IMG/VR virus record: IMGVR_UViG_3300025168_000043
Span: 1 to 64,000 of that record
Reading direction: 5' to 3' (one strand)
DNA from: a virus
Length of the DNA stretch: 64,000 nt
The position numbers were made by a program, and so were the translations under genes. Below the pieces are notes generated by a model, which did not search any database, was not told where the DNA came from, and was given only the letters and a program-made list of their open reading frames with translations. Below, piece by piece: positions 1 through 64,000 of the stretch (its first letter is position 1; every line of letters begins with the position of its first letter).

Positions 1-105
1 GTCGGCAATAAAAATAAGAGGTCCATTATCCGAGAAGAGGACCCAGAAGATGAGGCCGTTGAAGAGGTTTTAAACTATTTATTAGGTAAGGGAGCCTTAT
101 CATGA
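1..105 (+). CDS. 3' end of an acidic protein (partial)
   Basis: Frame 1 reads VGNKNKRSIIREEDPEDEAVEEVLNYLLGKGALS* and the stop overlaps the next ATG (ATGA). Confidence 0.7.
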   Translation, partial: VGNKNKRSIIREEDPEDEAVEEVLNYLLGKGALS

Positions 106-920
106 AAAACAGAAACGATTTAATAGAGGAAGATCTTCTTCGCGAGAACATCCGCAAGATTATCACAAAGATTCACACCAAGCGTGAGGAAAAAGAACTA
201 AACGAAGAGCAAGTTCTTCGTGGTGTTGTTAGTCGGCTCTTACAAGAAAAGACTGCCGTGAATGATCAGATTCCACACGAAAAGACTGGCATCAACAAAC
301 TGCGTCAGACTTTGAAAAAGATTATTCCTCAAATCCGTGATGCTTATCTTTCTCTAACAACTGATCCTGAGCAAAGAAAATCTTACATTGCACACCTTGT
401 AAACGGTATTGACAACCTCTTAGCTCCCATTGAAACTAACATCGATGCTCCTGAAGCTGCTCCTGATATGGAGTTAGAAGAAGACATTGAGATTGACGTT
501 GGCGATGAAAGAGAAGAGCCTTTAGATCTTGGTGTAGACATTCTACCTACTCCTGAAGAGGAAGAAGAGGAGGAAGCTATTGAGATTGATGATGACGAAG
601 AATTGTTGACTCGTGGTTTAAAAGATTCTGAAAATGATGCTACTGGAAGAAATGCTTCCCTTGGAACGTTTAAACAAATCCAAGGAACCATCGTTAATGA
701 TTTTGGTGAACTGGCTAATGATGAGGATAGAGAACTTTATCATGATTATTTAAAAACTAACATTCTTCTTTGGAAAGATAACTTCGAAGAGTTTCTTACA
801 ACTAATCTACCAGAACCTACAACACCTGAATATGAGAAAGAGAAAGCAGGTGGTGATCAAGAGATAGGTCCAGAGTTAGATAATGAAGAAGGTTTAACTT
901 TAGAAATAACTGATTTATAA
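102..920 (+). CDS. Highly acidic protein, putative head scaffold/internal protein
   Basis: 272 aa, E/D-rich, N-terminal helices LLRENIRKII and LRGVVSRLLQE; ACTATTTA motif and GGAG SD upstream. Confidence 0.55.
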   Translation: MKNRNDLIEEDLLRENIRKIITKIHTKREEKELNEEQVLRGVVSRLLQEKTAVNDQIPHEKTGINKLRQTLKKIIPQIRDAYLSLTTDPEQRKSYIAHLVNGIDNLLAPIETNIDAPEAAPDMELEEDIEIDVGDEREEPLDLGVDILPTPEEEEEEEAIEIDDDEELLTRGLKDSENDATGRNASLGTFKQIQGTIVNDFGELANDEDRELYHDYLKTNILLWKDNFEEFLTTNLPEPTTPEYEKEKAGGDQEIGPELDNEEGLTLEITDL

Positions 921-969
921 TAAATTTAATATATATAATAATATAATATAATAATATAGTTAATATATA
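918..969. repeat. Almost pure A/T low-complexity tract (ATAAT-type repeats)
   Basis: taataaatttaatatatataataatataatatataatatagttaatatata contains a single G. Confidence 0.8.
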
Positions 970-1323
970 ATGTCTTGGAAAAGAAAGAAACTAAGGAAAG
1001 GCCGTAATACATATTATAGCCTATCTAAGAAGCTACGTCAAGAAAAAAGATCAAATGATGAGTTTGAGACGATGTTAGGCAATCTTTCCCTTGAAGAAGT
1101 CATTGGTCTGAAATTAGAATTATCTACAAAACCTGTTAACGGCAGGCTTTATGGATTTCCTTTATGGAATAACTTGACAGAGATAGTAAGAGATGCTATA
1201 TTAAAGTATGCTTATTCTGCTACGAGGACACAAGTAGAGGCTATGAGGTTTCTAGGGTTAAGGCAAGATAGATTTCAGAAACTAAAAAACAAATATAAAC
1301 CAGTTTCATACTTTGAGGATTGA
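970..1323 (+). CDS. Basic protein with C-terminal Fis-type helix-turn-helix
   Basis: DAILKYAYSATRTQVEAMRFLGLRQDRFQKLKNKY resembles the Fis/NtrC HTH pattern; K/R-rich N-terminus. Confidence 0.55.
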   Translation: MSWKRKKLRKGRNTYYSLSKKLRQEKRSNDEFETMLGNLSLEEVIGLKLELSTKPVNGRLYGFPLWNNLTEIVRDAILKYAYSATRTQVEAMRFLGLRQDRFQKLKNKYKPVSYFED

Positions 1324-1327
1324 TAGA

Positions 1328-1335
1328 ACTATTTA
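1328..1335 (+). promoter_or_regulatory. Putative phage late promoter ACTATTTA upstream of pilin-tmRNA
   Basis: Same motif recurs upstream of about 11 gene starts; followed by hairpin ACACCC/GGGTGT (1340-1357) and AAGGAG SD. Confidence 0.65.
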
Positions 1336-1375
1336 AGTGACACCCAATGGGGGGTGTAAAAAAAGGAGAGTCATT

Positions 1376-1513
1376 ATGTTTACGTTCGCAAAGGACGAGA
1401 GCGGAGCTACGACTATAGAATACGGTGTGTTTTTTACAATACTAATCAGTGTATTTTATATTGGTGCTTCATCGCTAACAACATACGTTGAACAAACATT
1501 TCAAGTGCTGTAA
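1376..1513 (+). CDS. flp: Flp/Fap (Tad-type) prepilin, 45 aa, absent from ORF track
   Basis: MFTFAKDESG^ATTIEYGVFFTILISVFYIGASSLTTYVEQTFQVL: DESG cleavage site, Glu+5/Tyr+6 Flp motif, hydrophobic helix; AAGGAG SD. Confidence 0.85.
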   Translation: MFTFAKDESGATTIEYGVFFTILISVFYIGASSLTTYVEQTFQVL

Positions 1514-1520
1514 GAATTAC

Positions 1521-1833
1521 GGGGACGTTCAGGATTCGACGGAGTGATAAAAGAGGATAGTGCAGGCAGTCGTGATGACTTAAAAAATCAAAAACAATTA
1601 GTTGCCAATAACAACAATTTCGTTTTAGCACAAGCTGCTTAATCGGGAGGCTGATTAGAGCCTTCTATCCAATCTAATCAAAACAACAGATCAGTTGTAA
1701 AAATCAAACAAGAACCTGTCTCTGGTCACAGTAAGATCAGAAAAGTTTTGTTGATTTTGAAAAATCTCCCAAGCCTGTGGATGACTTGAATTGGAAATTA
1801 TTTCGGACGTGGGTTCAATTCCCACCGTCTCCA
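1521..1833 (+). ncRNA. ssrA: tmRNA
   Basis: 5' GGGGACG..GGATTCGAC; acceptor stem GGGGACG/CGTCTCC with G3.U wobble and discriminator A; T-arm GTGGG-TTCAATT-CCCAC; helix TGCAGGC/GCCTGTG; tag frame 1604-1642 ANNNNFVLAQAA*; CCA not encoded. Confidence 0.95.
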
Positions 1834-1890
1834 TTTTTTTGCCCTCCTATGTTGTATTTGGTACTATTTACAGCGTAGGAGGGTTTTCTT

Positions 1891-2763
1891 ATGGCAAGAA
1901 TACAAAACATTAAATCAGACGGGCTAACCTATTCAGTAGAGGTAATGCGCCGTGCAGCATACGGCGAGGGCAGACAAGCGGACGCCGGAGCTATATGGGA
2001 TGGTGCCGGTGATGTTAATCCCACTGGCATTGGTACAGGAACTAGTTTTACTGCTTTCAGTCTCACCCTAGACCGAGAAGCTTCCTTATCTTTGCCTTTT
2101 ATAGGTTTTGATTTTCGGTTGAATAATACGGGTCGCGCCGACATATCTGGACGTGCAGAGAAACCAGTCAATAATGTAAAAAGAGTTCTTAGTGCCACAT
2201 TCTCGGCTGACTTTTATGGCTTCAATACTCCTCAGCTTGCCCTCTATTATTTTGGGTGTATTCCGAATGTGGAGTTTGAGATAGATAGAAACGGTGATTT
2301 CAAACCAGCGTCAAACGCTCTGCACATAAGAAATATTTTAGGTCATAATCAGAAACAAGATCCTAGGGACTCAGATCCCTCTGGCAAAATTGCAACCCAA
2401 TTTCTTACTAACCCCCAGCGAATGACCTCCGGCCTAAGCCCTGCTGACGGAAGATACGAGTTTAAGTTATCCGCCCCAATGTTACAGCAGTTAGAAATAA
2501 CAATGCGTAATAAAGGAGTTTATGGTATGGTTGGCCTCCACCCATTATCTTTGGAAAAGAGCAACTTTATGACACGACCGCGATCCTCCAGCATCTCGTC
2601 CGTCAAAATAAAAAACGATACCGCAAACGCTCCAATACTCCACATTGAGTATGCTCTTGACAACAACAGAATTAATACTGGCGGCGGTTTATCAAGAACT
2701 ACAACATCTGGCTTTATGACTGACAATGTATTTGCAGGGACAAACTCAGGATTTTCAAGCTAA
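1891..2763 (+). CDS. Hypothetical protein, probably late-expressed
   Basis: 290 aa ORF, GGAGG SD, ACTATTTA at 1863-1870. Confidence 0.6.
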   Translation: MARIQNIKSDGLTYSVEVMRRAAYGEGRQADAGAIWDGAGDVNPTGIGTGTSFTAFSLTLDREASLSLPFIGFDFRLNNTGRADISGRAEKPVNNVKRVLSATFSADFYGFNTPQLALYYFGCIPNVEFEIDRNGDFKPASNALHIRNILGHNQKQDPRDSDPSGKIATQFLTNPQRMTSGLSPADGRYEFKLSAPMLQQLEITMRNKGVYGMVGLHPLSLEKSNFMTRPRSSSISSVKIKNDTANAPILHIEYALDNNRINTGGGLSRTTTSGFMTDNVFAGTNSGFSS

Positions 2764-2766
2764 TAA

Positions 2767-2994
2767 ATGAAAAAAAAGAAATGTCCTTTTAAACGAGGGC
2801 AGCGAGTCAAATGCAAGGGCTCCAAAAGGTGCGGAACAGTCTTATCAAATGGCTGGTACACCATAGGAGACCCAAAGTTCACACAGTTCCCCGGTGGCCC
2901 TCTGGTCATTGAGGGATACATTGCAGTGCAGTTTTTAATAAAAGGAAAACGATACAGATGTATGGAAACAGTAGACAATTTAGAACTTTGCTAA
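2767..2994 (+). CDS. Small basic SH3/KOW-like hypothetical protein
   Basis: FKRGQRVK..GTV pattern; packed directly after the previous gene. Confidence 0.45.
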   Translation: MKKKKCPFKRGQRVKCKGSKRCGTVLSNGWYTIGDPKFTQFPGGPLVIEGYIAVQFLIKGKRYRCMETVDNLELC

Positions 2995-3026
2995 CTACTT
3001 ATTAATGGAAGACGGAGGGCTTTATT

Positions 3027-3299
3027 ATGGCCGTAAACTTAGGCGAAAAGATGTGGAAGGTGTTCACAGTTGTCTTAGGTGTGATTATAATGCCACTTGC
3101 TGGCTGGGTTTGGAATACAAATGTTGCGCTTGCTCAACTACAAAATGATCTTGGCGATGCTGAGAACATGGTGGTTGTAATAGAAAAGAAATTGTCAGAG
3201 GCTGACACAAACTCTAAGGCAATTATTTCAATTGAAAAAGATATTGAGTATATGAAACAAACTCTTGGTCGTATCGAAACACTGGTGTCTAAGATATGA
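3027..3299 (+). CDS. Membrane protein, N-terminal TM plus coiled coil (holin/XhlA-like architecture)
   Basis: VFTVVLGVIIMPLAGWVW followed by heptads; GGAGG SD; ACTACTTA at 2994-3001. Confidence 0.55.
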   Translation: MAVNLGEKMWKVFTVVLGVIIMPLAGWVWNTNVALAQLQNDLGDAENMVVVIEKKLSEADTNSKAIISIEKDIEYMKQTLGRIETLVSKI

Positions 3300-3610
3300 T
3301 GGTTCGAGGACCGATCTTATTTTTTCTTTTGCTCGCCCCAACTAGTGTTGCCTCTTACGGGCCTTCTGATGTGTTTGTGAGCCATTCTGTTGACACGGAA
3401 GAGGAACCGGCCCCTCAAAAGCCTACGGATTGTGAGAAGGCCTCTAAAGACCTCAAAAACGACATTGTTGGTTTAGAGATGTTCTTACAAGATAAAAGCG
3501 ATCATAAAATATTTTGTCCGTACTCCAAATGGGTGCAGCCACCACTTAAAGAATACAAGAAAAAACCTAAGTCTTACCTACCAAAAGGTTGCAAAGCAGA
3601 AAAAATCTAA
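3296..3610 (+). CDS. Exported hypothetical protein
   Basis: Signal-peptide-like PILFFLLLAPTSVAS; ATGA overlap with previous gene. Confidence 0.55.
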   Translation: MMVRGPILFFLLLAPTSVASYGPSDVFVSHSVDTEEEPAPQKPTDCEKASKDLKNDIVGLEMFLQDKSDHKIFCPYSKWVQPPLKEYKKKPKSYLPKGCKAEKI

Positions 3611-3628
3611 CATTTTGATAAAAATTAT

Positions 3629-3657
3629 TTGACAAGCACACGGTGGTTTGTTATACT
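3629..3657 (+). promoter_or_regulatory. Sigma70-type promoter
   Basis: TTGACA-17 nt-TATACT with extended -10 TG. Confidence 0.85.
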
Positions 3658-3684
3658 AGTTATAGTCGAGGGGGAACTTCGGCT

Positions 3685-3858
3685 ATGAATGTTAAAAAGT
3701 TAGGAGCAGGATACATAGGATTTGCAACGGGAGTAGTTTTCGGCGCTATTGTAGCGACCATTACTAGTTACTATATATTTGAGACTGCACTGGGTTCACC
3801 AGATGCGGGAAGAGTGTTACAGATTCAAGAGTGTCTACAAGAGAGGATTTATGGGTGA
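3685..3858 (+). CDS. Small membrane protein
   Basis: MNVKKLGAGYIGFATGVVFGAIVATITSYYIF; start reassigned to ATG 3685, downstream of promoter and GAGGGGG SD. Confidence 0.6.
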   Translation: MNVKKLGAGYIGFATGVVFGAIVATITSYYIFETALGSPDAGRVLQIQECLQERIYG

Positions 3859-4309
3859 GAAAGTAATCGCTGTATCGGGAGGATTTGATCCTGTCCACGT
3901 TGGACACCTCCGTATGATGCAGGACGCAGCACAACACGGAAAGCTGCTTGTTATTGTGAATTCAGATGATTGGCTACTTCGCAAGAAAGGTTATGTTTTT
4001 ATGCCTTGGGAAGAGCGAGCCGAACTTATTGGTGCCTACGACTTTGTGGATCACGTCGTAATGGCAAAAGATGAAGATAGAACAGTTGTGGCCTCCTTGG
4101 ATGAGTTGAGGCCTGACATTTTTGCTAACGGTGGCGACAGAGAGAATGTCAACACACCAGAGGCTAGATTTTGTAGGGAGAATGGTATTGAAATGATCTG
4201 GGGCATTGGCGGCGGTAAAATCCAAAGCAGTTCCTCTATGGTCATAAGCGCAACACAAAAAAAAAGAGCTAAAGATTTAGAAAAATGGCGTAACCAAGTA
4301 GCCTACTAA
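3851..4309 (+). CDS. HIGH-family cytidylyltransferase-like protein (TagD/RfaE-II-like)
   Basis: SGGFDPVHVGH, NSDDWLLRKKG, FANGGDR, KIQSSS; start reassigned to ATG 3851 after GAGG. Confidence 0.85.
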   Translation: MGEKVIAVSGGFDPVHVGHLRMMQDAAQHGKLLVIVNSDDWLLRKKGYVFMPWEERAELIGAYDFVDHVVMAKDEDRTVVASLDELRPDIFANGGDRENVNTPEARFCRENGIEMIWGIGGGKIQSSSSMVISATQKKRAKDLEKWRNQVAY

Positions 4310-4392
4310 GGTCCCCCCCAACCCGCAGGGAGGCACGGGGTAGTGAAAACTGAGAGAAAGGTTAGTAACTCATAGGTGTCTCAATTTATCCC

Positions 4393-4428
4393 AAGAACCC
4401 GTCTCGATTGAGGCGGGTTCTTTTGTTT
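4393..4428 (+). terminator. Rho-independent terminator
   Basis: AAGAACCCGTCTC-GATT-GAGGCGGGTTCTT stem-loop followed by TTGTTT. Confidence 0.85.
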
Positions 4429-4478
4429 CAGACTACTTACTAATGACCCCATAAGGGTTCTAAAAGAGGCAAAGCAAT

Positions 4479-5834
4479 ATGGCAAAAAAAACTTATGTGC
4501 TTGATACAAGTGCTTGTTTGACGGATGCGGACTGTATAAATAATTTTGCTAACAATGACATTGTAATACCATTGAAAGTTCTTGAAGAGATTGATAAACA
4601 CAAAAAACGACAAGACAGTGTTGGTATTAATGCAAGAAAAATAATTCGGTCCTTTGATGAATTGAGAGCAAAAGGATCCTTGCAAAAAGGTGTCCGACTA
4701 GGCAAAGGAAAAGGTATTCTTAGAGTGGTCAGCCATAATTTGACCGCTTTACCTAACGATTTAGATAAATCTGTGCCTGATCACGAGATTATTTCAACTG
4801 CTATTGGGGAAGACCAGAACAACGGCGCCAGAAAAACTATTGTTGTCAGTCGAGACATCAATATGCGTGTCATTTGCGATGCAATAGGTCTTTTAAGTGA
4901 GGATTATAGGGAAAATGAGGTCATTAAGAAAGAATCTGACCTCTTTACTGGCTTCCGGTCTTGCTTAGTAGACGACCAAGAGGTTGATTTCTTCTATCAA
5001 AATGACCCGGTTTACCTAGATCCAGAGGAACATAGGGGTATCTGCCCCAATGAGTTTGTTATGCTGGTGTCCAGTTCAAACGAAAAAAAGACTGCTTTAT
5101 GCCGTTTTTCTGATTATATGAGCCCATTAGAGGAAGTTTTAAACTTTAAAGACGGTCTTTGGGGTGTCAAAGCGCGAAACAAGGAACAAACCTTTGCACT
5201 GGACCTTTTAATGGATCCCAGCATCGAGGTGGTATCCCTCGTAGGCAAAGCCGGCTCGGGTAAAACCCTTATGGCGATCGCCGCTGGGTTGGAGCAGGTT
5301 GTTTCAAATCTTAACATCAAAGATAAGTTAAAAGACGATTCATACTGTCGCACTCCATACAAAAAGCTGGTTGTATCCCGCCCAGTTATGCCTATGGGTA
5401 AAGACATTGGCTTCTTGCCCGGTTCTCTTGAAGAAAAAATGGCCCCTTGGCTAGCACCAGTTCAGGATAACTTGAAGTTTTTGACAGGTGATGATCAAAC
5501 GACACTTGAAGATTATATGCAACGAGGTCTGATTGAGATTGAAGCACTCACATATATCCGTGGTCGTTCTATTGCCAACGCATTCATCGTCATAGATGAG
5601 GCTCAGAACCTCACAGCGCACGAGATCAAGACTATCCTAACCCGAGTAGGGGAAGGGACAAAGATCGTCCTCACGGGCGACGTAGAGCAGATAGATAACA
5701 TCTACATTAATGAGATGTCTTCTGGCTTGACTCACGCCGTCGAAAAGATGAAAGCGCACGAAATTACAGGCCACATTACACTGAGAAAAGGTGAAAGATC
5801 TAAGGTTGCAACGTTGGCAGCAAAGGTTTTATAA
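4479..5834 (+). CDS. phoH: PIN-domain/PhoH ATPase fusion (PhoH2-type)
   Basis: N-terminal YVLDTS, VLEEID, VSRDINMR (PIN); GKAGSGKT, IGFLPG, RGRS, DEAQN, GDVEQID (PhoH). Confidence 0.93.
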   Translation: MAKKTYVLDTSACLTDADCINNFANNDIVIPLKVLEEIDKHKKRQDSVGINARKIIRSFDELRAKGSLQKGVRLGKGKGILRVVSHNLTALPNDLDKSVPDHEIISTAIGEDQNNGARKTIVVSRDINMRVICDAIGLLSEDYRENEVIKKESDLFTGFRSCLVDDQEVDFFYQNDPVYLDPEEHRGICPNEFVMLVSSSNEKKTALCRFSDYMSPLEEVLNFKDGLWGVKARNKEQTFALDLLMDPSIEVVSLVGKAGSGKTLMAIAAGLEQVVSNLNIKDKLKDDSYCRTPYKKLVVSRPVMPMGKDIGFLPGSLEEKMAPWLAPVQDNLKFLTGDDQTTLEDYMQRGLIEIEALTYIRGRSIANAFIVIDEAQNLTAHEIKTILTRVGEGTKIVLTGDVEQIDNIYINEMSSGLTHAVEKMKAHEITGHITLRKGERSKVATLAAKVL

Positions 5835-5842
5835 ATTTATCC

Positions 5843-5871
5843 TTGACATGAGACCATAATGTGGTTATAAT
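5843..5871 (+). promoter_or_regulatory. Sigma70-type promoter
   Basis: Exact TTGACA-17 nt-TATAAT, then AAGGAG SD. Confidence 0.9.
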
Positions 5872-5892
5872 ATAATATGAAAGGAGATTATT

Positions 5893-6219
5893 ATGCAAGT
5901 TGCTGATAGAGAAAGTGAAATTGCTAAAGAAAGTGAAATATTCAAAAACGTTACCCCTGATTCTCCAATGAAGGTTTGGCTTGTTGATTATGTTGGCCAG
6001 AAATTCGAACAAGAAATGATTCGTTTTAAGATAGATACAGGCAAGGAATATGAGTGGGATGGCAATATTACTGTTGAAATGATAGTAGATCTAATGGCGG
6101 AAGAATTTCCAGAGTTTGTAATGGCCTTAGCGGAAGAAAACTTTATTAGAGGATATCGTCAGGCTTTTGCAGATTTAGAAGCCGGCCAAGAAATGGTCAA
6201 ATCTGAAGAAAATGGATAA
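5893..6219 (+). CDS. Hypothetical protein
   Basis: 108 aa ORF with strong SD and promoter. Confidence 0.7.
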   Translation: MQVADRESEIAKESEIFKNVTPDSPMKVWLVDYVGQKFEQEMIRFKIDTGKEYEWDGNITVEMIVDLMAEEFPEFVMALAEENFIRGYRQAFADLEAGQEMVKSEENG

Positions 6220-6904
6220 AAATAGACTCAATATTGAAGATATAATAAAAAGATCTTTACTGGACCAAAAGGTTTTACGAAAAGAATATCGTCTGTTTGG
6301 GAAACTATTATATGTGCAGGAACCATTTGTTGGTGATGTTGATACTCAAGATGCAATAAATTATTTAGAACAAAATATACCGCCTCATTTATTTGAAGAA
6401 GTGGATACTATAATTGTTGGTACTTTTGATTTTTTAGAGATAAGAGACTTAGAAGCATTGTACAAAGATGGCGCGATATATATTAGTAATAAAATCATAA
6501 ATAGTAGAGATTTGTTAGAAAACATTTTGCACGAAATGGCCCACTCTCTAGAAGTAGCAGAGGGGCACTACATTTATGCGGATGGATCTCTTCATACTGA
6601 GTTTCTTGGTAAAAGACGGCGCCTAAAAGATCTTCTACTTGCACAAGACACAGAAATCTTACATGATTTCTCAAATACAGAGTATGATCTAGATTTTGAT
6701 ATGTTTTTGTATCAAGATATAGGTTACCCCAAATTAAGAACTTTAACTAATGGGTTGTTTTATAGCCCTTATTCAATAACGAGTTTGAGAGAATATTGGG
6801 CCTCTGGCGTTGAAAACTATTATTTAGGTGACAGAGAAATATTAAAGAGAGTTAGTCCGCAACTATTTATTAAAATAGAAGGAGTGATCACAGATGAGCA
6901 TTAA
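6212..6904 (+). CDS. Putative zincin metallopeptidase-like protein
   Basis: ILHEMAH (HExxH) plus downstream REYWASGVE candidate third ligand. Confidence 0.6.
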   Translation: MDKNRLNIEDIIKRSLLDQKVLRKEYRLFGKLLYVQEPFVGDVDTQDAINYLEQNIPPHLFEEVDTIIVGTFDFLEIRDLEALYKDGAIYISNKIINSRDLLENILHEMAHSLEVAEGHYIYADGSLHTEFLGKRRRLKDLLLAQDTEILHDFSNTEYDLDFDMFLYQDIGYPKLRTLTNGLFYSPYSITSLREYWASGVENYYLGDREILKRVSPQLFIKIEGVITDEH

Positions 6905-7220
6905 AAATACAGAAGTTAGAGAAAATAAAGACACTTTTGAAGTTTATATCGAATTATATGAAAAAAATGATCGAGAGAACATCAGGAAAAGAAAATTTGT
7001 CCTAGCAGACGCAATTGAGATTTTAAAAAGTCACAAAAAATCTTTTGGTAACTGCATACAAAATCCAACGTTAAAAAACTGGAATTTGTCATTGTTATCC
7101 GGGACTTGGATTTTTGAAAAGAAATCAGTTGACAAACCTAAAAAACAGGTTATATTAAAAGAAGAGAAACCAAAGACTACGCAACGACGGCGTGCTAAAA
7201 AGGTCTCGACTGAGGAATAA
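6894..7220 (+). CDS. Basic hypothetical protein
   Basis: 108 aa, GGAG SD, ACTATTTA at 6862-6869. Confidence 0.6.
   Translation: MSIKNTEVRENKDTFEVYIELYEKNDRENIRKRKFVLADAIEILKSHKKSFGNCIQNPTLKNWNLSLLSGTWIFEKKSVDKPKKQVILKEEKPKTTQRRRAKKVSTEE
7129..7156 (+). promoter_or_regulatory. Possible sigma70 promoter for the nuclease gene
   Basis: TTGACA-16 nt-TATATT within upstream CDS. Confidence 0.55.
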
Positions 7221-7985
7221 ATGGCGCATGTCTCTTATTCAGAGATAAAAACTTGGAACGAATGCCCACACAAACACCGACTTCAATACGTTGAAAGAAT
7301 CGCAGGCTTCAAAGGCAACCTACACACTGCTTTTGGGACCGCGATCCACAGTGTTTGTGAACACGGGCTTCTAAATGAAGATCTAGACAGAGAGAAACAC
7401 TTTCTGGAAGAGTTCGAAAAAGAAATCGTTTCATTAGAAAAGAAAGAAGTGGAGATCGACAAGACCCTACGAGAGCAAATGATGGGCCAGTACGCGCCCA
7501 TCGTTTCGTCGTTTCGTGAGGAACTAGATAACTACTTTGAGGACTGTGAGGTTATCTCCACAGAAGAAATGCTTTATGAAGACATTGAAGGGCACGATTT
7601 GAAGTTTAAAGGCTTCATAGACCTCGTTGTCAAGACTAAGGATGGTAAGTATCATATCCTTGACTGGAAGACTTGTGGGTGGGGCTGGGACGCCAGAAAG
7701 AAGGCTGATAAGATCATCAACTACCAGTTAACCCTATACAAAGTTTTCTGGGGTAAGAAACATAACATCCCGATCGACAAGATCGAGACACATTTTGGTT
7801 TGCTCAAGAGAACAGCCAAAAAGAACAACACAGAGATTTTTCGAGTTACAAGCGGGCAAATAAAAGTAAAAAATGCCTTGACATTCCTCGAAAAAGCGGT
7901 TATTAATATAAAGAGAAAGATTTCTATTAAGAATAGATTATCTTGTAAATACTGCGATTTCTATAAAACAGAACATTGCAGATGA
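7221..7985 (+). CDS. PD-(D/E)XK nuclease, Cas4/AddB-like with probable Fe-S cluster
   Basis: SYSEIKTWNECP, FGTAIH, GFIDLV, ILDWKT, C-terminal CKYCDFYKTEHC. Confidence 0.88.
   Translation: MAHVSYSEIKTWNECPHKHRLQYVERIAGFKGNLHTAFGTAIHSVCEHGLLNEDLDREKHFLEEFEKEIVSLEKKEVEIDKTLREQMMGQYAPIVSSFREELDNYFEDCEVISTEEMLYEDIEGHDLKFKGFIDLVVKTKDGKYHILDWKTCGWGWDARKKADKIINYQLTLYKVFWGKKHNIPIDKIETHFGLLKRTAKKNNTEIFRVTSGQIKVKNALTFLEKAVINIKRKISIKNRLSCKYCDFYKTEHCR
7878..7906 (+). promoter_or_regulatory. Possible sigma70 promoter for the glycan island
   Basis: TTGACA-17 nt-TATTAA near the end of the nuclease gene. Confidence 0.5.
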
Positions 7986-7992
7986 GGTTTAA

Positions 7993-9261
7993 ATGAATAA
8001 GAAAAAGACAATCCTAGTCCTAGCAGATCACCCTATGGCACCATCTGGTGTTGGTACCCAAACTAAAAATTTTATTGAAACACTAATTTTAACTGGTAAA
8101 TATCGTTTTATTTGTTTTGGAGGCGCGATTAAACATCCAAGTTATGAACCACAGTTCATTTCAGATGAGAGATGGGGCGAAAAAGATTGGGTTGTGTACC
8201 CAGTAGATGGATATGGATCAGCGGAAAGTATTCGATCGATTTTGTGGACTGAGAAACCAGATGTACTTTGGTTTATGACAGATCCAAGATTTTATGGCTG
8301 GCTGTGGCAGATTGAAAATGAAGTACGACCTCTTATACCGATGGTTTATTATCATGTATGGGACAACTATCCGCCGCCTAAGTTCAATGCTAAATGGTAT
8401 CGTTCTACAGATGTGGTAGCGTCTATCTCAAAAGTAACCCACGATATAGTAAATAAAGTAGCCCCTGAAGTGGAGAATCATTATATTCCTCATGCTGTAA
8501 ATGATAAAATATTTTATAAAATCGAACAAGATCAGGTAGACAGTTTTATCAAAGAAACTTTCCCAGATCATGCAGGCCGCACAGTATTTTTTTGGAACAA
8601 TAGAAATGCACGTCGTAAGCACTCAGGCACTCTCTTACACTGGTTTAATAAATTTGCAGAAGAAGTGGGCCCAGAAAATGTTTGTCTAATAATGCATACA
8701 GATCCAAAAGACCCCAACGGACAAGATCTCCGCCAGATGATCGAAGATATGAATATAACAGACGGCCGCGTAGTATTATCTACTAATAAAATGCCAGCAG
8801 AAGGTCTTTCAATGATGTATAATATGGCAGATTGCACGATTAATATTTCGGACGCCGAAGGTTTTGGTTTGGCCACTCTTGAATCACTGTCCTGTGGAAC
8901 ACCTATTATTGTTAATATGACAGGAGGCCTCCAAGAACAAGTAACTGATGGTAATGAATGGTTTGGTATCGGGATTGAGCCATCAGCCAAGGCTCTGATT
9001 GGATCCCAGACGGTCCCATACATTTATGAAGATAGAATAAGTGAGAAAGATTTTATTGATTCTCTTAGAACTTTCTACAATATGTCTAAAGAAGAGAGAG
9101 AAGCGATGGGGCAAAAAGGAATCCAGCATGTAAGGATGAATTATGATTACAAAGGTTTTCAAGAAAAGTGGTTAAACCTTATTGATGACATTACAAACAG
9201 ATTAGGTTCTTGGGAAACCAGAAAAGGTTACAAGTCTTGGGAACTCAAGGAGGTATCGTGA
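7993..9261 (+). CDS. Glycosyltransferase family 4 (GT-B)
   Basis: SGVGTQ, NRNARRK, EGFGLATLESLSCGTP, GGLQE. Confidence 0.9.
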   Translation: MNKKKTILVLADHPMAPSGVGTQTKNFIETLILTGKYRFICFGGAIKHPSYEPQFISDERWGEKDWVVYPVDGYGSAESIRSILWTEKPDVLWFMTDPRFYGWLWQIENEVRPLIPMVYYHVWDNYPPPKFNAKWYRSTDVVASISKVTHDIVNKVAPEVENHYIPHAVNDKIFYKIEQDQVDSFIKETFPDHAGRTVFFWNNRNARRKHSGTLLHWFNKFAEEVGPENVCLIMHTDPKDPNGQDLRQMIEDMNITDGRVVLSTNKMPAEGLSMMYNMADCTINISDAEGFGLATLESLSCGTPIIVNMTGGLQEQVTDGNEWFGIGIEPSAKALIGSQTVPYIYEDRISEKDFIDSLRTFYNMSKEEREAMGQKGIQHVRMNYDYKGFQEKWLNLIDDITNRLGSWETRKGYKSWELKEVS

Positions 9262-11207
9262 AAAAAGTATTAGTTAGAGGCCCGGCGCTTTCACAATCAG
9301 GATACGGCGAGCACACTCGCTTTGTTCTGCGCGCCCTTCGGCTACAGGAGTCAGAACTAGATATTCATATCTTACCAACTGGATGGGGAGAGACAGGTTG
9401 GTTAGCTATTGATAATGAGGAAAGAGAATGGATTGATTCTAAAGTATTTGCCGGCGCACGCCACCTGCAACAAAATTTACCATATGATATATCTGTTCAA
9501 GTTACCATACCCAATGAATGGCAAAAAATTGCCTCAATTAATATTGGTGTTACAGCCGGCATTGAAACAAATAAAGTTTCATCTGTTTGGTTACAAAAAT
9601 GTAATGAGATGGATAGGATTATCACCATTTCTGAGCATGCAAAGAATGGTTTTGTTATGACTGAGTACCAAGGGCACAATAGTGAGACAGGTGCCCCTGT
9701 ACATTTACGATGTGAGACACCAGTTGACATTGCTGGATATCCCGTAAAAGACCATGAGGCTGCTGAGATCTCTCTAAATCTTGAGCATGATTTTAACTAT
9801 TTGGCTATCTCACAGTGGGGTCCGAGAAAAAATATGGCAAACCTCATTAGATGGTTTGTTGAAGAGAACCATGATCAAGAAGTAGGACTTATTTTAAAAA
9901 CTAGTTTAAAAAATAACTCTGTTGTAGATAGGGAATATATTGAAGAGGTAGTATCTCAATCAATACCAGAGATTGAAGAAAGAAAATGCAAAGTTTATCT
10001 CCTACATGGTGATATGTCCGAATCAGAAATACATTCGCTGTATAAACACCCAAAAGTAAAATGTCTAGTTTCACTAACACACGGAGAAGGATTTGGGTTA
10101 CCACTTTTTGAAGCTGCATACAGTGGACTACCAATCATCGCTCCAGCTTGGTCCGGACAGACCGATTTTCTATATGCACCAGCACAAACAAAATCTAAGA
10201 AAAACAAATTAAAACCTTATTTTGCTAACGTGGATTACACACTGGGACCAATTCATGAAAGTGCTGTGTGGCCCGGCGTTTTAGAAAAAGACACTGTATG
10301 GTGTTATCCTACGGAGGGTTCTTACAAAATACGTCTTAGACAAGTTAGAAAAAATTATGATAAATGGTTACAAAAAGCTAAATATTTGCAAAAATGGGTT
10401 AAGAAAGAATTTGGATGGTCCAAACAACACAGGAATCTATCAAATCTGATCCACAGCCCCGATCCAGCACACCTAATCTCTATAGATGACCTGCCTAAGA
10501 TTTCTATTATAACTTCAGTTTATGATGGGGATGATTTTATAAAATTGTTTCTAGAAGATATAACAAACCAAACCATATTTGAAGATAAATGTGAACTTAT
10601 TTTGATTAATGCAAATTCTCCGGGCAACGAAGAGACTGTTATAGAAGAATACATAAAGAAATACCCAAATAATATTACATACAAAAAGCTAGAGAAAGAT
10701 CCGGGATTATATGCTGTGTGGAATATGGGTATTAAGTTATCAACAGGAAAGTATATCACAAATGCAAATTTGGATGACAGAAAGGCCTCAAACGCGCTTG
10801 AAAGACACGCAAAAGAACTATTTGTAAATGAGGATGTGGACTTAGTATATGCTGATATGTCTATTACACATGAGCCTAACGAAACTTTCGAAGAAAATAG
10901 CTCTGATGGTCGTCGCTATAACTTCCCAGACTTTTCTCTTGCAAATCTCAAAATGACCAATATGCCCCATGCTGCACCGATGTGGAGAAGAGCATATCAT
11001 GATAAATACGGCTATTTTGATGAAAGCTATAAATCCGCTGGTGACTGGGAGCTATGGCTTCGTGGCGCTACAGAGGGGAGTAAGTTCAAAAAAATAAACA
11101 GTGTATTGGGTTTATATTATTTTAATCCGAAAGGGATTTCCACCAACCCAGAGAACTTTGCTTGGAAAAGAGAAGAAGAAAAAAAGGTATTTAAAAAGTA
11201 TCAATGA
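9258..11207 (+). CDS. Bifunctional glycosyltransferase GT4 + GT2
   Basis: GTG start after AGGAGG; SGYGEH, RKN, EGFGLPLFEAA (GT4); KISIITSVY, NLDD, AGDWELWLR (GT2). Confidence 0.9.
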   Translation: MKKVLVRGPALSQSGYGEHTRFVLRALRLQESELDIHILPTGWGETGWLAIDNEEREWIDSKVFAGARHLQQNLPYDISVQVTIPNEWQKIASINIGVTAGIETNKVSSVWLQKCNEMDRIITISEHAKNGFVMTEYQGHNSETGAPVHLRCETPVDIAGYPVKDHEAAEISLNLEHDFNYLAISQWGPRKNMANLIRWFVEENHDQEVGLILKTSLKNNSVVDREYIEEVVSQSIPEIEERKCKVYLLHGDMSESEIHSLYKHPKVKCLVSLTHGEGFGLPLFEAAYSGLPIIAPAWSGQTDFLYAPAQTKSKKNKLKPYFANVDYTLGPIHESAVWPGVLEKDTVWCYPTEGSYKIRLRQVRKNYDKWLQKAKYLQKWVKKEFGWSKQHRNLSNLIHSPDPAHLISIDDLPKISIITSVYDGDDFIKLFLEDITNQTIFEDKCELILINANSPGNEETVIEEYIKKYPNNITYKKLEKDPGLYAVWNMGIKLSTGKYITNANLDDRKASNALERHAKELFVNEDVDLVYADMSITHEPNETFEENSSDGRRYNFPDFSLANLKMTNMPHAAPMWRRAYHDKYGYFDESYKSAGDWELWLRGATEGSKFKKINSVLGLYYFNPKGISTNPENFAWKREEEKKVFKKYQ

Positions 11208-11866
11208 AAGTAATATCTTTTTCACTCTGGGGCCAAGATCCAAAATATTTGATTGGAGCTATTCGAAATGCTGAGTTGGCAAAAGAAATATACCCTGATT
11301 GGGTGTGCAGGTTTTACATCGGACAAAGTGTACCAAGCCAAGCAGTCTTACAACTAGAAAGGCACGACAATGTACAAATCGTGGAGAGGTTGGAGTTCGG
11401 AGACTGGCGCGGCATGTTCTGGAGGTTTCTACCAGCCTCTGAAGATTCAGTCGATGTCATGATATCTAGAGATACTGATTCTCGCTTAAGTATTAGAGAG
11501 AAAATGGCTGTAGATGAGTGGCTTGAGTCAGATAAAAAGATGCATATTATGAGAGATCATCCTCACCACGGGTATCCAATACTGGGTGGCATGTGGGGTG
11601 CAAAATCAGGTGCAATCAGTAATATAAAAAACTTGATTGATAATTTTGCCCAAGAAGATGCATACGGTACTGATTACAAATTTTTTGCAGAACTAATTTT
11701 TCCAACTTTAACACCTGATCAAGTTATGACTCACGATGAATTCTTTGATGGTCAGCCTTTTCCATCTCGGAGGCAAGGATTAGAATTTGTTGGACAGGTG
11801 TTCGATGAAAATGAAAAAACTATTATAGAACACCAAAATGCATTGCGAAGATATTATGATAAATGA
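11204..11866 (+). CDS. Putative GT-A glycosyltransferase (ISFSLWG type)
   Basis: MKVISFSLWG, MFWRF, SRDTDSR (DxD), MRDHPHH, GGMWG. Confidence 0.65.
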   Translation: MKVISFSLWGQDPKYLIGAIRNAELAKEIYPDWVCRFYIGQSVPSQAVLQLERHDNVQIVERLEFGDWRGMFWRFLPASEDSVDVMISRDTDSRLSIREKMAVDEWLESDKKMHIMRDHPHHGYPILGGMWGAKSGAISNIKNLIDNFAQEDAYGTDYKFFAELIFPTLTPDQVMTHDEFFDGQPFPSRRQGLEFVGQVFDENEKTIIEHQNALRRYYDK

Positions 11867-12563
11867 CAAACCCATAGTTATATTAGCTAGCGATGAAAAT
11901 CCATACTATAGTGATTTTTCCGATATTGTAATAAGAGCATGGGAAAAAATGGGTTTTGAAGTTGATTACACAATAATAAGTGATAAAAATAAATATGTTC
12001 CGGATTCTGTTATTCCATATGGAAATCAAGCACAAATTTGTCGAGTTTTGTCGCCCTATAGATATCCAAATCGAATTTGTATGACATCTGACATAGATAT
12101 GATGCCATTAAATAAAGAATATTTTGTCGAAGCCTTAAAAGCAATAAAGAATAAAGATGATTTTACAAGTCTCTCGTCAGATGCTCATTTGGGCAATGCT
12201 TTTTTTACTAGACATCCAATATGTTATTTGGCTGGTCACGGCTCAACGTTTTCAAAGATCACAGGGGTTATTGACATTACTAGTATGGAAAAGAAAATGT
12301 TAGATTGGTGGAATAAAGGTCACGGCTGGAATACTGATGAAATGTGTTTCTCGGCAGACCTTGGCGAAGCTATAGATGAAGAAGGCATAACACTACACAG
12401 CCAGTTAAGAGGTTGGCAGCATGGTCTAGCTAGAAGAAGACTTGATAGAAGCAACTGGGTCTTTTCTCATGAAAAGTTAATAAGTGATGAATATATCGAT
12501 GCCCACATGCCAAGACCTTATTCCAAATACAAAAACCATATTGATCAATTGATTCGAGATTAA
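11856..12563 (+). CDS. Putative GT-A glycosyltransferase
   Basis: AQICR, TSDIDMMP (DxD), WNTDE, YIDAHMPRP; island context. Confidence 0.55.
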   Translation: MINDKPIVILASDENPYYSDFSDIVIRAWEKMGFEVDYTIISDKNKYVPDSVIPYGNQAQICRVLSPYRYPNRICMTSDIDMMPLNKEYFVEALKAIKNKDDFTSLSSDAHLGNAFFTRHPICYLAGHGSTFSKITGVIDITSMEKKMLDWWNKGHGWNTDEMCFSADLGEAIDEEGITLHSQLRGWQHGLARRRLDRSNWVFSHEKLISDEYIDAHMPRPYSKYKNHIDQLIRD

Positions 12564-12566
12564 CAA

Positions 12567-13247
12567 ATGAAAGCTAAAGAAATGCCTTTTTATATTTGTC
12601 ATTGTAAAAAGCTAACCGAAAGAAGACCGCATCTTGAGTCCGAGTTGTCCAGAGTAGGAATACAGAAGGCCCAATGGATATTAAATTTTGATGCTGATGA
12701 ACTTACAGAAGAATATGTTTTTGATGTTTTGGAAACATCTTTGTGGTATGAAAGAATGCAGCTTCCTATCTATCCTTCACCCCCAACATACAGGGTATTA
12801 AGTAAACCAGTCACTTCTTTAGTCATGAAACATAGAGAAGCATATAGAATGTTTTTAGAGACAGGTGAGCCATATGCTTTGATATCTGAAGATGATACAT
12901 TTTTTCATCCTGATTATAATAGCTTATTTGAAAAATACTTTGCAACAATGCCAGAAGATGCAGACATAGTTCACATGTGTGCGGCATCTGATCTATTTCC
13001 TTCTAACATTTTGGATGGACAATATTTTTATGAAAATCACTTGACAAGAGGAACTGGACTGTATCTCATTTCTAGAAGAGCGGCAGAAATAATGCTAAAT
13101 GGTTTACACTTTTTCTGCGGTCCAATAGACTTTGAAATAAATTATTTTGTCTATAAACATGACCTTAAGTCATATTGGTTACACCCCTTGTTAGCGCACC
13201 AAGGATCTGAAACCATATATTCCTCCTCACTGGATGGCAAAAGATGA
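12567..13247 (+). CDS. Glycosyltransferase family 25-like
   Basis: ERR, LVMKH, ISEDD, YLISRRAA, PIDF. Confidence 0.8.
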   Translation: MKAKEMPFYICHCKKLTERRPHLESELSRVGIQKAQWILNFDADELTEEYVFDVLETSLWYERMQLPIYPSPPTYRVLSKPVTSLVMKHREAYRMFLETGEPYALISEDDTFFHPDYNSLFEKYFATMPEDADIVHMCAASDLFPSNILDGQYFYENHLTRGTGLYLISRRAAEIMLNGLHFFCGPIDFEINYFVYKHDLKSYWLHPLLAHQGSETIYSSSLDGKR

Positions 13248-13939
13248 TAGTCGAAAGTTACAGAGATTATATGAAAGGAAAACGTGTTGCACTCGTTGTA
13301 TCCGGCGCTTCATTATTTGAGAAGGGCTTAGGGGACTTAATAGAATCCTATGACGTTGTAGTTCGACTGAACCGTGCATTACCTGTTGATCCTAGAGGAG
13401 AAAGCGACGTTGGGAAAAGAACAGATGTATTGTATAATACTTTAGATGGTTTTTCTGATGCGGGTGGACCCATTGATGGTGATTTATGGAAAAGATCCGG
13501 AGTGAAATATGTGTGTAGCACTTATCCAAAGTCAGAATACTTCACATATCCAGAAAAATCATCCCATTTGAATAATATACTTCCAACGAGATGGATGAAA
13601 GATGAAGTCTACTACCCTATTCGTGAATACGTTAAATTCAGACCGAACTCTGGGACAACAACCTTAATGGATATATTGTCACACGATATTGGGAAAGTAC
13701 ACTTATTTGGTTTGGACTTTTTTAGAACTTTATATGATCCAAGATATCTACAATCAGGCGGTTCTAAAGAAGAATTTGAAAGACACTTAGCCACTAACAA
13801 GAGAGATCGCCATGATCCAGACTCCCAATATAAGTTTTTTAAACATGAAGTGTATCCTAATGATGATAGAATTGTAATAGATGAATATTTTAAAGAGATA
13901 TTAAAAAACCCAAAATATGATAAAATGTACTTTTTATAA
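13244..13939 (+). CDS. GT29-like sialyl/ulosonyl-transferase
   Basis: Sialylmotif L-like RVALV..LGDLIESYDVVVRLN..DVGKRTD; S-like PNSG..VHLFGLDFF; VS-like HDPDSQ. Confidence 0.8.
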   Translation: MIVESYRDYMKGKRVALVVSGASLFEKGLGDLIESYDVVVRLNRALPVDPRGESDVGKRTDVLYNTLDGFSDAGGPIDGDLWKRSGVKYVCSTYPKSEYFTYPEKSSHLNNILPTRWMKDEVYYPIREYVKFRPNSGTTTLMDILSHDIGKVHLFGLDFFRTLYDPRYLQSGGSKEEFERHLATNKRDRHDPDSQYKFFKHEVYPNDDRIVIDEYFKEILKNPKYDKMYFL

Positions 13940-13950
13940 AGGAGATAGAA

Positions 13951-15078
13951 GTGAAAGTAATCGCAATGATACCCGCCAGACTCGGCAGCAAAAGAATACC
14001 TAAAAAGAACATACGTTTGCTTAATAACAAACCTTTGATTTCTTATGTGATTGAGGCAGCTAAAGAGGCAGACTGTTTTGATGATATTTATGTAAACTCG
14101 GAATCAGAGTTGTTAGAGGAAATATCAAATAGTCATGGTATTAAATTTTATAAACGAAGTGAATATCTTGCATCCGATGAAGTAACTAATGACCATTTTG
14201 CAGATGATTTTTTGCAAAATACTGACTGTGACTACTTGATTCAAATACTACCCACTTCTCCTTTTATTACTCCTGTAGAAATACAAAATTTTGTTAAAAA
14301 GATTAAAGACACCGGATGTGATACCTTAGTATCTGTTGTTGACCAACAAATAGAATCAATGTATAACAACATGTCTATAAACTTTGATCAAAAGAAAATT
14401 ACTCCCCCTTCCCAAGAAGTAAACCCAGTTCAGGTCTATGCATGTTCTCTTATGGGGTGGAGAAAAAGTAATTACATGCAAAATATGAAAAGGTATAAGG
14501 CTGCTTATCATGGAGGAGAAGGCAAAATCGATACGTTTTCTTTAAAAGGGTATTCAACCATCGACATTGACAATGAGGAAGATTTTCAGCTTGCAGAGGT
14601 AACAGCGAAACATCTTTCAAATCTAGTTCAAACACCTCCTCAGTACTATAAATCTGGACAAACTTTTGATTCAAACCGTCTCAGGGTTCTTTTAGAAGAT
14701 GGTGTCGATAATAATACTATGAATGAATATAATAAGGAAATAGCGTCTATCGAAGAAATCATGACAAACAATCCTAAAGATAGGTGTTGGTCTCACACTT
14801 TGGTTAACTCGAAATCCACATGCGCTACTTTGATTGCTCAAATGCCGGGCGAAGGCAACAGATTACATTACCACAGTGACTGGGACGAATGGTGGCATAT
14901 CCTGCAAGGAGAGTGGGAATGGCTTGTTGAGGGCAGAGCCCTAACTGTTAAGAAGGGCGATTTAGTTTATATAGAGAGAAACAAGAAACATAAAATTACT
15001 GCAACTGGAACTGGTCAAGCTATTCGGTTGGCAGTCAGCAGAGAGGATGTTGATCATATCTATCCGGGGGATTTATGA
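13951..15078 (+). CDS. neuA: Acylneuraminate (ulosonate) cytidylyltransferase fused to C-terminal cupin
   Basis: IPARLGSKRIPKKN, PTSPF, IDIDNEEDF; cupin HYHSDWDEWW..H. Confidence 0.85.
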   Translation: MKVIAMIPARLGSKRIPKKNIRLLNNKPLISYVIEAAKEADCFDDIYVNSESELLEEISNSHGIKFYKRSEYLASDEVTNDHFADDFLQNTDCDYLIQILPTSPFITPVEIQNFVKKIKDTGCDTLVSVVDQQIESMYNNMSINFDQKKITPPSQEVNPVQVYACSLMGWRKSNYMQNMKRYKAAYHGGEGKIDTFSLKGYSTIDIDNEEDFQLAEVTAKHLSNLVQTPPQYYKSGQTFDSNRLRVLLEDGVDNNTMNEYNKEIASIEEIMTNNPKDRCWSHTLVNSKSTCATLIAQMPGEGNRLHYHSDWDEWWHILQGEWEWLVEGRALTVKKGDLVYIERNKKHKITATGTGQAIRLAVSREDVDHIYPGDL

Positions 15079-15476
15079 AACAAGAAATAAGAGAACACTC
15101 TTTTCCAGACGAAACTTATCAAGTTGGAATTGATTTTGATGGTGTCATTCATAGATGCTCAAAGGGTTTTTATGATGGTACAATTTATGACCCACCTATA
15201 GCGGGTTCTAAAGAGGCACTGAAAACAATATCAAAAAAGTTTGATATTGTAGTATACTCAGCTAAAGCACGATCCGATCGCCCTTTAATTAAAAATATGA
15301 CAGGAGTGGAATTAATTTGGGAATGGTTGGATAAATATGAAATGTCTCAATATGTTAAAGAAGTGACTGCCGAAAAGCCTAGAGCAGTATTTTACATTGA
15401 TGACAAAGCTGTTAGATTTCAAGGTAAATGGGATGATACTTTTACATCTTTGCAGAGGCTTGGTTACATTGAATGA
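15075..15476 (+). CDS. Small HAD-superfamily phosphatase
   Basis: IDFDGV, YSA, KP, YIDD motifs. Confidence 0.8.
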   Translation: MKQEIREHSFPDETYQVGIDFDGVIHRCSKGFYDGTIYDPPIAGSKEALKTISKKFDIVVYSAKARSDRPLIKNMTGVELIWEWLDKYEMSQYVKEVTAEKPRAVFYIDDKAVRFQGKWDDTFTSLQRLGYIE

Positions 15477-16642
15477 GAAACTTTGCAAGAAATAGTAAGT
15501 TTAATATAAACATAGATTTTGAAAAATGTTTGGGCTCTTACATATATGACAAGAATACGAATAAAAGATATTTAGATTTTTTCGGTATGTATGCCTCTCT
15601 TCCGCTTGGGTATAAGCATCCTATATTCTTAACGGAATCTTTCAAACAAGAAATGTTAAGAGTTTCATCATTTAAAGTAACAAACTGTGAGTTCACCTCG
15701 GATGAAGCATTGGAGTTTGACAATATATTCTCCAGATATGCTGGTCAGGGAGAATATGACTTTTTTCACTATTGTTGTACTGGTTCTTTAGCAGTCGAAA
15801 CAGCAATAAAAGTTTGTATGTTTCACAAAAAGCATCAAAATCCAAAAATAATTTCATTTCACAATAGTTTTCATGGTATTAATGGATTTGGTTCTTTTGT
15901 AACCTCTCGGTTCTTCCCAGTACATAAAAAACTAGATTTTATGCCGGAGACATACTCAGAAAAAGTAAATATGAACTTAGAGGAAGTTGAGAAGCTTCTG
16001 AAAAACAACGATATTACTTGCATCTTAGTAGAACCAATTCAGTGTAGTTCAGGAGATATACACCACGATCGTAATTTTTTCTTAAAGCTCCAAGAAATGG
16101 GATCATATTACAATGTCCCTATTGTGTATGATGAGGTACAGATAGGCTTTGGTACAACTGGAAAATTGTGGTATTTTAATCAAATACAGACATCCCCTGA
16201 CATAGTTGTATTTGGCAAGAAAACGCAGCTATCAGGCATAATGGCCAAAGATAAATTCAAAAACATTTTTCATAAAAACAATTGCACTAAATTGGAAGTA
16301 ACTTGGGACTCCGACGTTACAGACATGATCAGGTGCAAGTATATTATAAAAGCATATGAAGAATATAACATATTAGAAAATGTAAATAAACAATCAAAAA
16401 CTCTTATGGATGGTCTTCATACCATCGACGCACTGAAAAATATCAGAAACTGTGGTTTAATTGTAGGATTTGACTTGACTTCTGCAACAAAACGGGATAC
16501 ATTAGTAAAGAATGCTTACAAAAATGGTCTGATATGCAACAGCACAGGTCTTAAATCAGTTAGATTAAGGCCAAGCCTGAGCATAAACAATGATGATATT
16601 CAAGCAGCTATAAAGATTATAAAGAAATCTTGTAAGGAATAA
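15473..16642 (+). CDS. Class III PLP aminotransferase (lysine 6-aminotransferase-like)
   Basis: YLDFF, GSLAVETAIK, SFHG, EPIQ, DEVQIGFG, FGKK, RLRP. Confidence 0.88.
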   Translation: MRNFARNSKFNINIDFEKCLGSYIYDKNTNKRYLDFFGMYASLPLGYKHPIFLTESFKQEMLRVSSFKVTNCEFTSDEALEFDNIFSRYAGQGEYDFFHYCCTGSLAVETAIKVCMFHKKHQNPKIISFHNSFHGINGFGSFVTSRFFPVHKKLDFMPETYSEKVNMNLEEVEKLLKNNDITCILVEPIQCSSGDIHHDRNFFLKLQEMGSYYNVPIVYDEVQIGFGTTGKLWYFNQIQTSPDIVVFGKKTQLSGIMAKDKFKNIFHKNNCTKLEVTWDSDVTDMIRCKYIIKAYEEYNILENVNKQSKTLMDGLHTIDALKNIRNCGLIVGFDLTSATKRDTLVKNAYKNGLICNSTGLKSVRLRPSLSINNDDIQAAIKIIKKSCKE

Positions 16643-16644
16643 CA

Positions 16645-17253
16645 ATGTTGATTGATTTTGAAAATATAAGTCAAAAATGTACCGATGCATCTTTGACTAA
16701 AGAATATGATATTTTGGTGAAAAAAGTAAATAATGCCAAAAAGATATTTTTAATAGGTAACGGTGGTCTCCACTTTGTAGCCAGCCATATGGCAACTGAT
16801 TTATCTCGTCTTATACCAAATAAAGCAGTTTATTCATTTGACAGTGTTGGGTTCATAACATCAAATGCTAATGATCATGGATATGATAAGATTTTTATTC
16901 GCTGGTTGCAAACAATCGCGCATGGTGTGGAGGACCCGAATGATTGCCTTATTATAGGACTATCTTGTTCTGGCAACTCTGGTAATGTGGTTGATGCCTT
17001 ACATTGGGCTGAATCAGAGAACTATAATACATTTATGATCAGCGGCCAAAAATCAGAAGTCTTGAGAGATAACATAGACCAGTTAAACTTAAAGTGTGAC
17101 TTCTTTCATACAGTTGAGGTTATGTGCTTGATGGTATTTTATGATTTGATACACAGGACTGGTAACCACTGTCCTTCCATCAGACAAGAAAAAGATAGGT
17201 TGTGTGATTCTCCGCTAAGGAAGAGTGGTGATGATTCATGGGAGCCACTGTGA
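16645..17253 (+). CDS. SIS-domain phosphosugar isomerase (divergent GmhA-like)
   Basis: IGNGG..ASHMATD, ANDHGY, LSCSGNSGNV. Confidence 0.82.
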   Translation: MLIDFENISQKCTDASLTKEYDILVKKVNNAKKIFLIGNGGLHFVASHMATDLSRLIPNKAVYSFDSVGFITSNANDHGYDKIFIRWLQTIAHGVEDPNDCLIIGLSCSGNSGNVVDALHWAESENYNTFMISGQKSEVLRDNIDQLNLKCDFFHTVEVMCLMVFYDLIHRTGNHCPSIRQEKDRLCDSPLRKSGDDSWEPL

Positions 17254-17930
17254 AGCTAAATCAGCTTTTGGTATCTGAAAACAAAAAATTTGTGTACCAT
17301 TATATTCCCCGAGCCGGAGCTAGTTCTCTTAAATATCATTTACAAGATTATTTAGAGGGTATGGTTAGAGTAGAAAAAGAGAATGTAGAAGTTAGAAATT
17401 CTCCATTGCATACAAATACAACAAAGGTGCAAAAACCCTCTCTTGAGTTGCCGCAATACAAGGATTATTTCAAATTTATTGTAGTTAGAAACCCATACGA
17501 TAGAATAATTTCATATTACTATGAGTATATAACATCTGGCACAGCCCATTTTCGACATCCTGTGACCCACAATAAAATAGATACTTTCGATAAGTACATC
17601 GATGCTCTACAAAATATAAGGTCGTGGGGTCCAGAACACGATCATATTATGCCTATATGTTTAATGGCCATGCCACTATTCATATATGATAAAATATACA
17701 AGTTAGAGCAAGGCTGTTTTGGAGAGATTTCTAAGGATATTAAAGTGAAGGATTTTGAGAATATTAGATTTAGTGTCTCTTCTAGGGATGGGGAACAAGA
17801 AATCATGACAAATGAACAGGTTGATAGAGTTATTAAAACAGCCGAGATGATTTATATGCAAGACCTGTATGAGTTTGGGTATAATAAGCAAAGTTCAAAA
17901 TATTTGGAGAAGTTTAATGCCGTTAGCTAA
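17238..17930 (+). CDS. Carbohydrate sulfotransferase (Sulfotransfer_2-like)
   Basis: 5'-PSB-like YIPRAGASS, 3'-PB VRNPYDRIISYY, HIMP, YMQDLYEFGY. Confidence 0.8.
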   Translation: MGATVKLNQLLVSENKKFVYHYIPRAGASSLKYHLQDYLEGMVRVEKENVEVRNSPLHTNTTKVQKPSLELPQYKDYFKFIVVRNPYDRIISYYYEYITSGTAHFRHPVTHNKIDTFDKYIDALQNIRSWGPEHDHIMPICLMAMPLFIYDKIYKLEQGCFGEISKDIKVKDFENIRFSVSSRDGEQEIMTNEQVDRVIKTAEMIYMQDLYEFGYNKQSSKYLEKFNAVS

Positions 17931-18756
17931 ATGTTATGGGCCGTGGAAAAACCTAAAGTTAGATCTTCCGTTTAAATGCCATATTGACACGGCACGCATG
18001 ACTAACTTCAACCGTGAATCTGATACAAAATATGTATTCATTGACAGTGAACCACCTTGGGCGATTACACCCATAGATCAGATCATTGCCAATGCACCTC
18101 GCTACGATGCTATAATGACAACTTACAATGAAGAGATTGTAGAAAAAGTACCGAATGCCTTTTTTCATCATGTAAAGCATGATCCGTATATGGATCCATC
18201 TTATAAGCCAAGCTATGAGGATAAAAAATTCTATGTGTCTTATTTGGTGTCCAACTGGAGAGACACCAAGGCTGGTTTTTGGATTCGCAAACCAGCTACT
18301 GAGCTACTATTGTCTCACAGAGTACCACATAAAATTTGGTCTTCCAGAAGAACTCCCTATCCCGGTTTAGAGCTATTACCTCAGACTTACCCTTCTCATG
18401 TGCTTGATGACTATAACAAAACAATAATTTTTGATGCAATGTTTTCAATTGCAACTGAAAATCACATACAAAAAAACCATTGGCAAGAAAAGATACTGGG
18501 TTGCTTTTGGACTAGAACAGTTCCAATCTATTTTGGTTGCCCAAACATGTCTGATTTTGGGTTTAGGGAGGATGGAATCTTAAGATTCAATAGTGTTGAG
18601 GAACTATCAGATATACTCAATAATATAACCCCTGAGTTGTATTATGATATGAGAGAAGCGGTAGAACACAACTTTCAACACACGATGAAAGAGTATACTA
18701 TTTCACAACATACCTGTATAAGAAACGCGATAAGGGATCATTTCGAAAACAAATGA
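17917..18756 (+). CDS. GT10 alpha-1,3/4-fucosyltransferase-like protein
   Basis: SEPP; FSIATEN..EKILGCFWTRTVPIYFG motif; start reassigned to ATG 17917 after GGAG. Confidence 0.78.
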   Translation: MPLAKCYGPWKNLKLDLPFKCHIDTARMTNFNRESDTKYVFIDSEPPWAITPIDQIIANAPRYDAIMTTYNEEIVEKVPNAFFHHVKHDPYMDPSYKPSYEDKKFYVSYLVSNWRDTKAGFWIRKPATELLLSHRVPHKIWSSRRTPYPGLELLPQTYPSHVLDDYNKTIIFDAMFSIATENHIQKNHWQEKILGCFWTRTVPIYFGCPNMSDFGFREDGILRFNSVEELSDILNNITPELYYDMREAVEHNFQHTMKEYTISQHTCIRNAIRDHFENK

Positions 18757-19187
18757 TAAAAGAAATATACTCAAAAATAGATAGTACTATCTTGTTAGCT
18801 TCTGTTCTAAATAAAGAATCTCTGAGCGCGTATAGAACAGATGTATGCCCACCAGAGGAATTTCTCCAAGTCAGCGGCCGCTATCTGAAGGCAGGCACCT
18901 TTGTGCCGCCGCACAAGCACACGAAGATAGTTAGGAACACAGATCTAACACAAGAAGCTTGGGTCGTCTTACAGGGTGCTGTAAGGGCCAAATTATATGA
19001 TATAGATGACAAACCTATAGAAGATATTCACATGTCCTCTGGTTCTTGCATAGTCTTCTTTCGCGCAGGTCATTCTCTGGAGGTTTTGGAGGATGACACT
19101 ATTTTTTATGAATTTAAAAATGGGCCGTATTACGGACCAGAGACTGACAAAGAGGAGATCTCGGGTGAATATCAAACAGGCGATTAA
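18753..19187 (+). CDS. Cupin-fold sugar isomerase-like protein
   Basis: PHKH..TQEAWVVLQG..GH..YEFKNGPY. Confidence 0.75.
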   Translation: MIKEIYSKIDSTILLASVLNKESLSAYRTDVCPPEEFLQVSGRYLKAGTFVPPHKHTKIVRNTDLTQEAWVVLQGAVRAKLYDIDDKPIEDIHMSSGSCIVFFRAGHSLEVLEDDTIFYEFKNGPYYGPETDKEEISGEYQTGD

Positions 19188-20307
19188 AAACAATCAGTCT
19201 ATAAATATTTCACTTAATGAGGACTTACTGATTAAAGATACATTGGTCTTTCCTTATACTTATGATAAAAGAGTAATAATAGATGGCAATGGTTTTTCAA
19301 TAAGGTTACAGGATCCAACAAAGCCGGCGCTTACTTTTAAGAATGCATCAGAAGTTAATATTTTTAACACAAGCTTATCTAATCAAATTATTTTAGACAG
19401 TTTAAAGTGTAACTTAAATTTGTACAATGTAAACTTTATAGACCCACCTAAGTCTCGCGATTGGTATATTTCTTTTATAAACCAACAAAAAGGCACTTTA
19501 AAATGTTATGGGTGCTATTTTGAAAGCAATAAGAAAAATATTATTTCGCTAAACCAGCGTAGTTTGAGAGATTGTCATGCTATCATTGGTTGCCATGCAA
19601 AGAGTACTTACAGCGTAGAATCAAATTTTATTGGCGCCCACGGCTATAATAACGAGATCTGTATTATATCAACACACTATGAGACGGTTTTAGGGACAAG
19701 AAACAACCTTGTGTACACAGAGGGAATAAACAGGGGTTCTATTTGGGTGCTTGGTTGTGTCATGGAATCAACTGTTGGTAACATGATACAATCTAACTCG
19801 CCAAACAGTAATTCAGTAGTGTATGGTAGTTTTAAAAAAGCAGCGATCACGACGATTAGTGGACCATCTTATAACAAAATATCTTTCGATATTTATAATA
19901 ACATATCTGGACACTATCAAAAATCCTCCACACAAGAAGAAAATAACGGTATCATAATGCATAACGAACCAACCTACGACGAAGTTGCAGCAACACCTAC
20001 CATAAAACATTCAGATACTTTAATCGATATGTTAGGTTGTATTGACATAAAAACTAAAACAACAAGATATTTTAGTTTAGCAACCCAAGAGGATGTTGAT
20101 GAAGGTAGTTTAAATGAAGTGGTGACGGTGTTTGATCAATGTAATCTAAGGAATGTAAATCAAACAACAGCAAGGCATATTTTTTTAAATTCTTATTTAG
20201 AGGAATACTATAAAACAAATCAGACATCTCTTTTTGTGAATCCATATGACTCTGGTGAAAGGAAAACTAGAGTAAGATTCGCGAATAGAAAAAAGGGGAC
20301 TTGGTAA
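19165..20307 (+). CDS. Hypothetical protein, possible right-handed beta-helix
   Basis: INIKQAI-like cap, IIDGNG, N/C/I-rich beta repeats; GTG start after GAGGAG. Confidence 0.45.
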   Translation: MNIKQAIKNNQSINISLNEDLLIKDTLVFPYTYDKRVIIDGNGFSIRLQDPTKPALTFKNASEVNIFNTSLSNQIILDSLKCNLNLYNVNFIDPPKSRDWYISFINQQKGTLKCYGCYFESNKKNIISLNQRSLRDCHAIIGCHAKSTYSVESNFIGAHGYNNEICIISTHYETVLGTRNNLVYTEGINRGSIWVLGCVMESTVGNMIQSNSPNSNSVVYGSFKKAAITTISGPSYNKISFDIYNNISGHYQKSSTQEENNGIIMHNEPTYDEVAATPTIKHSDTLIDMLGCIDIKTKTTRYFSLATQEDVDEGSLNEVVTVFDQCNLRNVNQTTARHIFLNSYLEEYYKTNQTSLFVNPYDSGERKTRVRFANRKKGTW

Positions 20308-21491
20308 TGCAAGACGAATATGTTAAAATAATAGATTTAGGAATGCACCCTTTCGCAGATACATTTGTATCAAAAAAACTTCTTAGTATGTCTGAACCAA
20401 TCCATCCGTTGGAATGCTTTCTTAATAAGAGCACCGGTGAGATTCGTCTTGGTATTAGTACAATAGATGATGACAGATATAACTTATATGATTATTCATA
20501 CACTTCTTCTAATTCTGAATTTGCAAAGAATCATTGGATAAAGTATTCAAAAGAAGTTTTAGAGAAAACAAAAACTAAAACGACAAAAAAGATTGTGGAG
20601 ATTGGTTCAAACGACGGCTTTTTATCCGAACAATTTAAGATGAAAGGACACAATATAGTAGGGGTTGATCCTTCGAGGTATATGTCAGAGCTAGCGGCGA
20701 CCAGAGGTATAAAAACCTATACTATGCTCTTTAATAGTGCAACTAGTGATGTCATTAAGGAACAGGAAGGCCTTGCAGATCTGATTGTAGCTAACAACGT
20801 AGTTAATCATGCGAATGACACAGAAGATTTTATGAGAGGCGTTTCAAATCTATTGAAAGAAGATGGCTGTTTTGTTTTTGAGTTGCCTTACTGGTATCAC
20901 ACTATATGCGATAACAAATTTGATCAAATATATCATGAGCATGTTACCTACTTTACCGTGAAATACTCATACAATCTTCTAGCTCGTTTTGGATTTGAAA
21001 TATTTGATATTGAAGTTGTTGATTATCATGGAGGTTCACTGAGAATTTATGCCAATAAAACCTCGGGAGAGCCCAGAATGCTGAATAAGACTTTAGATAT
21101 GATAAAAACAGAGACTTCGTATGGATTGTTTGAAGAGAAGACTTATCGATATTTCATGAAAAACCTTGAAAATAAAAGAAATAATTTGCTTTTTGAGCTT
21201 TACAAAGTGAAAACAATGGGTTATAATATAATAGGAGTAGGAGCAGCAGCAAAAGCTAATACGTTTTTAAACTATTATAATTTAGATTATAAAACTTTAG
21301 ATTACATTACCGACGCTTCTGAGCACAAGCAAGGAAAGTATACCCCCATTACAAGGATCCCCATCGTAGGTGACGAGATATTCAACGAATATGATGAAGT
21401 GTATGCACTAATATTATCTTGGAATATTTCTGAGAGAGTGAAAGAAAATATTCGAAGTATTAATAAAAAGACAAAATTTATTTTACCGTAG
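20307..21491 (+). CDS. NDP-hexose C-methyltransferase (SAM-dependent)
   Basis: DLGMHP, EIGSNDG, FDQIYHEH, HGGSLR, GAAAKANT, KQGKYTP, LSWN. Confidence 0.9.
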   Translation: MQDEYVKIIDLGMHPFADTFVSKKLLSMSEPIHPLECFLNKSTGEIRLGISTIDDDRYNLYDYSYTSSNSEFAKNHWIKYSKEVLEKTKTKTTKKIVEIGSNDGFLSEQFKMKGHNIVGVDPSRYMSELAATRGIKTYTMLFNSATSDVIKEQEGLADLIVANNVVNHANDTEDFMRGVSNLLKEDGCFVFELPYWYHTICDNKFDQIYHEHVTYFTVKYSYNLLARFGFEIFDIEVVDYHGGSLRIYANKTSGEPRMLNKTLDMIKTETSYGLFEEKTYRYFMKNLENKRNNLLFELYKVKTMGYNIIGVGAAAKANTFLNYYNLDYKTLDYITDASEHKQGKYTPITRIPIVGDEIFNEYDEVYALILSWNISERVKENIRSINKKTKFILP

Positions 21492-21499
21492 GAAAAAGA

Positions 21500-21943
21500 A
21501 TGAAGATTAGAAATGTGTGGCGAGACGTACCAGAACCACTAGAATCACATACAGACATTAGAGGAACAATAACAGATATTTTTTACAATGAAAGTATAAA
21601 CCATGTTGCTATTGTAGGATCCGCCCCTGATGTTCTTAGGGGAAACCATTATCATAAAAAAAGCACCCAACATATGTTGATGCTGGAGGGGTCTTTGGAA
21701 TATTGGTATAAAGATTTAGATTCACCTGAGTCTGCCAAGATGGTCTTGGCCGTAAAAGGCGACTTAGTTTCAACCCCACCTAATGAAGTACACGCACTAG
21801 TAATCACGCCAGAAGGCAATAAATTTATTGTTTTTGGAGAAGGTCCGCGAGGAGGTTGTGATTACGAGGGTGATACTTTTAGAGTAGACAATATAGTACC
21901 TGAAGATAGATTAAAAGGAGTTACAAATGTTACTTATATCTAA
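21500..21943 (+). CDS. Cupin NDP-sugar epimerase/ketoisomerase (RmlC/FdtA-like)
   Basis: DIRG, RGNHYHK, PPNEVHA. Confidence 0.78.
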   Translation: MKIRNVWRDVPEPLESHTDIRGTITDIFYNESINHVAIVGSAPDVLRGNHYHKKSTQHMLMLEGSLEYWYKDLDSPESAKMVLAVKGDLVSTPPNEVHALVITPEGNKFIVFGEGPRGGCDYEGDTFRVDNIVPEDRLKGVTNVTYI

Positions 21944-22451
21944 CCACTTATTAAACTTACAACAGTTTAAAGATGTGAAAGATGTCGTGATTAGAATTAA
22001 TATGGCACATGTAAAAGATAAAGTTCAACTTGATAGTTTCTTAAATACTAAGCATGATATTTTTTTAGACTATCCAAAAGGGAGAAGTAAGCCACCAACA
22101 CCAACCTTACATGTACCTGATGCTTTAGAAGCAATGTCTAAATACAAAAACATAAAATATTTTGCAGTATCAAACATCGAGACACCTTCAGAAGTAAACA
22201 TGATTACTAGCGTCCTACCAAAGCATGTGAGTTTTTGTCCAAAAATTGAAACGGTAAAAGGTGTTATTGGTTTAGAAGAAATATTCAAGACTGACTGTGT
22301 TCGATATATTATGTTAGACGCGGAAGACCTTTACACGGATGTTCAGAACGATGTTGATCTATTCTTACAGTTGAAGGAGCGTGTTAGAAAGACTTGCGCG
22401 GACTACAACGTAAAATGCCTTGAGCTTAATGGAGTGGTCTTTAAGGGATGA
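21927..22451 (+). CDS. Minimal pyruvate-kinase-like PEP/pyruvate barrel protein
   Basis: RINMAH, LDYPKG, PKIET, IMLDAEDL match PK barrel motifs; only 174 aa, no lid or C domain. Confidence 0.65.
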   Translation: MLLISNHLLNLQQFKDVKDVVIRINMAHVKDKVQLDSFLNTKHDIFLDYPKGRSKPPTPTLHVPDALEAMSKYKNIKYFAVSNIETPSEVNMITSVLPKHVSFCPKIETVKGVIGLEEIFKTDCVRYIMLDAEDLYTDVQNDVDLFLQLKERVRKTCADYNVKCLELNGVVFKG

Positions 22452-23041
22452 GTTTTGAAGTGGTCAACCAATTTGAAAAAGAAGTGGCTAAGTTCTTTGG
22501 GTCTACATATGCTGTCGCCACTGACTCTTGTACTCATGCCATAGAATTGTGCTTACGTCGCCAAAACGCAAAAAAGATAAATATCCCAGCAAATACCTAC
22601 CTCTCTGTTCCATTTCTAGCAAATAAATTGTCAATACCACTGGAATGGAGAGAGGAAAGATGGGAAGAATATTATTTTTTCCAAGATACTAATATCGCTG
22701 ATGCAGCAGTGCTATGGAGAAAAGATAGTTATATAGCGGATACTTTTATGTGTCTAAGCTTCCAATACAAAAAACATTTAAGTTTAGGCCGTGGTGGGAT
22801 AATCTTAACTGATGATCCGCAAGCAGCCTCTGATTTGAAAAAAATGTCATATGATGGCAGGCTACCAAATATCCCTTGGCGAGAACAAAATATCGATATG
22901 ATAGGGTATCATTATTATATGACTCCTGAAACAGCCGAACTAGGGCTAAAGAAGCTCTCTGTAGCAAAACAGACAGAACCAAGAAAATGGACCATAGAAG
23001 ATTGGCCAGACTTAAGAAAAATGGAGATTTTTAAAACATGA
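22448..23041 (+). CDS. Short DegT/DnrJ/EryC1/StrS-family PLP enzyme
   Basis: FEKEVAKFFG..AVATDSCTHA, DAA, LSFQYKKHLSLGRGG, GYHYYM. Confidence 0.8.
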   Translation: MSFEVVNQFEKEVAKFFGSTYAVATDSCTHAIELCLRRQNAKKINIPANTYLSVPFLANKLSIPLEWREERWEEYYFFQDTNIADAAVLWRKDSYIADTFMCLSFQYKKHLSLGRGGIILTDDPQAASDLKKMSYDGRLPNIPWREQNIDMIGYHYYMTPETAELGLKKLSVAKQTEPRKWTIEDWPDLRKMEIFKT

Positions 23042-24003
23042 AAAAAGCACTTATAACCGGCATTAGCGGTCAGGACGGTAGCTATTTAGCGGAATACCTA
23101 TTAGATTTAGGATATGAAGTTCACGGGATTATCAGACGTTCTTCGGTAGCAGAAAATCAAGATAGTCGCATAACTCACCTAAATGATAAAATTCATACAT
23201 ACTACGGAGATATGTTAGACACTGCTTCCTTAACAAACATCATGTTAAAAGTGCAGCCCGATGAAATATATAATTTAGCCGCAATGAGTCATGTACGCAT
23301 CAGTTTTGACATACCATCCTTTACTATACAAACTAATGGGTTGGCTGTTTTAAACCTTTTAGAAGTTTATAGATTATTCGCCCCCGAGGCTAAGTTCTAT
23401 CAAGCTAGTTCATCTGAGATGTTTGGTAACTCTGTTGACGATGACGGGGTACAACGACTGACTACTCCTATGAAGCCTGTTAGCCCATATGGCTGTGCAA
23501 AGCTGTTAGCATTTAACCTTGTGAGGCATTATAGGCATGCTTATGGATTGCATGCATGTAATGGTATCTTGTTTAATCATGAGTCCCCTAGACGAGGCTC
23601 AAATTTTGTGACAAACAAAGTGGTAAAAGCCGCAGTGGAAATAAAGAAAGGCCTGCGCGATAAGTTAGAACTTGGTAATCTTGATTCTCATCGAGATTGG
23701 GGTCATTCAAAAGATTACGTCCGCGCAATGCATAAAATAATCAATCATGATATAGCAGACGAATGGGTTGTATCAACAGGAGAAACATGGTCTGTTAGAG
23801 ACTTGGTAGAGTATGTTTTTAGGAAACTAGATATGAACTGGGAAGATTATGTTGTGCAAAATCCAAAATTTATGAGACCTGAAGAGTTAAAATATTTAAA
23901 GGGCGACTCTCAAAGATCAAGAGATGTCTTAGGGTGGAAACCAGAGTATACTTTTCATTCTATGTTGGATGAGATGATAGAAAGTTGGATGAAAAAGCTG
24001 TGA
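23038..24003 (+). CDS. gmd: GDP-mannose 4,6-dehydratase
   Basis: ALITGISGQDGSYLAE, YQASSSEMFG, SPYGCAK, GILFNHESPRRG, RDWGH. Confidence 0.96.
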   Translation: MKKALITGISGQDGSYLAEYLLDLGYEVHGIIRRSSVAENQDSRITHLNDKIHTYYGDMLDTASLTNIMLKVQPDEIYNLAAMSHVRISFDIPSFTIQTNGLAVLNLLEVYRLFAPEAKFYQASSSEMFGNSVDDDGVQRLTTPMKPVSPYGCAKLLAFNLVRHYRHAYGLHACNGILFNHESPRRGSNFVTNKVVKAAVEIKKGLRDKLELGNLDSHRDWGHSKDYVRAMHKIINHDIADEWVVSTGETWSVRDLVEYVFRKLDMNWEDYVVQNPKFMRPEELKYLKGDSQRSRDVLGWKPEYTFHSMLDEMIESWMKKL

Positions 24004-24938
24004 TAGATTTGTTGAATAAGAAAGTTTTAGTAACCGGCGGCACCGGAATGCTTGGAAAAGCATTGCAGAAGCAGTTCCCAAGTGCAATATATGCTTCTAC
24101 TAAAGATGCTGATTTAAGAAATAAAACCCAAGCCGAGAAGCTTTTTAAGTTTCATAAGCCAGAAGTTGTTATTCACTTAGCAGGTAGGGTGGGCGGAATC
24201 AAGGCCAATATGGATAACTTGGGGGAGTTTTTCTATGAAAATATTATGATTAACTCAAATGTGCTAGAATGTTGCAGGAAATACCAAGTCCAGAAAGCAC
24301 TATCGGTTCTTAGCACTTGTGTTTACCCTGATGATGCAACTTATCCACTAACAGAGGAACAAATTCATTCTGGCCAACCACACCACTCTAACTATGGTTA
24401 TGCGTATGCCAAGAGAATGCTGGATGTGCAATCAAGATCATATAGAGAACAGTTTGGGTGCAATTTTATTACTATTATACCAAATAACTTATTTGGAATT
24501 CATGACAACTTTGATTTAGAAAATTCTCACGTTATTCCTGCTATGATTAGAAAATTTTACGAAGCTAAAAGAGATAACAAATCAGTTGTTCTATGGGGTG
24601 ATGGAACACCACTAAGAGAGTTCACTTATGCTGGAGATATGGCAAGAATAATATTATTTTTATTGAAAAACTATGATAATCCATACCCAATAAATGTAGG
24701 CAGCACAGAGGAACACTCTATCAAGACAGTTGCTAACATAATATCCAATATATATAATTTTAAAGGTGATATTATATGGGACACCTCTGGCCCACCCGGA
24801 CAGTTTAGAAAACCATCAAGTAATAAAAATCTTATAGATCTGGGCTGGACACAAGAAGAATATACAGATTTTAGCAAATCTTTGCAGCTAGTATGTGAGT
24901 GGTTTGAAGAAAACTATAGTGTAGCGAGGGGAATTTAA
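24000..24938 (+). CDS. fcl: GDP-L-fucose synthase
   Basis: VTGGTGMLG, VGGIKAN, STCVYP, YAYAKR, SHVIPAMIRK, WGDGTPLREF; probable GTG start overlapping the gmd stop. Confidence 0.93.
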   Translation: MIDLLNKKVLVTGGTGMLGKALQKQFPSAIYASTKDADLRNKTQAEKLFKFHKPEVVIHLAGRVGGIKANMDNLGEFFYENIMINSNVLECCRKYQVQKALSVLSTCVYPDDATYPLTEEQIHSGQPHHSNYGYAYAKRMLDVQSRSYREQFGCNFITIIPNNLFGIHDNFDLENSHVIPAMIRKFYEAKRDNKSVVLWGDGTPLREFTYAGDMARIILFLLKNYDNPYPINVGSTEEHSIKTVANIISNIYNFKGDIIWDTSGPPGQFRKPSSNKNLIDLGWTQEEYTDFSKSLQLVCEWFEENYSVARGI

Positions 24939-24943
24939 ACGCG

Positions 24944-25780
24944 ATGAAAAAGTATCTTGTAACAGGTTATAAAGGATTTATAGGTTCAAAACTTTATAAT
25001 GCATTACCTGTTGAACAAACAATAGGTATCGATCTTAAAGACGGGCACGATATTATTGATCAACTCCCAGACGAGAAGGTTGATGTGGTATTTCACATGG
25101 CTGCACTTCCAAGTGTCGAATATTCAGTCAAGCACCCCTCTTACACATTAAAGCATAATGTACTTGGAACCTCAAAAGTATTAGAATGGGCCAAAAAACA
25201 AGGGGTTAAGAGAGTTGTGTTCTCTTCCTCAGCCGCTGTGTACGGTGATGATTCAGGGCCTACCTCTCCGTATGGTATGCACAAACTAATGAGCGAAAAA
25301 GAGTGCAAATTATACTCAGATTTATATGGTCTAGATACGGTTAGTTTAAGGTATTTTAATGTCTATTCTGAAGATCAACCATATGGCGGCGCCTATTCTA
25401 CAGTTATATCTGCTTGGATGGAGATGGTACGACAATCTAAGCCTTTGAGAATAGATGGCGATGGTAGTCAAACAAGAGATTACATATATGTAGAGGATGT
25501 AATCGAAGCCAATATATTTTGTGCCAACTATAAAAAGAACTTCAATGGTGCCTCATTTGATGTAGGTTCAGGTGAATCGGTATCTCTGGTAGAGATCAAG
25601 AATTTTATTGATACAATACAGAATGTACAGTGGGCCGTAGGTCCACAGCGTCCCGGAGATATTCTACATAGCGAAGCAGACGCGAGCGGTTTATATAATT
25701 TAGGGTGGTCATCTAAAACTAATATTTTAGATGGTCTAAAAAGATGCTTTAATATAAGCAAAGGAGAAAATAATGAGTAA
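24944..25780 (+). CDS. NAD-dependent nucleotide-sugar epimerase/dehydratase
   Basis: TGYKGFIG, SSAAVYG, YGMHK, RYFNVY, GSQTRDYIYV, RPGD. Confidence 0.9.
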   Translation: MKKYLVTGYKGFIGSKLYNALPVEQTIGIDLKDGHDIIDQLPDEKVDVVFHMAALPSVEYSVKHPSYTLKHNVLGTSKVLEWAKKQGVKRVVFSSSAAVYGDDSGPTSPYGMHKLMSEKECKLYSDLYGLDTVSLRYFNVYSEDQPYGGAYSTVISAWMEMVRQSKPLRIDGDGSQTRDYIYVEDVIEANIFCANYKKNFNGASFDVGSGESVSLVEIKNFIDTIQNVQWAVGPQRPGDILHSEADASGLYNLGWSSKTNILDGLKRCFNISKGENNE

Positions 25781-25973
25781 TAAAGATATGTTGATGTCAG
25801 ACCAAGCACTAGGTGCTCTGATGATGGCGCTCCAGAAGTCTTTAATGGAACAGTCGGATATCATTCCAGTTTTGAAAGGGTTTAAATTTAGACTTTCAGA
25901 AGAAGGTTTGGTAGTCATGAATCCACCTCTAGTCAAAATTAAAGAAGATTTTGAGGAAAACGAGGAGGAATAA
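25773..25973 (+). CDS. Small hypothetical protein
   Basis: 66 aa, AAGGAG SD. Confidence 0.65.
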   Translation: MSNKDMLMSDQALGALMMALQKSLMEQSDIIPVLKGFKFRLSEEGLVVMNPPLVKIKEDFEENEEE

Positions 25974-25974
25974 C

Positions 25975-26229
25975 TTGCCACGCTATACTTATAGATGCGA
26001 TGTCTGTGGCAATTCTTTCGATGTATCTCATTCGATTTCTGAAAAATTAACTGATTGTGAGTGTGGCGAAGAAGGTTCTTTAAAAAGAATCCCCTCTTTG
26101 TCTTTTCGTGCTTCTGTTGACCAAAATAAGCAGAAAGCAGGGGCTAAAATTAAAGAATTTATTGAAGACACTAGAAAAGACATAGATGATTATAAAAATA
26201 AAATTTCTGAGGGAGTAGACAATGTTTGA
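25975..26229 (+). CDS. FmdB-family zinc-ribbon protein
   Basis: TTG start after GAGGAGG; MPRYTYRCDVCG..CECG..LKR. Confidence 0.8.
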   Translation: MPRYTYRCDVCGNSFDVSHSISEKLTDCECGEEGSLKRIPSLSFRASVDQNKQKAGAKIKEFIEDTRKDIDDYKNKISEGVDNV

Positions 26230-26551
26230 TTTATTTTTTATGATATTCCTCATTATTTCACTTTTCCTTAACATATTCTTGTTTTGGTATTGTAGAAACC
26301 TTATGATTAGTTTATATGACACCTCAGAAGATATACAGACGCTTGTTGAAGAAATATTATCTTTTGACAAGCATTTAAATGATGTTCACGAATTAGAGGT
26401 ATTTTATGGAGATGAAACTCTTGGAAATCTTATAAGACACTCCAAGGGGCTTGTTGAAACATTAGATGACTTCGTAGAAATTTATACCCTGTTCGACCAA
26501 GAAGCAGAAGAACAGTTAACCGAGGAGGTGCCTGATGATGCCGATGCCTAA
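26222..26551 (+). CDS. Membrane-anchored hypothetical protein
   Basis: N-terminal TM LFFMIFLIISLFLNIFLFWY followed by acidic helical region. Confidence 0.65.
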   Translation: MFDLFFMIFLIISLFLNIFLFWYCRNLMISLYDTSEDIQTLVEEILSFDKHLNDVHELEVFYGDETLGNLIRHSKGLVETLDDFVEIYTLFDQEAEEQLTEEVPDDADA

Positions 26552-27239
26552 ACCAAGAAAGAGAAGAGCTAAGGGTAAACAATACTTTACCAAAGAACAC
26601 GAAAATGCAATAATCAAATATGTGGCATCGACAGACCTCCGGGAGAGATCCTATCTGTATAACGAGTTTATCGGCCCTGTATTTAGCGAGATGGTAGACA
26701 AAATAGTTTATACTTATAAGTTTACCACTCTGCCAAACATCGCCGATCTGCAAAACGAATGCAAAGTGTGGCTTGTAACAATCTTACCAAAGTATAATCC
26801 AGAGAAAGCGAAAGCATTCTCTTACTTCTCGGTCATTACCAAGAACTGGTTTATTCACAAAGTTAAAAAGCAAAGTAAGAAAAGACGAACAGAACTTGAA
26901 ATAGTTGAGCAGTTACCCAAAGAAATGGAAATGAAATACCTTTCCACTGCCAATCCTTATCCCAACCGTCGCGAACACGAAGAGTTTTTCAACTTCCTTA
27001 AGAATGAGATTGATACTTGGGAACACGACAAAATGAAAGTAAACGAAGAAAAAGTCCTAAATGCCGTCCGTATTCTATTTGATAGTGCCGAAGACATAGA
27101 AATTTTTAACAAGAAAGCTATTTATTTATATATGAGAGAGATAACTGGTTTAAACACCAAGCAAGTTGTCAACAACCTTAATAAAATGCGCGTTAAATAT
27201 GCAGTCTTCCGCAAAAAATGGAATAAGGGCGAGTTATGA
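26535..27239 (+). CDS. Phage sigma factor for late transcription (T4 gp55-like)
   Basis: YFTKEHENAIIKY, region-2-like KYNPEKAKAFSYFSVITKNWF; directly upstream of structural module. Confidence 0.7.
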   Translation: MMPMPKPRKRRAKGKQYFTKEHENAIIKYVASTDLRERSYLYNEFIGPVFSEMVDKIVYTYKFTTLPNIADLQNECKVWLVTILPKYNPEKAKAFSYFSVITKNWFIHKVKKQSKKRRTELEIVEQLPKEMEMKYLSTANPYPNRREHEEFFNFLKNEIDTWEHDKMKVNEEKVLNAVRILFDSAEDIEIFNKKAIYLYMREITGLNTKQVVNNLNKMRVKYAVFRKKWNKGEL

Positions 27240-27532
27240 AAGATTTAGATCACTACCTTGAGACAGCGATTAATAACATACAAGATGACCGCGAGATCAC
27301 CAAAGAACTCTTAGACGATGTGATGCGATACCTCTCTAAGGATGAGGAGAGGCACACGCAGGTGGGCTCCGTAGCAGCTAAGTATGTGGAGACCCTGCAA
27401 CGCTCCAACGAGCAGCTAGTGAAGATCTCAGGCCTTATTCACAAGCAACAGGCTGGTGACACTGGCTTAACAGACACAGACCGCGAAGACATCTTTGAGA
27501 TGTTACAGCAGGAGACCACCGATGGAGGTTGA
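27236..27532 (+). CDS. Helical hypothetical protein
   Basis: 98 aa, ATGA-coupled to the sigma gene. Confidence 0.65.
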   Translation: MKDLDHYLETAINNIQDDREITKELLDDVMRYLSKDEERHTQVGSVAAKYVETLQRSNEQLVKISGLIHKQQAGDTGLTDTDREDIFEMLQQETTDGG

Positions 27533-28724
27533 TTACCGAAATATTCTACCGGGTCAGTTAAATCCAGATCTAACTCCGACTATTGGTACACCCATTGCAC
27601 GATCATCAAATATCATTGATGATCCAATGTCTATATATCGTAGGTCTATTAAAAATGTGTTCGCTCCAAATATATTTGATAATGTTAGTACACTTCGAGC
27701 CATAGTTTTATATGTATATCAAGCTCCGGGCCAACCAATTCTTGGTAGTATGCCACTTAAACAACGTTCAAAAGCAGATACAGCAGATGCCAATTCAGTA
27801 CATTTAGTTCAGTATGGCATTGAGGGTGGTGATGAAGTCTATATTAAGTGTATGATTCCGGAAGCACATTTACAAAATCCTAATCCATTTGAGGCAAGTG
27901 ACACAGCCGGTTTCTTAAGCATTGCGGATACCTTTTATCCTGCATATATGGCTAAAAATAAAGAAATAGGATCTGATTGCAAAGGCTTGATGCCCGGTTC
28001 AATAGTGGAAGTTAGATTTGATGACCCAAATAGGTCTATTGGATATATCTCTTCAATCGTACACAGGGCTACAAACCATATCCTTGGGGATCTCATGCTA
28101 CAAAACTCTGCCCAAGGAGCCTTTAATGGAGGTAATCCAACAACTACTCCTTTCGCCGGCATCGATCAAGATGCTGGCGCAGCGTATAATTCTGGAAGAG
28201 AGCAGCTTGCCACCGCACAAGAACTACTCGATGCATACCCACAAATATCCCCCGAACTAGCAAATAAAATAGTAGAAGTAGGTAATAATCTTGAGCCCCC
28301 GATGGACCCTGCATGGTTAGCCAATGTTATAAACTTTGAGACTGGCTATACTTTTGATGCTTCTGCCGTTAACCAAATAGGCGCGACGGGATTAATACAG
28401 TTCCTTGGTTCTACAGCTAAAAATCTTGGCACAACAACTGAAGATCTAGCTGCAATGAGTGATGTAGAACAAATGGAATTTGTTGAAAAATATTTTCAAC
28501 AAAAAATAGATCAAAACGGTCCAATAGAGAATGCAAATGACGCCTTTATGGCAGTATTTTATCCACCAGCTATGGGTAAAGGACCTAACTTCAGTATTTA
28601 TGACCACGCGGCAAGAACCAAAGGCCCGCGCTTTGCCGAAGCTATAAGAAGAAGTAACAGGGGTATTACTAGGTCAGGACAATATACTGATTTAGCTTTT
28701 AGGAAATCGAGAGTACTAAATTAA
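27522..28724 (+). CDS. Baseplate hub-associated protein with C-terminal lysozyme/lytic transglycosylase domain
   Basis: INFETG (catalytic Glu), GATGLIQF, EQMEFVEKYF, MAVFYP; N-terminal OB-like PGSIVEVRFDD. Confidence 0.72.
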   Translation: MEVDYRNILPGQLNPDLTPTIGTPIARSSNIIDDPMSIYRRSIKNVFAPNIFDNVSTLRAIVLYVYQAPGQPILGSMPLKQRSKADTADANSVHLVQYGIEGGDEVYIKCMIPEAHLQNPNPFEASDTAGFLSIADTFYPAYMAKNKEIGSDCKGLMPGSIVEVRFDDPNRSIGYISSIVHRATNHILGDLMLQNSAQGAFNGGNPTTTPFAGIDQDAGAAYNSGREQLATAQELLDAYPQISPELANKIVEVGNNLEPPMDPAWLANVINFETGYTFDASAVNQIGATGLIQFLGSTAKNLGTTTEDLAAMSDVEQMEFVEKYFQQKIDQNGPIENANDAFMAVFYPPAMGKGPNFSIYDHAARTKGPRFAEAIRRSNRGITRSGQYTDLAFRKSRVLN

Positions 28725-29750
28725 ATGGCAAAAGATAAAAAAATAAATAAGAAAAATAAGAAACTGAGCCCATTTGACGGAAAACTGAGCCCTAAAGATG
28801 GAGCAGGGTTCGACAATACGGTTTTAAAAGAAAAGCAGCCAAATTATGTGTTAGCGGAATGCGAAAAACAATACCCACCAACTGTATTAAATAATGCTAG
28901 GGTTGTATTCGGCCGCGACAGAAATTCTTCAATCAGTTCAGGATATGGTGGAAAAGGACATACTAGGTCCGGCGCTATTGATTTAGTGGTTGGACTTCAA
29001 GGCTGGTCACCGGGTGAAAATTATAAAGAGATTAAGAAGACCGGTGAAGAAAAAATGGGTTTTGCTGATAAAAGCTTTGGCTCGATGAATAATGGCCAAC
29101 CCGGAGACGCTGCAAGAATTTATATATCTCAACGTGCTGATATCGATAAGTATTTTGATATATGTGATGGTAATGTTGGGCAATCAATAGCAGATTCTGC
29201 TATTGGTATGAAGGCAGACTCTATTAGGATTATGGCTAGAAAAGGCATTAAGATTGTTACCGGAAAGAATCCACCCGGTAGAAACTCTTTAGATGGTAAG
29301 CTAAACGAGACTTACGGTATTGACCTTATCGCCGGGAACCGTGATTTCAGCACGGGTCTAGAAAACACCGTAACTAAAATCTTAAATCTAAAACAGTTTA
29401 GACCTCACCCTCTACAACCTATCCCAAAAGGAGACAATCTAGTACACTTTTTAGACATATTGTCAGATAATATATTACTTCTCAACTCTGTTATTGCTGG
29501 ATTATTAATGATTGTTCCTCTTTTGTCAAGCGCAACACTCTCGCCAAAATTGGGCATAGGCCCAACAGGTCCAATATCTACTTTTCCGGGCCTCACGGAT
29601 CTATCCAGTGTTGGAGCTTATTTGTCTCTTATTAATAAACAAATGACAAAACTAATATCACAGCAACAAAATATGATATCTGAAAAAGTTAACTGCTTAG
29701 AGCACGGCGGCAAATATTATATCAATAGCCGACACAATAGGACCAACTAA
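28725..29750 (+). CDS. Probable baseplate/spike-region structural protein
   Basis: Beta-rich DAARIYISQ, IGMKADSIRIMARKGIKIVT; position after the lysin-hub gene. Confidence 0.5.
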   Translation: MAKDKKINKKNKKLSPFDGKLSPKDGAGFDNTVLKEKQPNYVLAECEKQYPPTVLNNARVVFGRDRNSSISSGYGGKGHTRSGAIDLVVGLQGWSPGENYKEIKKTGEEKMGFADKSFGSMNNGQPGDAARIYISQRADIDKYFDICDGNVGQSIADSAIGMKADSIRIMARKGIKIVTGKNPPGRNSLDGKLNETYGIDLIAGNRDFSTGLENTVTKILNLKQFRPHPLQPIPKGDNLVHFLDILSDNILLLNSVIAGLLMIVPLLSSATLSPKLGIGPTGPISTFPGLTDLSSVGAYLSLINKQMTKLISQQQNMISEKVNCLEHGGKYYINSRHNRTN

Positions 29751-29752
29751 AA

Positions 29753-32700
29753 ATGTCAAAGATTAGAAGAGAAGACGGCAAAAGCAGTATAGAAGAATAT
29801 ACTGGTGCGGAAACTGAAGAAGGTTTTGAGTCTGGATCCCGTCGTGGAAGAGACCGGGACAGAGATGGAGAAGATACTGGCTCTTATCTTGATTCTAACC
29901 AGAACCCATCCTCTCCAGATGACGAGTCAGAAGGCAAAGACACGTCTGATGGTTCTTTACTAGAAGATTATGTTGATCTTTATGACCCAATAGACGAAAG
30001 TTTTAAATTTCTTGAATGTGATCCAGTCGAACAAGTGGATGACAAGCCACCTTGCCCTGTGTGTCGTCCCAATCCGTATGCTTATGTTCCTGATTACCGT
30101 ATGATGGAAAATGGTGATGTATTTTTCAATGGCAAGAACTGCACCCAAAACATAGTGTTAGTCTTTGATGCACCTGCCAATAGCATTATTGGTGCTCCAC
30201 CAAGTTTTGGGGCTGAGTCTATGGTCGCCGCTAGCTTAAGACCGGAGACAACGGACAAGATTGAATCAACAGGCCCGACCGTTTCGGAACTAAAAAGCCC
30301 AAACTTTAAGAAAGATAAAAAACAAGTTGGTATTGGAAAGCTCCTAGATTACTTTAACAAATCCAGAGAGGCAACAGCTTTTATTTATCGAGCTAAACCA
30401 GCAAAAGATAGAGTGTTGGCTGGAACTACTGCTGCTCTTGGCACAGGTGGCACAGCAGCGGCAATAGCTTTAGCAGCCACAAACCCAGTTACCTTAGCTC
30501 TTCTGGTCGGCGCCACGGCCGCAGTCACGCTTGGCCTTGGGTACGCAGCATTATTACCTAAGAAGAAAGGTTATGATCTATCAACAGAAGAAATAAATAT
30601 CCCAAAAGAGTTGATGAAATATGCAACATATGAATATCATATTCCCTTACAACTTAAAGCAAGAACAAGAGTTTTAATATCGATTCCCGTAGAACAGTTT
30701 AACCGCGCGCCAGACAGACTTGTTTCGGAACCAGAAACGGAGTTTGAAGACAAACTAGAAGTCACATTTATGGGCAACGATATTAATGGTATGATAAAGA
30801 GAGCAGTATCCTCCTTTAGGGTTTACGATAATGAGCTTAAGAGGTGGCGAGGGTTTGAAGGTGGTAAGCTTGTCGAGGCTGATAGTGGTAGAACAAGCGC
30901 CTTTAGTTTAGCTTCTGAGGGTGATAAACTTATTACATTTAAACATGAACTTGATAAATTAATGGAAGATCTTGGCTTTTCTTTGGATCCATTCAAACCG
31001 GGGAAAAGACCGGAAAAAATACTTATTAAGTTTAAGTTTGAAAATGAAAAATACTCTATTCGACAAATACACGTTAATCTACCGGGTTGCCCTGTTGTTA
31101 AAGTTGGCCCCCGAGGTAAATTTAAAAACCTATATGAGAAATATACTAAAAAGTCTCCACTTGGTCGCTCTAGAACGTTATATTATATTGGCGCATTACC
31201 AGAGTTAGATATCGCATTAACCGCACGAACACCAATGCCTTGGCTTGAGGTTACAACCAAATTTACATATCCCCCTCTTGAAATACAGAATGGTATCAAC
31301 TCAAATACAATGTTTAATGATCCAACTATGTTGGGTTGTTTGATTAACTCAAATTTTGCAGATGAAAGAGTAGATGATTTTTTCAATGATGTGACTGGTG
31401 TTCTTGACGGTTTTGATGATCTGTTCTTGGCAAAATTAGGTGAGTTTAGCTGTAAGACTCGCGACCAACTTCAAGATGATTTAAATGTATTACAAGAATT
31501 TGATAATGTGTTTACGGCACAGAGTAAGCGAGTTCTAGCACAACTTCGCAATGAATTACGAGCAGATGATCCATACCTAGACATTGTTATACAGGAGATG
31601 TTCCCAGCAAACACTGCTTGGGGAGAACTTAGTCCCCAACAACAGGCAGTAGAGATTAAAGAACATGGCTCCTTGAAGGCCGCGAAAGAATCAAATGCTC
31701 CAGAAGATGTGCAAGAAAAGTTTTTTGTTAGACTAAATGATAGGCTTGGTCATTGTGGTTGGATCGCTTTGACAATGAGAGCTATTGATTGTGTTGCACA
31801 AGGTATAGTTGGTGACGACGCGACAAAACTACTTGCGGAAGCGGCTTTCAACTCTATGGAAGACGCCGCATTAACAAGATCTTTCTTGGGCCTTTCACCA
31901 GAGGCTCAACAGAAAGTTGTTGATTCCATGCGAAATAACTTTGGTGATATGCCAGCACCTTGGGATACTGACTACCAGCCCGGAAACTACACAGGTGCAG
32001 GTTTCTCAGTTAGTCCACTAAACGCCGAACAGAAAAAGTTTGCTCGTGAAGAAGGAGGCTCGGAGGCTGTTAAGGAAGCTAGACAAAAAGCAAGAGAAGA
32101 TGCCGATAAACCAGCCAAGCCAAATAGTCAGAAGGGCTCAGGTGGCACATATGGCAGAGCTTTGGGCGGTGTTCAAAAGGAAGCTTATGACGCACTTAAG
32201 CAGTCCATGTTTGATGCTCTTGGCGCCGAAGAATTACTAGAGGCTGCAAATCAACTTCCCGGCGCTCCAATCATATCACAAATACTTAAGAGGGTGGCTT
32301 GTAGGCAAACTCCACTTATTTATAGTGAGCCAAAACTGGATTCGTTCTTGAGCACCGTAGAATTTGATTTCTGTGCATGGGATTCTGACATGACGTTCCC
32401 AGAATTTGGCATACTCAATATCCCTGACCTTTTTGCGATACTTTTAAAAGCTTTAAAAGAAGCCATTATTGAGACTGCTGTAGCTATCGCGATGCAAGTA
32501 GTTAAATTAATTTTAGAAAAGATCTTTTCTCTTGCTTGTGATGCTTTAGCACTCCTCGGCGCTAACTTGCTCGACCTCACTAACGGAAACAATCACTTTA
32601 GGGACTTGCTAAAAGATAATCTTTGTCCTGACGCGTCCCAAGAGGATATGAATGAAACAATCAAAAATTTGTTTGATGCATTGGGTGACCCAGATCAAGA

Positions 32701-35700
32701 CTGCCTTGAGCGTCTAACAAATGATGAAATGGGAGACTTTATTGATGATATCTCTCTGATGCTGACACAAGGTCAAATATGTCAACTGTTAAGGGGCAAC
32801 CCAAGCGACGAAACAATGAAGATGGCAATGGAGCTTGCACAAACATCAGACTCGGAGTGTATTAGGGATATATTCTCAGATCCCAACGCGTTCAGAGATT
32901 TCTTTAGGTCACTCGCGCCATTTATCCCCAACTTAAATGAGTTATGTGATAACTTGCTGCCAAACGCTAGCGACTTAGACGTTTATCCTTGTGCTCCCGG
33001 TACTGCTGACAAGATTGAAGAGTTCAGGTGTGACCTCTTGCAACAAAAGGGACTTACTAAAGAAGAGTGTAGAGATATTCTTGATGACCTTAAAGACAAG
33101 GCTCTAATGGATTTGGCAGATCTAGCCGATGTGATGCAAAATGGGCCGTTTGGAAACACACCACCAATGAGTTCCGACGAGGACTGCCCAGCCGCAGGTT
33201 TCTTCCCAACAGAACATCCACTTCAAAAGGCTCTTAACAATAATATTTCTAAATCAATGATGGAAACCATTGAAAAAGCTCACCTAAGAGACTTGTGGGG
33301 TAATATTAATAAAGGCACAGGCCAAGGTGGCTTCTTAAATGCTGTCTTATCTGATACTTTAGGCCGTCCCTATAAACAGCATAACTGGTATGTTGAGCAT
33401 CTTGGTGCCCCGCTGGCAGCAGATTTTGGTTTCTTTGATTATCATTGTGATAATGCGATTATGAAACCCCAAGAGGGTAAGGTTGATGGTAACGCAAACA
33501 AGCCTATAAATGTATTTGGTGAAGTACTGGATGGTCCGGAAGGTGGCAAGTCTGGAAGGCAATCTTTCGGCGCTGGATATTCTAATGGTGGCTATCCTCC
33601 AACCGTCGCGGCCCATCTTTCCAAGAAGTTTAAAAGTATGCACAAAAACATGACGTTTAGCACCACAACTAAACCTCCGGGCTTTCCTAACATGGCATCA
33701 GCTATAGAGGAATTTGAAAGAGTTCAAAGAGTTAATGAAAAACGCATTGATGAGCGTAGCAAATATATCGAAGCTTGGATTAGAGAGAATGATATTGAAG
33801 ATAGATCTCAATCTAAGAGGTCTGTTCTCGCTCAAGATCTTCGTTCGGGTATTGCTAAAAAGATATTCTTCGAGGAGTTTGCTGGTGATGAAGATACCGC
33901 CGGAGGCCTCAAACTAGCTAGAAAGGTGAATCCTAAAAACTCGGCTGCCGACTTGGCCCGAGAGGTCTTGTTAGGTAAGCAAGTTTTAGGTGGTGTCGGT
34001 AAACCGGGCGAAAAAGGAGTCCCCTCACGGTCAGGAACAAAAGGCAAACTATTCCTTGATGAATATGGCGGGAAACATAAGTTACTACCTCTCCCGGACA
34101 CATCCTCTGCTGATGTTGTATTAAAATACGGAGCATATCCAACAGATCCTGAAGATAATCAGTCGCCATATCAGTTTACTATTGAATACGATTACAACTT
34201 GTTCGATCAGGAAACACAGCGTATAATTGATGATAACAGATACAAAGTTAAAGTTACCGAAACATACAAAACTGGCAAACCTTCTGGCAAGACTAAGAAG
34301 GAGTTACGCCAACTTGGTAATCAACAACTAACAACATCAATTTACCAACCGGGCGCCTCGGGTTATTCTTTCCCTAGATATGAATTTGAAGTTGTGTCCA
34401 ACCCACCGGGCGACATAGCTGATTTCTTAGATGGTTTGACCGAAGCAACACCGGGTGAACCGTTAACAAGGCCAACTGCGGATCCACTGGGTGATTCTTT
34501 TGAGACTGAGGCATTATATAACTTCTTTAGAAGTCAGCTAACTGACATTTCGGAGGACCAACGCACAGCAGTTAGAGTTATGGACAGAGGGGCATTTAGA
34601 AACTATTTTGCTAAAAAAGAAGATCTCTTTGACCCGCTGGATTTCCCAGACCCGATAAAAAGATTAAATCTATTTGATCAACTCTCAACAGGATTCATAG
34701 AAAGAATCTCCACACTTGTATCAACTGGGAACCCAAATGACGGATACAAGAGCAGAGACGATGACGATCTTAGTAAAATAGAAAAGAAAATCTCGGAGAA
34801 GATGAGCCTTGACAATATCTCCAGAGCTTTCCAGTTTGGGTACAACCCAGATCGACAGGCTAGGATTATTGAACTTGATCCATTAAAGTTTGGTGGCCCA
34901 AGGGCTCAGGCAAACCCTGATTTAGTTCCTCCTCCGTTTTATGTAAAGGAGAGAAGATTCAAAGGCTGGTTAGACTTATGCGACACACTAGTTCCTGAAG
35001 TATCAGGCTGCGAACCAGAATCTAAAGCCATATATAACTTAGAGGATTTGTCAGATCTCATAAGTTCGCTAGAATCTGAGCTAACAGCAGATCCAAGATT
35101 ACAAAATGATCCGCTCTGTTCTCAAGAAGCGCCATACGATAAGATTCTTAGTTCTTTTGACGCTGCCAACCTTGAAGCCTCCATGAGGGCAATCATAAGA
35201 ATATACACTTTGGACGTGTTCTTAAGAACGATACCAGTCTTCACAGCATTCGCATTAACAAAAGATAACTATGATGACCTAATGTTGACGTTTGTTGTTG
35301 AAAGAATGAAGCAAGGTCTTGTCGTTGATGGTGCCAAGAGAACAGGTGCAGCAGACAATACTTACTACTACAGGTTCTTAGAGCAAGCGGTTAACAACAC
35401 TAAAAGAAAACTAGACGCTGGAATATTAACTGCTGAAGACTTAACTGATGAAGAAAACGCTGCTTTTGATAGGATAGCGAATGAAATAATGGCTTATTAT
35501 GATGAGTTCGACGGAGAACTTGAGTGTTTATCAGATGCTGCCATCAAAGGCAAAGGTATTTTTGATGGATTTTTCTCTACTTCCGCTGCTGCCTCTGCGG
35601 TTGGTATTGGCGCAGGAAGTAACAGGTTTAATAAGGGAGTTGCTAAAAATGCAAAAGACAGGGCATTTAAAGATTTTGTTGGCCGCACCGAAAAAGACGC

Positions 35701-36808
35701 GCTCCTGTTCTTAAGAAGGTACGTTAGAGAAGAATTTACATTTTTAAGGGATAAGCTGTCAAATGCAATCCCGCCAGTGGTCAATAATGTTAATAATCTC
35801 ATGGCTCTTAGTCCTGATTGGGTTCGTGGTGCTGTAGATGCCGAGGGTCCTTATAATGTTATGGGCGATGTAAATGATCCAACCGATTATGTGATAGAGG
35901 CTGGTCCGGTCCGGCGAGGATCTAATGATTCGGTGAGCTTTGTTACAAATAATTACTGGCCATTTGTGCTGGAAAAATATATTAGAATACAAGAAAAAGA
36001 AGCCCCCGGATCTGACGTGGATAGATCTTCAAATCTTTACGACATTGTAAATATAGATGACTGGGAAGCATATGTTAAAAATGTGGCCTCTAGAGGAATA
36101 GAGGGTAATATATCTGACTTGTGGGAAGGATGGAGTTTTGGACTGCGACTAAGCTACCTTGTTGCTAAGGAGGACAACGCCGCATTTGAAGAGGTCATGA
36201 ACACAATACCAGAGTCTGTTTCCAGAGAAAATAAGGCATTTAATGTCGTCGATCGCGCAGGAGAAACCAGATACCTTATACCTGTTGCATCCGGAGAGCT
36301 TCCAATACCAGATCAAAAATACGATTTGTTTAAGGCTGATTCTTATGATGTTTATTGTTTGATTCCTGAGATGCAAAAAACTCCTGAGTTCCGAACAATG
36401 TTTAAATATATTTTCCCGTTGCCTCGTTTTATTTCTTTGATCGCGATGTACTCAACAATGGGTTTTACATCATCAATAGGCAACACCGGCTATCCAAACG
36501 AAGGTGGGGACGTATGGGAATATCCGGGCGGAAAACCTCACAAGAAATTTAGAAAGTGGAACCATAGCCCACAGAAAGCTTTTCAAAGGTCCCGTCAGGC
36601 TGCAAGAAGAGTATTCGAAAGTTTCTATGAAGCAGCACAAGCTCTTGATTTTGATATGTCTTCCGATAGGGATCCAAAGAATAGTGCCGATTCTTTAAGA
36701 AACTCAATCCGACCAAAGGTTAACTTTGAAGATGGGCTTCGTTGGTGGGAAAGGGGCCTTAGAGTTACAGGTAATCCATATAACGATGACGGCGACTTGT
36801 GCGACTAA
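29753..36808 (+). CDS. Giant virion-associated protein (2351 aa)
   Basis: Uninterrupted ORF between hub and gp25 genes; helical, Cys-containing, with a hydrophobic segment. Confidence 0.6.
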   Translation: MSKIRREDGKSSIEEYTGAETEEGFESGSRRGRDRDRDGEDTGSYLDSNQNPSSPDDESEGKDTSDGSLLEDYVDLYDPIDESFKFLECDPVEQVDDKPPCPVCRPNPYAYVPDYRMMENGDVFFNGKNCTQNIVLVFDAPANSIIGAPPSFGAESMVAASLRPETTDKIESTGPTVSELKSPNFKKDKKQVGIGKLLDYFNKSREATAFIYRAKPAKDRVLAGTTAALGTGGTAAAIALAATNPVTLALLVGATAAVTLGLGYAALLPKKKGYDLSTEEINIPKELMKYATYEYHIPLQLKARTRVLISIPVEQFNRAPDRLVSEPETEFEDKLEVTFMGNDINGMIKRAVSSFRVYDNELKRWRGFEGGKLVEADSGRTSAFSLASEGDKLITFKHELDKLMEDLGFSLDPFKPGKRPEKILIKFKFENEKYSIRQIHVNLPGCPVVKVGPRGKFKNLYEKYTKKSPLGRSRTLYYIGALPELDIALTARTPMPWLEVTTKFTYPPLEIQNGINSNTMFNDPTMLGCLINSNFADERVDDFFNDVTGVLDGFDDLFLAKLGEFSCKTRDQLQDDLNVLQEFDNVFTAQSKRVLAQLRNELRADDPYLDIVIQEMFPANTAWGELSPQQQAVEIKEHGSLKAAKESNAPEDVQEKFFVRLNDRLGHCGWIALTMRAIDCVAQGIVGDDATKLLAEAAFNSMEDAALTRSFLGLSPEAQQKVVDSMRNNFGDMPAPWDTDYQPGNYTGAGFSVSPLNAEQKKFAREEGGSEAVKEARQKAREDADKPAKPNSQKGSGGTYGRALGGVQKEAYDALKQSMFDALGAEELLEAANQLPGAPIISQILKRVACRQTPLIYSEPKLDSFLSTVEFDFCAWDSDMTFPEFGILNIPDLFAILLKALKEAIIETAVAIAMQVVKLILEKIFSLACDALALLGANLLDLTNGNNHFRDLLKDNLCPDASQEDMNETIKNLFDALGDPDQDCLERLTNDEMGDFIDDISLMLTQGQICQLLRGNPSDETMKMAMELAQTSDSECIRDIFSDPNAFRDFFRSLAPFIPNLNELCDNLLPNASDLDVYPCAPGTADKIEEFRCDLLQQKGLTKEECRDILDDLKDKALMDLADLADVMQNGPFGNTPPMSSDEDCPAAGFFPTEHPLQKALNNNISKSMMETIEKAHLRDLWGNINKGTGQGGFLNAVLSDTLGRPYKQHNWYVEHLGAPLAADFGFFDYHCDNAIMKPQEGKVDGNANKPINVFGEVLDGPEGGKSGRQSFGAGYSNGGYPPTVAAHLSKKFKSMHKNMTFSTTTKPPGFPNMASAIEEFERVQRVNEKRIDERSKYIEAWIRENDIEDRSQSKRSVLAQDLRSGIAKKIFFEEFAGDEDTAGGLKLARKVNPKNSAADLAREVLLGKQVLGGVGKPGEKGVPSRSGTKGKLFLDEYGGKHKLLPLPDTSSADVVLKYGAYPTDPEDNQSPYQFTIEYDYNLFDQETQRIIDDNRYKVKVTETYKTGKPSGKTKKELRQLGNQQLTTSIYQPGASGYSFPRYEFEVVSNPPGDIADFLDGLTEATPGEPLTRPTADPLGDSFETEALYNFFRSQLTDISEDQRTAVRVMDRGAFRNYFAKKEDLFDPLDFPDPIKRLNLFDQLSTGFIERISTLVSTGNPNDGYKSRDDDDLSKIEKKISEKMSLDNISRAFQFGYNPDRQARIIELDPLKFGGPRAQANPDLVPPPFYVKERRFKGWLDLCDTLVPEVSGCEPESKAIYNLEDLSDLISSLESELTADPRLQNDPLCSQEAPYDKILSSFDAANLEASMRAIIRIYTLDVFLRTIPVFTAFALTKDNYDDLMLTFVVERMKQGLVVDGAKRTGAADNTYYYRFLEQAVNNTKRKLDAGILTAEDLTDEENAAFDRIANEIMAYYDEFDGELECLSDAAIKGKGIFDGFFSTSAAASAVGIGAGSNRFNKGVAKNAKDRAFKDFVGRTEKDALLFLRRYVREEFTFLRDKLSNAIPPVVNNVNNLMALSPDWVRGAVDAEGPYNVMGDVNDPTDYVIEAGPVRRGSNDSVSFVTNNYWPFVLEKYIRIQEKEAPGSDVDRSSNLYDIVNIDDWEAYVKNVASRGIEGNISDLWEGWSFGLRLSYLVAKEDNAAFEEVMNTIPESVSRENKAFNVVDRAGETRYLIPVASGELPIPDQKYDLFKADSYDVYCLIPEMQKTPEFRTMFKYIFPLPRFISLIAMYSTMGFTSSIGNTGYPNEGGDVWEYPGGKPHKKFRKWNHSPQKAFQRSRQAARRVFESFYEAAQALDFDMSSDRDPKNSADSLRNSIRPKVNFEDGLRWWERGLRVTGNPYNDDGDLCD

Positions 36809-36835
36809 CTATATATTAATGTGGAGGAATAAATA

Positions 36836-37285
36836 ATGGCTCAAGGTTTAGCAATAGCTCTACCACTTACAGTAGATACGGTGGATGGACCATATACATT
36901 ACATAAAAATTTAACTGATATGGCATCGCAAAACTTAAAAATGGTCATATTAACCTCCCCCGGCGAGAGAATAATGATCCCAGAGTTTGGAGTTGGCATC
37001 AGAAACTTCCTCTTTGAACCAAATAATAACGATACAAGAGAAAGAATCAGAAACAGAATCCAAGTTCAAGTTGAAAAATACTTGCCATATATTGAGTTAG
37101 TGAGTCTTGAATTGTATAAACCACAAACCGCAATAGTCGGTGAGACAGACGACAACGGCTTAGTCATAAGAATAAAATACTCGATACCAGCCGCAAACGT
37201 TGTTTCAGAATTGACCATCGATGCGGGCTCCGGAGCCTCCACATCTACTAGTGGCGGTTCTGGTGGATCTGGCGGCGGCTATTAA
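36836..37285 (+). CDS. Baseplate wedge subunit, gp25/GPW family
   Basis: QNLKMVILTSPGERIMIPEFGVGIRNFLFE, YLPYI. Confidence 0.9.
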   Translation: MAQGLAIALPLTVDTVDGPYTLHKNLTDMASQNLKMVILTSPGERIMIPEFGVGIRNFLFEPNNNDTRERIRNRIQVQVEKYLPYIELVSLELYKPQTAIVGETDDNGLVIRIKYSIPAANVVSELTIDAGSGASTSTSGGSGGSGGGY

Positions 37286-37338
37286 TCTATGTGTTTAAAT
37301 GTTTGTTTGAATACTATTTAAAGAGGGAGAAACATTAG

Positions 37339-39135
37339 ATGGCCAGAAGAAATGTACCCATAGATTATACTAGCAGAGATTTTGATTCCATTAGGGAAGA
37401 TCTCATAAACTATACAAAGAGATATTACCCCGACACGTTTAAAGATTTCAGCGAGGCCTCCTTTGGCTCTTTAATGCTTGATACGGTCGCTTATGTCGGC
37501 GACATTATGTCATTCTATCTTGACTATCAGGTTAACGAGTCTTTTATTGATACGGCCGTTGACTTTAAAAATATTCTTCGAATAGCCAAGCAGATGGGAT
37601 ACAAATATACCGGAGCCAAAACAACTTCTGGTATGGTTTCTTTTTATGCAATAGTTCCGGCCACATCAGTCGGTCTCGGCCCAAGAACAACCCATATGCC
37701 AATATTAAAAGCAAATACCGTGGTTAAGTCTGATTCTGGCGCCTCTTTTATTTTGACAGATGATGTTCGTTTTGATGACCCATCAAATGAAGTAGTAGCC
37801 GCGCAGACCGATACTACAACAGGCGTACCCACAAGTTATGCTGTTAAGGCCGAAGGGCAGGTAATATCAGGCATATTTGGCCAAACTACTGAGATTGTAG
37901 GTGCGTTCCAAAAGTTTAAGACGGTTCGTATAAACAACGCGAACCTAGTAGAAATAACCAGTGTATTTGATTCACAAGGTCACGAATATTTTGAAGTTGA
38001 ATACTTAACACAAGATGTTGTATACAAGGCTGTTCCCAATAGAGATGAAAATACAAGACAAAATGCTCCATCACTTATGAGACCATTTGTTGCTGCGCGC
38101 CGATTTACAGTTGAAAGAGATATTAATGGAGTTACATTAACTTTTGGCCACGGCTCTGATTCTGAAACAGCTTCACAGACAATCGCCGACCCGGCAAATG
38201 TAGTCTTGCAAAGGGCCGCGAAAGACTATACTACTGATGTATCCTTTGATCCATCTAATCTGGTTGGAAATGACAAGTTGGGCATAGGACCAGCAAACAC
38301 AACTCTAACAATAAGGTTCAGAGAAAATACTGCTTCAAATGCTAACGCAGCTATTGGATCAATCACGGCAGTAGCTAATCCTATTTTTGAGTTTAACGAC
38401 CCAACTATAGCAAATACAGCAGCAGCAAGGGATGTTGTTGCTAGTATAGAGTGTTCAAATGAAGAGCCTCTAGTTGGCTCAACAGCAATCCCATCACGCG
38501 AAGAAGTTCGACAAGAAGCTATGATGGCTTTTTCTAGTCAAAACAGGGCTGTTACTTCGCAAGACTACGAAGCTCTTGTTTATATGATGCCCGGCAAGTT
38601 TGGTTCCGTCAAACGCGCAAGAGTTGTCAGAGACCAAGATTCATTGAAACGAAATCTAAACATTTATGTTATCTCTGAGAACTCATTTGGTAAAATGGCT
38701 ACTACAAACAATGCTATCAAGGAAAACTTAAAAGTTCACTTAAACAGATATCGCATGATCAATGATACGGTAGATATTCTGGATGCTAAGATAGTTAATA
38801 TAGCTATCGATTTTGAGGTTGTATCAAGCGAAGAAATAAACAAATACGAAGTGTTAGATTCTTGTATACAAGCACTTAGAAGAAAATACTCATCTCCGAT
38901 GTTTATAGGAGAAAGGTTTTATATTACCGATGTATATACAGAACTCAACAAGGTGCGCGGCGTGGTGGATACATCCAGAGTGAAGCTTGTCAGTAAGTCT
39001 GGAGGAAACTACTCATCCTCAGCCCTTAACATTGATCAATATATGTCCCTCGATGGCAGGTACTTATCAGTCCCAGACAATGTAATAATTGAGATCAAGT
39101 TCCCAAGAATAGATATTAAAGGAACCGTAAGATAA
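37339..39135 (+). CDS. Baseplate wedge subunit, T4 gp6/baseplate J-like
   Basis: YTSRDFDSIR, DFSEAS, AYVGDIMSFYLD, QNRAVTSQDY. Confidence 0.88.
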   Translation: MARRNVPIDYTSRDFDSIREDLINYTKRYYPDTFKDFSEASFGSLMLDTVAYVGDIMSFYLDYQVNESFIDTAVDFKNILRIAKQMGYKYTGAKTTSGMVSFYAIVPATSVGLGPRTTHMPILKANTVVKSDSGASFILTDDVRFDDPSNEVVAAQTDTTTGVPTSYAVKAEGQVISGIFGQTTEIVGAFQKFKTVRINNANLVEITSVFDSQGHEYFEVEYLTQDVVYKAVPNRDENTRQNAPSLMRPFVAARRFTVERDINGVTLTFGHGSDSETASQTIADPANVVLQRAAKDYTTDVSFDPSNLVGNDKLGIGPANTTLTIRFRENTASNANAAIGSITAVANPIFEFNDPTIANTAAARDVVASIECSNEEPLVGSTAIPSREEVRQEAMMAFSSQNRAVTSQDYEALVYMMPGKFGSVKRARVVRDQDSLKRNLNIYVISENSFGKMATTNNAIKENLKVHLNRYRMINDTVDILDAKIVNIAIDFEVVSSEEINKYEVLDSCIQALRRKYSSPMFIGERFYITDVYTELNKVRGVVDTSRVKLVSKSGGNYSSSALNIDQYMSLDGRYLSVPDNVIIEIKFPRIDIKGTVR

Positions 39136-41027
39136 TGGGTATTAAAAGATACTACGCTAAAAAAGATAATACTATATCAAACGCTTTCAAAGAGAATTTA
39201 GTTACCCGAGCTACTGGGTCCAACATGGGGGCCTCTGATATTCTGGAGGTGTTTTCAATTTATGGCCAAGCAAACTCCACTTCTACGGAGGAGGCTAGAG
39301 TACTGATTAAATTTGACTGCACTGCATCAACCGATTCTATTAAAGCAGACAGAGATGCAGGAGTTATTCCTGTTAGTGGTAATGTAAACTTCTTTTTAAG
39401 ACTCTACAACGCACCCCACAGCCAGACTCTTCCTAAATCATACACAATGGATGTCTCAGCCATTTCAGGCTCTTGGAATGAGGGTACAGGCCTTGATATG
39501 GAAGGTTACAAAGACATTGGTGCTTCCAACTGGGTAAATAGTCAAACAAATCAAGTCGCTGCCACAATGCGCTTCCAAGTTGATCAAAATTTAAGCGGCA
39601 ACGGCCAAAGTTTTACTCTTATAAATACTGATGGTACGTCCGTTACATTTACATCGGATAGTAGCAAAACCGAGACACAATCAACCGCAACACTAATAGG
39701 TACCAGCCTTGACGGCACAGCAGCTAAAGCAATAACATCAGTTCACAATGCTTTGTCTGCTGCCATAACGGCTGGCACACTTAAGATGTCTATAACTTCG
39801 CTTTCTGGTGCTTTATCGGACAGTGGATTTATGACCTTAACACAAAATGTAGGAGGAGTGGCAGGTAACAGCGCAATACCATCTGGTGTTATGAACGGCG
39901 TTAGTTTTACCGTGGGTTTTACTGGTGGATCCGGCGCTTGGGCTACAACAGGCGGCGATTACTTCTCCGATACATCTTCTTCTTTCTCCGCATCCTTCGA
40001 TGACGGCACTGAAGACATAGAACTAGACATTACACCGCTTGTAGAACAGTGGCTATCCTCCTCTAATCTTGGACAAAAAGAAGACGAAGGGGTCGGTGTA
40101 TTTTTATCTAACACTTATTCCACTGCTGCAAGATCATATTATACAAAAAGATTCTTCGCAAGAGGTACAGAGTTTTTCTATAAGCAACCAAATATTGAGG
40201 CTCGCTGGGATTCTTCAATTGAGGACGACCGAGGAAACTTTTATTATAGCAGTTCTTTAGCTACTGGACCTGAGAATCTAAATACTATCTTCTTTTATAA
40301 CTACTTTAGAGGACGACTTCGTAATATACCTGATATTGGAACAGATAATATAGGCGTAAGCATCTTCTCCTCTTCAGCAGGCACACCCACTGGATCAGCT
40401 ATCTCACTTGTGGCAGACGGCACCCACGTTCTATCAACAGGTTTATTTGCGGTCACAGGCGGTCATGTTTCTACTGGTATATACTCGGCCTCATTTGCTA
40501 TGACGGCTGCTGCTACCCCCCTTACAACGATCAATGACATATGGTTTAAACTAGATAACTCATCGGCCGATGCCTCAACGGGCATCCAATACGGTACAGG
40601 AACAATCGAACCCAAAACCATTACAAACATGTACAATGCCCCCACAAACGATTATGTGGTTACAATAACAAACTTGCGAGAAAAGTATCGTCCTGAAGAG
40701 ACTGCACGTTTTAGAGTTTACAGTCGCCAAAAAGATTGGACACCAACTATTTACACTAAGGCGGTAAGCACGCCAGAGGTTGAAATTGTTGAAAGTGGCT
40801 CTTTCGAAGTCTTCAGGGTTATAGATGATCTAAAAATTATACCACACGGAACGGGAAGCACACCATATTATACTTTCCTTTCATATGACACATCCGGATC
40901 CTATTTTGATTTAGATATGGCACTTTTTGAGCCCGGATATGTTAACGGTATAAAACTAGCATTCTATAACGAAGATATAGGGAGTTGGGTTGAGCAATCA
41001 GAAATCTTTAAATTTAGAGTTGAATAA
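39135..41027 (+). CDS. Virion structural protein (baseplate region)
   Basis: 630 aa, S/T/G-rich, SWNEGTG, W..GGD, PNIEARWD; TAATG coupling. Confidence 0.6.
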   Translation: MGIKRYYAKKDNTISNAFKENLVTRATGSNMGASDILEVFSIYGQANSTSTEEARVLIKFDCTASTDSIKADRDAGVIPVSGNVNFFLRLYNAPHSQTLPKSYTMDVSAISGSWNEGTGLDMEGYKDIGASNWVNSQTNQVAATMRFQVDQNLSGNGQSFTLINTDGTSVTFTSDSSKTETQSTATLIGTSLDGTAAKAITSVHNALSAAITAGTLKMSITSLSGALSDSGFMTLTQNVGGVAGNSAIPSGVMNGVSFTVGFTGGSGAWATTGGDYFSDTSSSFSASFDDGTEDIELDITPLVEQWLSSSNLGQKEDEGVGVFLSNTYSTAARSYYTKRFFARGTEFFYKQPNIEARWDSSIEDDRGNFYYSSSLATGPENLNTIFFYNYFRGRLRNIPDIGTDNIGVSIFSSSAGTPTGSAISLVADGTHVLSTGLFAVTGGHVSTGIYSASFAMTAAATPLTTINDIWFKLDNSSADASTGIQYGTGTIEPKTITNMYNAPTNDYVVTITNLREKYRPEETARFRVYSRQKDWTPTIYTKAVSTPEVEIVESGSFEVFRVIDDLKIIPHGTGSTPYYTFLSYDTSGSYFDLDMALFEPGYVNGIKLAFYNEDIGSWVEQSEIFKFRVE

Positions 41028-41043
41028 CTAAGGTAGTTAAAGT

Positions 41044-44000
41044 ATGAGTATCAAAAAACTATTTGATTCAAATAAAACAAACGACATACTCGTCTCGACT
41101 AACCTAGAAGAAGAGGTAGTCAAGAACGTCCCCGAGCTTGAATCTGCGGATAACGTCAGAGAGCAGATCGAGAGGATTAATCGTTTTATACCACAGGTGG
41201 ATTATAGTGATCCAGCCAACTTTGCTGTTTATGGATCAGCCGAGCGATACTATAGGGATTCATTCCACAGAGTTGCCACTCAATACCCGTATGATGGCTC
41301 CGAAGAAGAGATAACTCGCTACAACAACGAGTCCAACTACCTTGACCTACATATCCTTGAGAATGAGTATCCTAGGACGCTTGGCCACGTTCGGTTTCCT
41401 ACAAATAACGGCGGCGGATCCGCTACTAACCAGTTTGGCCAACAAACAAACGCAGCAAACATTACATTTTTTGGCGGTCCAAATGCTATAGCAGGAGGGA
41501 TGACAACTGGCTCATTCCACCTACAGTTCACTGGTTCCAACTATTACGATACAGATATTTATCAAACTGATGGTACGCTTGCATTAGACAGAGTTGGGTC
41601 AAGAGAAAGTAACTTAACTTACAATCTTCCTAGCAAAGGGCTCACTGTTGAGTTTTGGCAAGGAACCGAAGGAAACCTGATAAGTGCCACCGGCCCGTTT
41701 GGCCGACAATCCAGACACGCTTTGTTTGATTTATGGAACGGAGAAGCCTCAAGTTCGGCTCAATATGGTCGCCTAACTGTATACGCTTCAGGTTCTTCAT
41801 CAGCCTTTAAAGGTATTTATCTAAACGCATATTCAGGCACTGTTGGAATCCAAGAACTTGAGTTATTGGATCCTGCTGTGGCTGCTCAAATCCCACCACA
41901 ATATGTTAATACTTCATCTCCCACACCGGGTCACTTGGCTTTTGCTTTTAGTTCTGGGTCAACTCTGGGTTTAACTGTTAAAACATATATTAATGGTGTT
42001 CTAACCACAACAACAGGCTCTTCAGTCGCCCTAAATGAAGTCACTGGCGCCCTCCGAGGCCGTATTGGTGCTCTCCTAACGAACCCATCAGGTACTTCTA
42101 TAGGTACAGATATGGATGGATACGGTACCAGTATTCGCAGTGCCTACGACGAGTTTAGGTACTGGAAAGCCGAGAGAACAGAAAAAGAAATACAACAAAA
42201 CTATTGGACACAAGTTCGCGGCGGCACAAATAACGAAATAGCAAACGCAGAACTCGGTGTATACTACAAATTTAACGAGGGCATTACAGGGGATGCAACA
42301 ACTGACACCACTGTTTTAGACTATTCAGGCCGCATTACAAATGGAACTATCACAAACTACGGCACTGATGCTACCACTACACTAGTAAGAAATGCCAACC
42401 TCCTGCCCGAGCGCAGTTCGCTTATTGTTGCTGCTGGAGCAGCCACATCAGAGTTCAAAGACCCAATCATCTATGCAAGCCATCCAGATGTTGTCTCAGC
42501 ACTTGACAGATTGGTCGCATCTGGTAGCGTCCACGACTTTGAAAACCAAGCAAGCATAAAAGATTCTATCCCAAGCTGGATCATAGAAGAAGACGAAACA
42601 TCAGGCGGTGAAGAGTTAGGAAAGCTTACGCAGATCCTTGGCTCCTATATGGACACACTTAACCTGCAAATTGAGTCCCTGCCCACATTAGCAGATAATA
42701 CATACTTAAGTGGCAGCGACAAGCCTACACCATTTATGAAGAACCTGTTAAGCTCCCGAGGCTTGGCAGTCCCAGAAATCTTTGTGGACGCAGATCTGCT
42801 CCAAAGATTCGCTAACAGAAGCGACACCGAAGGCTACACTCTTGATATTAACGATACCAAGAACCTTATTTACAAAAACATCTACAACAACCTTATCTAT
42901 CTTTATAAGTCAAAGGGTACAGAAAAAGCATTTAGAAACCTTATCCGCTGTTACGGTATCGGTGAAGATGTTATTAGATTCAACGCATATGCAAGCAATC
43001 AAACCTTTGACATCCAAGAAACAAGACAAGACAGAGTTATTAGAAAGAACTATGTTGACTTTAACCACCCTGATAGGTTTGATGGGGTTGTTTATCAGAG
43101 AGCCAACACTGGTGAAACAACTGGCATATCTTTCTTCTCGGCATCCTCGCCAAATAACGCTTTTGCTCAAACCGCAGAACTAGAAGTTATATTCCCAAGA
43201 AAGATGGAGTTTGCTAACTCGCAATATTTTGATACACCTTTTGTTACAGCGTCCCTCTACGGTAAAGCATCAGCATCAGCAGACCCAGCAATCTTTGACG
43301 CAGCGTTTAGCAATAACCCAGCCACCGCACCTTGGCTTGTTGCTTATGCTGTTCGCACACAACAAAACTCAAATGATGCTTATTTTGTTCTTGATTCTAA
43401 CTTATTTACAAATCCACTTACAAGTGACATTTACTCAAATATTTACGACAACCAGAAATGGAATCTGGCGATAAGAGTTAAATCAAAAAACTGGCCATAC
43501 TCTACGGGCTCTGTTGCATCAGGTGATGGGGCTGCTTCTTTCGGAAACCAAGAGGTTAGCTTTGTTGGCTATAACGTAGAAAATGGAGTCGTAAGAAATA
43601 GTTTTGTTTTAACAACTTCATCAATATCCTCCAATTTAGGGCCAAGTTTGCCTTATCGCTACTTCGTCGGCTCACAAAGAACAAATTATACAGGCGCAGT
43701 AGGCCATCAGACTGATATCTTAGCATCCTCACTACGAGTATATACAACCTTTTTAGATGACGATGTTATCAAATCACACGCCCTTGACCCCGAAAACTAC
43801 GGAACAAGAAACCCTAGCAGAAACTTGTTGTTCTATAACGACTCTGACGACGCAAGCCTAAACCCGGCGATTAAAACAACTATCCCAGAGTCTGTTTCTC
43901 TTGCTCTTAATTGGGATTATTCGCAGGTCACTACAACAGACGCCACTGGCCGCTTTTCGGTCCAAGATGCATCATCTGGTTCAACAGGGCTAACCAGCAG

Positions 44001-47000
44001 ATACCCGCAAGAGAATGTACTTACAAATGTTAATAAACAGTTCGCAGGCCGAGGACAGTTTGGGGTTAGCGCATACAGTTCAACGGATGTCATCTCCAAG
44101 CAGTTTGTTCAATCAGCACAACAAAGACTGCCCGAAGTTGTTAATACCAACGATGATGTAAATGTTCTGTCCAGAGATGATGAACTTTACCCAAGAGATG
44201 CATCCATCTCACAGACCTACTACACCTTTGAAAAGAGTATGTACGGTATCGTTTCACAAGAAATGATCAATATGTTCTCGTCTATTGTTGAGTTCAACAA
44301 CCTTATCGGTGAAGTTGTTCATAAGTATCGTGGTGAATACAAGAGTTTAAGACTTTTAAGAGAACTTTTCTTTGAGAAGATCCAAAACAACCCTGACCTC
44401 GACAAGTTTATTGATTACTATCATTGGATTGATTCTTCACTTAACATTTTCTTACAACAGTTTGCTCCTGCTTCTGCTGATGTCTCCGATGAGATTCGCA
44501 CTATAGTTGAAGATTATGTTCTTAATCGCTCCAAGTATCAACACAAATACAACCAGATCAAACAAGGTGACTCTGGAACTGGCACAAAAGCTGGTGGCTT
44601 TGACGAAACTATTCTAGAAGGCAGGGTCAAGGGCACCAGAGAACTACAATACGACTGGCAGTTTGGTCACGCCCCCCTAACTAACTCTCAAACCGAACAC
44701 TCCCTTTGGTGGAAAGACCGAGCAGAAAGAAACAACACAGCATTTAATACCGCCGCGCTTATTGACACAGCAAGAGAAGACATTCTCACTATCATCCAGT
44801 TATTCAACTCTGCAAGCGCCCCATCGCTTAATGACGGCACCGGAGCCTCTGGGATATACGAAGGGTCCGCTTACGCCACAAGACGCTTCACAAGGCAATA
44901 CAAGCTTGATACAGCCATTGTCCCTGATATCGGCGGTGGGTACAACTACCCAAGAAACCACAAGCCGGATGCTCTTTTTCCCCTGATGTTTGACCAACCA
45001 TTGGATCTTACTAATAATATTGAGCAGGTAAATTTTGAAAAACAAGGGATGTTTACTCTTCCAGAAGAGGAACTAAGGCCTGTTATAAAGCAAGAAAAAA
45101 GAAGATTTACCGCAATCAATCCCGAGACACCCGTCGGCACCAACGGCGCTACAGTTTTTAGAGCATCTAGTGTTTTAGCCGGAACAAAATTTGTTACGCC
45201 TTTTATAATATTTAGTTCATCTGTTTCGCCTGCTGGCGGTTATGGACAACAATGGCAAACTTATCAACTCAAACCAGACTTCAATAAAGAAGAGTTCGCC
45301 GGTTATCACAATGATTCTTATGGTGACGACTATGAAGTACCTATGCAGGGTCCTTTTACTAACCACCACGTCGGCGGAAATAGACACCGGCATACCGATT
45401 TAAATAAAGGATCAGATACAGCGTTAAACAGGGCAGAGGCTTGGGAATTAGATATTGGAAATTCTGAGGTCGGCGCCGCCAAAGCCCGAGGTGCATCCGA
45501 TGGTTCAATTAATACAAACATGCCCGGATCTAACCCCAACTACCGCAGAGACGAAACAGCCAAGCGCCCCGTTAACACCAAAAACATCAAACACAGAACA
45601 GGTTCCCTTGGCACGGTTGCAATGGGCAACTATTCTGCAAGTTATGAAATAGTTCAAACAACTGGTAGAACTCAAAACAACTCTGCGTTTGTAAAGTCAG
45701 AGGGTATAAGAGATAACTTTACGATTTCTGTTGCTGGCGCTGATGAGGTTGGCTATATTGATCACGTCACAGACTACGCCAAGCCTATTCGCCGCAGAAC
45801 AGAACACGTTATAGTTAATCGTTTCTCCGCACCCGGTGGTCCTGAAACAGCAGGTGATAGTCAGGGTGGCCCCGGTCTTGACTTTGAGGCAGCAGAACTT
45901 AGCCCATACAACAACCTAAACTATAGAAATACAACCGTTCGCGACCCGCTAGAAACTTTATTATCAGAACACTCCGCACAGTTTGGACTTAGATCAGGTT
46001 CTATAGCTTCACCTATAGGATATAGTGGATCAGCAACTAATGTAACAGCAAGCTTTCACAAAGTTAATAGAAACCCGCTTCATAGGCTTGAAGGATATGA
46101 CACAGGTTCCGACACTCCAGTTACAGGAACAGTGTTCGACAACTATTATGTACAACATATGATTCCAAGATCTGATTTCCAATACGCTTGGATTACAGCT
46201 TCTTCTGATAGATTTAACTCTGCATTCGGCGCAGCCAATAATGTATATGGTTATTTCCCGTATGATGGCCTAGCCAGAGTGTCGAGTTCAGCCAATGGGT
46301 TTAGGTATGAATCAGCAGTTAACTTTGTTAGTGCAAGCGAGATAGGCTCTGTTCCCGGCACTATAACATATTCAACCACTACCACAGCAACCGAAACACT
46401 TACGGGCCGTGGTAGTTTAGTCAGCAAAGGTGTTTACGATATATCTGGATCTTCAGGTTCTTTCGCGCCCGCTGCTAATCCTAATGATCATTTTATACCT
46501 CAAACCACTCATCTAAACATTGGTGGTATTTACGGAGACTTGTTCTCTACTTTCGTAGGACCTAAAGTTGCTCCCTTTACTTACTTACCAAGTAGGGGCG
46601 GCAACCCCTCCGCCATTGACAAAACACACGATTTTAATAGTTCACTTACGTTCTTAACGAATCAAGTATTATTTGGTGGAAACCTTTCTGATCCCCAAGA
46701 GTTTATAATCGGCCAAGATCGCGAATACGTCACTCAGTGGGTAGTCGATACTGTTTTGGGTGTCACCCCCTTCGACAAAGAGACCGGTACCGGAGGGTAT
46801 ATTTTCAATGCAGCCGGCGCTCCGTATGGTAGACTTTATACTAGCCCATCAGCGATGGACAACACTAGATTTCAAATGTTTCAAACGCTCAATAAAACAT
46901 ATGGTAGATTTGAATCAACCAACTATGTGAAATCCGTGGGATCAATCCCGTTAGCCGTAGCCTATCCACCAGAGGTCGGCTTTAATAAATATGGCTTAGG

Positions 47001-50000
47001 TACGCTCACACAACCTATATCATTCACAAACGGTAATCCTCTCTTTACAGTGTCTAATATGATAGAGACATCTGCTTCCCGTGGCGCCGGCTTAATATTA
47101 AACTCGCTTTTGACAAAACGTAATGGCTATTATGGTCATCCAACATGGAAGCAAATACGAGTAGGAGAGACTGGCTTAGTAAGGTATCATAGAAAAAATA
47201 ATTATTATTCGCACACATATGATCCGGTGATCATTTCCAGCCAAACAGATCCAACTGGCGGGAGAGCAAAAGTTCAATCTAGGACAGAAAATATTTTAAT
47301 AAGCCAATCAGTTGTTACAGATCGCTATTTCCCTGTGGTATTTGAATTAGAAGCTAGGGATGATCAACAAAATAGTAAAGTTCTCAAATCAACAAATGTT
47401 GTAGCTAGGACATCGTTTGCTAATGATGTAATAACCTTTGATAACCAAGATGTTGTAGACAGGTTATTAGATGCTGATGTTCTAGAAGCTTCCGAAAGGA
47501 AAACCTCTTATAGACAAATTGTTGACGATTTCAGCATATATGATAGTTTCCTAGACGAACAAAAACCAATACTTCAGATTAATAGTTTAAAATATAGAGA
47601 AACAGTCTATCCACCCAGAAATTTTGCATATACTTCCTTAACTCGCGGCCGCAACAATTTTAGTAACAACTTCTGGCGTGATGCACGCTCTGATAGAACT
47701 TGGCCTTCCACACCGCCAGCCAACGCGGAAAATCTTACAGAATACTCAAAAACCCAACGGGAGAAAAACACTAATAGTCAGGGTCAGGGATCCTCAAATG
47801 TGTCGTTTCAGCTAGCGCCTTTTCAAAGTCGATGGGCACTTGATGGATTGTTATCTACCACAAATCAGAATAATTTAACTACTTTAGCCGGATATCCAAC
47901 TGGTGGTATTAACGCTAATAATGCAGATGGCTATAAGCCCGGTGAGCTTCAGAACTTATACACTCATTTTGTTCGAAACCAACAAGATGACTTTGAAATA
48001 GATCGCTCAGACGATGGTGAAATAGCTCAACTTCGAGCAGGAGCTTTGTACGCTAGAAAGCATATCAATCCTTACACTTCTTCGGTATGTGGTATGTCAG
48101 GCATGAGAAAACAAATAGATATATCGGCTTTTATTTTCTCTGGAACATCTTACCTCTTATTAACTAGCTCCATTGGTGCTGGCGAAGCATTTTGGGATGC
48201 ACCCAATCTGGCAGGAAGATACGAAGGCACATCAAGTGTTTTTGTTAAAGAACGAGCAACACCATTCTATGATGATTATGATGCTTTTTATTCGGATATA
48301 AAAACAAAAACACGCGGCCGCTCTATTATACCGGAGTTTAGAATAGAAGATCATATAGATTTTTACGAACAAAATGGTTTTGATTACCTCACAGAAAACC
48401 CAGCCTTATTTCAGTTCCCCGGTGTTCCCAGTCAAGAGGGGTATCTCCAGAATAGTGGATATCCTCACTTCTTTAAAATATTCACCAACTCTGATTTTAT
48501 GCAACACTTTGAAGTTGTTCGAGAAGATGGTCTTAAAGAAGGCGGAATATTGGAGCCCGCAAAGGTGAAGTTAAGATGCAAAGCAGTCAAAAAGTTTGTC
48601 CCATACGACGGCTTCTATCCTGCCGAAAGAACTCTACAGCTAGCGTCTGCATTCTCCGCATCTTACGCCCCGCTTACACAACTTTCTTCTTCAACAGGCG
48701 CCGAAAACACATATCAAGTTGCTTGGAGAACAATGCTCAAACCTTTCTTTGCACCCGGAATTGTGTACAATACTATTAAATCGGGAGTTGCAGTTGACTA
48801 CCCGATAATGACTGGCTCCTACAATGTTGGTAAAATGATCATGGCCGGAGATGGAGCAAGCGCAAACACCGGAGTCAGAATGGTGGCTACAGCTTCTGCG
48901 GGCATATTCTCTAACTCAAGAAATGATTCAAAAAATGGCCTCACGGGCCTTTTGGCTGGTTTTAATATAGTATCACATAATGATGGTTGGGATTATCGTG
49001 TTCCATTCGAGACAGTGCTTGAGCCGGGTAAATATATTTATGGTAAAAATATTGTTGATGATGAACCAAGTGCTTTTGCAGGGATAAATGTTACGGCTTC
49101 TTGGGGAAGCAGCGAACAAGGCACAAAATACAAGAATATGATGCACAACTTTTTGGCCTCCTCGCTGGATGTCTTTATCAAAGACGGAAAACCAACAGAG
49201 ATTCTGTCAGCACCTCAAAAAGAATTTAAGGCTGTAACTCCGGGCCAGCCTTATGGTATGCGTATTAAAATGTATCGTAGTTTTGAATCAGGATCTCAAC
49301 AAGAAACCTCGGGAGACTGGGGAGACTTTCAGGTCCCACAATATATAAGTGGCTCCCTTACAGACTTCACCATGTACAGTCGCCCATCAGCCTTCGGCCC
49401 ACCAGTACTCGCAGGCACAGGGTCGCAAGTAATGTCGCAACAAAAATATTGTATTACTGGTTCTAGAGAGATGACTCCAGCCCGAGGGCGTTATGCATCA
49501 CATACTCCGCCTTATTTTGATGGTGAGTCTTGGATTGATCTTATTTACTATCCCTACAAATCTTTTGATAGCGGTTCCACAGGTCTAGAAGTAATAAACA
49601 ACACCACAAGAACAGTGACAGTTTCTGATTTACATAATTTAGCTTCAACTGAGTTTTCTTCTGGTTCTGCTATCCTAGACTACGAATTTGGCCAAGGCTC
49701 TAGATTTGGCGGCGAGGGTACTTATGTGGTTCGTTGGCGCTTTGACCAAGAAGCCTTAAGAACCAATTTTTCGACAGAAGATACGGGATCAACATACCAC
49801 GGAACTGGAAGTGACATCGGTCCAATGGGTGGACCTTGGGCTAATAGATGGGCAATGCATCTGGATGCCTCACTTAATATTTTTTCTAAAGCTCGCGGAG
49901 TGGGAAGCTTGGCGGCTGAAGCTGTTTCGGCTGATTTAGCAGAAAGTGGATTAGGTGATGGAAGTTTCAATGCAGGAGACGACCGTTGGCGTATCCAAAC

Positions 50001-51225
50001 TAAATTTGAGACACCGATGCTAAACTTTGGATATCTTGGTATGTCAGATATAACATTCAATGGAACAATCGGAAGTTTGAATGATTATCAAAGAGCAGTT
50101 AATAGTGTTGTACCAAGGGGTATGTGGCACCAATTTGGCAGGATCCCGCGCGATGCGGAAGGAGTTTATATTCAGGTCACTGATATTCCAGATAACTTTA
50201 TCAATAATCACCCATCTTCTAGTATTATATTTGACCCGGCCGGCAAGTTTGATCTCCGAAATGCTGTTTCAGAGGGCATGAGAACCTTCTCAATTTTTGC
50301 AAAAGGTGGCAGTACTAATTCTGCCGAGGCCATTGATGCTGTAGCTAAAGATTTAAATGGCTATAAAATTCCGCAAAATATGAAAATTGATAGAAATGCG
50401 ATTGATAACGCTGCGGGCCGGAAAACTGTGTCAACAACAGACTCTCCATTATCCTTGGTTGATATATGTGGTTTCCCAACCGAACCAGTTAGAATTGGTG
50501 AAATGCCATCATCTAAAACTATATTTGAAGCTGTTGTAGCGGTACCATTTATAGATGTAGATGGAGACAAAGAATTTTTCAATGTTCCTGTAGCTCGAAC
50601 CGAGTTCGAAAAACCGTTTTTTGATAAAGCGGCCGGCAACAGTATTCTAAGACAACAAAGATTGATGGAAAAATATGTTTTCCCTCCAACATTTGATTTT
50701 GTTCAAAACGACGCTGTTGAGCCAATAGCAATGTATATATTTGAGTTTTCTCATAAACTTAGTCAAGATGATTTGTCGCATATATGGCAAAACCTTTCAC
50801 CCAAAATTGGAACAAGGTGCGAAGAGGCAATGGCCACAGTTTCGCACCCTCTTCTTGCAAACCAACTCTTGAATTTTAATGTTCTTGATGCTCTAGAAGC
50901 AGATGAGCAAGGCATTAAACCACCAAGGGTTGAGTTCCCCGAAGAACTTCAGTGGATGGTGTTTAAGGTCAAGCAACGCGCGAAATCAAATTATTTTAAA
51001 CAGATCGAAAGCTCCGAAAGAGCAGACATTCCTTTCTATACTTCTAACTGGCCATATGATTTCTTCTCTTTGATTGAGGTTGCTGATATAGATGCTGAAG
51101 TTGAATTTAAACCGACACAAAATAACCTAGATATGAAGAAGCAGAAACGCGAAGCTGCACAGAACGCATTAAATGATAGGACTAGTAGAGATGAGGCTGT
51201 TGATGTTGGACCAGCGGGGGATTAA
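41044..51225 (+). CDS. Giant baseplate/tail protein with LamG-like domains (3393 aa)
   Basis: TVEFW, DEFRYWK, YYKFNEG..DYSG (LamG); YKSKGTEKAFRNLIRCYG resembles the gp7/gpI wedge motif. Confidence 0.7.
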   Translation: MSIKKLFDSNKTNDILVSTNLEEEVVKNVPELESADNVREQIERINRFIPQVDYSDPANFAVYGSAERYYRDSFHRVATQYPYDGSEEEITRYNNESNYLDLHILENEYPRTLGHVRFPTNNGGGSATNQFGQQTNAANITFFGGPNAIAGGMTTGSFHLQFTGSNYYDTDIYQTDGTLALDRVGSRESNLTYNLPSKGLTVEFWQGTEGNLISATGPFGRQSRHALFDLWNGEASSSAQYGRLTVYASGSSSAFKGIYLNAYSGTVGIQELELLDPAVAAQIPPQYVNTSSPTPGHLAFAFSSGSTLGLTVKTYINGVLTTTTGSSVALNEVTGALRGRIGALLTNPSGTSIGTDMDGYGTSIRSAYDEFRYWKAERTEKEIQQNYWTQVRGGTNNEIANAELGVYYKFNEGITGDATTDTTVLDYSGRITNGTITNYGTDATTTLVRNANLLPERSSLIVAAGAATSEFKDPIIYASHPDVVSALDRLVASGSVHDFENQASIKDSIPSWIIEEDETSGGEELGKLTQILGSYMDTLNLQIESLPTLADNTYLSGSDKPTPFMKNLLSSRGLAVPEIFVDADLLQRFANRSDTEGYTLDINDTKNLIYKNIYNNLIYLYKSKGTEKAFRNLIRCYGIGEDVIRFNAYASNQTFDIQETRQDRVIRKNYVDFNHPDRFDGVVYQRANTGETTGISFFSASSPNNAFAQTAELEVIFPRKMEFANSQYFDTPFVTASLYGKASASADPAIFDAAFSNNPATAPWLVAYAVRTQQNSNDAYFVLDSNLFTNPLTSDIYSNIYDNQKWNLAIRVKSKNWPYSTGSVASGDGAASFGNQEVSFVGYNVENGVVRNSFVLTTSSISSNLGPSLPYRYFVGSQRTNYTGAVGHQTDILASSLRVYTTFLDDDVIKSHALDPENYGTRNPSRNLLFYNDSDDASLNPAIKTTIPESVSLALNWDYSQVTTTDATGRFSVQDASSGSTGLTSRYPQENVLTNVNKQFAGRGQFGVSAYSSTDVISKQFVQSAQQRLPEVVNTNDDVNVLSRDDELYPRDASISQTYYTFEKSMYGIVSQEMINMFSSIVEFNNLIGEVVHKYRGEYKSLRLLRELFFEKIQNNPDLDKFIDYYHWIDSSLNIFLQQFAPASADVSDEIRTIVEDYVLNRSKYQHKYNQIKQGDSGTGTKAGGFDETILEGRVKGTRELQYDWQFGHAPLTNSQTEHSLWWKDRAERNNTAFNTAALIDTAREDILTIIQLFNSASAPSLNDGTGASGIYEGSAYATRRFTRQYKLDTAIVPDIGGGYNYPRNHKPDALFPLMFDQPLDLTNNIEQVNFEKQGMFTLPEEELRPVIKQEKRRFTAINPETPVGTNGATVFRASSVLAGTKFVTPFIIFSSSVSPAGGYGQQWQTYQLKPDFNKEEFAGYHNDSYGDDYEVPMQGPFTNHHVGGNRHRHTDLNKGSDTALNRAEAWELDIGNSEVGAAKARGASDGSINTNMPGSNPNYRRDETAKRPVNTKNIKHRTGSLGTVAMGNYSASYEIVQTTGRTQNNSAFVKSEGIRDNFTISVAGADEVGYIDHVTDYAKPIRRRTEHVIVNRFSAPGGPETAGDSQGGPGLDFEAAELSPYNNLNYRNTTVRDPLETLLSEHSAQFGLRSGSIASPIGYSGSATNVTASFHKVNRNPLHRLEGYDTGSDTPVTGTVFDNYYVQHMIPRSDFQYAWITASSDRFNSAFGAANNVYGYFPYDGLARVSSSANGFRYESAVNFVSASEIGSVPGTITYSTTTTATETLTGRGSLVSKGVYDISGSSGSFAPAANPNDHFIPQTTHLNIGGIYGDLFSTFVGPKVAPFTYLPSRGGNPSAIDKTHDFNSSLTFLTNQVLFGGNLSDPQEFIIGQDREYVTQWVVDTVLGVTPFDKETGTGGYIFNAAGAPYGRLYTSPSAMDNTRFQMFQTLNKTYGRFESTNYVKSVGSIPLAVAYPPEVGFNKYGLGTLTQPISFTNGNPLFTVSNMIETSASRGAGLILNSLLTKRNGYYGHPTWKQIRVGETGLVRYHRKNNYYSHTYDPVIISSQTDPTGGRAKVQSRTENILISQSVVTDRYFPVVFELEARDDQQNSKVLKSTNVVARTSFANDVITFDNQDVVDRLLDADVLEASERKTSYRQIVDDFSIYDSFLDEQKPILQINSLKYRETVYPPRNFAYTSLTRGRNNFSNNFWRDARSDRTWPSTPPANAENLTEYSKTQREKNTNSQGQGSSNVSFQLAPFQSRWALDGLLSTTNQNNLTTLAGYPTGGINANNADGYKPGELQNLYTHFVRNQQDDFEIDRSDDGEIAQLRAGALYARKHINPYTSSVCGMSGMRKQIDISAFIFSGTSYLLLTSSIGAGEAFWDAPNLAGRYEGTSSVFVKERATPFYDDYDAFYSDIKTKTRGRSIIPEFRIEDHIDFYEQNGFDYLTENPALFQFPGVPSQEGYLQNSGYPHFFKIFTNSDFMQHFEVVREDGLKEGGILEPAKVKLRCKAVKKFVPYDGFYPAERTLQLASAFSASYAPLTQLSSSTGAENTYQVAWRTMLKPFFAPGIVYNTIKSGVAVDYPIMTGSYNVGKMIMAGDGASANTGVRMVATASAGIFSNSRNDSKNGLTGLLAGFNIVSHNDGWDYRVPFETVLEPGKYIYGKNIVDDEPSAFAGINVTASWGSSEQGTKYKNMMHNFLASSLDVFIKDGKPTEILSAPQKEFKAVTPGQPYGMRIKMYRSFESGSQQETSGDWGDFQVPQYISGSLTDFTMYSRPSAFGPPVLAGTGSQVMSQQKYCITGSREMTPARGRYASHTPPYFDGESWIDLIYYPYKSFDSGSTGLEVINNTTRTVTVSDLHNLASTEFSSGSAILDYEFGQGSRFGGEGTYVVRWRFDQEALRTNFSTEDTGSTYHGTGSDIGPMGGPWANRWAMHLDASLNIFSKARGVGSLAAEAVSADLAESGLGDGSFNAGDDRWRIQTKFETPMLNFGYLGMSDITFNGTIGSLNDYQRAVNSVVPRGMWHQFGRIPRDAEGVYIQVTDIPDNFINNHPSSSIIFDPAGKFDLRNAVSEGMRTFSIFAKGGSTNSAEAIDAVAKDLNGYKIPQNMKIDRNAIDNAAGRKTVSTTDSPLSLVDICGFPTEPVRIGEMPSSKTIFEAVVAVPFIDVDGDKEFFNVPVARTEFEKPFFDKAAGNSILRQQRLMEKYVFPPTFDFVQNDAVEPIAMYIFEFSHKLSQDDLSHIWQNLSPKIGTRCEEAMATVSHPLLANQLLNFNVLDALEADEQGIKPPRVEFPEELQWMVFKVKQRAKSNYFKQIESSERADIPFYTSNWPYDFFSLIEVADIDAEVEFKPTQNNLDMKKQKREAAQNALNDRTSRDEAVDVGPAGD

Positions 51226-51228
51226 TAA

Positions 51229-52275
51229 ATGAAATTTTTCAATCCAAAAGAAGAAGTTTTAGATATAAAAATGACTCAATATGGTCGCCACTTATTATCA
51301 AAAGGCCTGTGGAAACCAGAATTTTATGCTTTTTTTGATGATAATGTTCTTTATGACTCACAGTATGGTGATATTACGGCTACTGGAAGCATAAACGTTA
51401 TAGAAAGTCGTATACAAGATGAGACGCCGTTGTTAAAAGCACAACATACTTTCACCGGCTGCGACGAATACTTGTTTGATGGGCAAAATGACCTAGTTGA
51501 TCGAGTTAGATTAAGTACTTATGAGAAACTCAATGTTATGCCGATGTCGCTTGGTACTTCTGACTATGAATCAACTAAAACCCCGGCTTTCCGCGCCCAA
51601 TTCTTGGCTGGTGAAATTAAAGGATTAGAGTTTAACTTGACCGGCAGTTCCCGAACCGTGTCAGGGGTTGCCTCAACAGCACATCAGTTACAGAAAATAC
51701 CACAATTGGAGTTTGATATTGAGTATAAAATAAAAGTTATTGATCCGGAGTTCCCAGCCGATGAAGCGGTACAATTTGAAGTAGATCCTTCATTAACTCC
51801 GGGCACAACTTACAGTGATGGAAAGCAAATTGTTGTTGGGCCAGAACAAATAATATTTACACTTGAGGAACTTAACGCACCATTTGACTTTGAAAACTAT
51901 GATATAGAAGTTTTTGAAATAACAAATGAGTTTGGCGCTAGCGGAGAACAAATACTAAATCCTTTAAATTTCATAAAGCCGCTCCAAATGGTAGAAAACA
52001 ATATACTAATAGATAAAAAAGAGGCTGAAATAAAAGCAGGCCGAGTCTCCGGCGCCGCCCCGGAAATCGATCCAACGTTTGTTAGATACTTTTTTGACAT
52101 CAACGTAGATGATGAAATCTCCGAAACTATTCTATGTAAATCAATATCAAAGATCAAAGCGGCCGGCAAGAGTCTATATACAGATATTGACATTAATTGC
52201 CCGGACCTGTCAATCCCGGTTCGGCAAAATATTTACGGCTCCGACGCGTTGGACGAAGATTGTTCAGATTATTAA
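51229..52275 (+). CDS. Virion structural protein
   Basis: MKFFNPKEEVLDIKMTQYGRHLL..YAFFDD; N-terminus similar to that of 58668. Confidence 0.55.
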   Translation: MKFFNPKEEVLDIKMTQYGRHLLSKGLWKPEFYAFFDDNVLYDSQYGDITATGSINVIESRIQDETPLLKAQHTFTGCDEYLFDGQNDLVDRVRLSTYEKLNVMPMSLGTSDYESTKTPAFRAQFLAGEIKGLEFNLTGSSRTVSGVASTAHQLQKIPQLEFDIEYKIKVIDPEFPADEAVQFEVDPSLTPGTTYSDGKQIVVGPEQIIFTLEELNAPFDFENYDIEVFEITNEFGASGEQILNPLNFIKPLQMVENNILIDKKEAEIKAGRVSGAAPEIDPTFVRYFFDINVDDEISETILCKSISKIKAAGKSLYTDIDINCPDLSIPVRQNIYGSDALDEDCSDY

Positions 52276-52309
52276 TCAAAAACTACTTAGGTATATGAGG
52301 TTCTAGTTT

Positions 52310-55300
52310 ATGCAAATACAAGTTGATTTTCCAAGCATTTTTAACACTGCCTTGCCAAAAGTGTACATTAAGAAAGTAACTCTACTCCCGAACACAACAC
52401 CGGGAAGTAGAAATGGAGTATCTTATGATTTGGAGTCTGATGATGGGCTACAAAAAAACAAGTATGGCAAGAAAAAGCCGAAAAAGATTAGTCCTAGATT
52501 TAGAGATGTATCTCCTGCTGGCAGGTCTCTAGAGATAAAAACAGAAGTTACCATTAAAGAAAGAATAAAACAAGATGGAGATACAACTTGGTACAATAAC
52601 AGTGAGTTTAATGAGTTCTTAAATTTAAAAATTGTGTTAGCTCGTACTCAAGATGCAATAGAAAACTTAGAGGATGGCAATTTTACACCTAAGTATTTGA
52701 AAAAACTAAAACGTCGGTCTCAAGTTATAGAAAAAAACATAAGCCTAAGAAAAAACGAAACTCCTATATTAGATCAAAAAGTTGAAAGTATAGATGGTAA
52801 AAAAGTTTATAGCACAACGTATGAAGTTACTTTTGAAATCCCAAGCTACAGACCAAGAAATTTGTCAGTTTTTGCTGCTACTTTTGTTGATTTGCGTGAG
52901 TATTATTTGCACAAATCTCCCGGTGTAAAATCTTCCAGAAGGTTTTTCCAAGGCACCGCAGTTTCACAAAGGGTTATTAAAGCTGGCGAAGTACCAACAG
53001 GATCAAGTATATATTTATTACCTGACAAAAAACTGTGGGCCGGCCCAATACATTATCACGAACCTTCTGGGTTCATGGCAGGCGCCTTTCATGGCCCACA
53101 AGCCCACCCTCGATTAGAAAAAAGAAAAGTTCCCAACCTAGTAGTTCGAGATTTTAGGGTTCTTGAAGATATAAAACAGTCAGATTTTCTTTTACGACCA
53201 GAAAAGAAGAGGTTGAACAAAAAGCTGGAAAACAAAAGAGCTAAAGGCAATAGAATAATAAAGAAAAATCTTTATATAACAGAACCTGAGTATGCTTTCA
53301 ATGAGATCAACCAACTTCGATTTATTTTTCATCTTGACATGTATAAGGTAATAGCAGAAAAATCACAATTTGGTGCTTGCTTCCGCCGCGCAGACGCGTC
53401 GGCAAAGAGGCGTATTATGAACAACACAAGAATAAAAAATCTTTTTGTGTTAAGAAGCCGTGTTAAGCAAGGTTTATCAAAAAATGAAGTTGTTACATTA
53501 AACGACTTAGAGCAACAAAGCCTCGTCGCGCAAAGCGGTGAGTCCAAGCGGAATGTTGTTCAGCCTCGCCGAACCAAGAAATCTTTAAACCCAGCCCTAG
53601 AAGATTCCGAAAAAGTAGTAACCGGTGGCATAAGAGAAATAAAATTAGGAGTCGAAGGATCAGAAGGGATTAGAACTTTCACTGTATCTGACTTTGATAT
53701 GTCCAAAAGAACAGATGGCTTGTATTCTTACAGTGTAGATTTTGAAATACAAGACGGAACCGCTATCTTTGTTAATGATCAAAGAAACAAACTAACACAA
53801 GCAATAGGAACGCTGACAGAATATTATGGTGTAGCTTCAAGAGCAGAAAATACAAACAAAACCACCGGTTTATTTACAGAAGATTTTATAAAAGAAATGG
53901 AAGAAATTTATAAAATACCAGAGTTCAGAGATGTAAACGTGCCAAACCGACGGCGCCGACGACGAGCAGTGCAATCTAGTATAGCCAAGGCCCCGTGGCT
54001 GAACGCGATAGCCGTGTACAGTGATGTTATGAGGAACCTAACAAATGCTAGGCAAAGTGATATAGTCAGGGCCTCACTTTTATTACACAGTCTGGTAGAG
54101 CCATCTAGTGGGTCGGTGACTGGCATTGAAAAAATGCTTGAAATGTTACAACTGGCACAAAGTAAACTTTCATTTGCGGCAATAGGCGGTAAAAATCGAT
54201 CTGGTACTCCACTGTCAAAAACAAATATTCCTATGATAGACGAAGTAGATTACAATGCCAAGACATCAGCATTTAAAGGCAAATTGTCAAAGTCTGCAAT
54301 TCGATTGACTAAGAAATTCAAAACTGTGCATGACAGTAACATTCAAAATTTTGTTGGGTATGATTTTTTAAATCTACAGAGATCTAAGAATTTAGGACTG
54401 AGAGTTATTACAACTGATCAGCTATCACAAAGATTGTCTCTGGAGAATCAAAAATATTTTAGCAGAAACGCTGCCGCCGAAGTCTTACAGCCTCCCGTAG
54501 GCGATTCACAAACGCCGGAAGACTTTACTAGGTTCATAAATCTTGAAGATGCTTACTATTCTTATTTAACACCCGCCGTAGTATATCACGGTAAAAAAAG
54601 ATTAAAATTAGTTGGTCGCGGCCGCAGGTTGTGGAATGTGAGCCAATACGATTCTATGATAACAAATCTGGTCAATTCTTCGAAGGAACGAGATTCTCTA
54701 TCATCTAAAAAGAAAGAAGTCTTCAGAGGACCAAAAACAACCCCTTACATACCGTCCTTATCTCCGATAGAATATCGCGCTGATTACAGGCCGAATAAGG
54801 CTAAGGTAAACATGGATACATATGAGACAAACGTAGTTAATGCATCCTTAATCAGCAAATATGGTGTAACATTAACCACCAAGAAAACTGAAAATATTTT
54901 TACAATAGCTGAAGATAATTATTATGGTCTTGAAGAGCGCGAACGCAAAAATTTAAGATCTAAAAAATATTTAGGAGAGAGTACCTTATTTACTAATGAC
55001 TTTTTAGCAAACAAGTTCGCTAAAATGCCAATAGACGATAATCAGCTTAGAGATTTTACTTCTGTTTCGACACTATTTGTAAAATCTAATATTCAATCTA
55101 CTGACGGTGGCCTTTCAAATAAAAAGAAGAAAACAATTAAACTCTTCCGCCCCTCGGATGAAAGAAACATCATAGATAAAGAATTGGAAAAGTATGATGA
55201 CAAAAAAAACCCACAAGCAAAAAAACAAAGATTTATATCCAAAATTCCCAATCAGATAAAGTCTATTTTTATGGGTGATGACCCGAGGACCAATAAAAAC

Positions 55301-56083
55301 TGGTTTACTGTTCTAGAAAATAAAGGCTTTGATCTAATCAGTTCTTCGCAGTATACAGGTTTGTATTATTTTAACTATAACCATATTAATCAAATAGAAG
55401 TATTGGTTGGATTTGAAAAAGATAGGAATGAAAATATTCAAGCTTCTGCTCCTATCTATAGAATGCTCACAAAGGAGGTGTTTGATAGAATATCTGATGC
55501 TGGGAGACCATTTGTGTGTCGTCTTCGCCCCGCTACTATACCATATTTTGGAAAAAGTAGAAAGTTGAGTCTGCCAGAATATAACACAACTTTTATTCTA
55601 AGTTCCCGAACGAACCAGAGAGACCTTACTGCTGATGCCGAACTGGTGGAACTACAGGATGAATCTGGTGAGGATTTTGATTTTGAAACACCGGAAGAAT
55701 CAATATTCATAAGTCGTTTAACAGAATATGAAGATTTAGATACAACTGGGCGCCGAGTACTTCGAAGGTTAATACGAAGAAACACTCGGTTATCTGGATT
55801 GTTACCAGAATTCACTTCCAACACCTTTATCCAACAACCAAGAAGAATTTCAAGAACTGGCGCTACATTTGGTATCGAAACAGACCAGACACAAGGCCAA
55901 GCACAATCTGGGGTAGTTAGCGAAGCCGTCGCGACCGGTCAAAGAACAAGAACACCCCGTGCTCCAACAGGCGCCACGTCTACTACAACACCAGCCCGCG
56001 CCCAATCTACCACAACCGCATCACCGAACTCGCCGGCCACAATGTCTTCTCCGTCTACAACTCCATCTGGAGGAGGTTATTAA
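52310..56083 (+). CDS. Large basic structural/hypothetical protein with S/T/P-rich tail
   Basis: 1257 aa; ACTACTTA at 52282-52289. Confidence 0.55.
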   Translation: MQIQVDFPSIFNTALPKVYIKKVTLLPNTTPGSRNGVSYDLESDDGLQKNKYGKKKPKKISPRFRDVSPAGRSLEIKTEVTIKERIKQDGDTTWYNNSEFNEFLNLKIVLARTQDAIENLEDGNFTPKYLKKLKRRSQVIEKNISLRKNETPILDQKVESIDGKKVYSTTYEVTFEIPSYRPRNLSVFAATFVDLREYYLHKSPGVKSSRRFFQGTAVSQRVIKAGEVPTGSSIYLLPDKKLWAGPIHYHEPSGFMAGAFHGPQAHPRLEKRKVPNLVVRDFRVLEDIKQSDFLLRPEKKRLNKKLENKRAKGNRIIKKNLYITEPEYAFNEINQLRFIFHLDMYKVIAEKSQFGACFRRADASAKRRIMNNTRIKNLFVLRSRVKQGLSKNEVVTLNDLEQQSLVAQSGESKRNVVQPRRTKKSLNPALEDSEKVVTGGIREIKLGVEGSEGIRTFTVSDFDMSKRTDGLYSYSVDFEIQDGTAIFVNDQRNKLTQAIGTLTEYYGVASRAENTNKTTGLFTEDFIKEMEEIYKIPEFRDVNVPNRRRRRRAVQSSIAKAPWLNAIAVYSDVMRNLTNARQSDIVRASLLLHSLVEPSSGSVTGIEKMLEMLQLAQSKLSFAAIGGKNRSGTPLSKTNIPMIDEVDYNAKTSAFKGKLSKSAIRLTKKFKTVHDSNIQNFVGYDFLNLQRSKNLGLRVITTDQLSQRLSLENQKYFSRNAAAEVLQPPVGDSQTPEDFTRFINLEDAYYSYLTPAVVYHGKKRLKLVGRGRRLWNVSQYDSMITNLVNSSKERDSLSSKKKEVFRGPKTTPYIPSLSPIEYRADYRPNKAKVNMDTYETNVVNASLISKYGVTLTTKKTENIFTIAEDNYYGLEERERKNLRSKKYLGESTLFTNDFLANKFAKMPIDDNQLRDFTSVSTLFVKSNIQSTDGGLSNKKKKTIKLFRPSDERNIIDKELEKYDDKKNPQAKKQRFISKIPNQIKSIFMGDDPRTNKNWFTVLENKGFDLISSSQYTGLYYFNYNHINQIEVLVGFEKDRNENIQASAPIYRMLTKEVFDRISDAGRPFVCRLRPATIPYFGKSRKLSLPEYNTTFILSSRTNQRDLTADAELVELQDESGEDFDFETPEESIFISRLTEYEDLDTTGRRVLRRLIRRNTRLSGLLPEFTSNTFIQQPRRISRTGATFGIETDQTQGQAQSGVVSEAVATGQRTRTPRAPTGATSTTTPARAQSTTTASPNSPATMSSPSTTPSGGGY

Positions 56084-58608
56084 TGGCTAAAAAAACTACA
56101 AGATTCGCAAATCCAAGTGTCATGAATACTCAAGATAGATTCCGCGCAATATTTGGCCGTTGGACCCAAAACCAAAATGGCATAAATTTTTCTGTACTTG
56201 AAAATGATAGCACGGTTAAGCTTGATAAAATATTTGATCCTGTCCCACTAGAGGCGGACATCGCGTCCGGTAACATATCGTTGGCTGATGGCACGGAAAG
56301 TTTTACAGATGTTATAACTGGTGCCCCTAGCGACGACGTGGATCCCGGTGTTGCAGTCGCAGAGTTACGAGCAGAGAATATAGACCGCCCGGCCGGCTCC
56401 GTTAGTGGCAGAACAGGCAACCCAATTCCGTTCAACCCATACCCAACGTTAGTACCTACGCATGTACAAACAATAAGATTGTTGGACACTAGAGATAAAG
56501 ATGCTACTACTGATCAATCATGGATTGATATTGTTAACAATCTTTTTGATCCTACTATAGTATATGAAGACTTTGTAACTTCATTTGATGCCCCTATTAC
56601 AAAAGAAGAAATGTTGAATGTAGAGGGCTCGGCTGCTTCATCCCCGGCTGCAATAAACTATGTATATAACTTTAGTGACGCTAACTTCGAAAGAATAGCA
56701 GCAGTAGTAACTAACCACGTCGTTCTCCCAGATTTATACTCTATGTTTGACGAAAGCACAAAAGTAGGCACCGCAAAACAAGATGGCACTAGGGATATTG
56801 ATGTGCTAAAGTCTCCTACCGCGAAACAGTTAAGGCGCAATATAAGAAACAGAAGCCAAAGATTAAGTCTTCAAAACAAAATAGTTCCGATTGAAAACAT
56901 GCCATTGTTAGCAGATTATGAAGGCAGTAAATATTTGTTTCAAATGTATGTGGATATGAATATACCTATTGATAAGAATAAGAAATTTGCTAAGGTGATG
57001 AAAGATAGCACAATGGGAATAGCCTTAACTAGAGACATAGAGGGTGTACCTGATGTGGCATCACAATTAAAATCTGAACCTTTTATTTTTTCGACGCAAG
57101 TTATAGCCAAACGATCAGGGCTGGAAGAAACCAGCGTTTCTGAAATACCAGTTAAAACATTAAATCTTTTAGACTGGACTTTAATCGACGCGCCATCATA
57201 TGCTCCGGACGTGGAAACATCATACCCACCACCAAATAATTTTAGTTTTGTTGGCATTAACTCTGGCCAGTCATATCTTAATGGGCCACCCGGCTCAAAA
57301 TCCAACGCGCTAGAACTTACCGGCCTGTATGACCAACTCACAAAGCTTCCAATCGGGTTTAACTCAGTTAGTACAGCAGTTGCTAATAATGATGCCTTCG
57401 CTCTAGCATTAGAGGGTTGCTATGACGGGCTGAAAGATCTTGCAGATGATAATAGGCGAACATTTCAAGATCTAATAGATGGCAACGAAGCGTATTCTGA
57501 AATGCTTATGTACAAGGTTGAGAAGAGGCTAGGACCGGTTCAGCCAGTATTACAAGATCCAATACAAACATTTCATTTTATGAACTCTGCTGAGGTTGAA
57601 GAATTTTTGTCAAATGAAAATCAGTTCAAGTTTGTGGACACGCAAGTTAAATACGGCACTGAATACATCTATACAGTAACTGGGTACAGAGCAGTCATTG
57701 GAACTCGCTACCAGTATGGTACTCCAACCACAGTCTCGGACTCGTTTGAGAGTCCAAATAACCGCACTGCTTCAGTGCCCATCTTTACAACCCCAACGAT
57801 AAAGCTAATAGAAGTACCTCTCTTGTCATCAACAGGAAGAATATTTGATAATCCTCCATTAAAACCAGAGATTAGATTTTTCCCGGTTGTTGATGATAGA
57901 AACAGTGTTAAGATGTTTTTTACCACATCTACAGGCCAAGAAGATGTTAAACCTATAGCCTTTAATCAGGAAGAGGCTAATGAACATGCACAAGTGGCCA
58001 TCAATCAAAATAGAAATGATGGTAAGCTCACCTTTAAGACTGATGACTCAGCATCGGCTTTCGAGATATACCGAATATCTCAAATCCCAGCTACTATTGA
58101 TGATTTTGCAGGACAGTTATTTGCAACAGTTCTGACTAGTTCACCGACTAATGTGCCTTTGAACGGTTCGTCAGCGACAGCTTTAGTATCTCAGGTTCCA
58201 AATCAAAAATATTATTATGTATTTCGGACAGTAGATACACATGGTCATAAATCTAATCCAAGCTCGGTTTTTGAAATAGAACTATATAATGATGGAGGGG
58301 CAGGATACCCAATCATAAGACATTATGATATGGCCTCACCTGACCCTACAATAACCACCAAATCTGCAAGAAAAATAATACAGATTGTTCCAAGGATATC
58401 TCAGGCATACCTAAATGAAGAAAGCTCGGGCCTCCGCGATGATGACAATGCATTGCAGCCCGCCGGCGGAAACAGAAATATAAAACTTGGGACCGAAGAA
58501 GAATCATTATTTGGGAAGAAATTTAAGGTGCGACTAACATCTAAATCAACTGGCAAGAAACTTGATTTAAATATAAATTTTAAGACAAAACAACTCAAGA
58601 GTTCATAG
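56083..58608 (+). CDS. Structural protein with FN3/Ig-like domains
   Basis: FVDTQVKYGTEYIYTV and PNQKYYYVFRTVDTHGHKSNPS resemble FN3 strands. Confidence 0.55.
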   Translation: MAKKTTRFANPSVMNTQDRFRAIFGRWTQNQNGINFSVLENDSTVKLDKIFDPVPLEADIASGNISLADGTESFTDVITGAPSDDVDPGVAVAELRAENIDRPAGSVSGRTGNPIPFNPYPTLVPTHVQTIRLLDTRDKDATTDQSWIDIVNNLFDPTIVYEDFVTSFDAPITKEEMLNVEGSAASSPAAINYVYNFSDANFERIAAVVTNHVVLPDLYSMFDESTKVGTAKQDGTRDIDVLKSPTAKQLRRNIRNRSQRLSLQNKIVPIENMPLLADYEGSKYLFQMYVDMNIPIDKNKKFAKVMKDSTMGIALTRDIEGVPDVASQLKSEPFIFSTQVIAKRSGLEETSVSEIPVKTLNLLDWTLIDAPSYAPDVETSYPPPNNFSFVGINSGQSYLNGPPGSKSNALELTGLYDQLTKLPIGFNSVSTAVANNDAFALALEGCYDGLKDLADDNRRTFQDLIDGNEAYSEMLMYKVEKRLGPVQPVLQDPIQTFHFMNSAEVEEFLSNENQFKFVDTQVKYGTEYIYTVTGYRAVIGTRYQYGTPTTVSDSFESPNNRTASVPIFTTPTIKLIEVPLLSSTGRIFDNPPLKPEIRFFPVVDDRNSVKMFFTTSTGQEDVKPIAFNQEEANEHAQVAINQNRNDGKLTFKTDDSASAFEIYRISQIPATIDDFAGQLFATVLTSSPTNVPLNGSSATALVSQVPNQKYYYVFRTVDTHGHKSNPSSVFEIELYNDGGAGYPIIRHYDMASPDPTITTKSARKIIQIVPRISQAYLNEESSGLRDDDNALQPAGGNRNIKLGTEEESLFGKKFKVRLTSKSTGKKLDLNINFKTKQLKSS

Positions 58609-58667
58609 AATGAGAGAAAACCTTTTTAATATACTATTTATTATGATCGCTGTAGGAGAGGAAACGA

Positions 58668-59609
58668 ATGGCTTTTTTAGATAATTCGGGTGATATTATA
58701 CTCGACGCTGTATTGACTGATACTGGTCGCATGAGATTGGCTGCGGGAGATGGTAGTTTCAAGATTGTTAAGTTTGCGCTTGGCGATGATGAAATCAACT
58801 ACGAACTTTATAACAAAAACAACGCTAGCGGATCTGCTTATTATGATCTTGAGATTTTGCAATCGCCTGTATTGGAGGCTTTTACTGATAATGCTTCTTC
58901 TATGAAGTCTAAGCTTATATCAATCCCAAGAAATAACTTATTATATCTTCCAGTACTAGCTCTTAACGAAGTTTTTGATACAACAGCAACTGCTAAACAC
59001 TCTAGTGGGTTCTTCCTCGTCGCAGTTGATTCCGACACACAGACGGAGCTAGAGGCAAACTCCACCGGCACGTCAGTCGCTGGTGTTCTTTTTGGAGAGG
59101 ATCCTGCTGCAAATGGTAACCGCGTTCGCGTTGATCAAGGATTAAACACAACTGCCATATCCCCCGGCCGCACAATGCCACCAGTTCTACTGGAAACACA
59201 ATACCAAATCGAGATGGATAACAGGCTTGGCTTCATCGTTAGTCCTCAAATGGCTCAACCAGCCTCAGTGTCTTTTGTGGATGACGATAATATGGCAACA
59301 TATTATTTGTCTAGAGGTACTGATGCTGAATATGTACGCAACAATACTGACACTACTAACTCTTCAAATCAAGTTATTAAAGGTCCTCGCGGAACTTTTA
59401 TTGTTTTTAAAGTTAACTCGTCCTTGGAACTAAATACATCTGATTATTTGTTCGATACGATTGGGTCAACAGAAACCATTTCAACTTCGAAAACAGCTAG
59501 TCAAGAGTTTAAAACCATCAGATCAAATATTAGAATCACTGGAGTTAATACTGGATACCGTATCGACATTCCGGTTAAATTCTGCAAGAAACATGGATCA
59601 CCAATCTAA
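58668..59609 (+). CDS. Virion structural protein (baseplate/fibre attachment region)
   Basis: IILDAVLTDTGR..KFALGDDEINY; ACTATTTA at 58633-58640; GGAGAGG SD. Confidence 0.6.
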   Translation: MAFLDNSGDIILDAVLTDTGRMRLAAGDGSFKIVKFALGDDEINYELYNKNNASGSAYYDLEILQSPVLEAFTDNASSMKSKLISIPRNNLLYLPVLALNEVFDTTATAKHSSGFFLVAVDSDTQTELEANSTGTSVAGVLFGEDPAANGNRVRVDQGLNTTAISPGRTMPPVLLETQYQIEMDNRLGFIVSPQMAQPASVSFVDDDNMATYYLSRGTDAEYVRNNTDTTNSSNQVIKGPRGTFIVFKVNSSLELNTSDYLFDTIGSTETISTSKTASQEFKTIRSNIRITGVNTGYRIDIPVKFCKKHGSPI

Positions 59610-59625
59610 AGGATAAGGATTAATA

Positions 59626-60762
59626 ATGGCTACGACATTTAAAAACTTTCAGAGCAACGATTTAGCACAAACCAGAACCCTTCTCCACGAGGCAATCCCA
59701 ATCACAGGTTCTATTGTATCGGGTACTTACGCTGAAGATAATATTAAAACTTATGGGCACGGAATGTTTTCTAGTGTTTATGATTACCCTTTCTTAAGTT
59801 CTTCTGCTAACCATATATTTGATACATCTGTTGGGATCTCAGCAGATTCTACAATATTCGCTACACTTACAAGCCAACAAGATAAGAAAAAGAATATTTA
59901 TAATCAAATGGCTCAATATTTGGTGGGATATGATGATACTGGGTCGATTAAGAGATTCACGATTCCGGAGTCTTCCTCTGCCGGTCTCGCTGCCGGGATA
60001 GCCATGAATGATGTTTATTTTATTCCATTCGCTAGACTTCTATCAAAAGACGAGGTAAAGAAAGGTTCGTTTAACTTTGAAGTTGCAGTTAGTGCTAGTC
60101 ATGGTCATGGTGGCCAACTATTCCAAGAAAGAATCAAACTGACAGACCACTCTGGGTCTGATGGTTATTATGTTGATTCGCCTGCCGGCGAATACGGCAT
60201 TCTTTATGCTTCAACTTCGATTGGTAATGTATCCTTTGTTAATGGTGAAGATTCAACAACAGGTACGCAACCTCCCGCTGGCCTTATTTATTATCAAGCC
60301 GGAATAGCTGTTGTATCTGGTTCAATCTTTAATACTACTAACTCTGGTGGCTTGTTGCGAAACTTAGACGCTGCCTATTCTGTTATAAACGGCTGTGAAC
60401 TAGGCGCCGGCTTTAGCAGATCGGGATTTGCAGCAGTTACAGCTTCTACTATTGATACTATGAATACCGGATTAAGAAACAGAATATTTAATATTTCATT
60501 CAATAATACAACTGAGCTTAACTCAACAATTTACTTCTGTCGAGCAAGTCACACTGATTTTAACTATAGTTCAAATCCAACTTATCTAAGTGGAAGTGAA
60601 ATCAGGGTGAAAACGCGCCCATCTGATACGCCCGTTGCATACTTTACCTCTATTGGCTTGTACTCCGCAGACAACGAGTTGCTAGCAGTCGCCAAGTTGT
60701 CCGAGCCACTCCGTAAGGATCCCACGAATGAGTTAACACTCCGAGTGAGGCTTGACTACTAG
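59626..60762 (+). CDS. Virion structural protein with tail-collar-like C-terminus
   Basis: FNYSSNPTY, IGLYSADNELLAVAKLSEPLRK..RVRLDY. Confidence 0.6.
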   Translation: MATTFKNFQSNDLAQTRTLLHEAIPITGSIVSGTYAEDNIKTYGHGMFSSVYDYPFLSSSANHIFDTSVGISADSTIFATLTSQQDKKKNIYNQMAQYLVGYDDTGSIKRFTIPESSSAGLAAGIAMNDVYFIPFARLLSKDEVKKGSFNFEVAVSASHGHGGQLFQERIKLTDHSGSDGYYVDSPAGEYGILYASTSIGNVSFVNGEDSTTGTQPPAGLIYYQAGIAVVSGSIFNTTNSGGLLRNLDAAYSVINGCELGAGFSRSGFAAVTASTIDTMNTGLRNRIFNISFNNTTELNSTIYFCRASHTDFNYSSNPTYLSGSEIRVKTRPSDTPVAYFTSIGLYSADNELLAVAKLSEPLRKDPTNELTLRVRLDY

Positions 60763-60773
60763 GAGGTGCGAGT

Positions 60774-62066
60774 ATGCCTCTTTATAAGTTTGGGGCCGGG
60801 GATGTATTTTACAATCAGTTAAGAACATATCCCAGTAGCTCGTTTTATATATATTCGGGTAGCGTTTATTATCAAAACAAGTCAACCGAAGTGGGCTCCA
60901 CTGTTGCAAACGTCAATGGTGTCCCTATTGGCAACGTGAGCTTGTTTGAGCTTAATGTTGACCGCGCCGCAACCTCTACTGGCAGAATCATCGGTTTATC
61001 CTCATCTGTTGGTACACAAAACGTTGTGGATAACGGAACAATATATCCTTTCATAGAAAAAGGGTTATCCAAAGTAGGCTTCAAAGGTCTTACAAGAAAA
61101 CAGTTTATCAACGACTATGCCCAAGGCGACGTTATAACCGGCTCCTATTTTATGTCTTCCAGCATAACAAGAAGATTGTATGCCTCAACCGCTGGTTTTA
61201 ATGATACAAATAAAGACGGTGCTGCCTTGCGAAACAGTCTAGATTTTGCAAAACGATTAGGTCCGCACTATAACTTCCCATCGGGGTCTTCAGCAATTTT
61301 TACTAATGTTATTTATATCCCTTCTATTTTTTACGGATCAGAGATTAAGAAAGGCACTGTAGATCTTAAGTTTTATATCACAGGTACTCTTGTTGCCCAC
61401 TGCCGAGACTCAAGATATGACGGCGCCCTTATTATGCAAGGAGATGCTGATTCTGCTCACTCCACACGCGCAACTGATGGTTTGACAGTTGGGTGCGTAC
61501 TATATAACGAAGGCGCAATAATATTGACCAGTTCCGCCCGTATTTCGGATTTAGCATCTAGTCCAAATATTAAAGCATATTCTAATAGAACAAACACCAC
61601 AACGTCAGATGCAGGTGGAAAATATACTTGGGAGCATTTTGGCCTTGGCTTACCCCAAGGTAATGACACATCATTAGAGCGCCTAACTACGCAAGCCTTT
61701 TTACAAAGCGCATCCTTTGGTTTAGAGTTCGCAGGCACCCACAAAATCCCAACCGTCACAATGCTTGCCAATGCAAACCGAGGCGAGCTAAACTATACAA
61801 ATAATCCAACGTATATTGAGTTCGGCCAAACAACTTACAACCCAGTAACAAGTTCTACATTCTTTGGCGAACAGCAGTTGAATATCAAGAATATTCACTC
61901 TTCTTCCTATTCGGATCCTACTGGAAGCCTAAAGAAAACCACATATATTACAAAGATTGGTATTTACGATGATAAGAAAAAACTTATTGGTATTGCATCT
62001 GTTGCCAAGCCTGTCAAGAAAACTGAAGATAGAGACTTGACATTTAAAATAAAACTTGACATCTAA
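60774..62066 (+). CDS. Paralogous virion structural protein
   Basis: LNYTNNPTY, IGIYDDKKKLIGIASVAKPVKK..KIKLDI; same C-terminal domain as 59626. Confidence 0.6.
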   Translation: MPLYKFGAGDVFYNQLRTYPSSSFYIYSGSVYYQNKSTEVGSTVANVNGVPIGNVSLFELNVDRAATSTGRIIGLSSSVGTQNVVDNGTIYPFIEKGLSKVGFKGLTRKQFINDYAQGDVITGSYFMSSSITRRLYASTAGFNDTNKDGAALRNSLDFAKRLGPHYNFPSGSSAIFTNVIYIPSIFYGSEIKKGTVDLKFYITGTLVAHCRDSRYDGALIMQGDADSAHSTRATDGLTVGCVLYNEGAIILTSSARISDLASSPNIKAYSNRTNTTTSDAGGKYTWEHFGLGLPQGNDTSLERLTTQAFLQSASFGLEFAGTHKIPTVTMLANANRGELNYTNNPTYIEFGQTTYNPVTSSTFFGEQQLNIKNIHSSSYSDPTGSLKKTTYITKIGIYDDKKKLIGIASVAKPVKKTEDRDLTFKIKLDI

Positions 62067-62084
62067 ATATAATCGTGTTATAAT
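62056..62084 (+). promoter_or_regulatory. Sigma70-type promoter
   Basis: TTGACA-17 nt-TATAAT with extended -10 TG. Confidence 0.88.
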
Positions 62085-62089
62085 ATAGT

Positions 62090-62617
62090 ATGATACTTGG
62101 TTTAGACATTTCCACAAGCATTACTGGATACACTCTCCTAGACGGAGATAAGATAATCCTTAATGGTGCTTGGGACACAAGAAAATACAAAGACTTTTTT
62201 AAAAAGGTCGTTCATGTTAGGGACGGCCTTGAAATTATAAGGAAAGAATATGGAACACGGATTACAGCAGTTTACATCGAGCAGTCGCTCCAATCATTCA
62301 GGTCAGGGTTTTCGTCTGCAAAAACTCTCTCCACTCTTTCTCGTTTTAATGGCATCGTCTCTTGGTTGGTTTTTGATCAATACAAAATCACGCCTGAATA
62401 CCTCGCGGCTACGTCTGCCAGAAAACTTTGTGGCATCAAAGTTCCCCGAGGACAAAAGGCAAAACAAGTTGTTTTAAACTTTTTGGTTGACAACGAGCCT
62501 GCTTTCGTGTTAGAATATACTCGTAACGGTAATCCTAAGCCCGAGTGCTACGATAAAGCAGACTCAATAGTGATTGCCAAGGCGGGGGCCATATGCGAGC
62601 AGAAAAACTCAAAATAA
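62090..62617 (+). CDS. RuvC-like Holliday junction resolvase
   Basis: ILGLDIST, YIEQ, LSRFNG, DKADS. Confidence 0.8.
   Translation: MILGLDISTSITGYTLLDGDKIILNGAWDTRKYKDFFKKVVHVRDGLEIIRKEYGTRITAVYIEQSLQSFRSGFSSAKTLSTLSRFNGIVSWLVFDQYKITPEYLAATSARKLCGIKVPRGQKAKQVVLNFLVDNEPAFVLEYTRNGNPKPECYDKADSIVIAKAGAICEQKNSK
62487..62516 (+). promoter_or_regulatory. Possible sigma70 promoter for primase, inside the resolvase gene
   Basis: TTGACA-18 nt-TAGAAT with extended TG. Confidence 0.55.
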
Positions 62618-63522
62618 TAAAGAATGTTCTTGGACGAGGTTACCAGTCTGGTGATGAACACCTATTCGGCTGTCCGTTCTGTGGTCATCATAAGAAGAAG
62701 ATGTCCGTTAATGTGGACAAATCTGTGTTCAAGTGTTGGATTTGTGACAAGTCAGGCCGTGATCTAGGCTACATTGTCCGCAAGTTTGGAACCAGAGAAG
62801 ATCGTGACGAATGGTCCAAGTATGACGACCGTGTTGAGATCACAGATTTTGACTTCTTATTTGCGGAGCCTGAAGCCCCTTCTGAGCAACGCGTTGATTT
62901 ACCCGAGCAGTTAGTCAGCTTAACGGGCAAGACGCCTTCTGTGGCCTCACAGATAGCTTTAAACTACTTATCAAAGCGTGGGATCACAAGAGACGACATC
63001 CTCAAATGGAAAATCGGTTATTGTCCTGACGGAGAGTATGCTGGTCGTGTGGTGGTGCCATCGTTTAACGAGAACGGCTATGCAAACTATTTTATTGCAC
63101 GCTCATACGGCCAAGCTTGGCCAAGATACAAGAACCCACCTGCCTCCCGTGACATTATTTTCAATGAACTGTATGTAAATTGGGACGAGGACATAATTAT
63201 AGTAGAGGGCGTCTTTGATGCCATAAAGGCTGGTAATGCAATTCCTCTTCTTGGATCAACGCTTCGCGAGAACTCTGCTCTTTTTCAAACCATTGTTAAA
63301 AGTGGGAATAGGGTGTTTCTGGCTTTGGATGAAGATGCATCCAAAAAAGCACGCAGCATTGCTCGCTTATTACTCAAGTATGGGGTAGAAGTTGGCCAGA
63401 TAGATACATCTGGTGTCGAGGATGTCGGAGAGATGTCAAAAGAAGAATTTAAGCACAGGAAAAACAACGCGGCGATTATAGAGAAAGACAACTATTTATT
63501 GCAAAGGCTTTTTGCCGTTTAA
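62593..63522 (+). CDS. DNA primase (Zn finger + TOPRIM)
   Basis: CPFC..CWIC, YLSKRGI, RVVVP, YKNP, VEGVFDA, LDEDA, DVGE. Confidence 0.9.
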   Translation: MRAEKLKIIKNVLGRGYQSGDEHLFGCPFCGHHKKKMSVNVDKSVFKCWICDKSGRDLGYIVRKFGTREDRDEWSKYDDRVEITDFDFLFAEPEAPSEQRVDLPEQLVSLTGKTPSVASQIALNYLSKRGITRDDILKWKIGYCPDGEYAGRVVVPSFNENGYANYFIARSYGQAWPRYKNPPASRDIIFNELYVNWDEDIIIVEGVFDAIKAGNAIPLLGSTLRENSALFQTIVKSGNRVFLALDEDASKKARSIARLLLKYGVEVGQIDTSGVEDVGEMSKEEFKHRKNNAAIIEKDNYLLQRLFAV

Positions 63523-63534
63523 AGGAATAATGTT

Positions 63535-63789
63535 ATGAAAGTGACTCGGAAACAACTAAAACAGATTATCAAGGAAGAGTTAGAAGCTTCATTGGTGCAA
63601 GAAGCAGAAGGTGAGACGCCTCAAGATGTGGCTGATCGGCTCAAGAATATACCCGCCAGCTTTAGAATGAGTGTCCTAAACGACTTCCGCAACATGGCTG
63701 ATGGTGACACAGAGATGGCAGAGTTCTATCCTCACGTTAAAGATCTTGCTGCTTTCGGCAAAGAAGTGCTACGATTGTTGGGCGCGTAA
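63535..63789 (+). CDS. Small protein with QLKQIIKEE leader
   Basis: MKVTRKQLKQIIKEE; ACTATTTA at 63491-63498. Confidence 0.7.
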   Translation: MKVTRKQLKQIIKEELEASLVQEAEGETPQDVADRLKNIPASFRMSVLNDFRNMADGDTEMAEFYPHVKDLAAFGKEVLRLLGA

Positions 63790-63791
63790 AG

Positions 63792-64000
63792 ATGAAAACC
63801 ACCAGATCTCAGCTAAGACAAATCATCAAAGAAGAAATAAACAGTATGCTGAACCGGCCAAGAACCGCAGAGCAGTTTCTGAAAATGATCAAGTCTCAGT
63901 TCAGGCTCGCGGGAACACGAAAAACTCTTGAAACGATGGCTAAATACTATGACGCAATGATTAAAGCCGCAGCCGAAAGAGCACCACTCAAGCCCAGTGA
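63792..64000 (+). CDS. Protein with QLRQIIKEE leader (partial, absent from ORF track)
   Basis: MKTTRSQLRQIIKEEINSMLNRPRTAEQFLKMIK..., open to the window end. Confidence 0.75.
   Translation, partial: MKTTRSQLRQIIKEEINSMLNRPRTAEQFLKMIKSQFRLAGTRKTLETMAKYYDAMIKAAAERAPLKPS

Follow-up and report, generated by a model that had tools for sequence, protein, structure and literature searches.

The window analysed here, the first 64 kb of a 96,376-bp IMG/VR virus record with an estimated completeness of ~53%, carries a predicted Flp-type (type IVc) prepilin gene placed between a conserved 117-aa phage gene and a complete one-piece phage tmRNA (Table 1). Among the genes of the record are those for a prohead protease gp21 (Peptidase_S77, 105.9 bits) and for a major capsid protein of the T4 type (Pfam Gp23, 199.8 bits), and one strand holds almost all ORFs of at least 150 aa; its source is an uncultured marine T4-like phage of the virulent type. 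Elsewhere in the window, giant ORFs of 2351, 3393, 1257 and 841 aa (29753-36808, 41044-51225, 52310-58608) had no PHROG match at E≤1e-5.

Table 1 Features of the pilin-tmRNA locus and of one related contig (positions refer to the window unless a contig is named).
Feature	Position	Strand	Evidence or remark
Conserved 117-aa phage gene ahead of the tmRNA unit	970-1323	+	65 IMG/VR relatives
Sigma70-like box TTGACA-17-TATATT with upstream TG, inside the 117-aa gene	1174-1202	+	11/12 consensus matches
ACTATTTA, late-type promoter-like motif	1328-1335	+	Over-represented; upstream of ORF starts
GC-rich hairpin of 6 bp where the 5′ leader begins	1340-1357	+	MFE and centroid folds; kept with small changes in L169-L173
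Shine-Dalgarno AGGAG, 7 nt before the ATG	1364-1368	+	Read from sequence
Predicted Flp-type (type IVc) prepilin gene, 45 codons and TAA	1376-1513	+	Pfam Flp_Fap, phage-orthologue profile, pN/pS
Leader codons, ending in Gly	1376-1405	+	Pilin ORF
Predicted mature pilin, 35 residues	1406-1510	+	Pilin ORF
Weaker sigma70-like box inside the pilin ORF	1433-1462	+	10/12 consensus matches
7-nt spacer from the pilin stop to tmRNA position 1	1514-1520	+	Identical in alleles L170-L173
Complete one-piece phage tmRNA	1521-1836 (Rfam), 1521-1833 (ARAGORN)	+	RF00023 and ARAGORN
Second ACTATTTA motif, heading the 290-aa gene 1891-2763	1863-1870	+	Marks the end of the pilin-tmRNA unit
TadE-like pseudopilin, 138 aa	L007:5571-5987	+	Pfam TadE 42.8-44.8 bits, cut-off 22.9

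The pilin ORF starts with an ATG at 1376 and stops with a TAA at 1511-1513, and its GC content is that of its flanks. The encoded peptide consists of a 10-residue leader ending in KDESG, followed by ATTIEYG and a hydrophobic stretch, an arrangement that corresponds to the class III leader and Flp motif, in which a Gly is followed by Thr2, Glu5 and Tyr6 (G/XXXXEY; here KDESG/ATTIEYG). With a precursor of 45 aa (50-52 aa in its relatives) and hydrophobic residues 17-33, it has the dimensions of a Flp prepilin, namely a precursor of ~45-80 aa with a ~20-residue hydrophobic helix and no globular domain. An earlier reading of the DNA, made from the sequence only, had described a 45-codon ORF at 1376-1513 with a Shine-Dalgarno sequence, a Flp signature and a 7-nt gap to the tmRNA, and these coordinates and features were all confirmed, as was the presence of the ACTATTTA motif ahead of the ORF. 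Its description of the pilin as unannotated applies to the earlier ORF track only, as JGI annotates near-identical homologues under the label ‘Flp pilus assembly pilin Flp’.

The window peptide matched Pfam Flp_Fap (PF04964) with 26.1 bits (E=7.6e-6) over profile positions 1-27 only, so that the scan with this model, which the sequence-only reading had proposed, gave a significant match that lies below the curated Pfam cut-off of 32.2 bits. Flp_Fap was the sole Pfam match of the peptide at E≤0.001, and when all six frames of the 96-kb record were searched with Flp_Fap, the pilin ORF was the single match (E=2.5e-6), which makes it more than a chance match. The orthologue in contig L007 passed the cut-off, with 36.1 bits for positions 1-45 of 46, and those in L005 and L004 scored 26.2 and 24.7 bits, respectively; in all three, Flp_Fap is the sole Pfam family listed at E≤0.1. 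A profile built from the four phage proteins found the PDB Tad pilins 8u2b (E=5e-5) and 8u1k (E=1e-4), in both of which mature residue 1 aligned with phage profile position 11; a single-sequence phmmer search of the PDB with the window peptide gave no match, and only the four-protein profile found the pilins. The window peptide had no match in NCBIfam, and neither the pilin peptide nor its close neighbours (102-917, 970-1320, 1891-2760, 3027-3296 and 3296-3607) had a match in PHROGs; PHROG matches do exist for 3779-4306 and 4479-5831.

According to the cryo-EM structure of the Caulobacter Tad pilus, the conserved residues of Tad pilins are exactly Gly-1, Thr2, Glu5 and Tyr6, and the subunit contacts are placed near both termini (PMC10710030). 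The invariant columns in the four phage orthologues are these same four residues (Gly10, Thr12, Glu15 and Tyr16 of the precursor) together with Met1 and Phe4 of the leader. Homology of the phage peptide to Flp pilins is well supported by these profile and motif comparisons. A tad/cpa locus, with its TadV/CpaA peptidase, TadA/CpaF ATPase, TadB/C and secretin, is missing from the surroundings of the gene, which is expected for phage cargo and bears on the context of the gene and not on its homology.

The orthologues in L004, L005 and L007, all IMG/VR contigs, are 50-52-codon ORFs in the same slot between the 117-aa gene and the tmRNA, each with its own Shine-Dalgarno-like GGAG or GAGG at 6-7 nt spacing and with the same motif. 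The distance from the pilin stop to tmRNA position 1 is 0-9 nt in these three contigs and stays in that range across all nine loci seen. Overall, the four orthologues are only 22-33% identical, compared with 60-79% for the neighbouring 117-aa protein, so that the mature part of the pilin diverges far faster between lineages.

Variation within a lineage was examined by searching IMG/VR and metagenome contigs with a degenerate DNA pattern of the window-type allele. The pattern had no match in IMG/VR and retrieved five near-identical alleles (L169-L173) from marine metagenome contigs. The four that reach past the stop (L170-L173) have the same motif, hairpin, Shine-Dalgarno sequence, ORF, 7-nt spacer and tmRNA; the contig of L169 stops inside the pilin ORF. 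Nine synonymous and three non-synonymous differences separate the window from L171 (pN/pS 0.10), and all informative pairs among the near-identical alleles gave a pN/pS of 0.1-0.3 with synonymous changes dominating. The alleles differ at up to 29% of synonymous sites while the C-terminal YVEQTF stays invariant, and more than 15 further intact window-type alleles in the protein database all contain ESGAT-x-x-EY and the C-terminal YVEQTF. The positional orthologues, the low pN/pS, the intact alleles and the flank-like GC content argue that the ORF is a translated gene and not a chance one. Codon-level conservation and orthologues upstream of the tmRNA in relatives, to which the sequence-only reading had pointed as a check on its proposal, were thus both found (pN/pS 0.1-0.3; L004, L005 and L007). 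Judged by conservation and selection, ORF 1376-1513 is a genuine phage gene under purifying selection and is predicted to be a functional Flp-family prepilin gene. Among GenBank phages (INPHARED), blastn of 900-2800 and tblastn of the Flp peptide, the L007-type Flp and the 117-aa protein found no match, so no cultured relative with this locus is known.

Most of the 65 IMG/VR relatives of the 117-aa gene have a tmRNA after it; the 117-aa protein itself had no Pfam, NCBIfam or PHROG match. In the tree of this protein, all four pilin carriers fall within one 10-row clade (support 98/93), a pattern that fits one gain and two or three losses of the pilin gene. In the nearest two relatives (L002 and L003) the pilin gene is absent, the tmRNA begins 3 nt after the upstream stop codon, and no Flp gene was found elsewhere on the contigs, which are 25-43% complete; the pilin gene therefore appears dispensable. 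Most relatives likewise make the tmRNA without a pilin gene. Given that the gene is patchy within the clade and that the slot holds other cargo in relatives, we conclude from its distribution that the pilin gene is accessory cargo inserted upstream of a pre-existing tmRNA. Across the relatives, this slot ahead of the tmRNA is a hot spot for cargo and contains a TlpA/thioredoxin-like lipoprotein gene in one contig (L009:4352-5327), a cytidylyltransferase in another (L034:3245-3874) and a tRNA-Gly(tcc) in many (among L014-L049).

The tmRNA gave a full-length covariance match to Rfam RF00023 (model positions 1-374; 113.6 bits, where the gathering score is 47) and has a tRNA-like domain and a tag reading frame at 1604-1642, which ARAGORN translated as ANNNNFVLAQAA followed by a stop. 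The gene encodes no CCA. No loci related to the downstream 290-aa gene (1891-2763) were found, and a search of the tmRNA leaders of relatives against Rfam gave no riboswitch at the gathering threshold. In L018, L019, L034, L039 and L007, tmRNA_permuted (RF04321) scored above its gathering score near the one-piece tmRNA, with the matches just upstream of the one-piece tmRNA match or overlapping it; a closely similar RNA-like element occurs in the gaps of L009 and L011, and the gaps of L019 and L053 look related. These RF04321-like elements may be two-piece tmRNAs, duplicated acceptor pieces or another RNA.

The ACTATTTA motif occurs in 10 copies in the window against 4.0 expected, and eight of the copies are on the plus strand, seven of them 26-48 nt ahead of an ORF start. 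The motif or a one-base variant of it precedes the pilin ORF in every carrier (L004, L005, L007 and L169-L173). Further upstream, L002-L005, some of which have no pilin gene, share the hexamers of the sigma70-like box at 1174-1202 as nucleotide sequence, and this box is probably an early promoter reading into the pilin ORF and the tmRNA. A TTGACA-17-TATATT/TATGTT box lies just after the 117-aa gene instead in L006, L007 and L010, with a weaker variant in L021. The weaker box at 1433-1462, inside the pilin ORF, may be a separate promoter for the tmRNA.

In two variants from the protein database (P0010 and P0017) the stop codon is gone and the frame continues into the 5′ end/acceptor region of the tmRNA, where it ends; their tails match translations of 1518-1553, and RNase P cleavage would make their messages non-stop. 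One RNA-library contig spans 1461-1610 and bridges the end of the ORF and the tmRNA; it comes from an oligo-dT library and could hold DNA. Contigs from RNA libraries also cover 1533-1725 of the tmRNA, this evidence consisting of assembled contigs and not of reads, so that 5′ and 3′ ends are not mappable from it; no such contig covered the flanking protein genes, from which no conclusion is drawn. The co-transcription of pilin and tmRNA claimed by the sequence-only reading agrees with the architecture of a shared unit, seen in the tight spacing and in the read-through variants, but the box at 1433-1462 could start the tmRNA separately. Co-transcription is the natural reading, mainly from the anatomy of the locus, and is weakly supported by RNA. 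The pilin would be transcribed on the tmRNA precursor from ACTATTTA, and probably also from the sigma70-like promoter in the 117-aa gene. RNase P 5′ maturation is established for tmRNA in general, and at this locus it would then separate the pilin message from the tmRNA.

Searches of the whole 96-kb record found no Peptidase_A24, T2SSE, T2SSF or TadE, and those of a 95%-complete, 172-kb pilin-carrying relative (G001) found no A24 peptidase, T2SSE or TadE. The earlier observation that the window holds no prepilin peptidase or other tad gene thus extends to the whole record, where a full tad operon, the sign of an ordinary host-derived locus, was looked for and not found. A lone phage pilin gene without its own machinery is also the arrangement of the prophage pilin P-FimU. 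The sister phage L007 carries a TadE-like pseudopilin gene ~1 kb past its Flp-tmRNA unit, between a tRNA-Ile and a tRNA-Arg. The TadE-like family comprises 23 database clusters, from Tara marine samples where a source is given, and TadE-like genes also stand alone in three other viral contigs (L178, L179 and L180). A conserved membrane protein of ~56-71 aa is encoded just upstream of a heptose-adenylyltransferase-like gene in the window (3643-3858) and in L007 (6128-6298).

Tad pili serve in adhesion and surface sensing, and phages adsorb through them. Because a peptidase, an ATPase, a platform and a secretin are all missing from the phage, its pilin would need a host peptidase and a host Tad machine. 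The 10-residue leader would be removed after Gly10 by a host peptidase of the TadV/CpaA type, and the mature peptide of 35 residues would then be taken up by the Tad machine of the host. Most likely, it would co-assemble into the pilus of the host or take the place of the host subunit, given that the residues kept in all orthologues are those for cleavage and filament assembly, and the altered pilus surface could block pilus-binding phages or the phage's own progeny, or change adhesion. We therefore consider the best explanation, which we hold with somewhat better than even confidence, to be that the locus encodes a tmRNA-linked phage Flp subunit that would be processed by the host and join its Tad pilus or replace the subunit there. 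Several observations sit uneasily with this explanation. The mature part, at 35 residues, is 10 shorter than Caulobacter PilA, and genes for superinfection exclusion do not usually have a late-type promoter; the window peptide stays below the Pfam gathering score and matches nothing in NCBIfam or PHROGs, and the nearest relatives L002 and L003 lack the gene at the tmRNA locus. In addition, the sigma70-like box at 1433-1462 could initiate the tmRNA separately, and on the RNA side there is one bridging contig, which comes from an oligo-dT library and may be DNA.

A dominant-negative pilin, one form of the decoy proposed by the sequence-only reading, would be recognised by the host peptidase or platform, fail to polymerise productively and thereby shut down Tad pilus assembly and remove a phage receptor or adhesin from infected cells; it appears unlikely but is the most probable of the alternatives. 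The recognition residues conserved here would suit such a pilin too, as would a mature part of just 35 residues and the lack of machinery on the phage, and Sztanko et al. raise this option for the truncated PilA-like proteins of virulent Pseudomonas phages (PMC12952977). However, the invariant C-terminal YVEQTF, considered together with the subunit contacts near both termini (PMC10710030), suggests a constraint beyond recognition, and the TadE-like minor pilin in the sister phage fits the building of a pilus and not its blocking. Given the conserved assembly residues, the conserved C-terminus and this TadE-like partner, incorporation into the pilus shaft or replacement of its subunit would be favoured over pure jamming.

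A repurposed small membrane peptide, a Flp descendant acting in the inner membrane independently of Tad, for instance in lysis timing or membrane perturbation, seems improbable to us. Such a role would suit a hydrophobic peptide of 45 residues that forms one helix and is preceded by a late-type motif found at other genes too, and it would agree with the fast divergence of the hydrophobic half between lineages (22-33% against 60-79% for the neighbouring gene), but the invariant positions are pilin-specific (Gly-1, Thr2, Glu5 and Tyr6) and needless for a generic membrane helix, and the TadE-like partner in the sister phage also speaks against it. It is highly improbable that the ORF serves the tmRNA as a translated leader, with ribosome traffic or RNase P cleavage tuning tmRNA maturation or stability and the peptide being of minor importance: the conserved 0-9 nt spacing and the variants that run into the tmRNA acceptor stem would fit this role, but most relatives, including the nearest two, make the tmRNA without the ORF, and it is the amino-acid sequence, the pilin motif in particular, that is under selection. 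An ORF present by chance or in decay, or ordinary host DNA from a prophage-flanking tad locus misassigned as viral, could explain the Flp_Fap score below the Pfam cut-off and the position of the locus 1.3 kb from the contig end, but is already contradicted by the conservation and selection data, with orthologues in the same slot of diverged phages, a pN/pS of 0.1-0.3 and a GC content matching the flanks, as well as by the T4-type capsid and protease genes on the record, the placement of almost all ORFs of at least 150 aa on one strand, and the lack of a tad operon in the 96-kb record and of a peptidase, ATPase or TadE in the 172-kb relative.

Beyond the host-processed subunit that we prefer, we speculate, as a decidedly doubtful extension, on a ‘pilus conversion’ by a lytic marine phage, in which the host Tad pilus would be re-coated or rebuilt, in some lineages with a major Flp and a TadE-like minor pilin, and in which pilin output would be coupled to tmRNA maturation in mutual regulation. 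RNase P would cut 7 nt after the stop, or inside the ORF in some alleles, leaving a 3′-truncated or non-stop pilin mRNA, so that the tmRNA and the message would regulate each other.

The phage pilin is also a clue to the host, which should have a tad locus. A scan of genome contigs with a cell-like homologue (P0040) found only generic Flp pilins, mostly alphaproteobacterial and some beta- or deltaproteobacterial. By major capsid protein, the nearest cultured relatives infect Flavobacterium, Microcystis and Rhodothermus, at an identity below 50%, which predicts no host.

Compared with known systems, the phage pilin shows profile-level homology to the cellular Flp/Fap major pilins (PF04964; Caulobacter PilA 8u1k; the ‘Flp family type IVb pilin’ 8u2b/8ucr), with which it shares a short class III leader ending in Gly, Thr2/Glu5/Tyr6/Gly7, a single hydrophobic helix and a very small size. 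Unlike these, the phage copy comes without a tad operon, TadV, CpaF or secretin and lies in the 5′ leader of a tmRNA; its leader has only 10 residues and its mature part 35, whereas the mature part of cellular Flp/Fap pilins has 45 or more.

Flp genes borne by phages or prophages without a tad operon are also found in Vibrio harveyi prophages and in high-GC IMG/VR contigs (L070-L087). In the V. harveyi prophages phi345 and phiGANI1709, Flp pilin genes are annotated as putative virulence factors (PMC12482185). By contrast with the window, these elements are temperate or high-GC and encode full-length canonical Flp proteins of 62-67 aa with longer leaders, and none has a tmRNA within the 3-kb flanks fetched. 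In most of the unrelated high-GC viral contigs L070-L084, a tRNA-Met lies 170-740 nt from Flp on the opposite strand, and in L081 the Flp ORF (2956-3159) is inside a 20-tRNA array; phage Flp genes thus recur beside tRNA-type genes.

Phage tmRNAs are known from the OM43 phage Melnitz and from pelagimyophages (PMC9004378). Like the phage studied here, Melnitz is a marine T4-like phage with its own ssrA behind a promoter and with small regulatory or cargo elements in the leader; the Melnitz tmRNA is two-piece and has a glutamine riboswitch, whereas the tmRNA of the window is one-piece and has a pilin gene in its leader. In the literature searched, no paper described a marine T4-like phage with a Flp pilin or a tmRNA leader that contains a pilin gene; what is already known are phage tmRNAs, phage pilins replacing parts of type IVa pili, and Flp annotated in prophages. 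If co-transcribed, the pilin-tmRNA unit would be a naturally occurring case of a tmRNA precursor whose 5′ leader is an mRNA.

Pilins encoded by phages are built into the type IV pili of the host and keep phages from adsorbing (Sztanko et al., Cell Rep 2026, PMC12952977), the examples being a prophage FimU (P-FimU) and PilA-like proteins from Pseudomonas and Xylella phages; some carriers of the PilA-like proteins are virulent phages, and some of the proteins are truncated to the N-terminal helix (PMC12952977). The window pilin resembles these in being a lone phage pilin gene that would rely on a host pilus machine, and its kept cleavage and assembly residues, its fast divergence between lineages and the minor pilin added in a sister lineage fit the same pattern. 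P-FimU and the PilA-like proteins are experimentally tested and of type IVa, either a minor tip pilin or a PilA with a globular domain, whereas the window pilin is a predicted type IVc Flp subunit of a marine T4-like phage and is linked to a tmRNA. If the preferred explanation is true, the replacement of host surface parts would extend from the type IVa pili of Pseudomonas to marine type IVc pili and to virulent T4-like phages.
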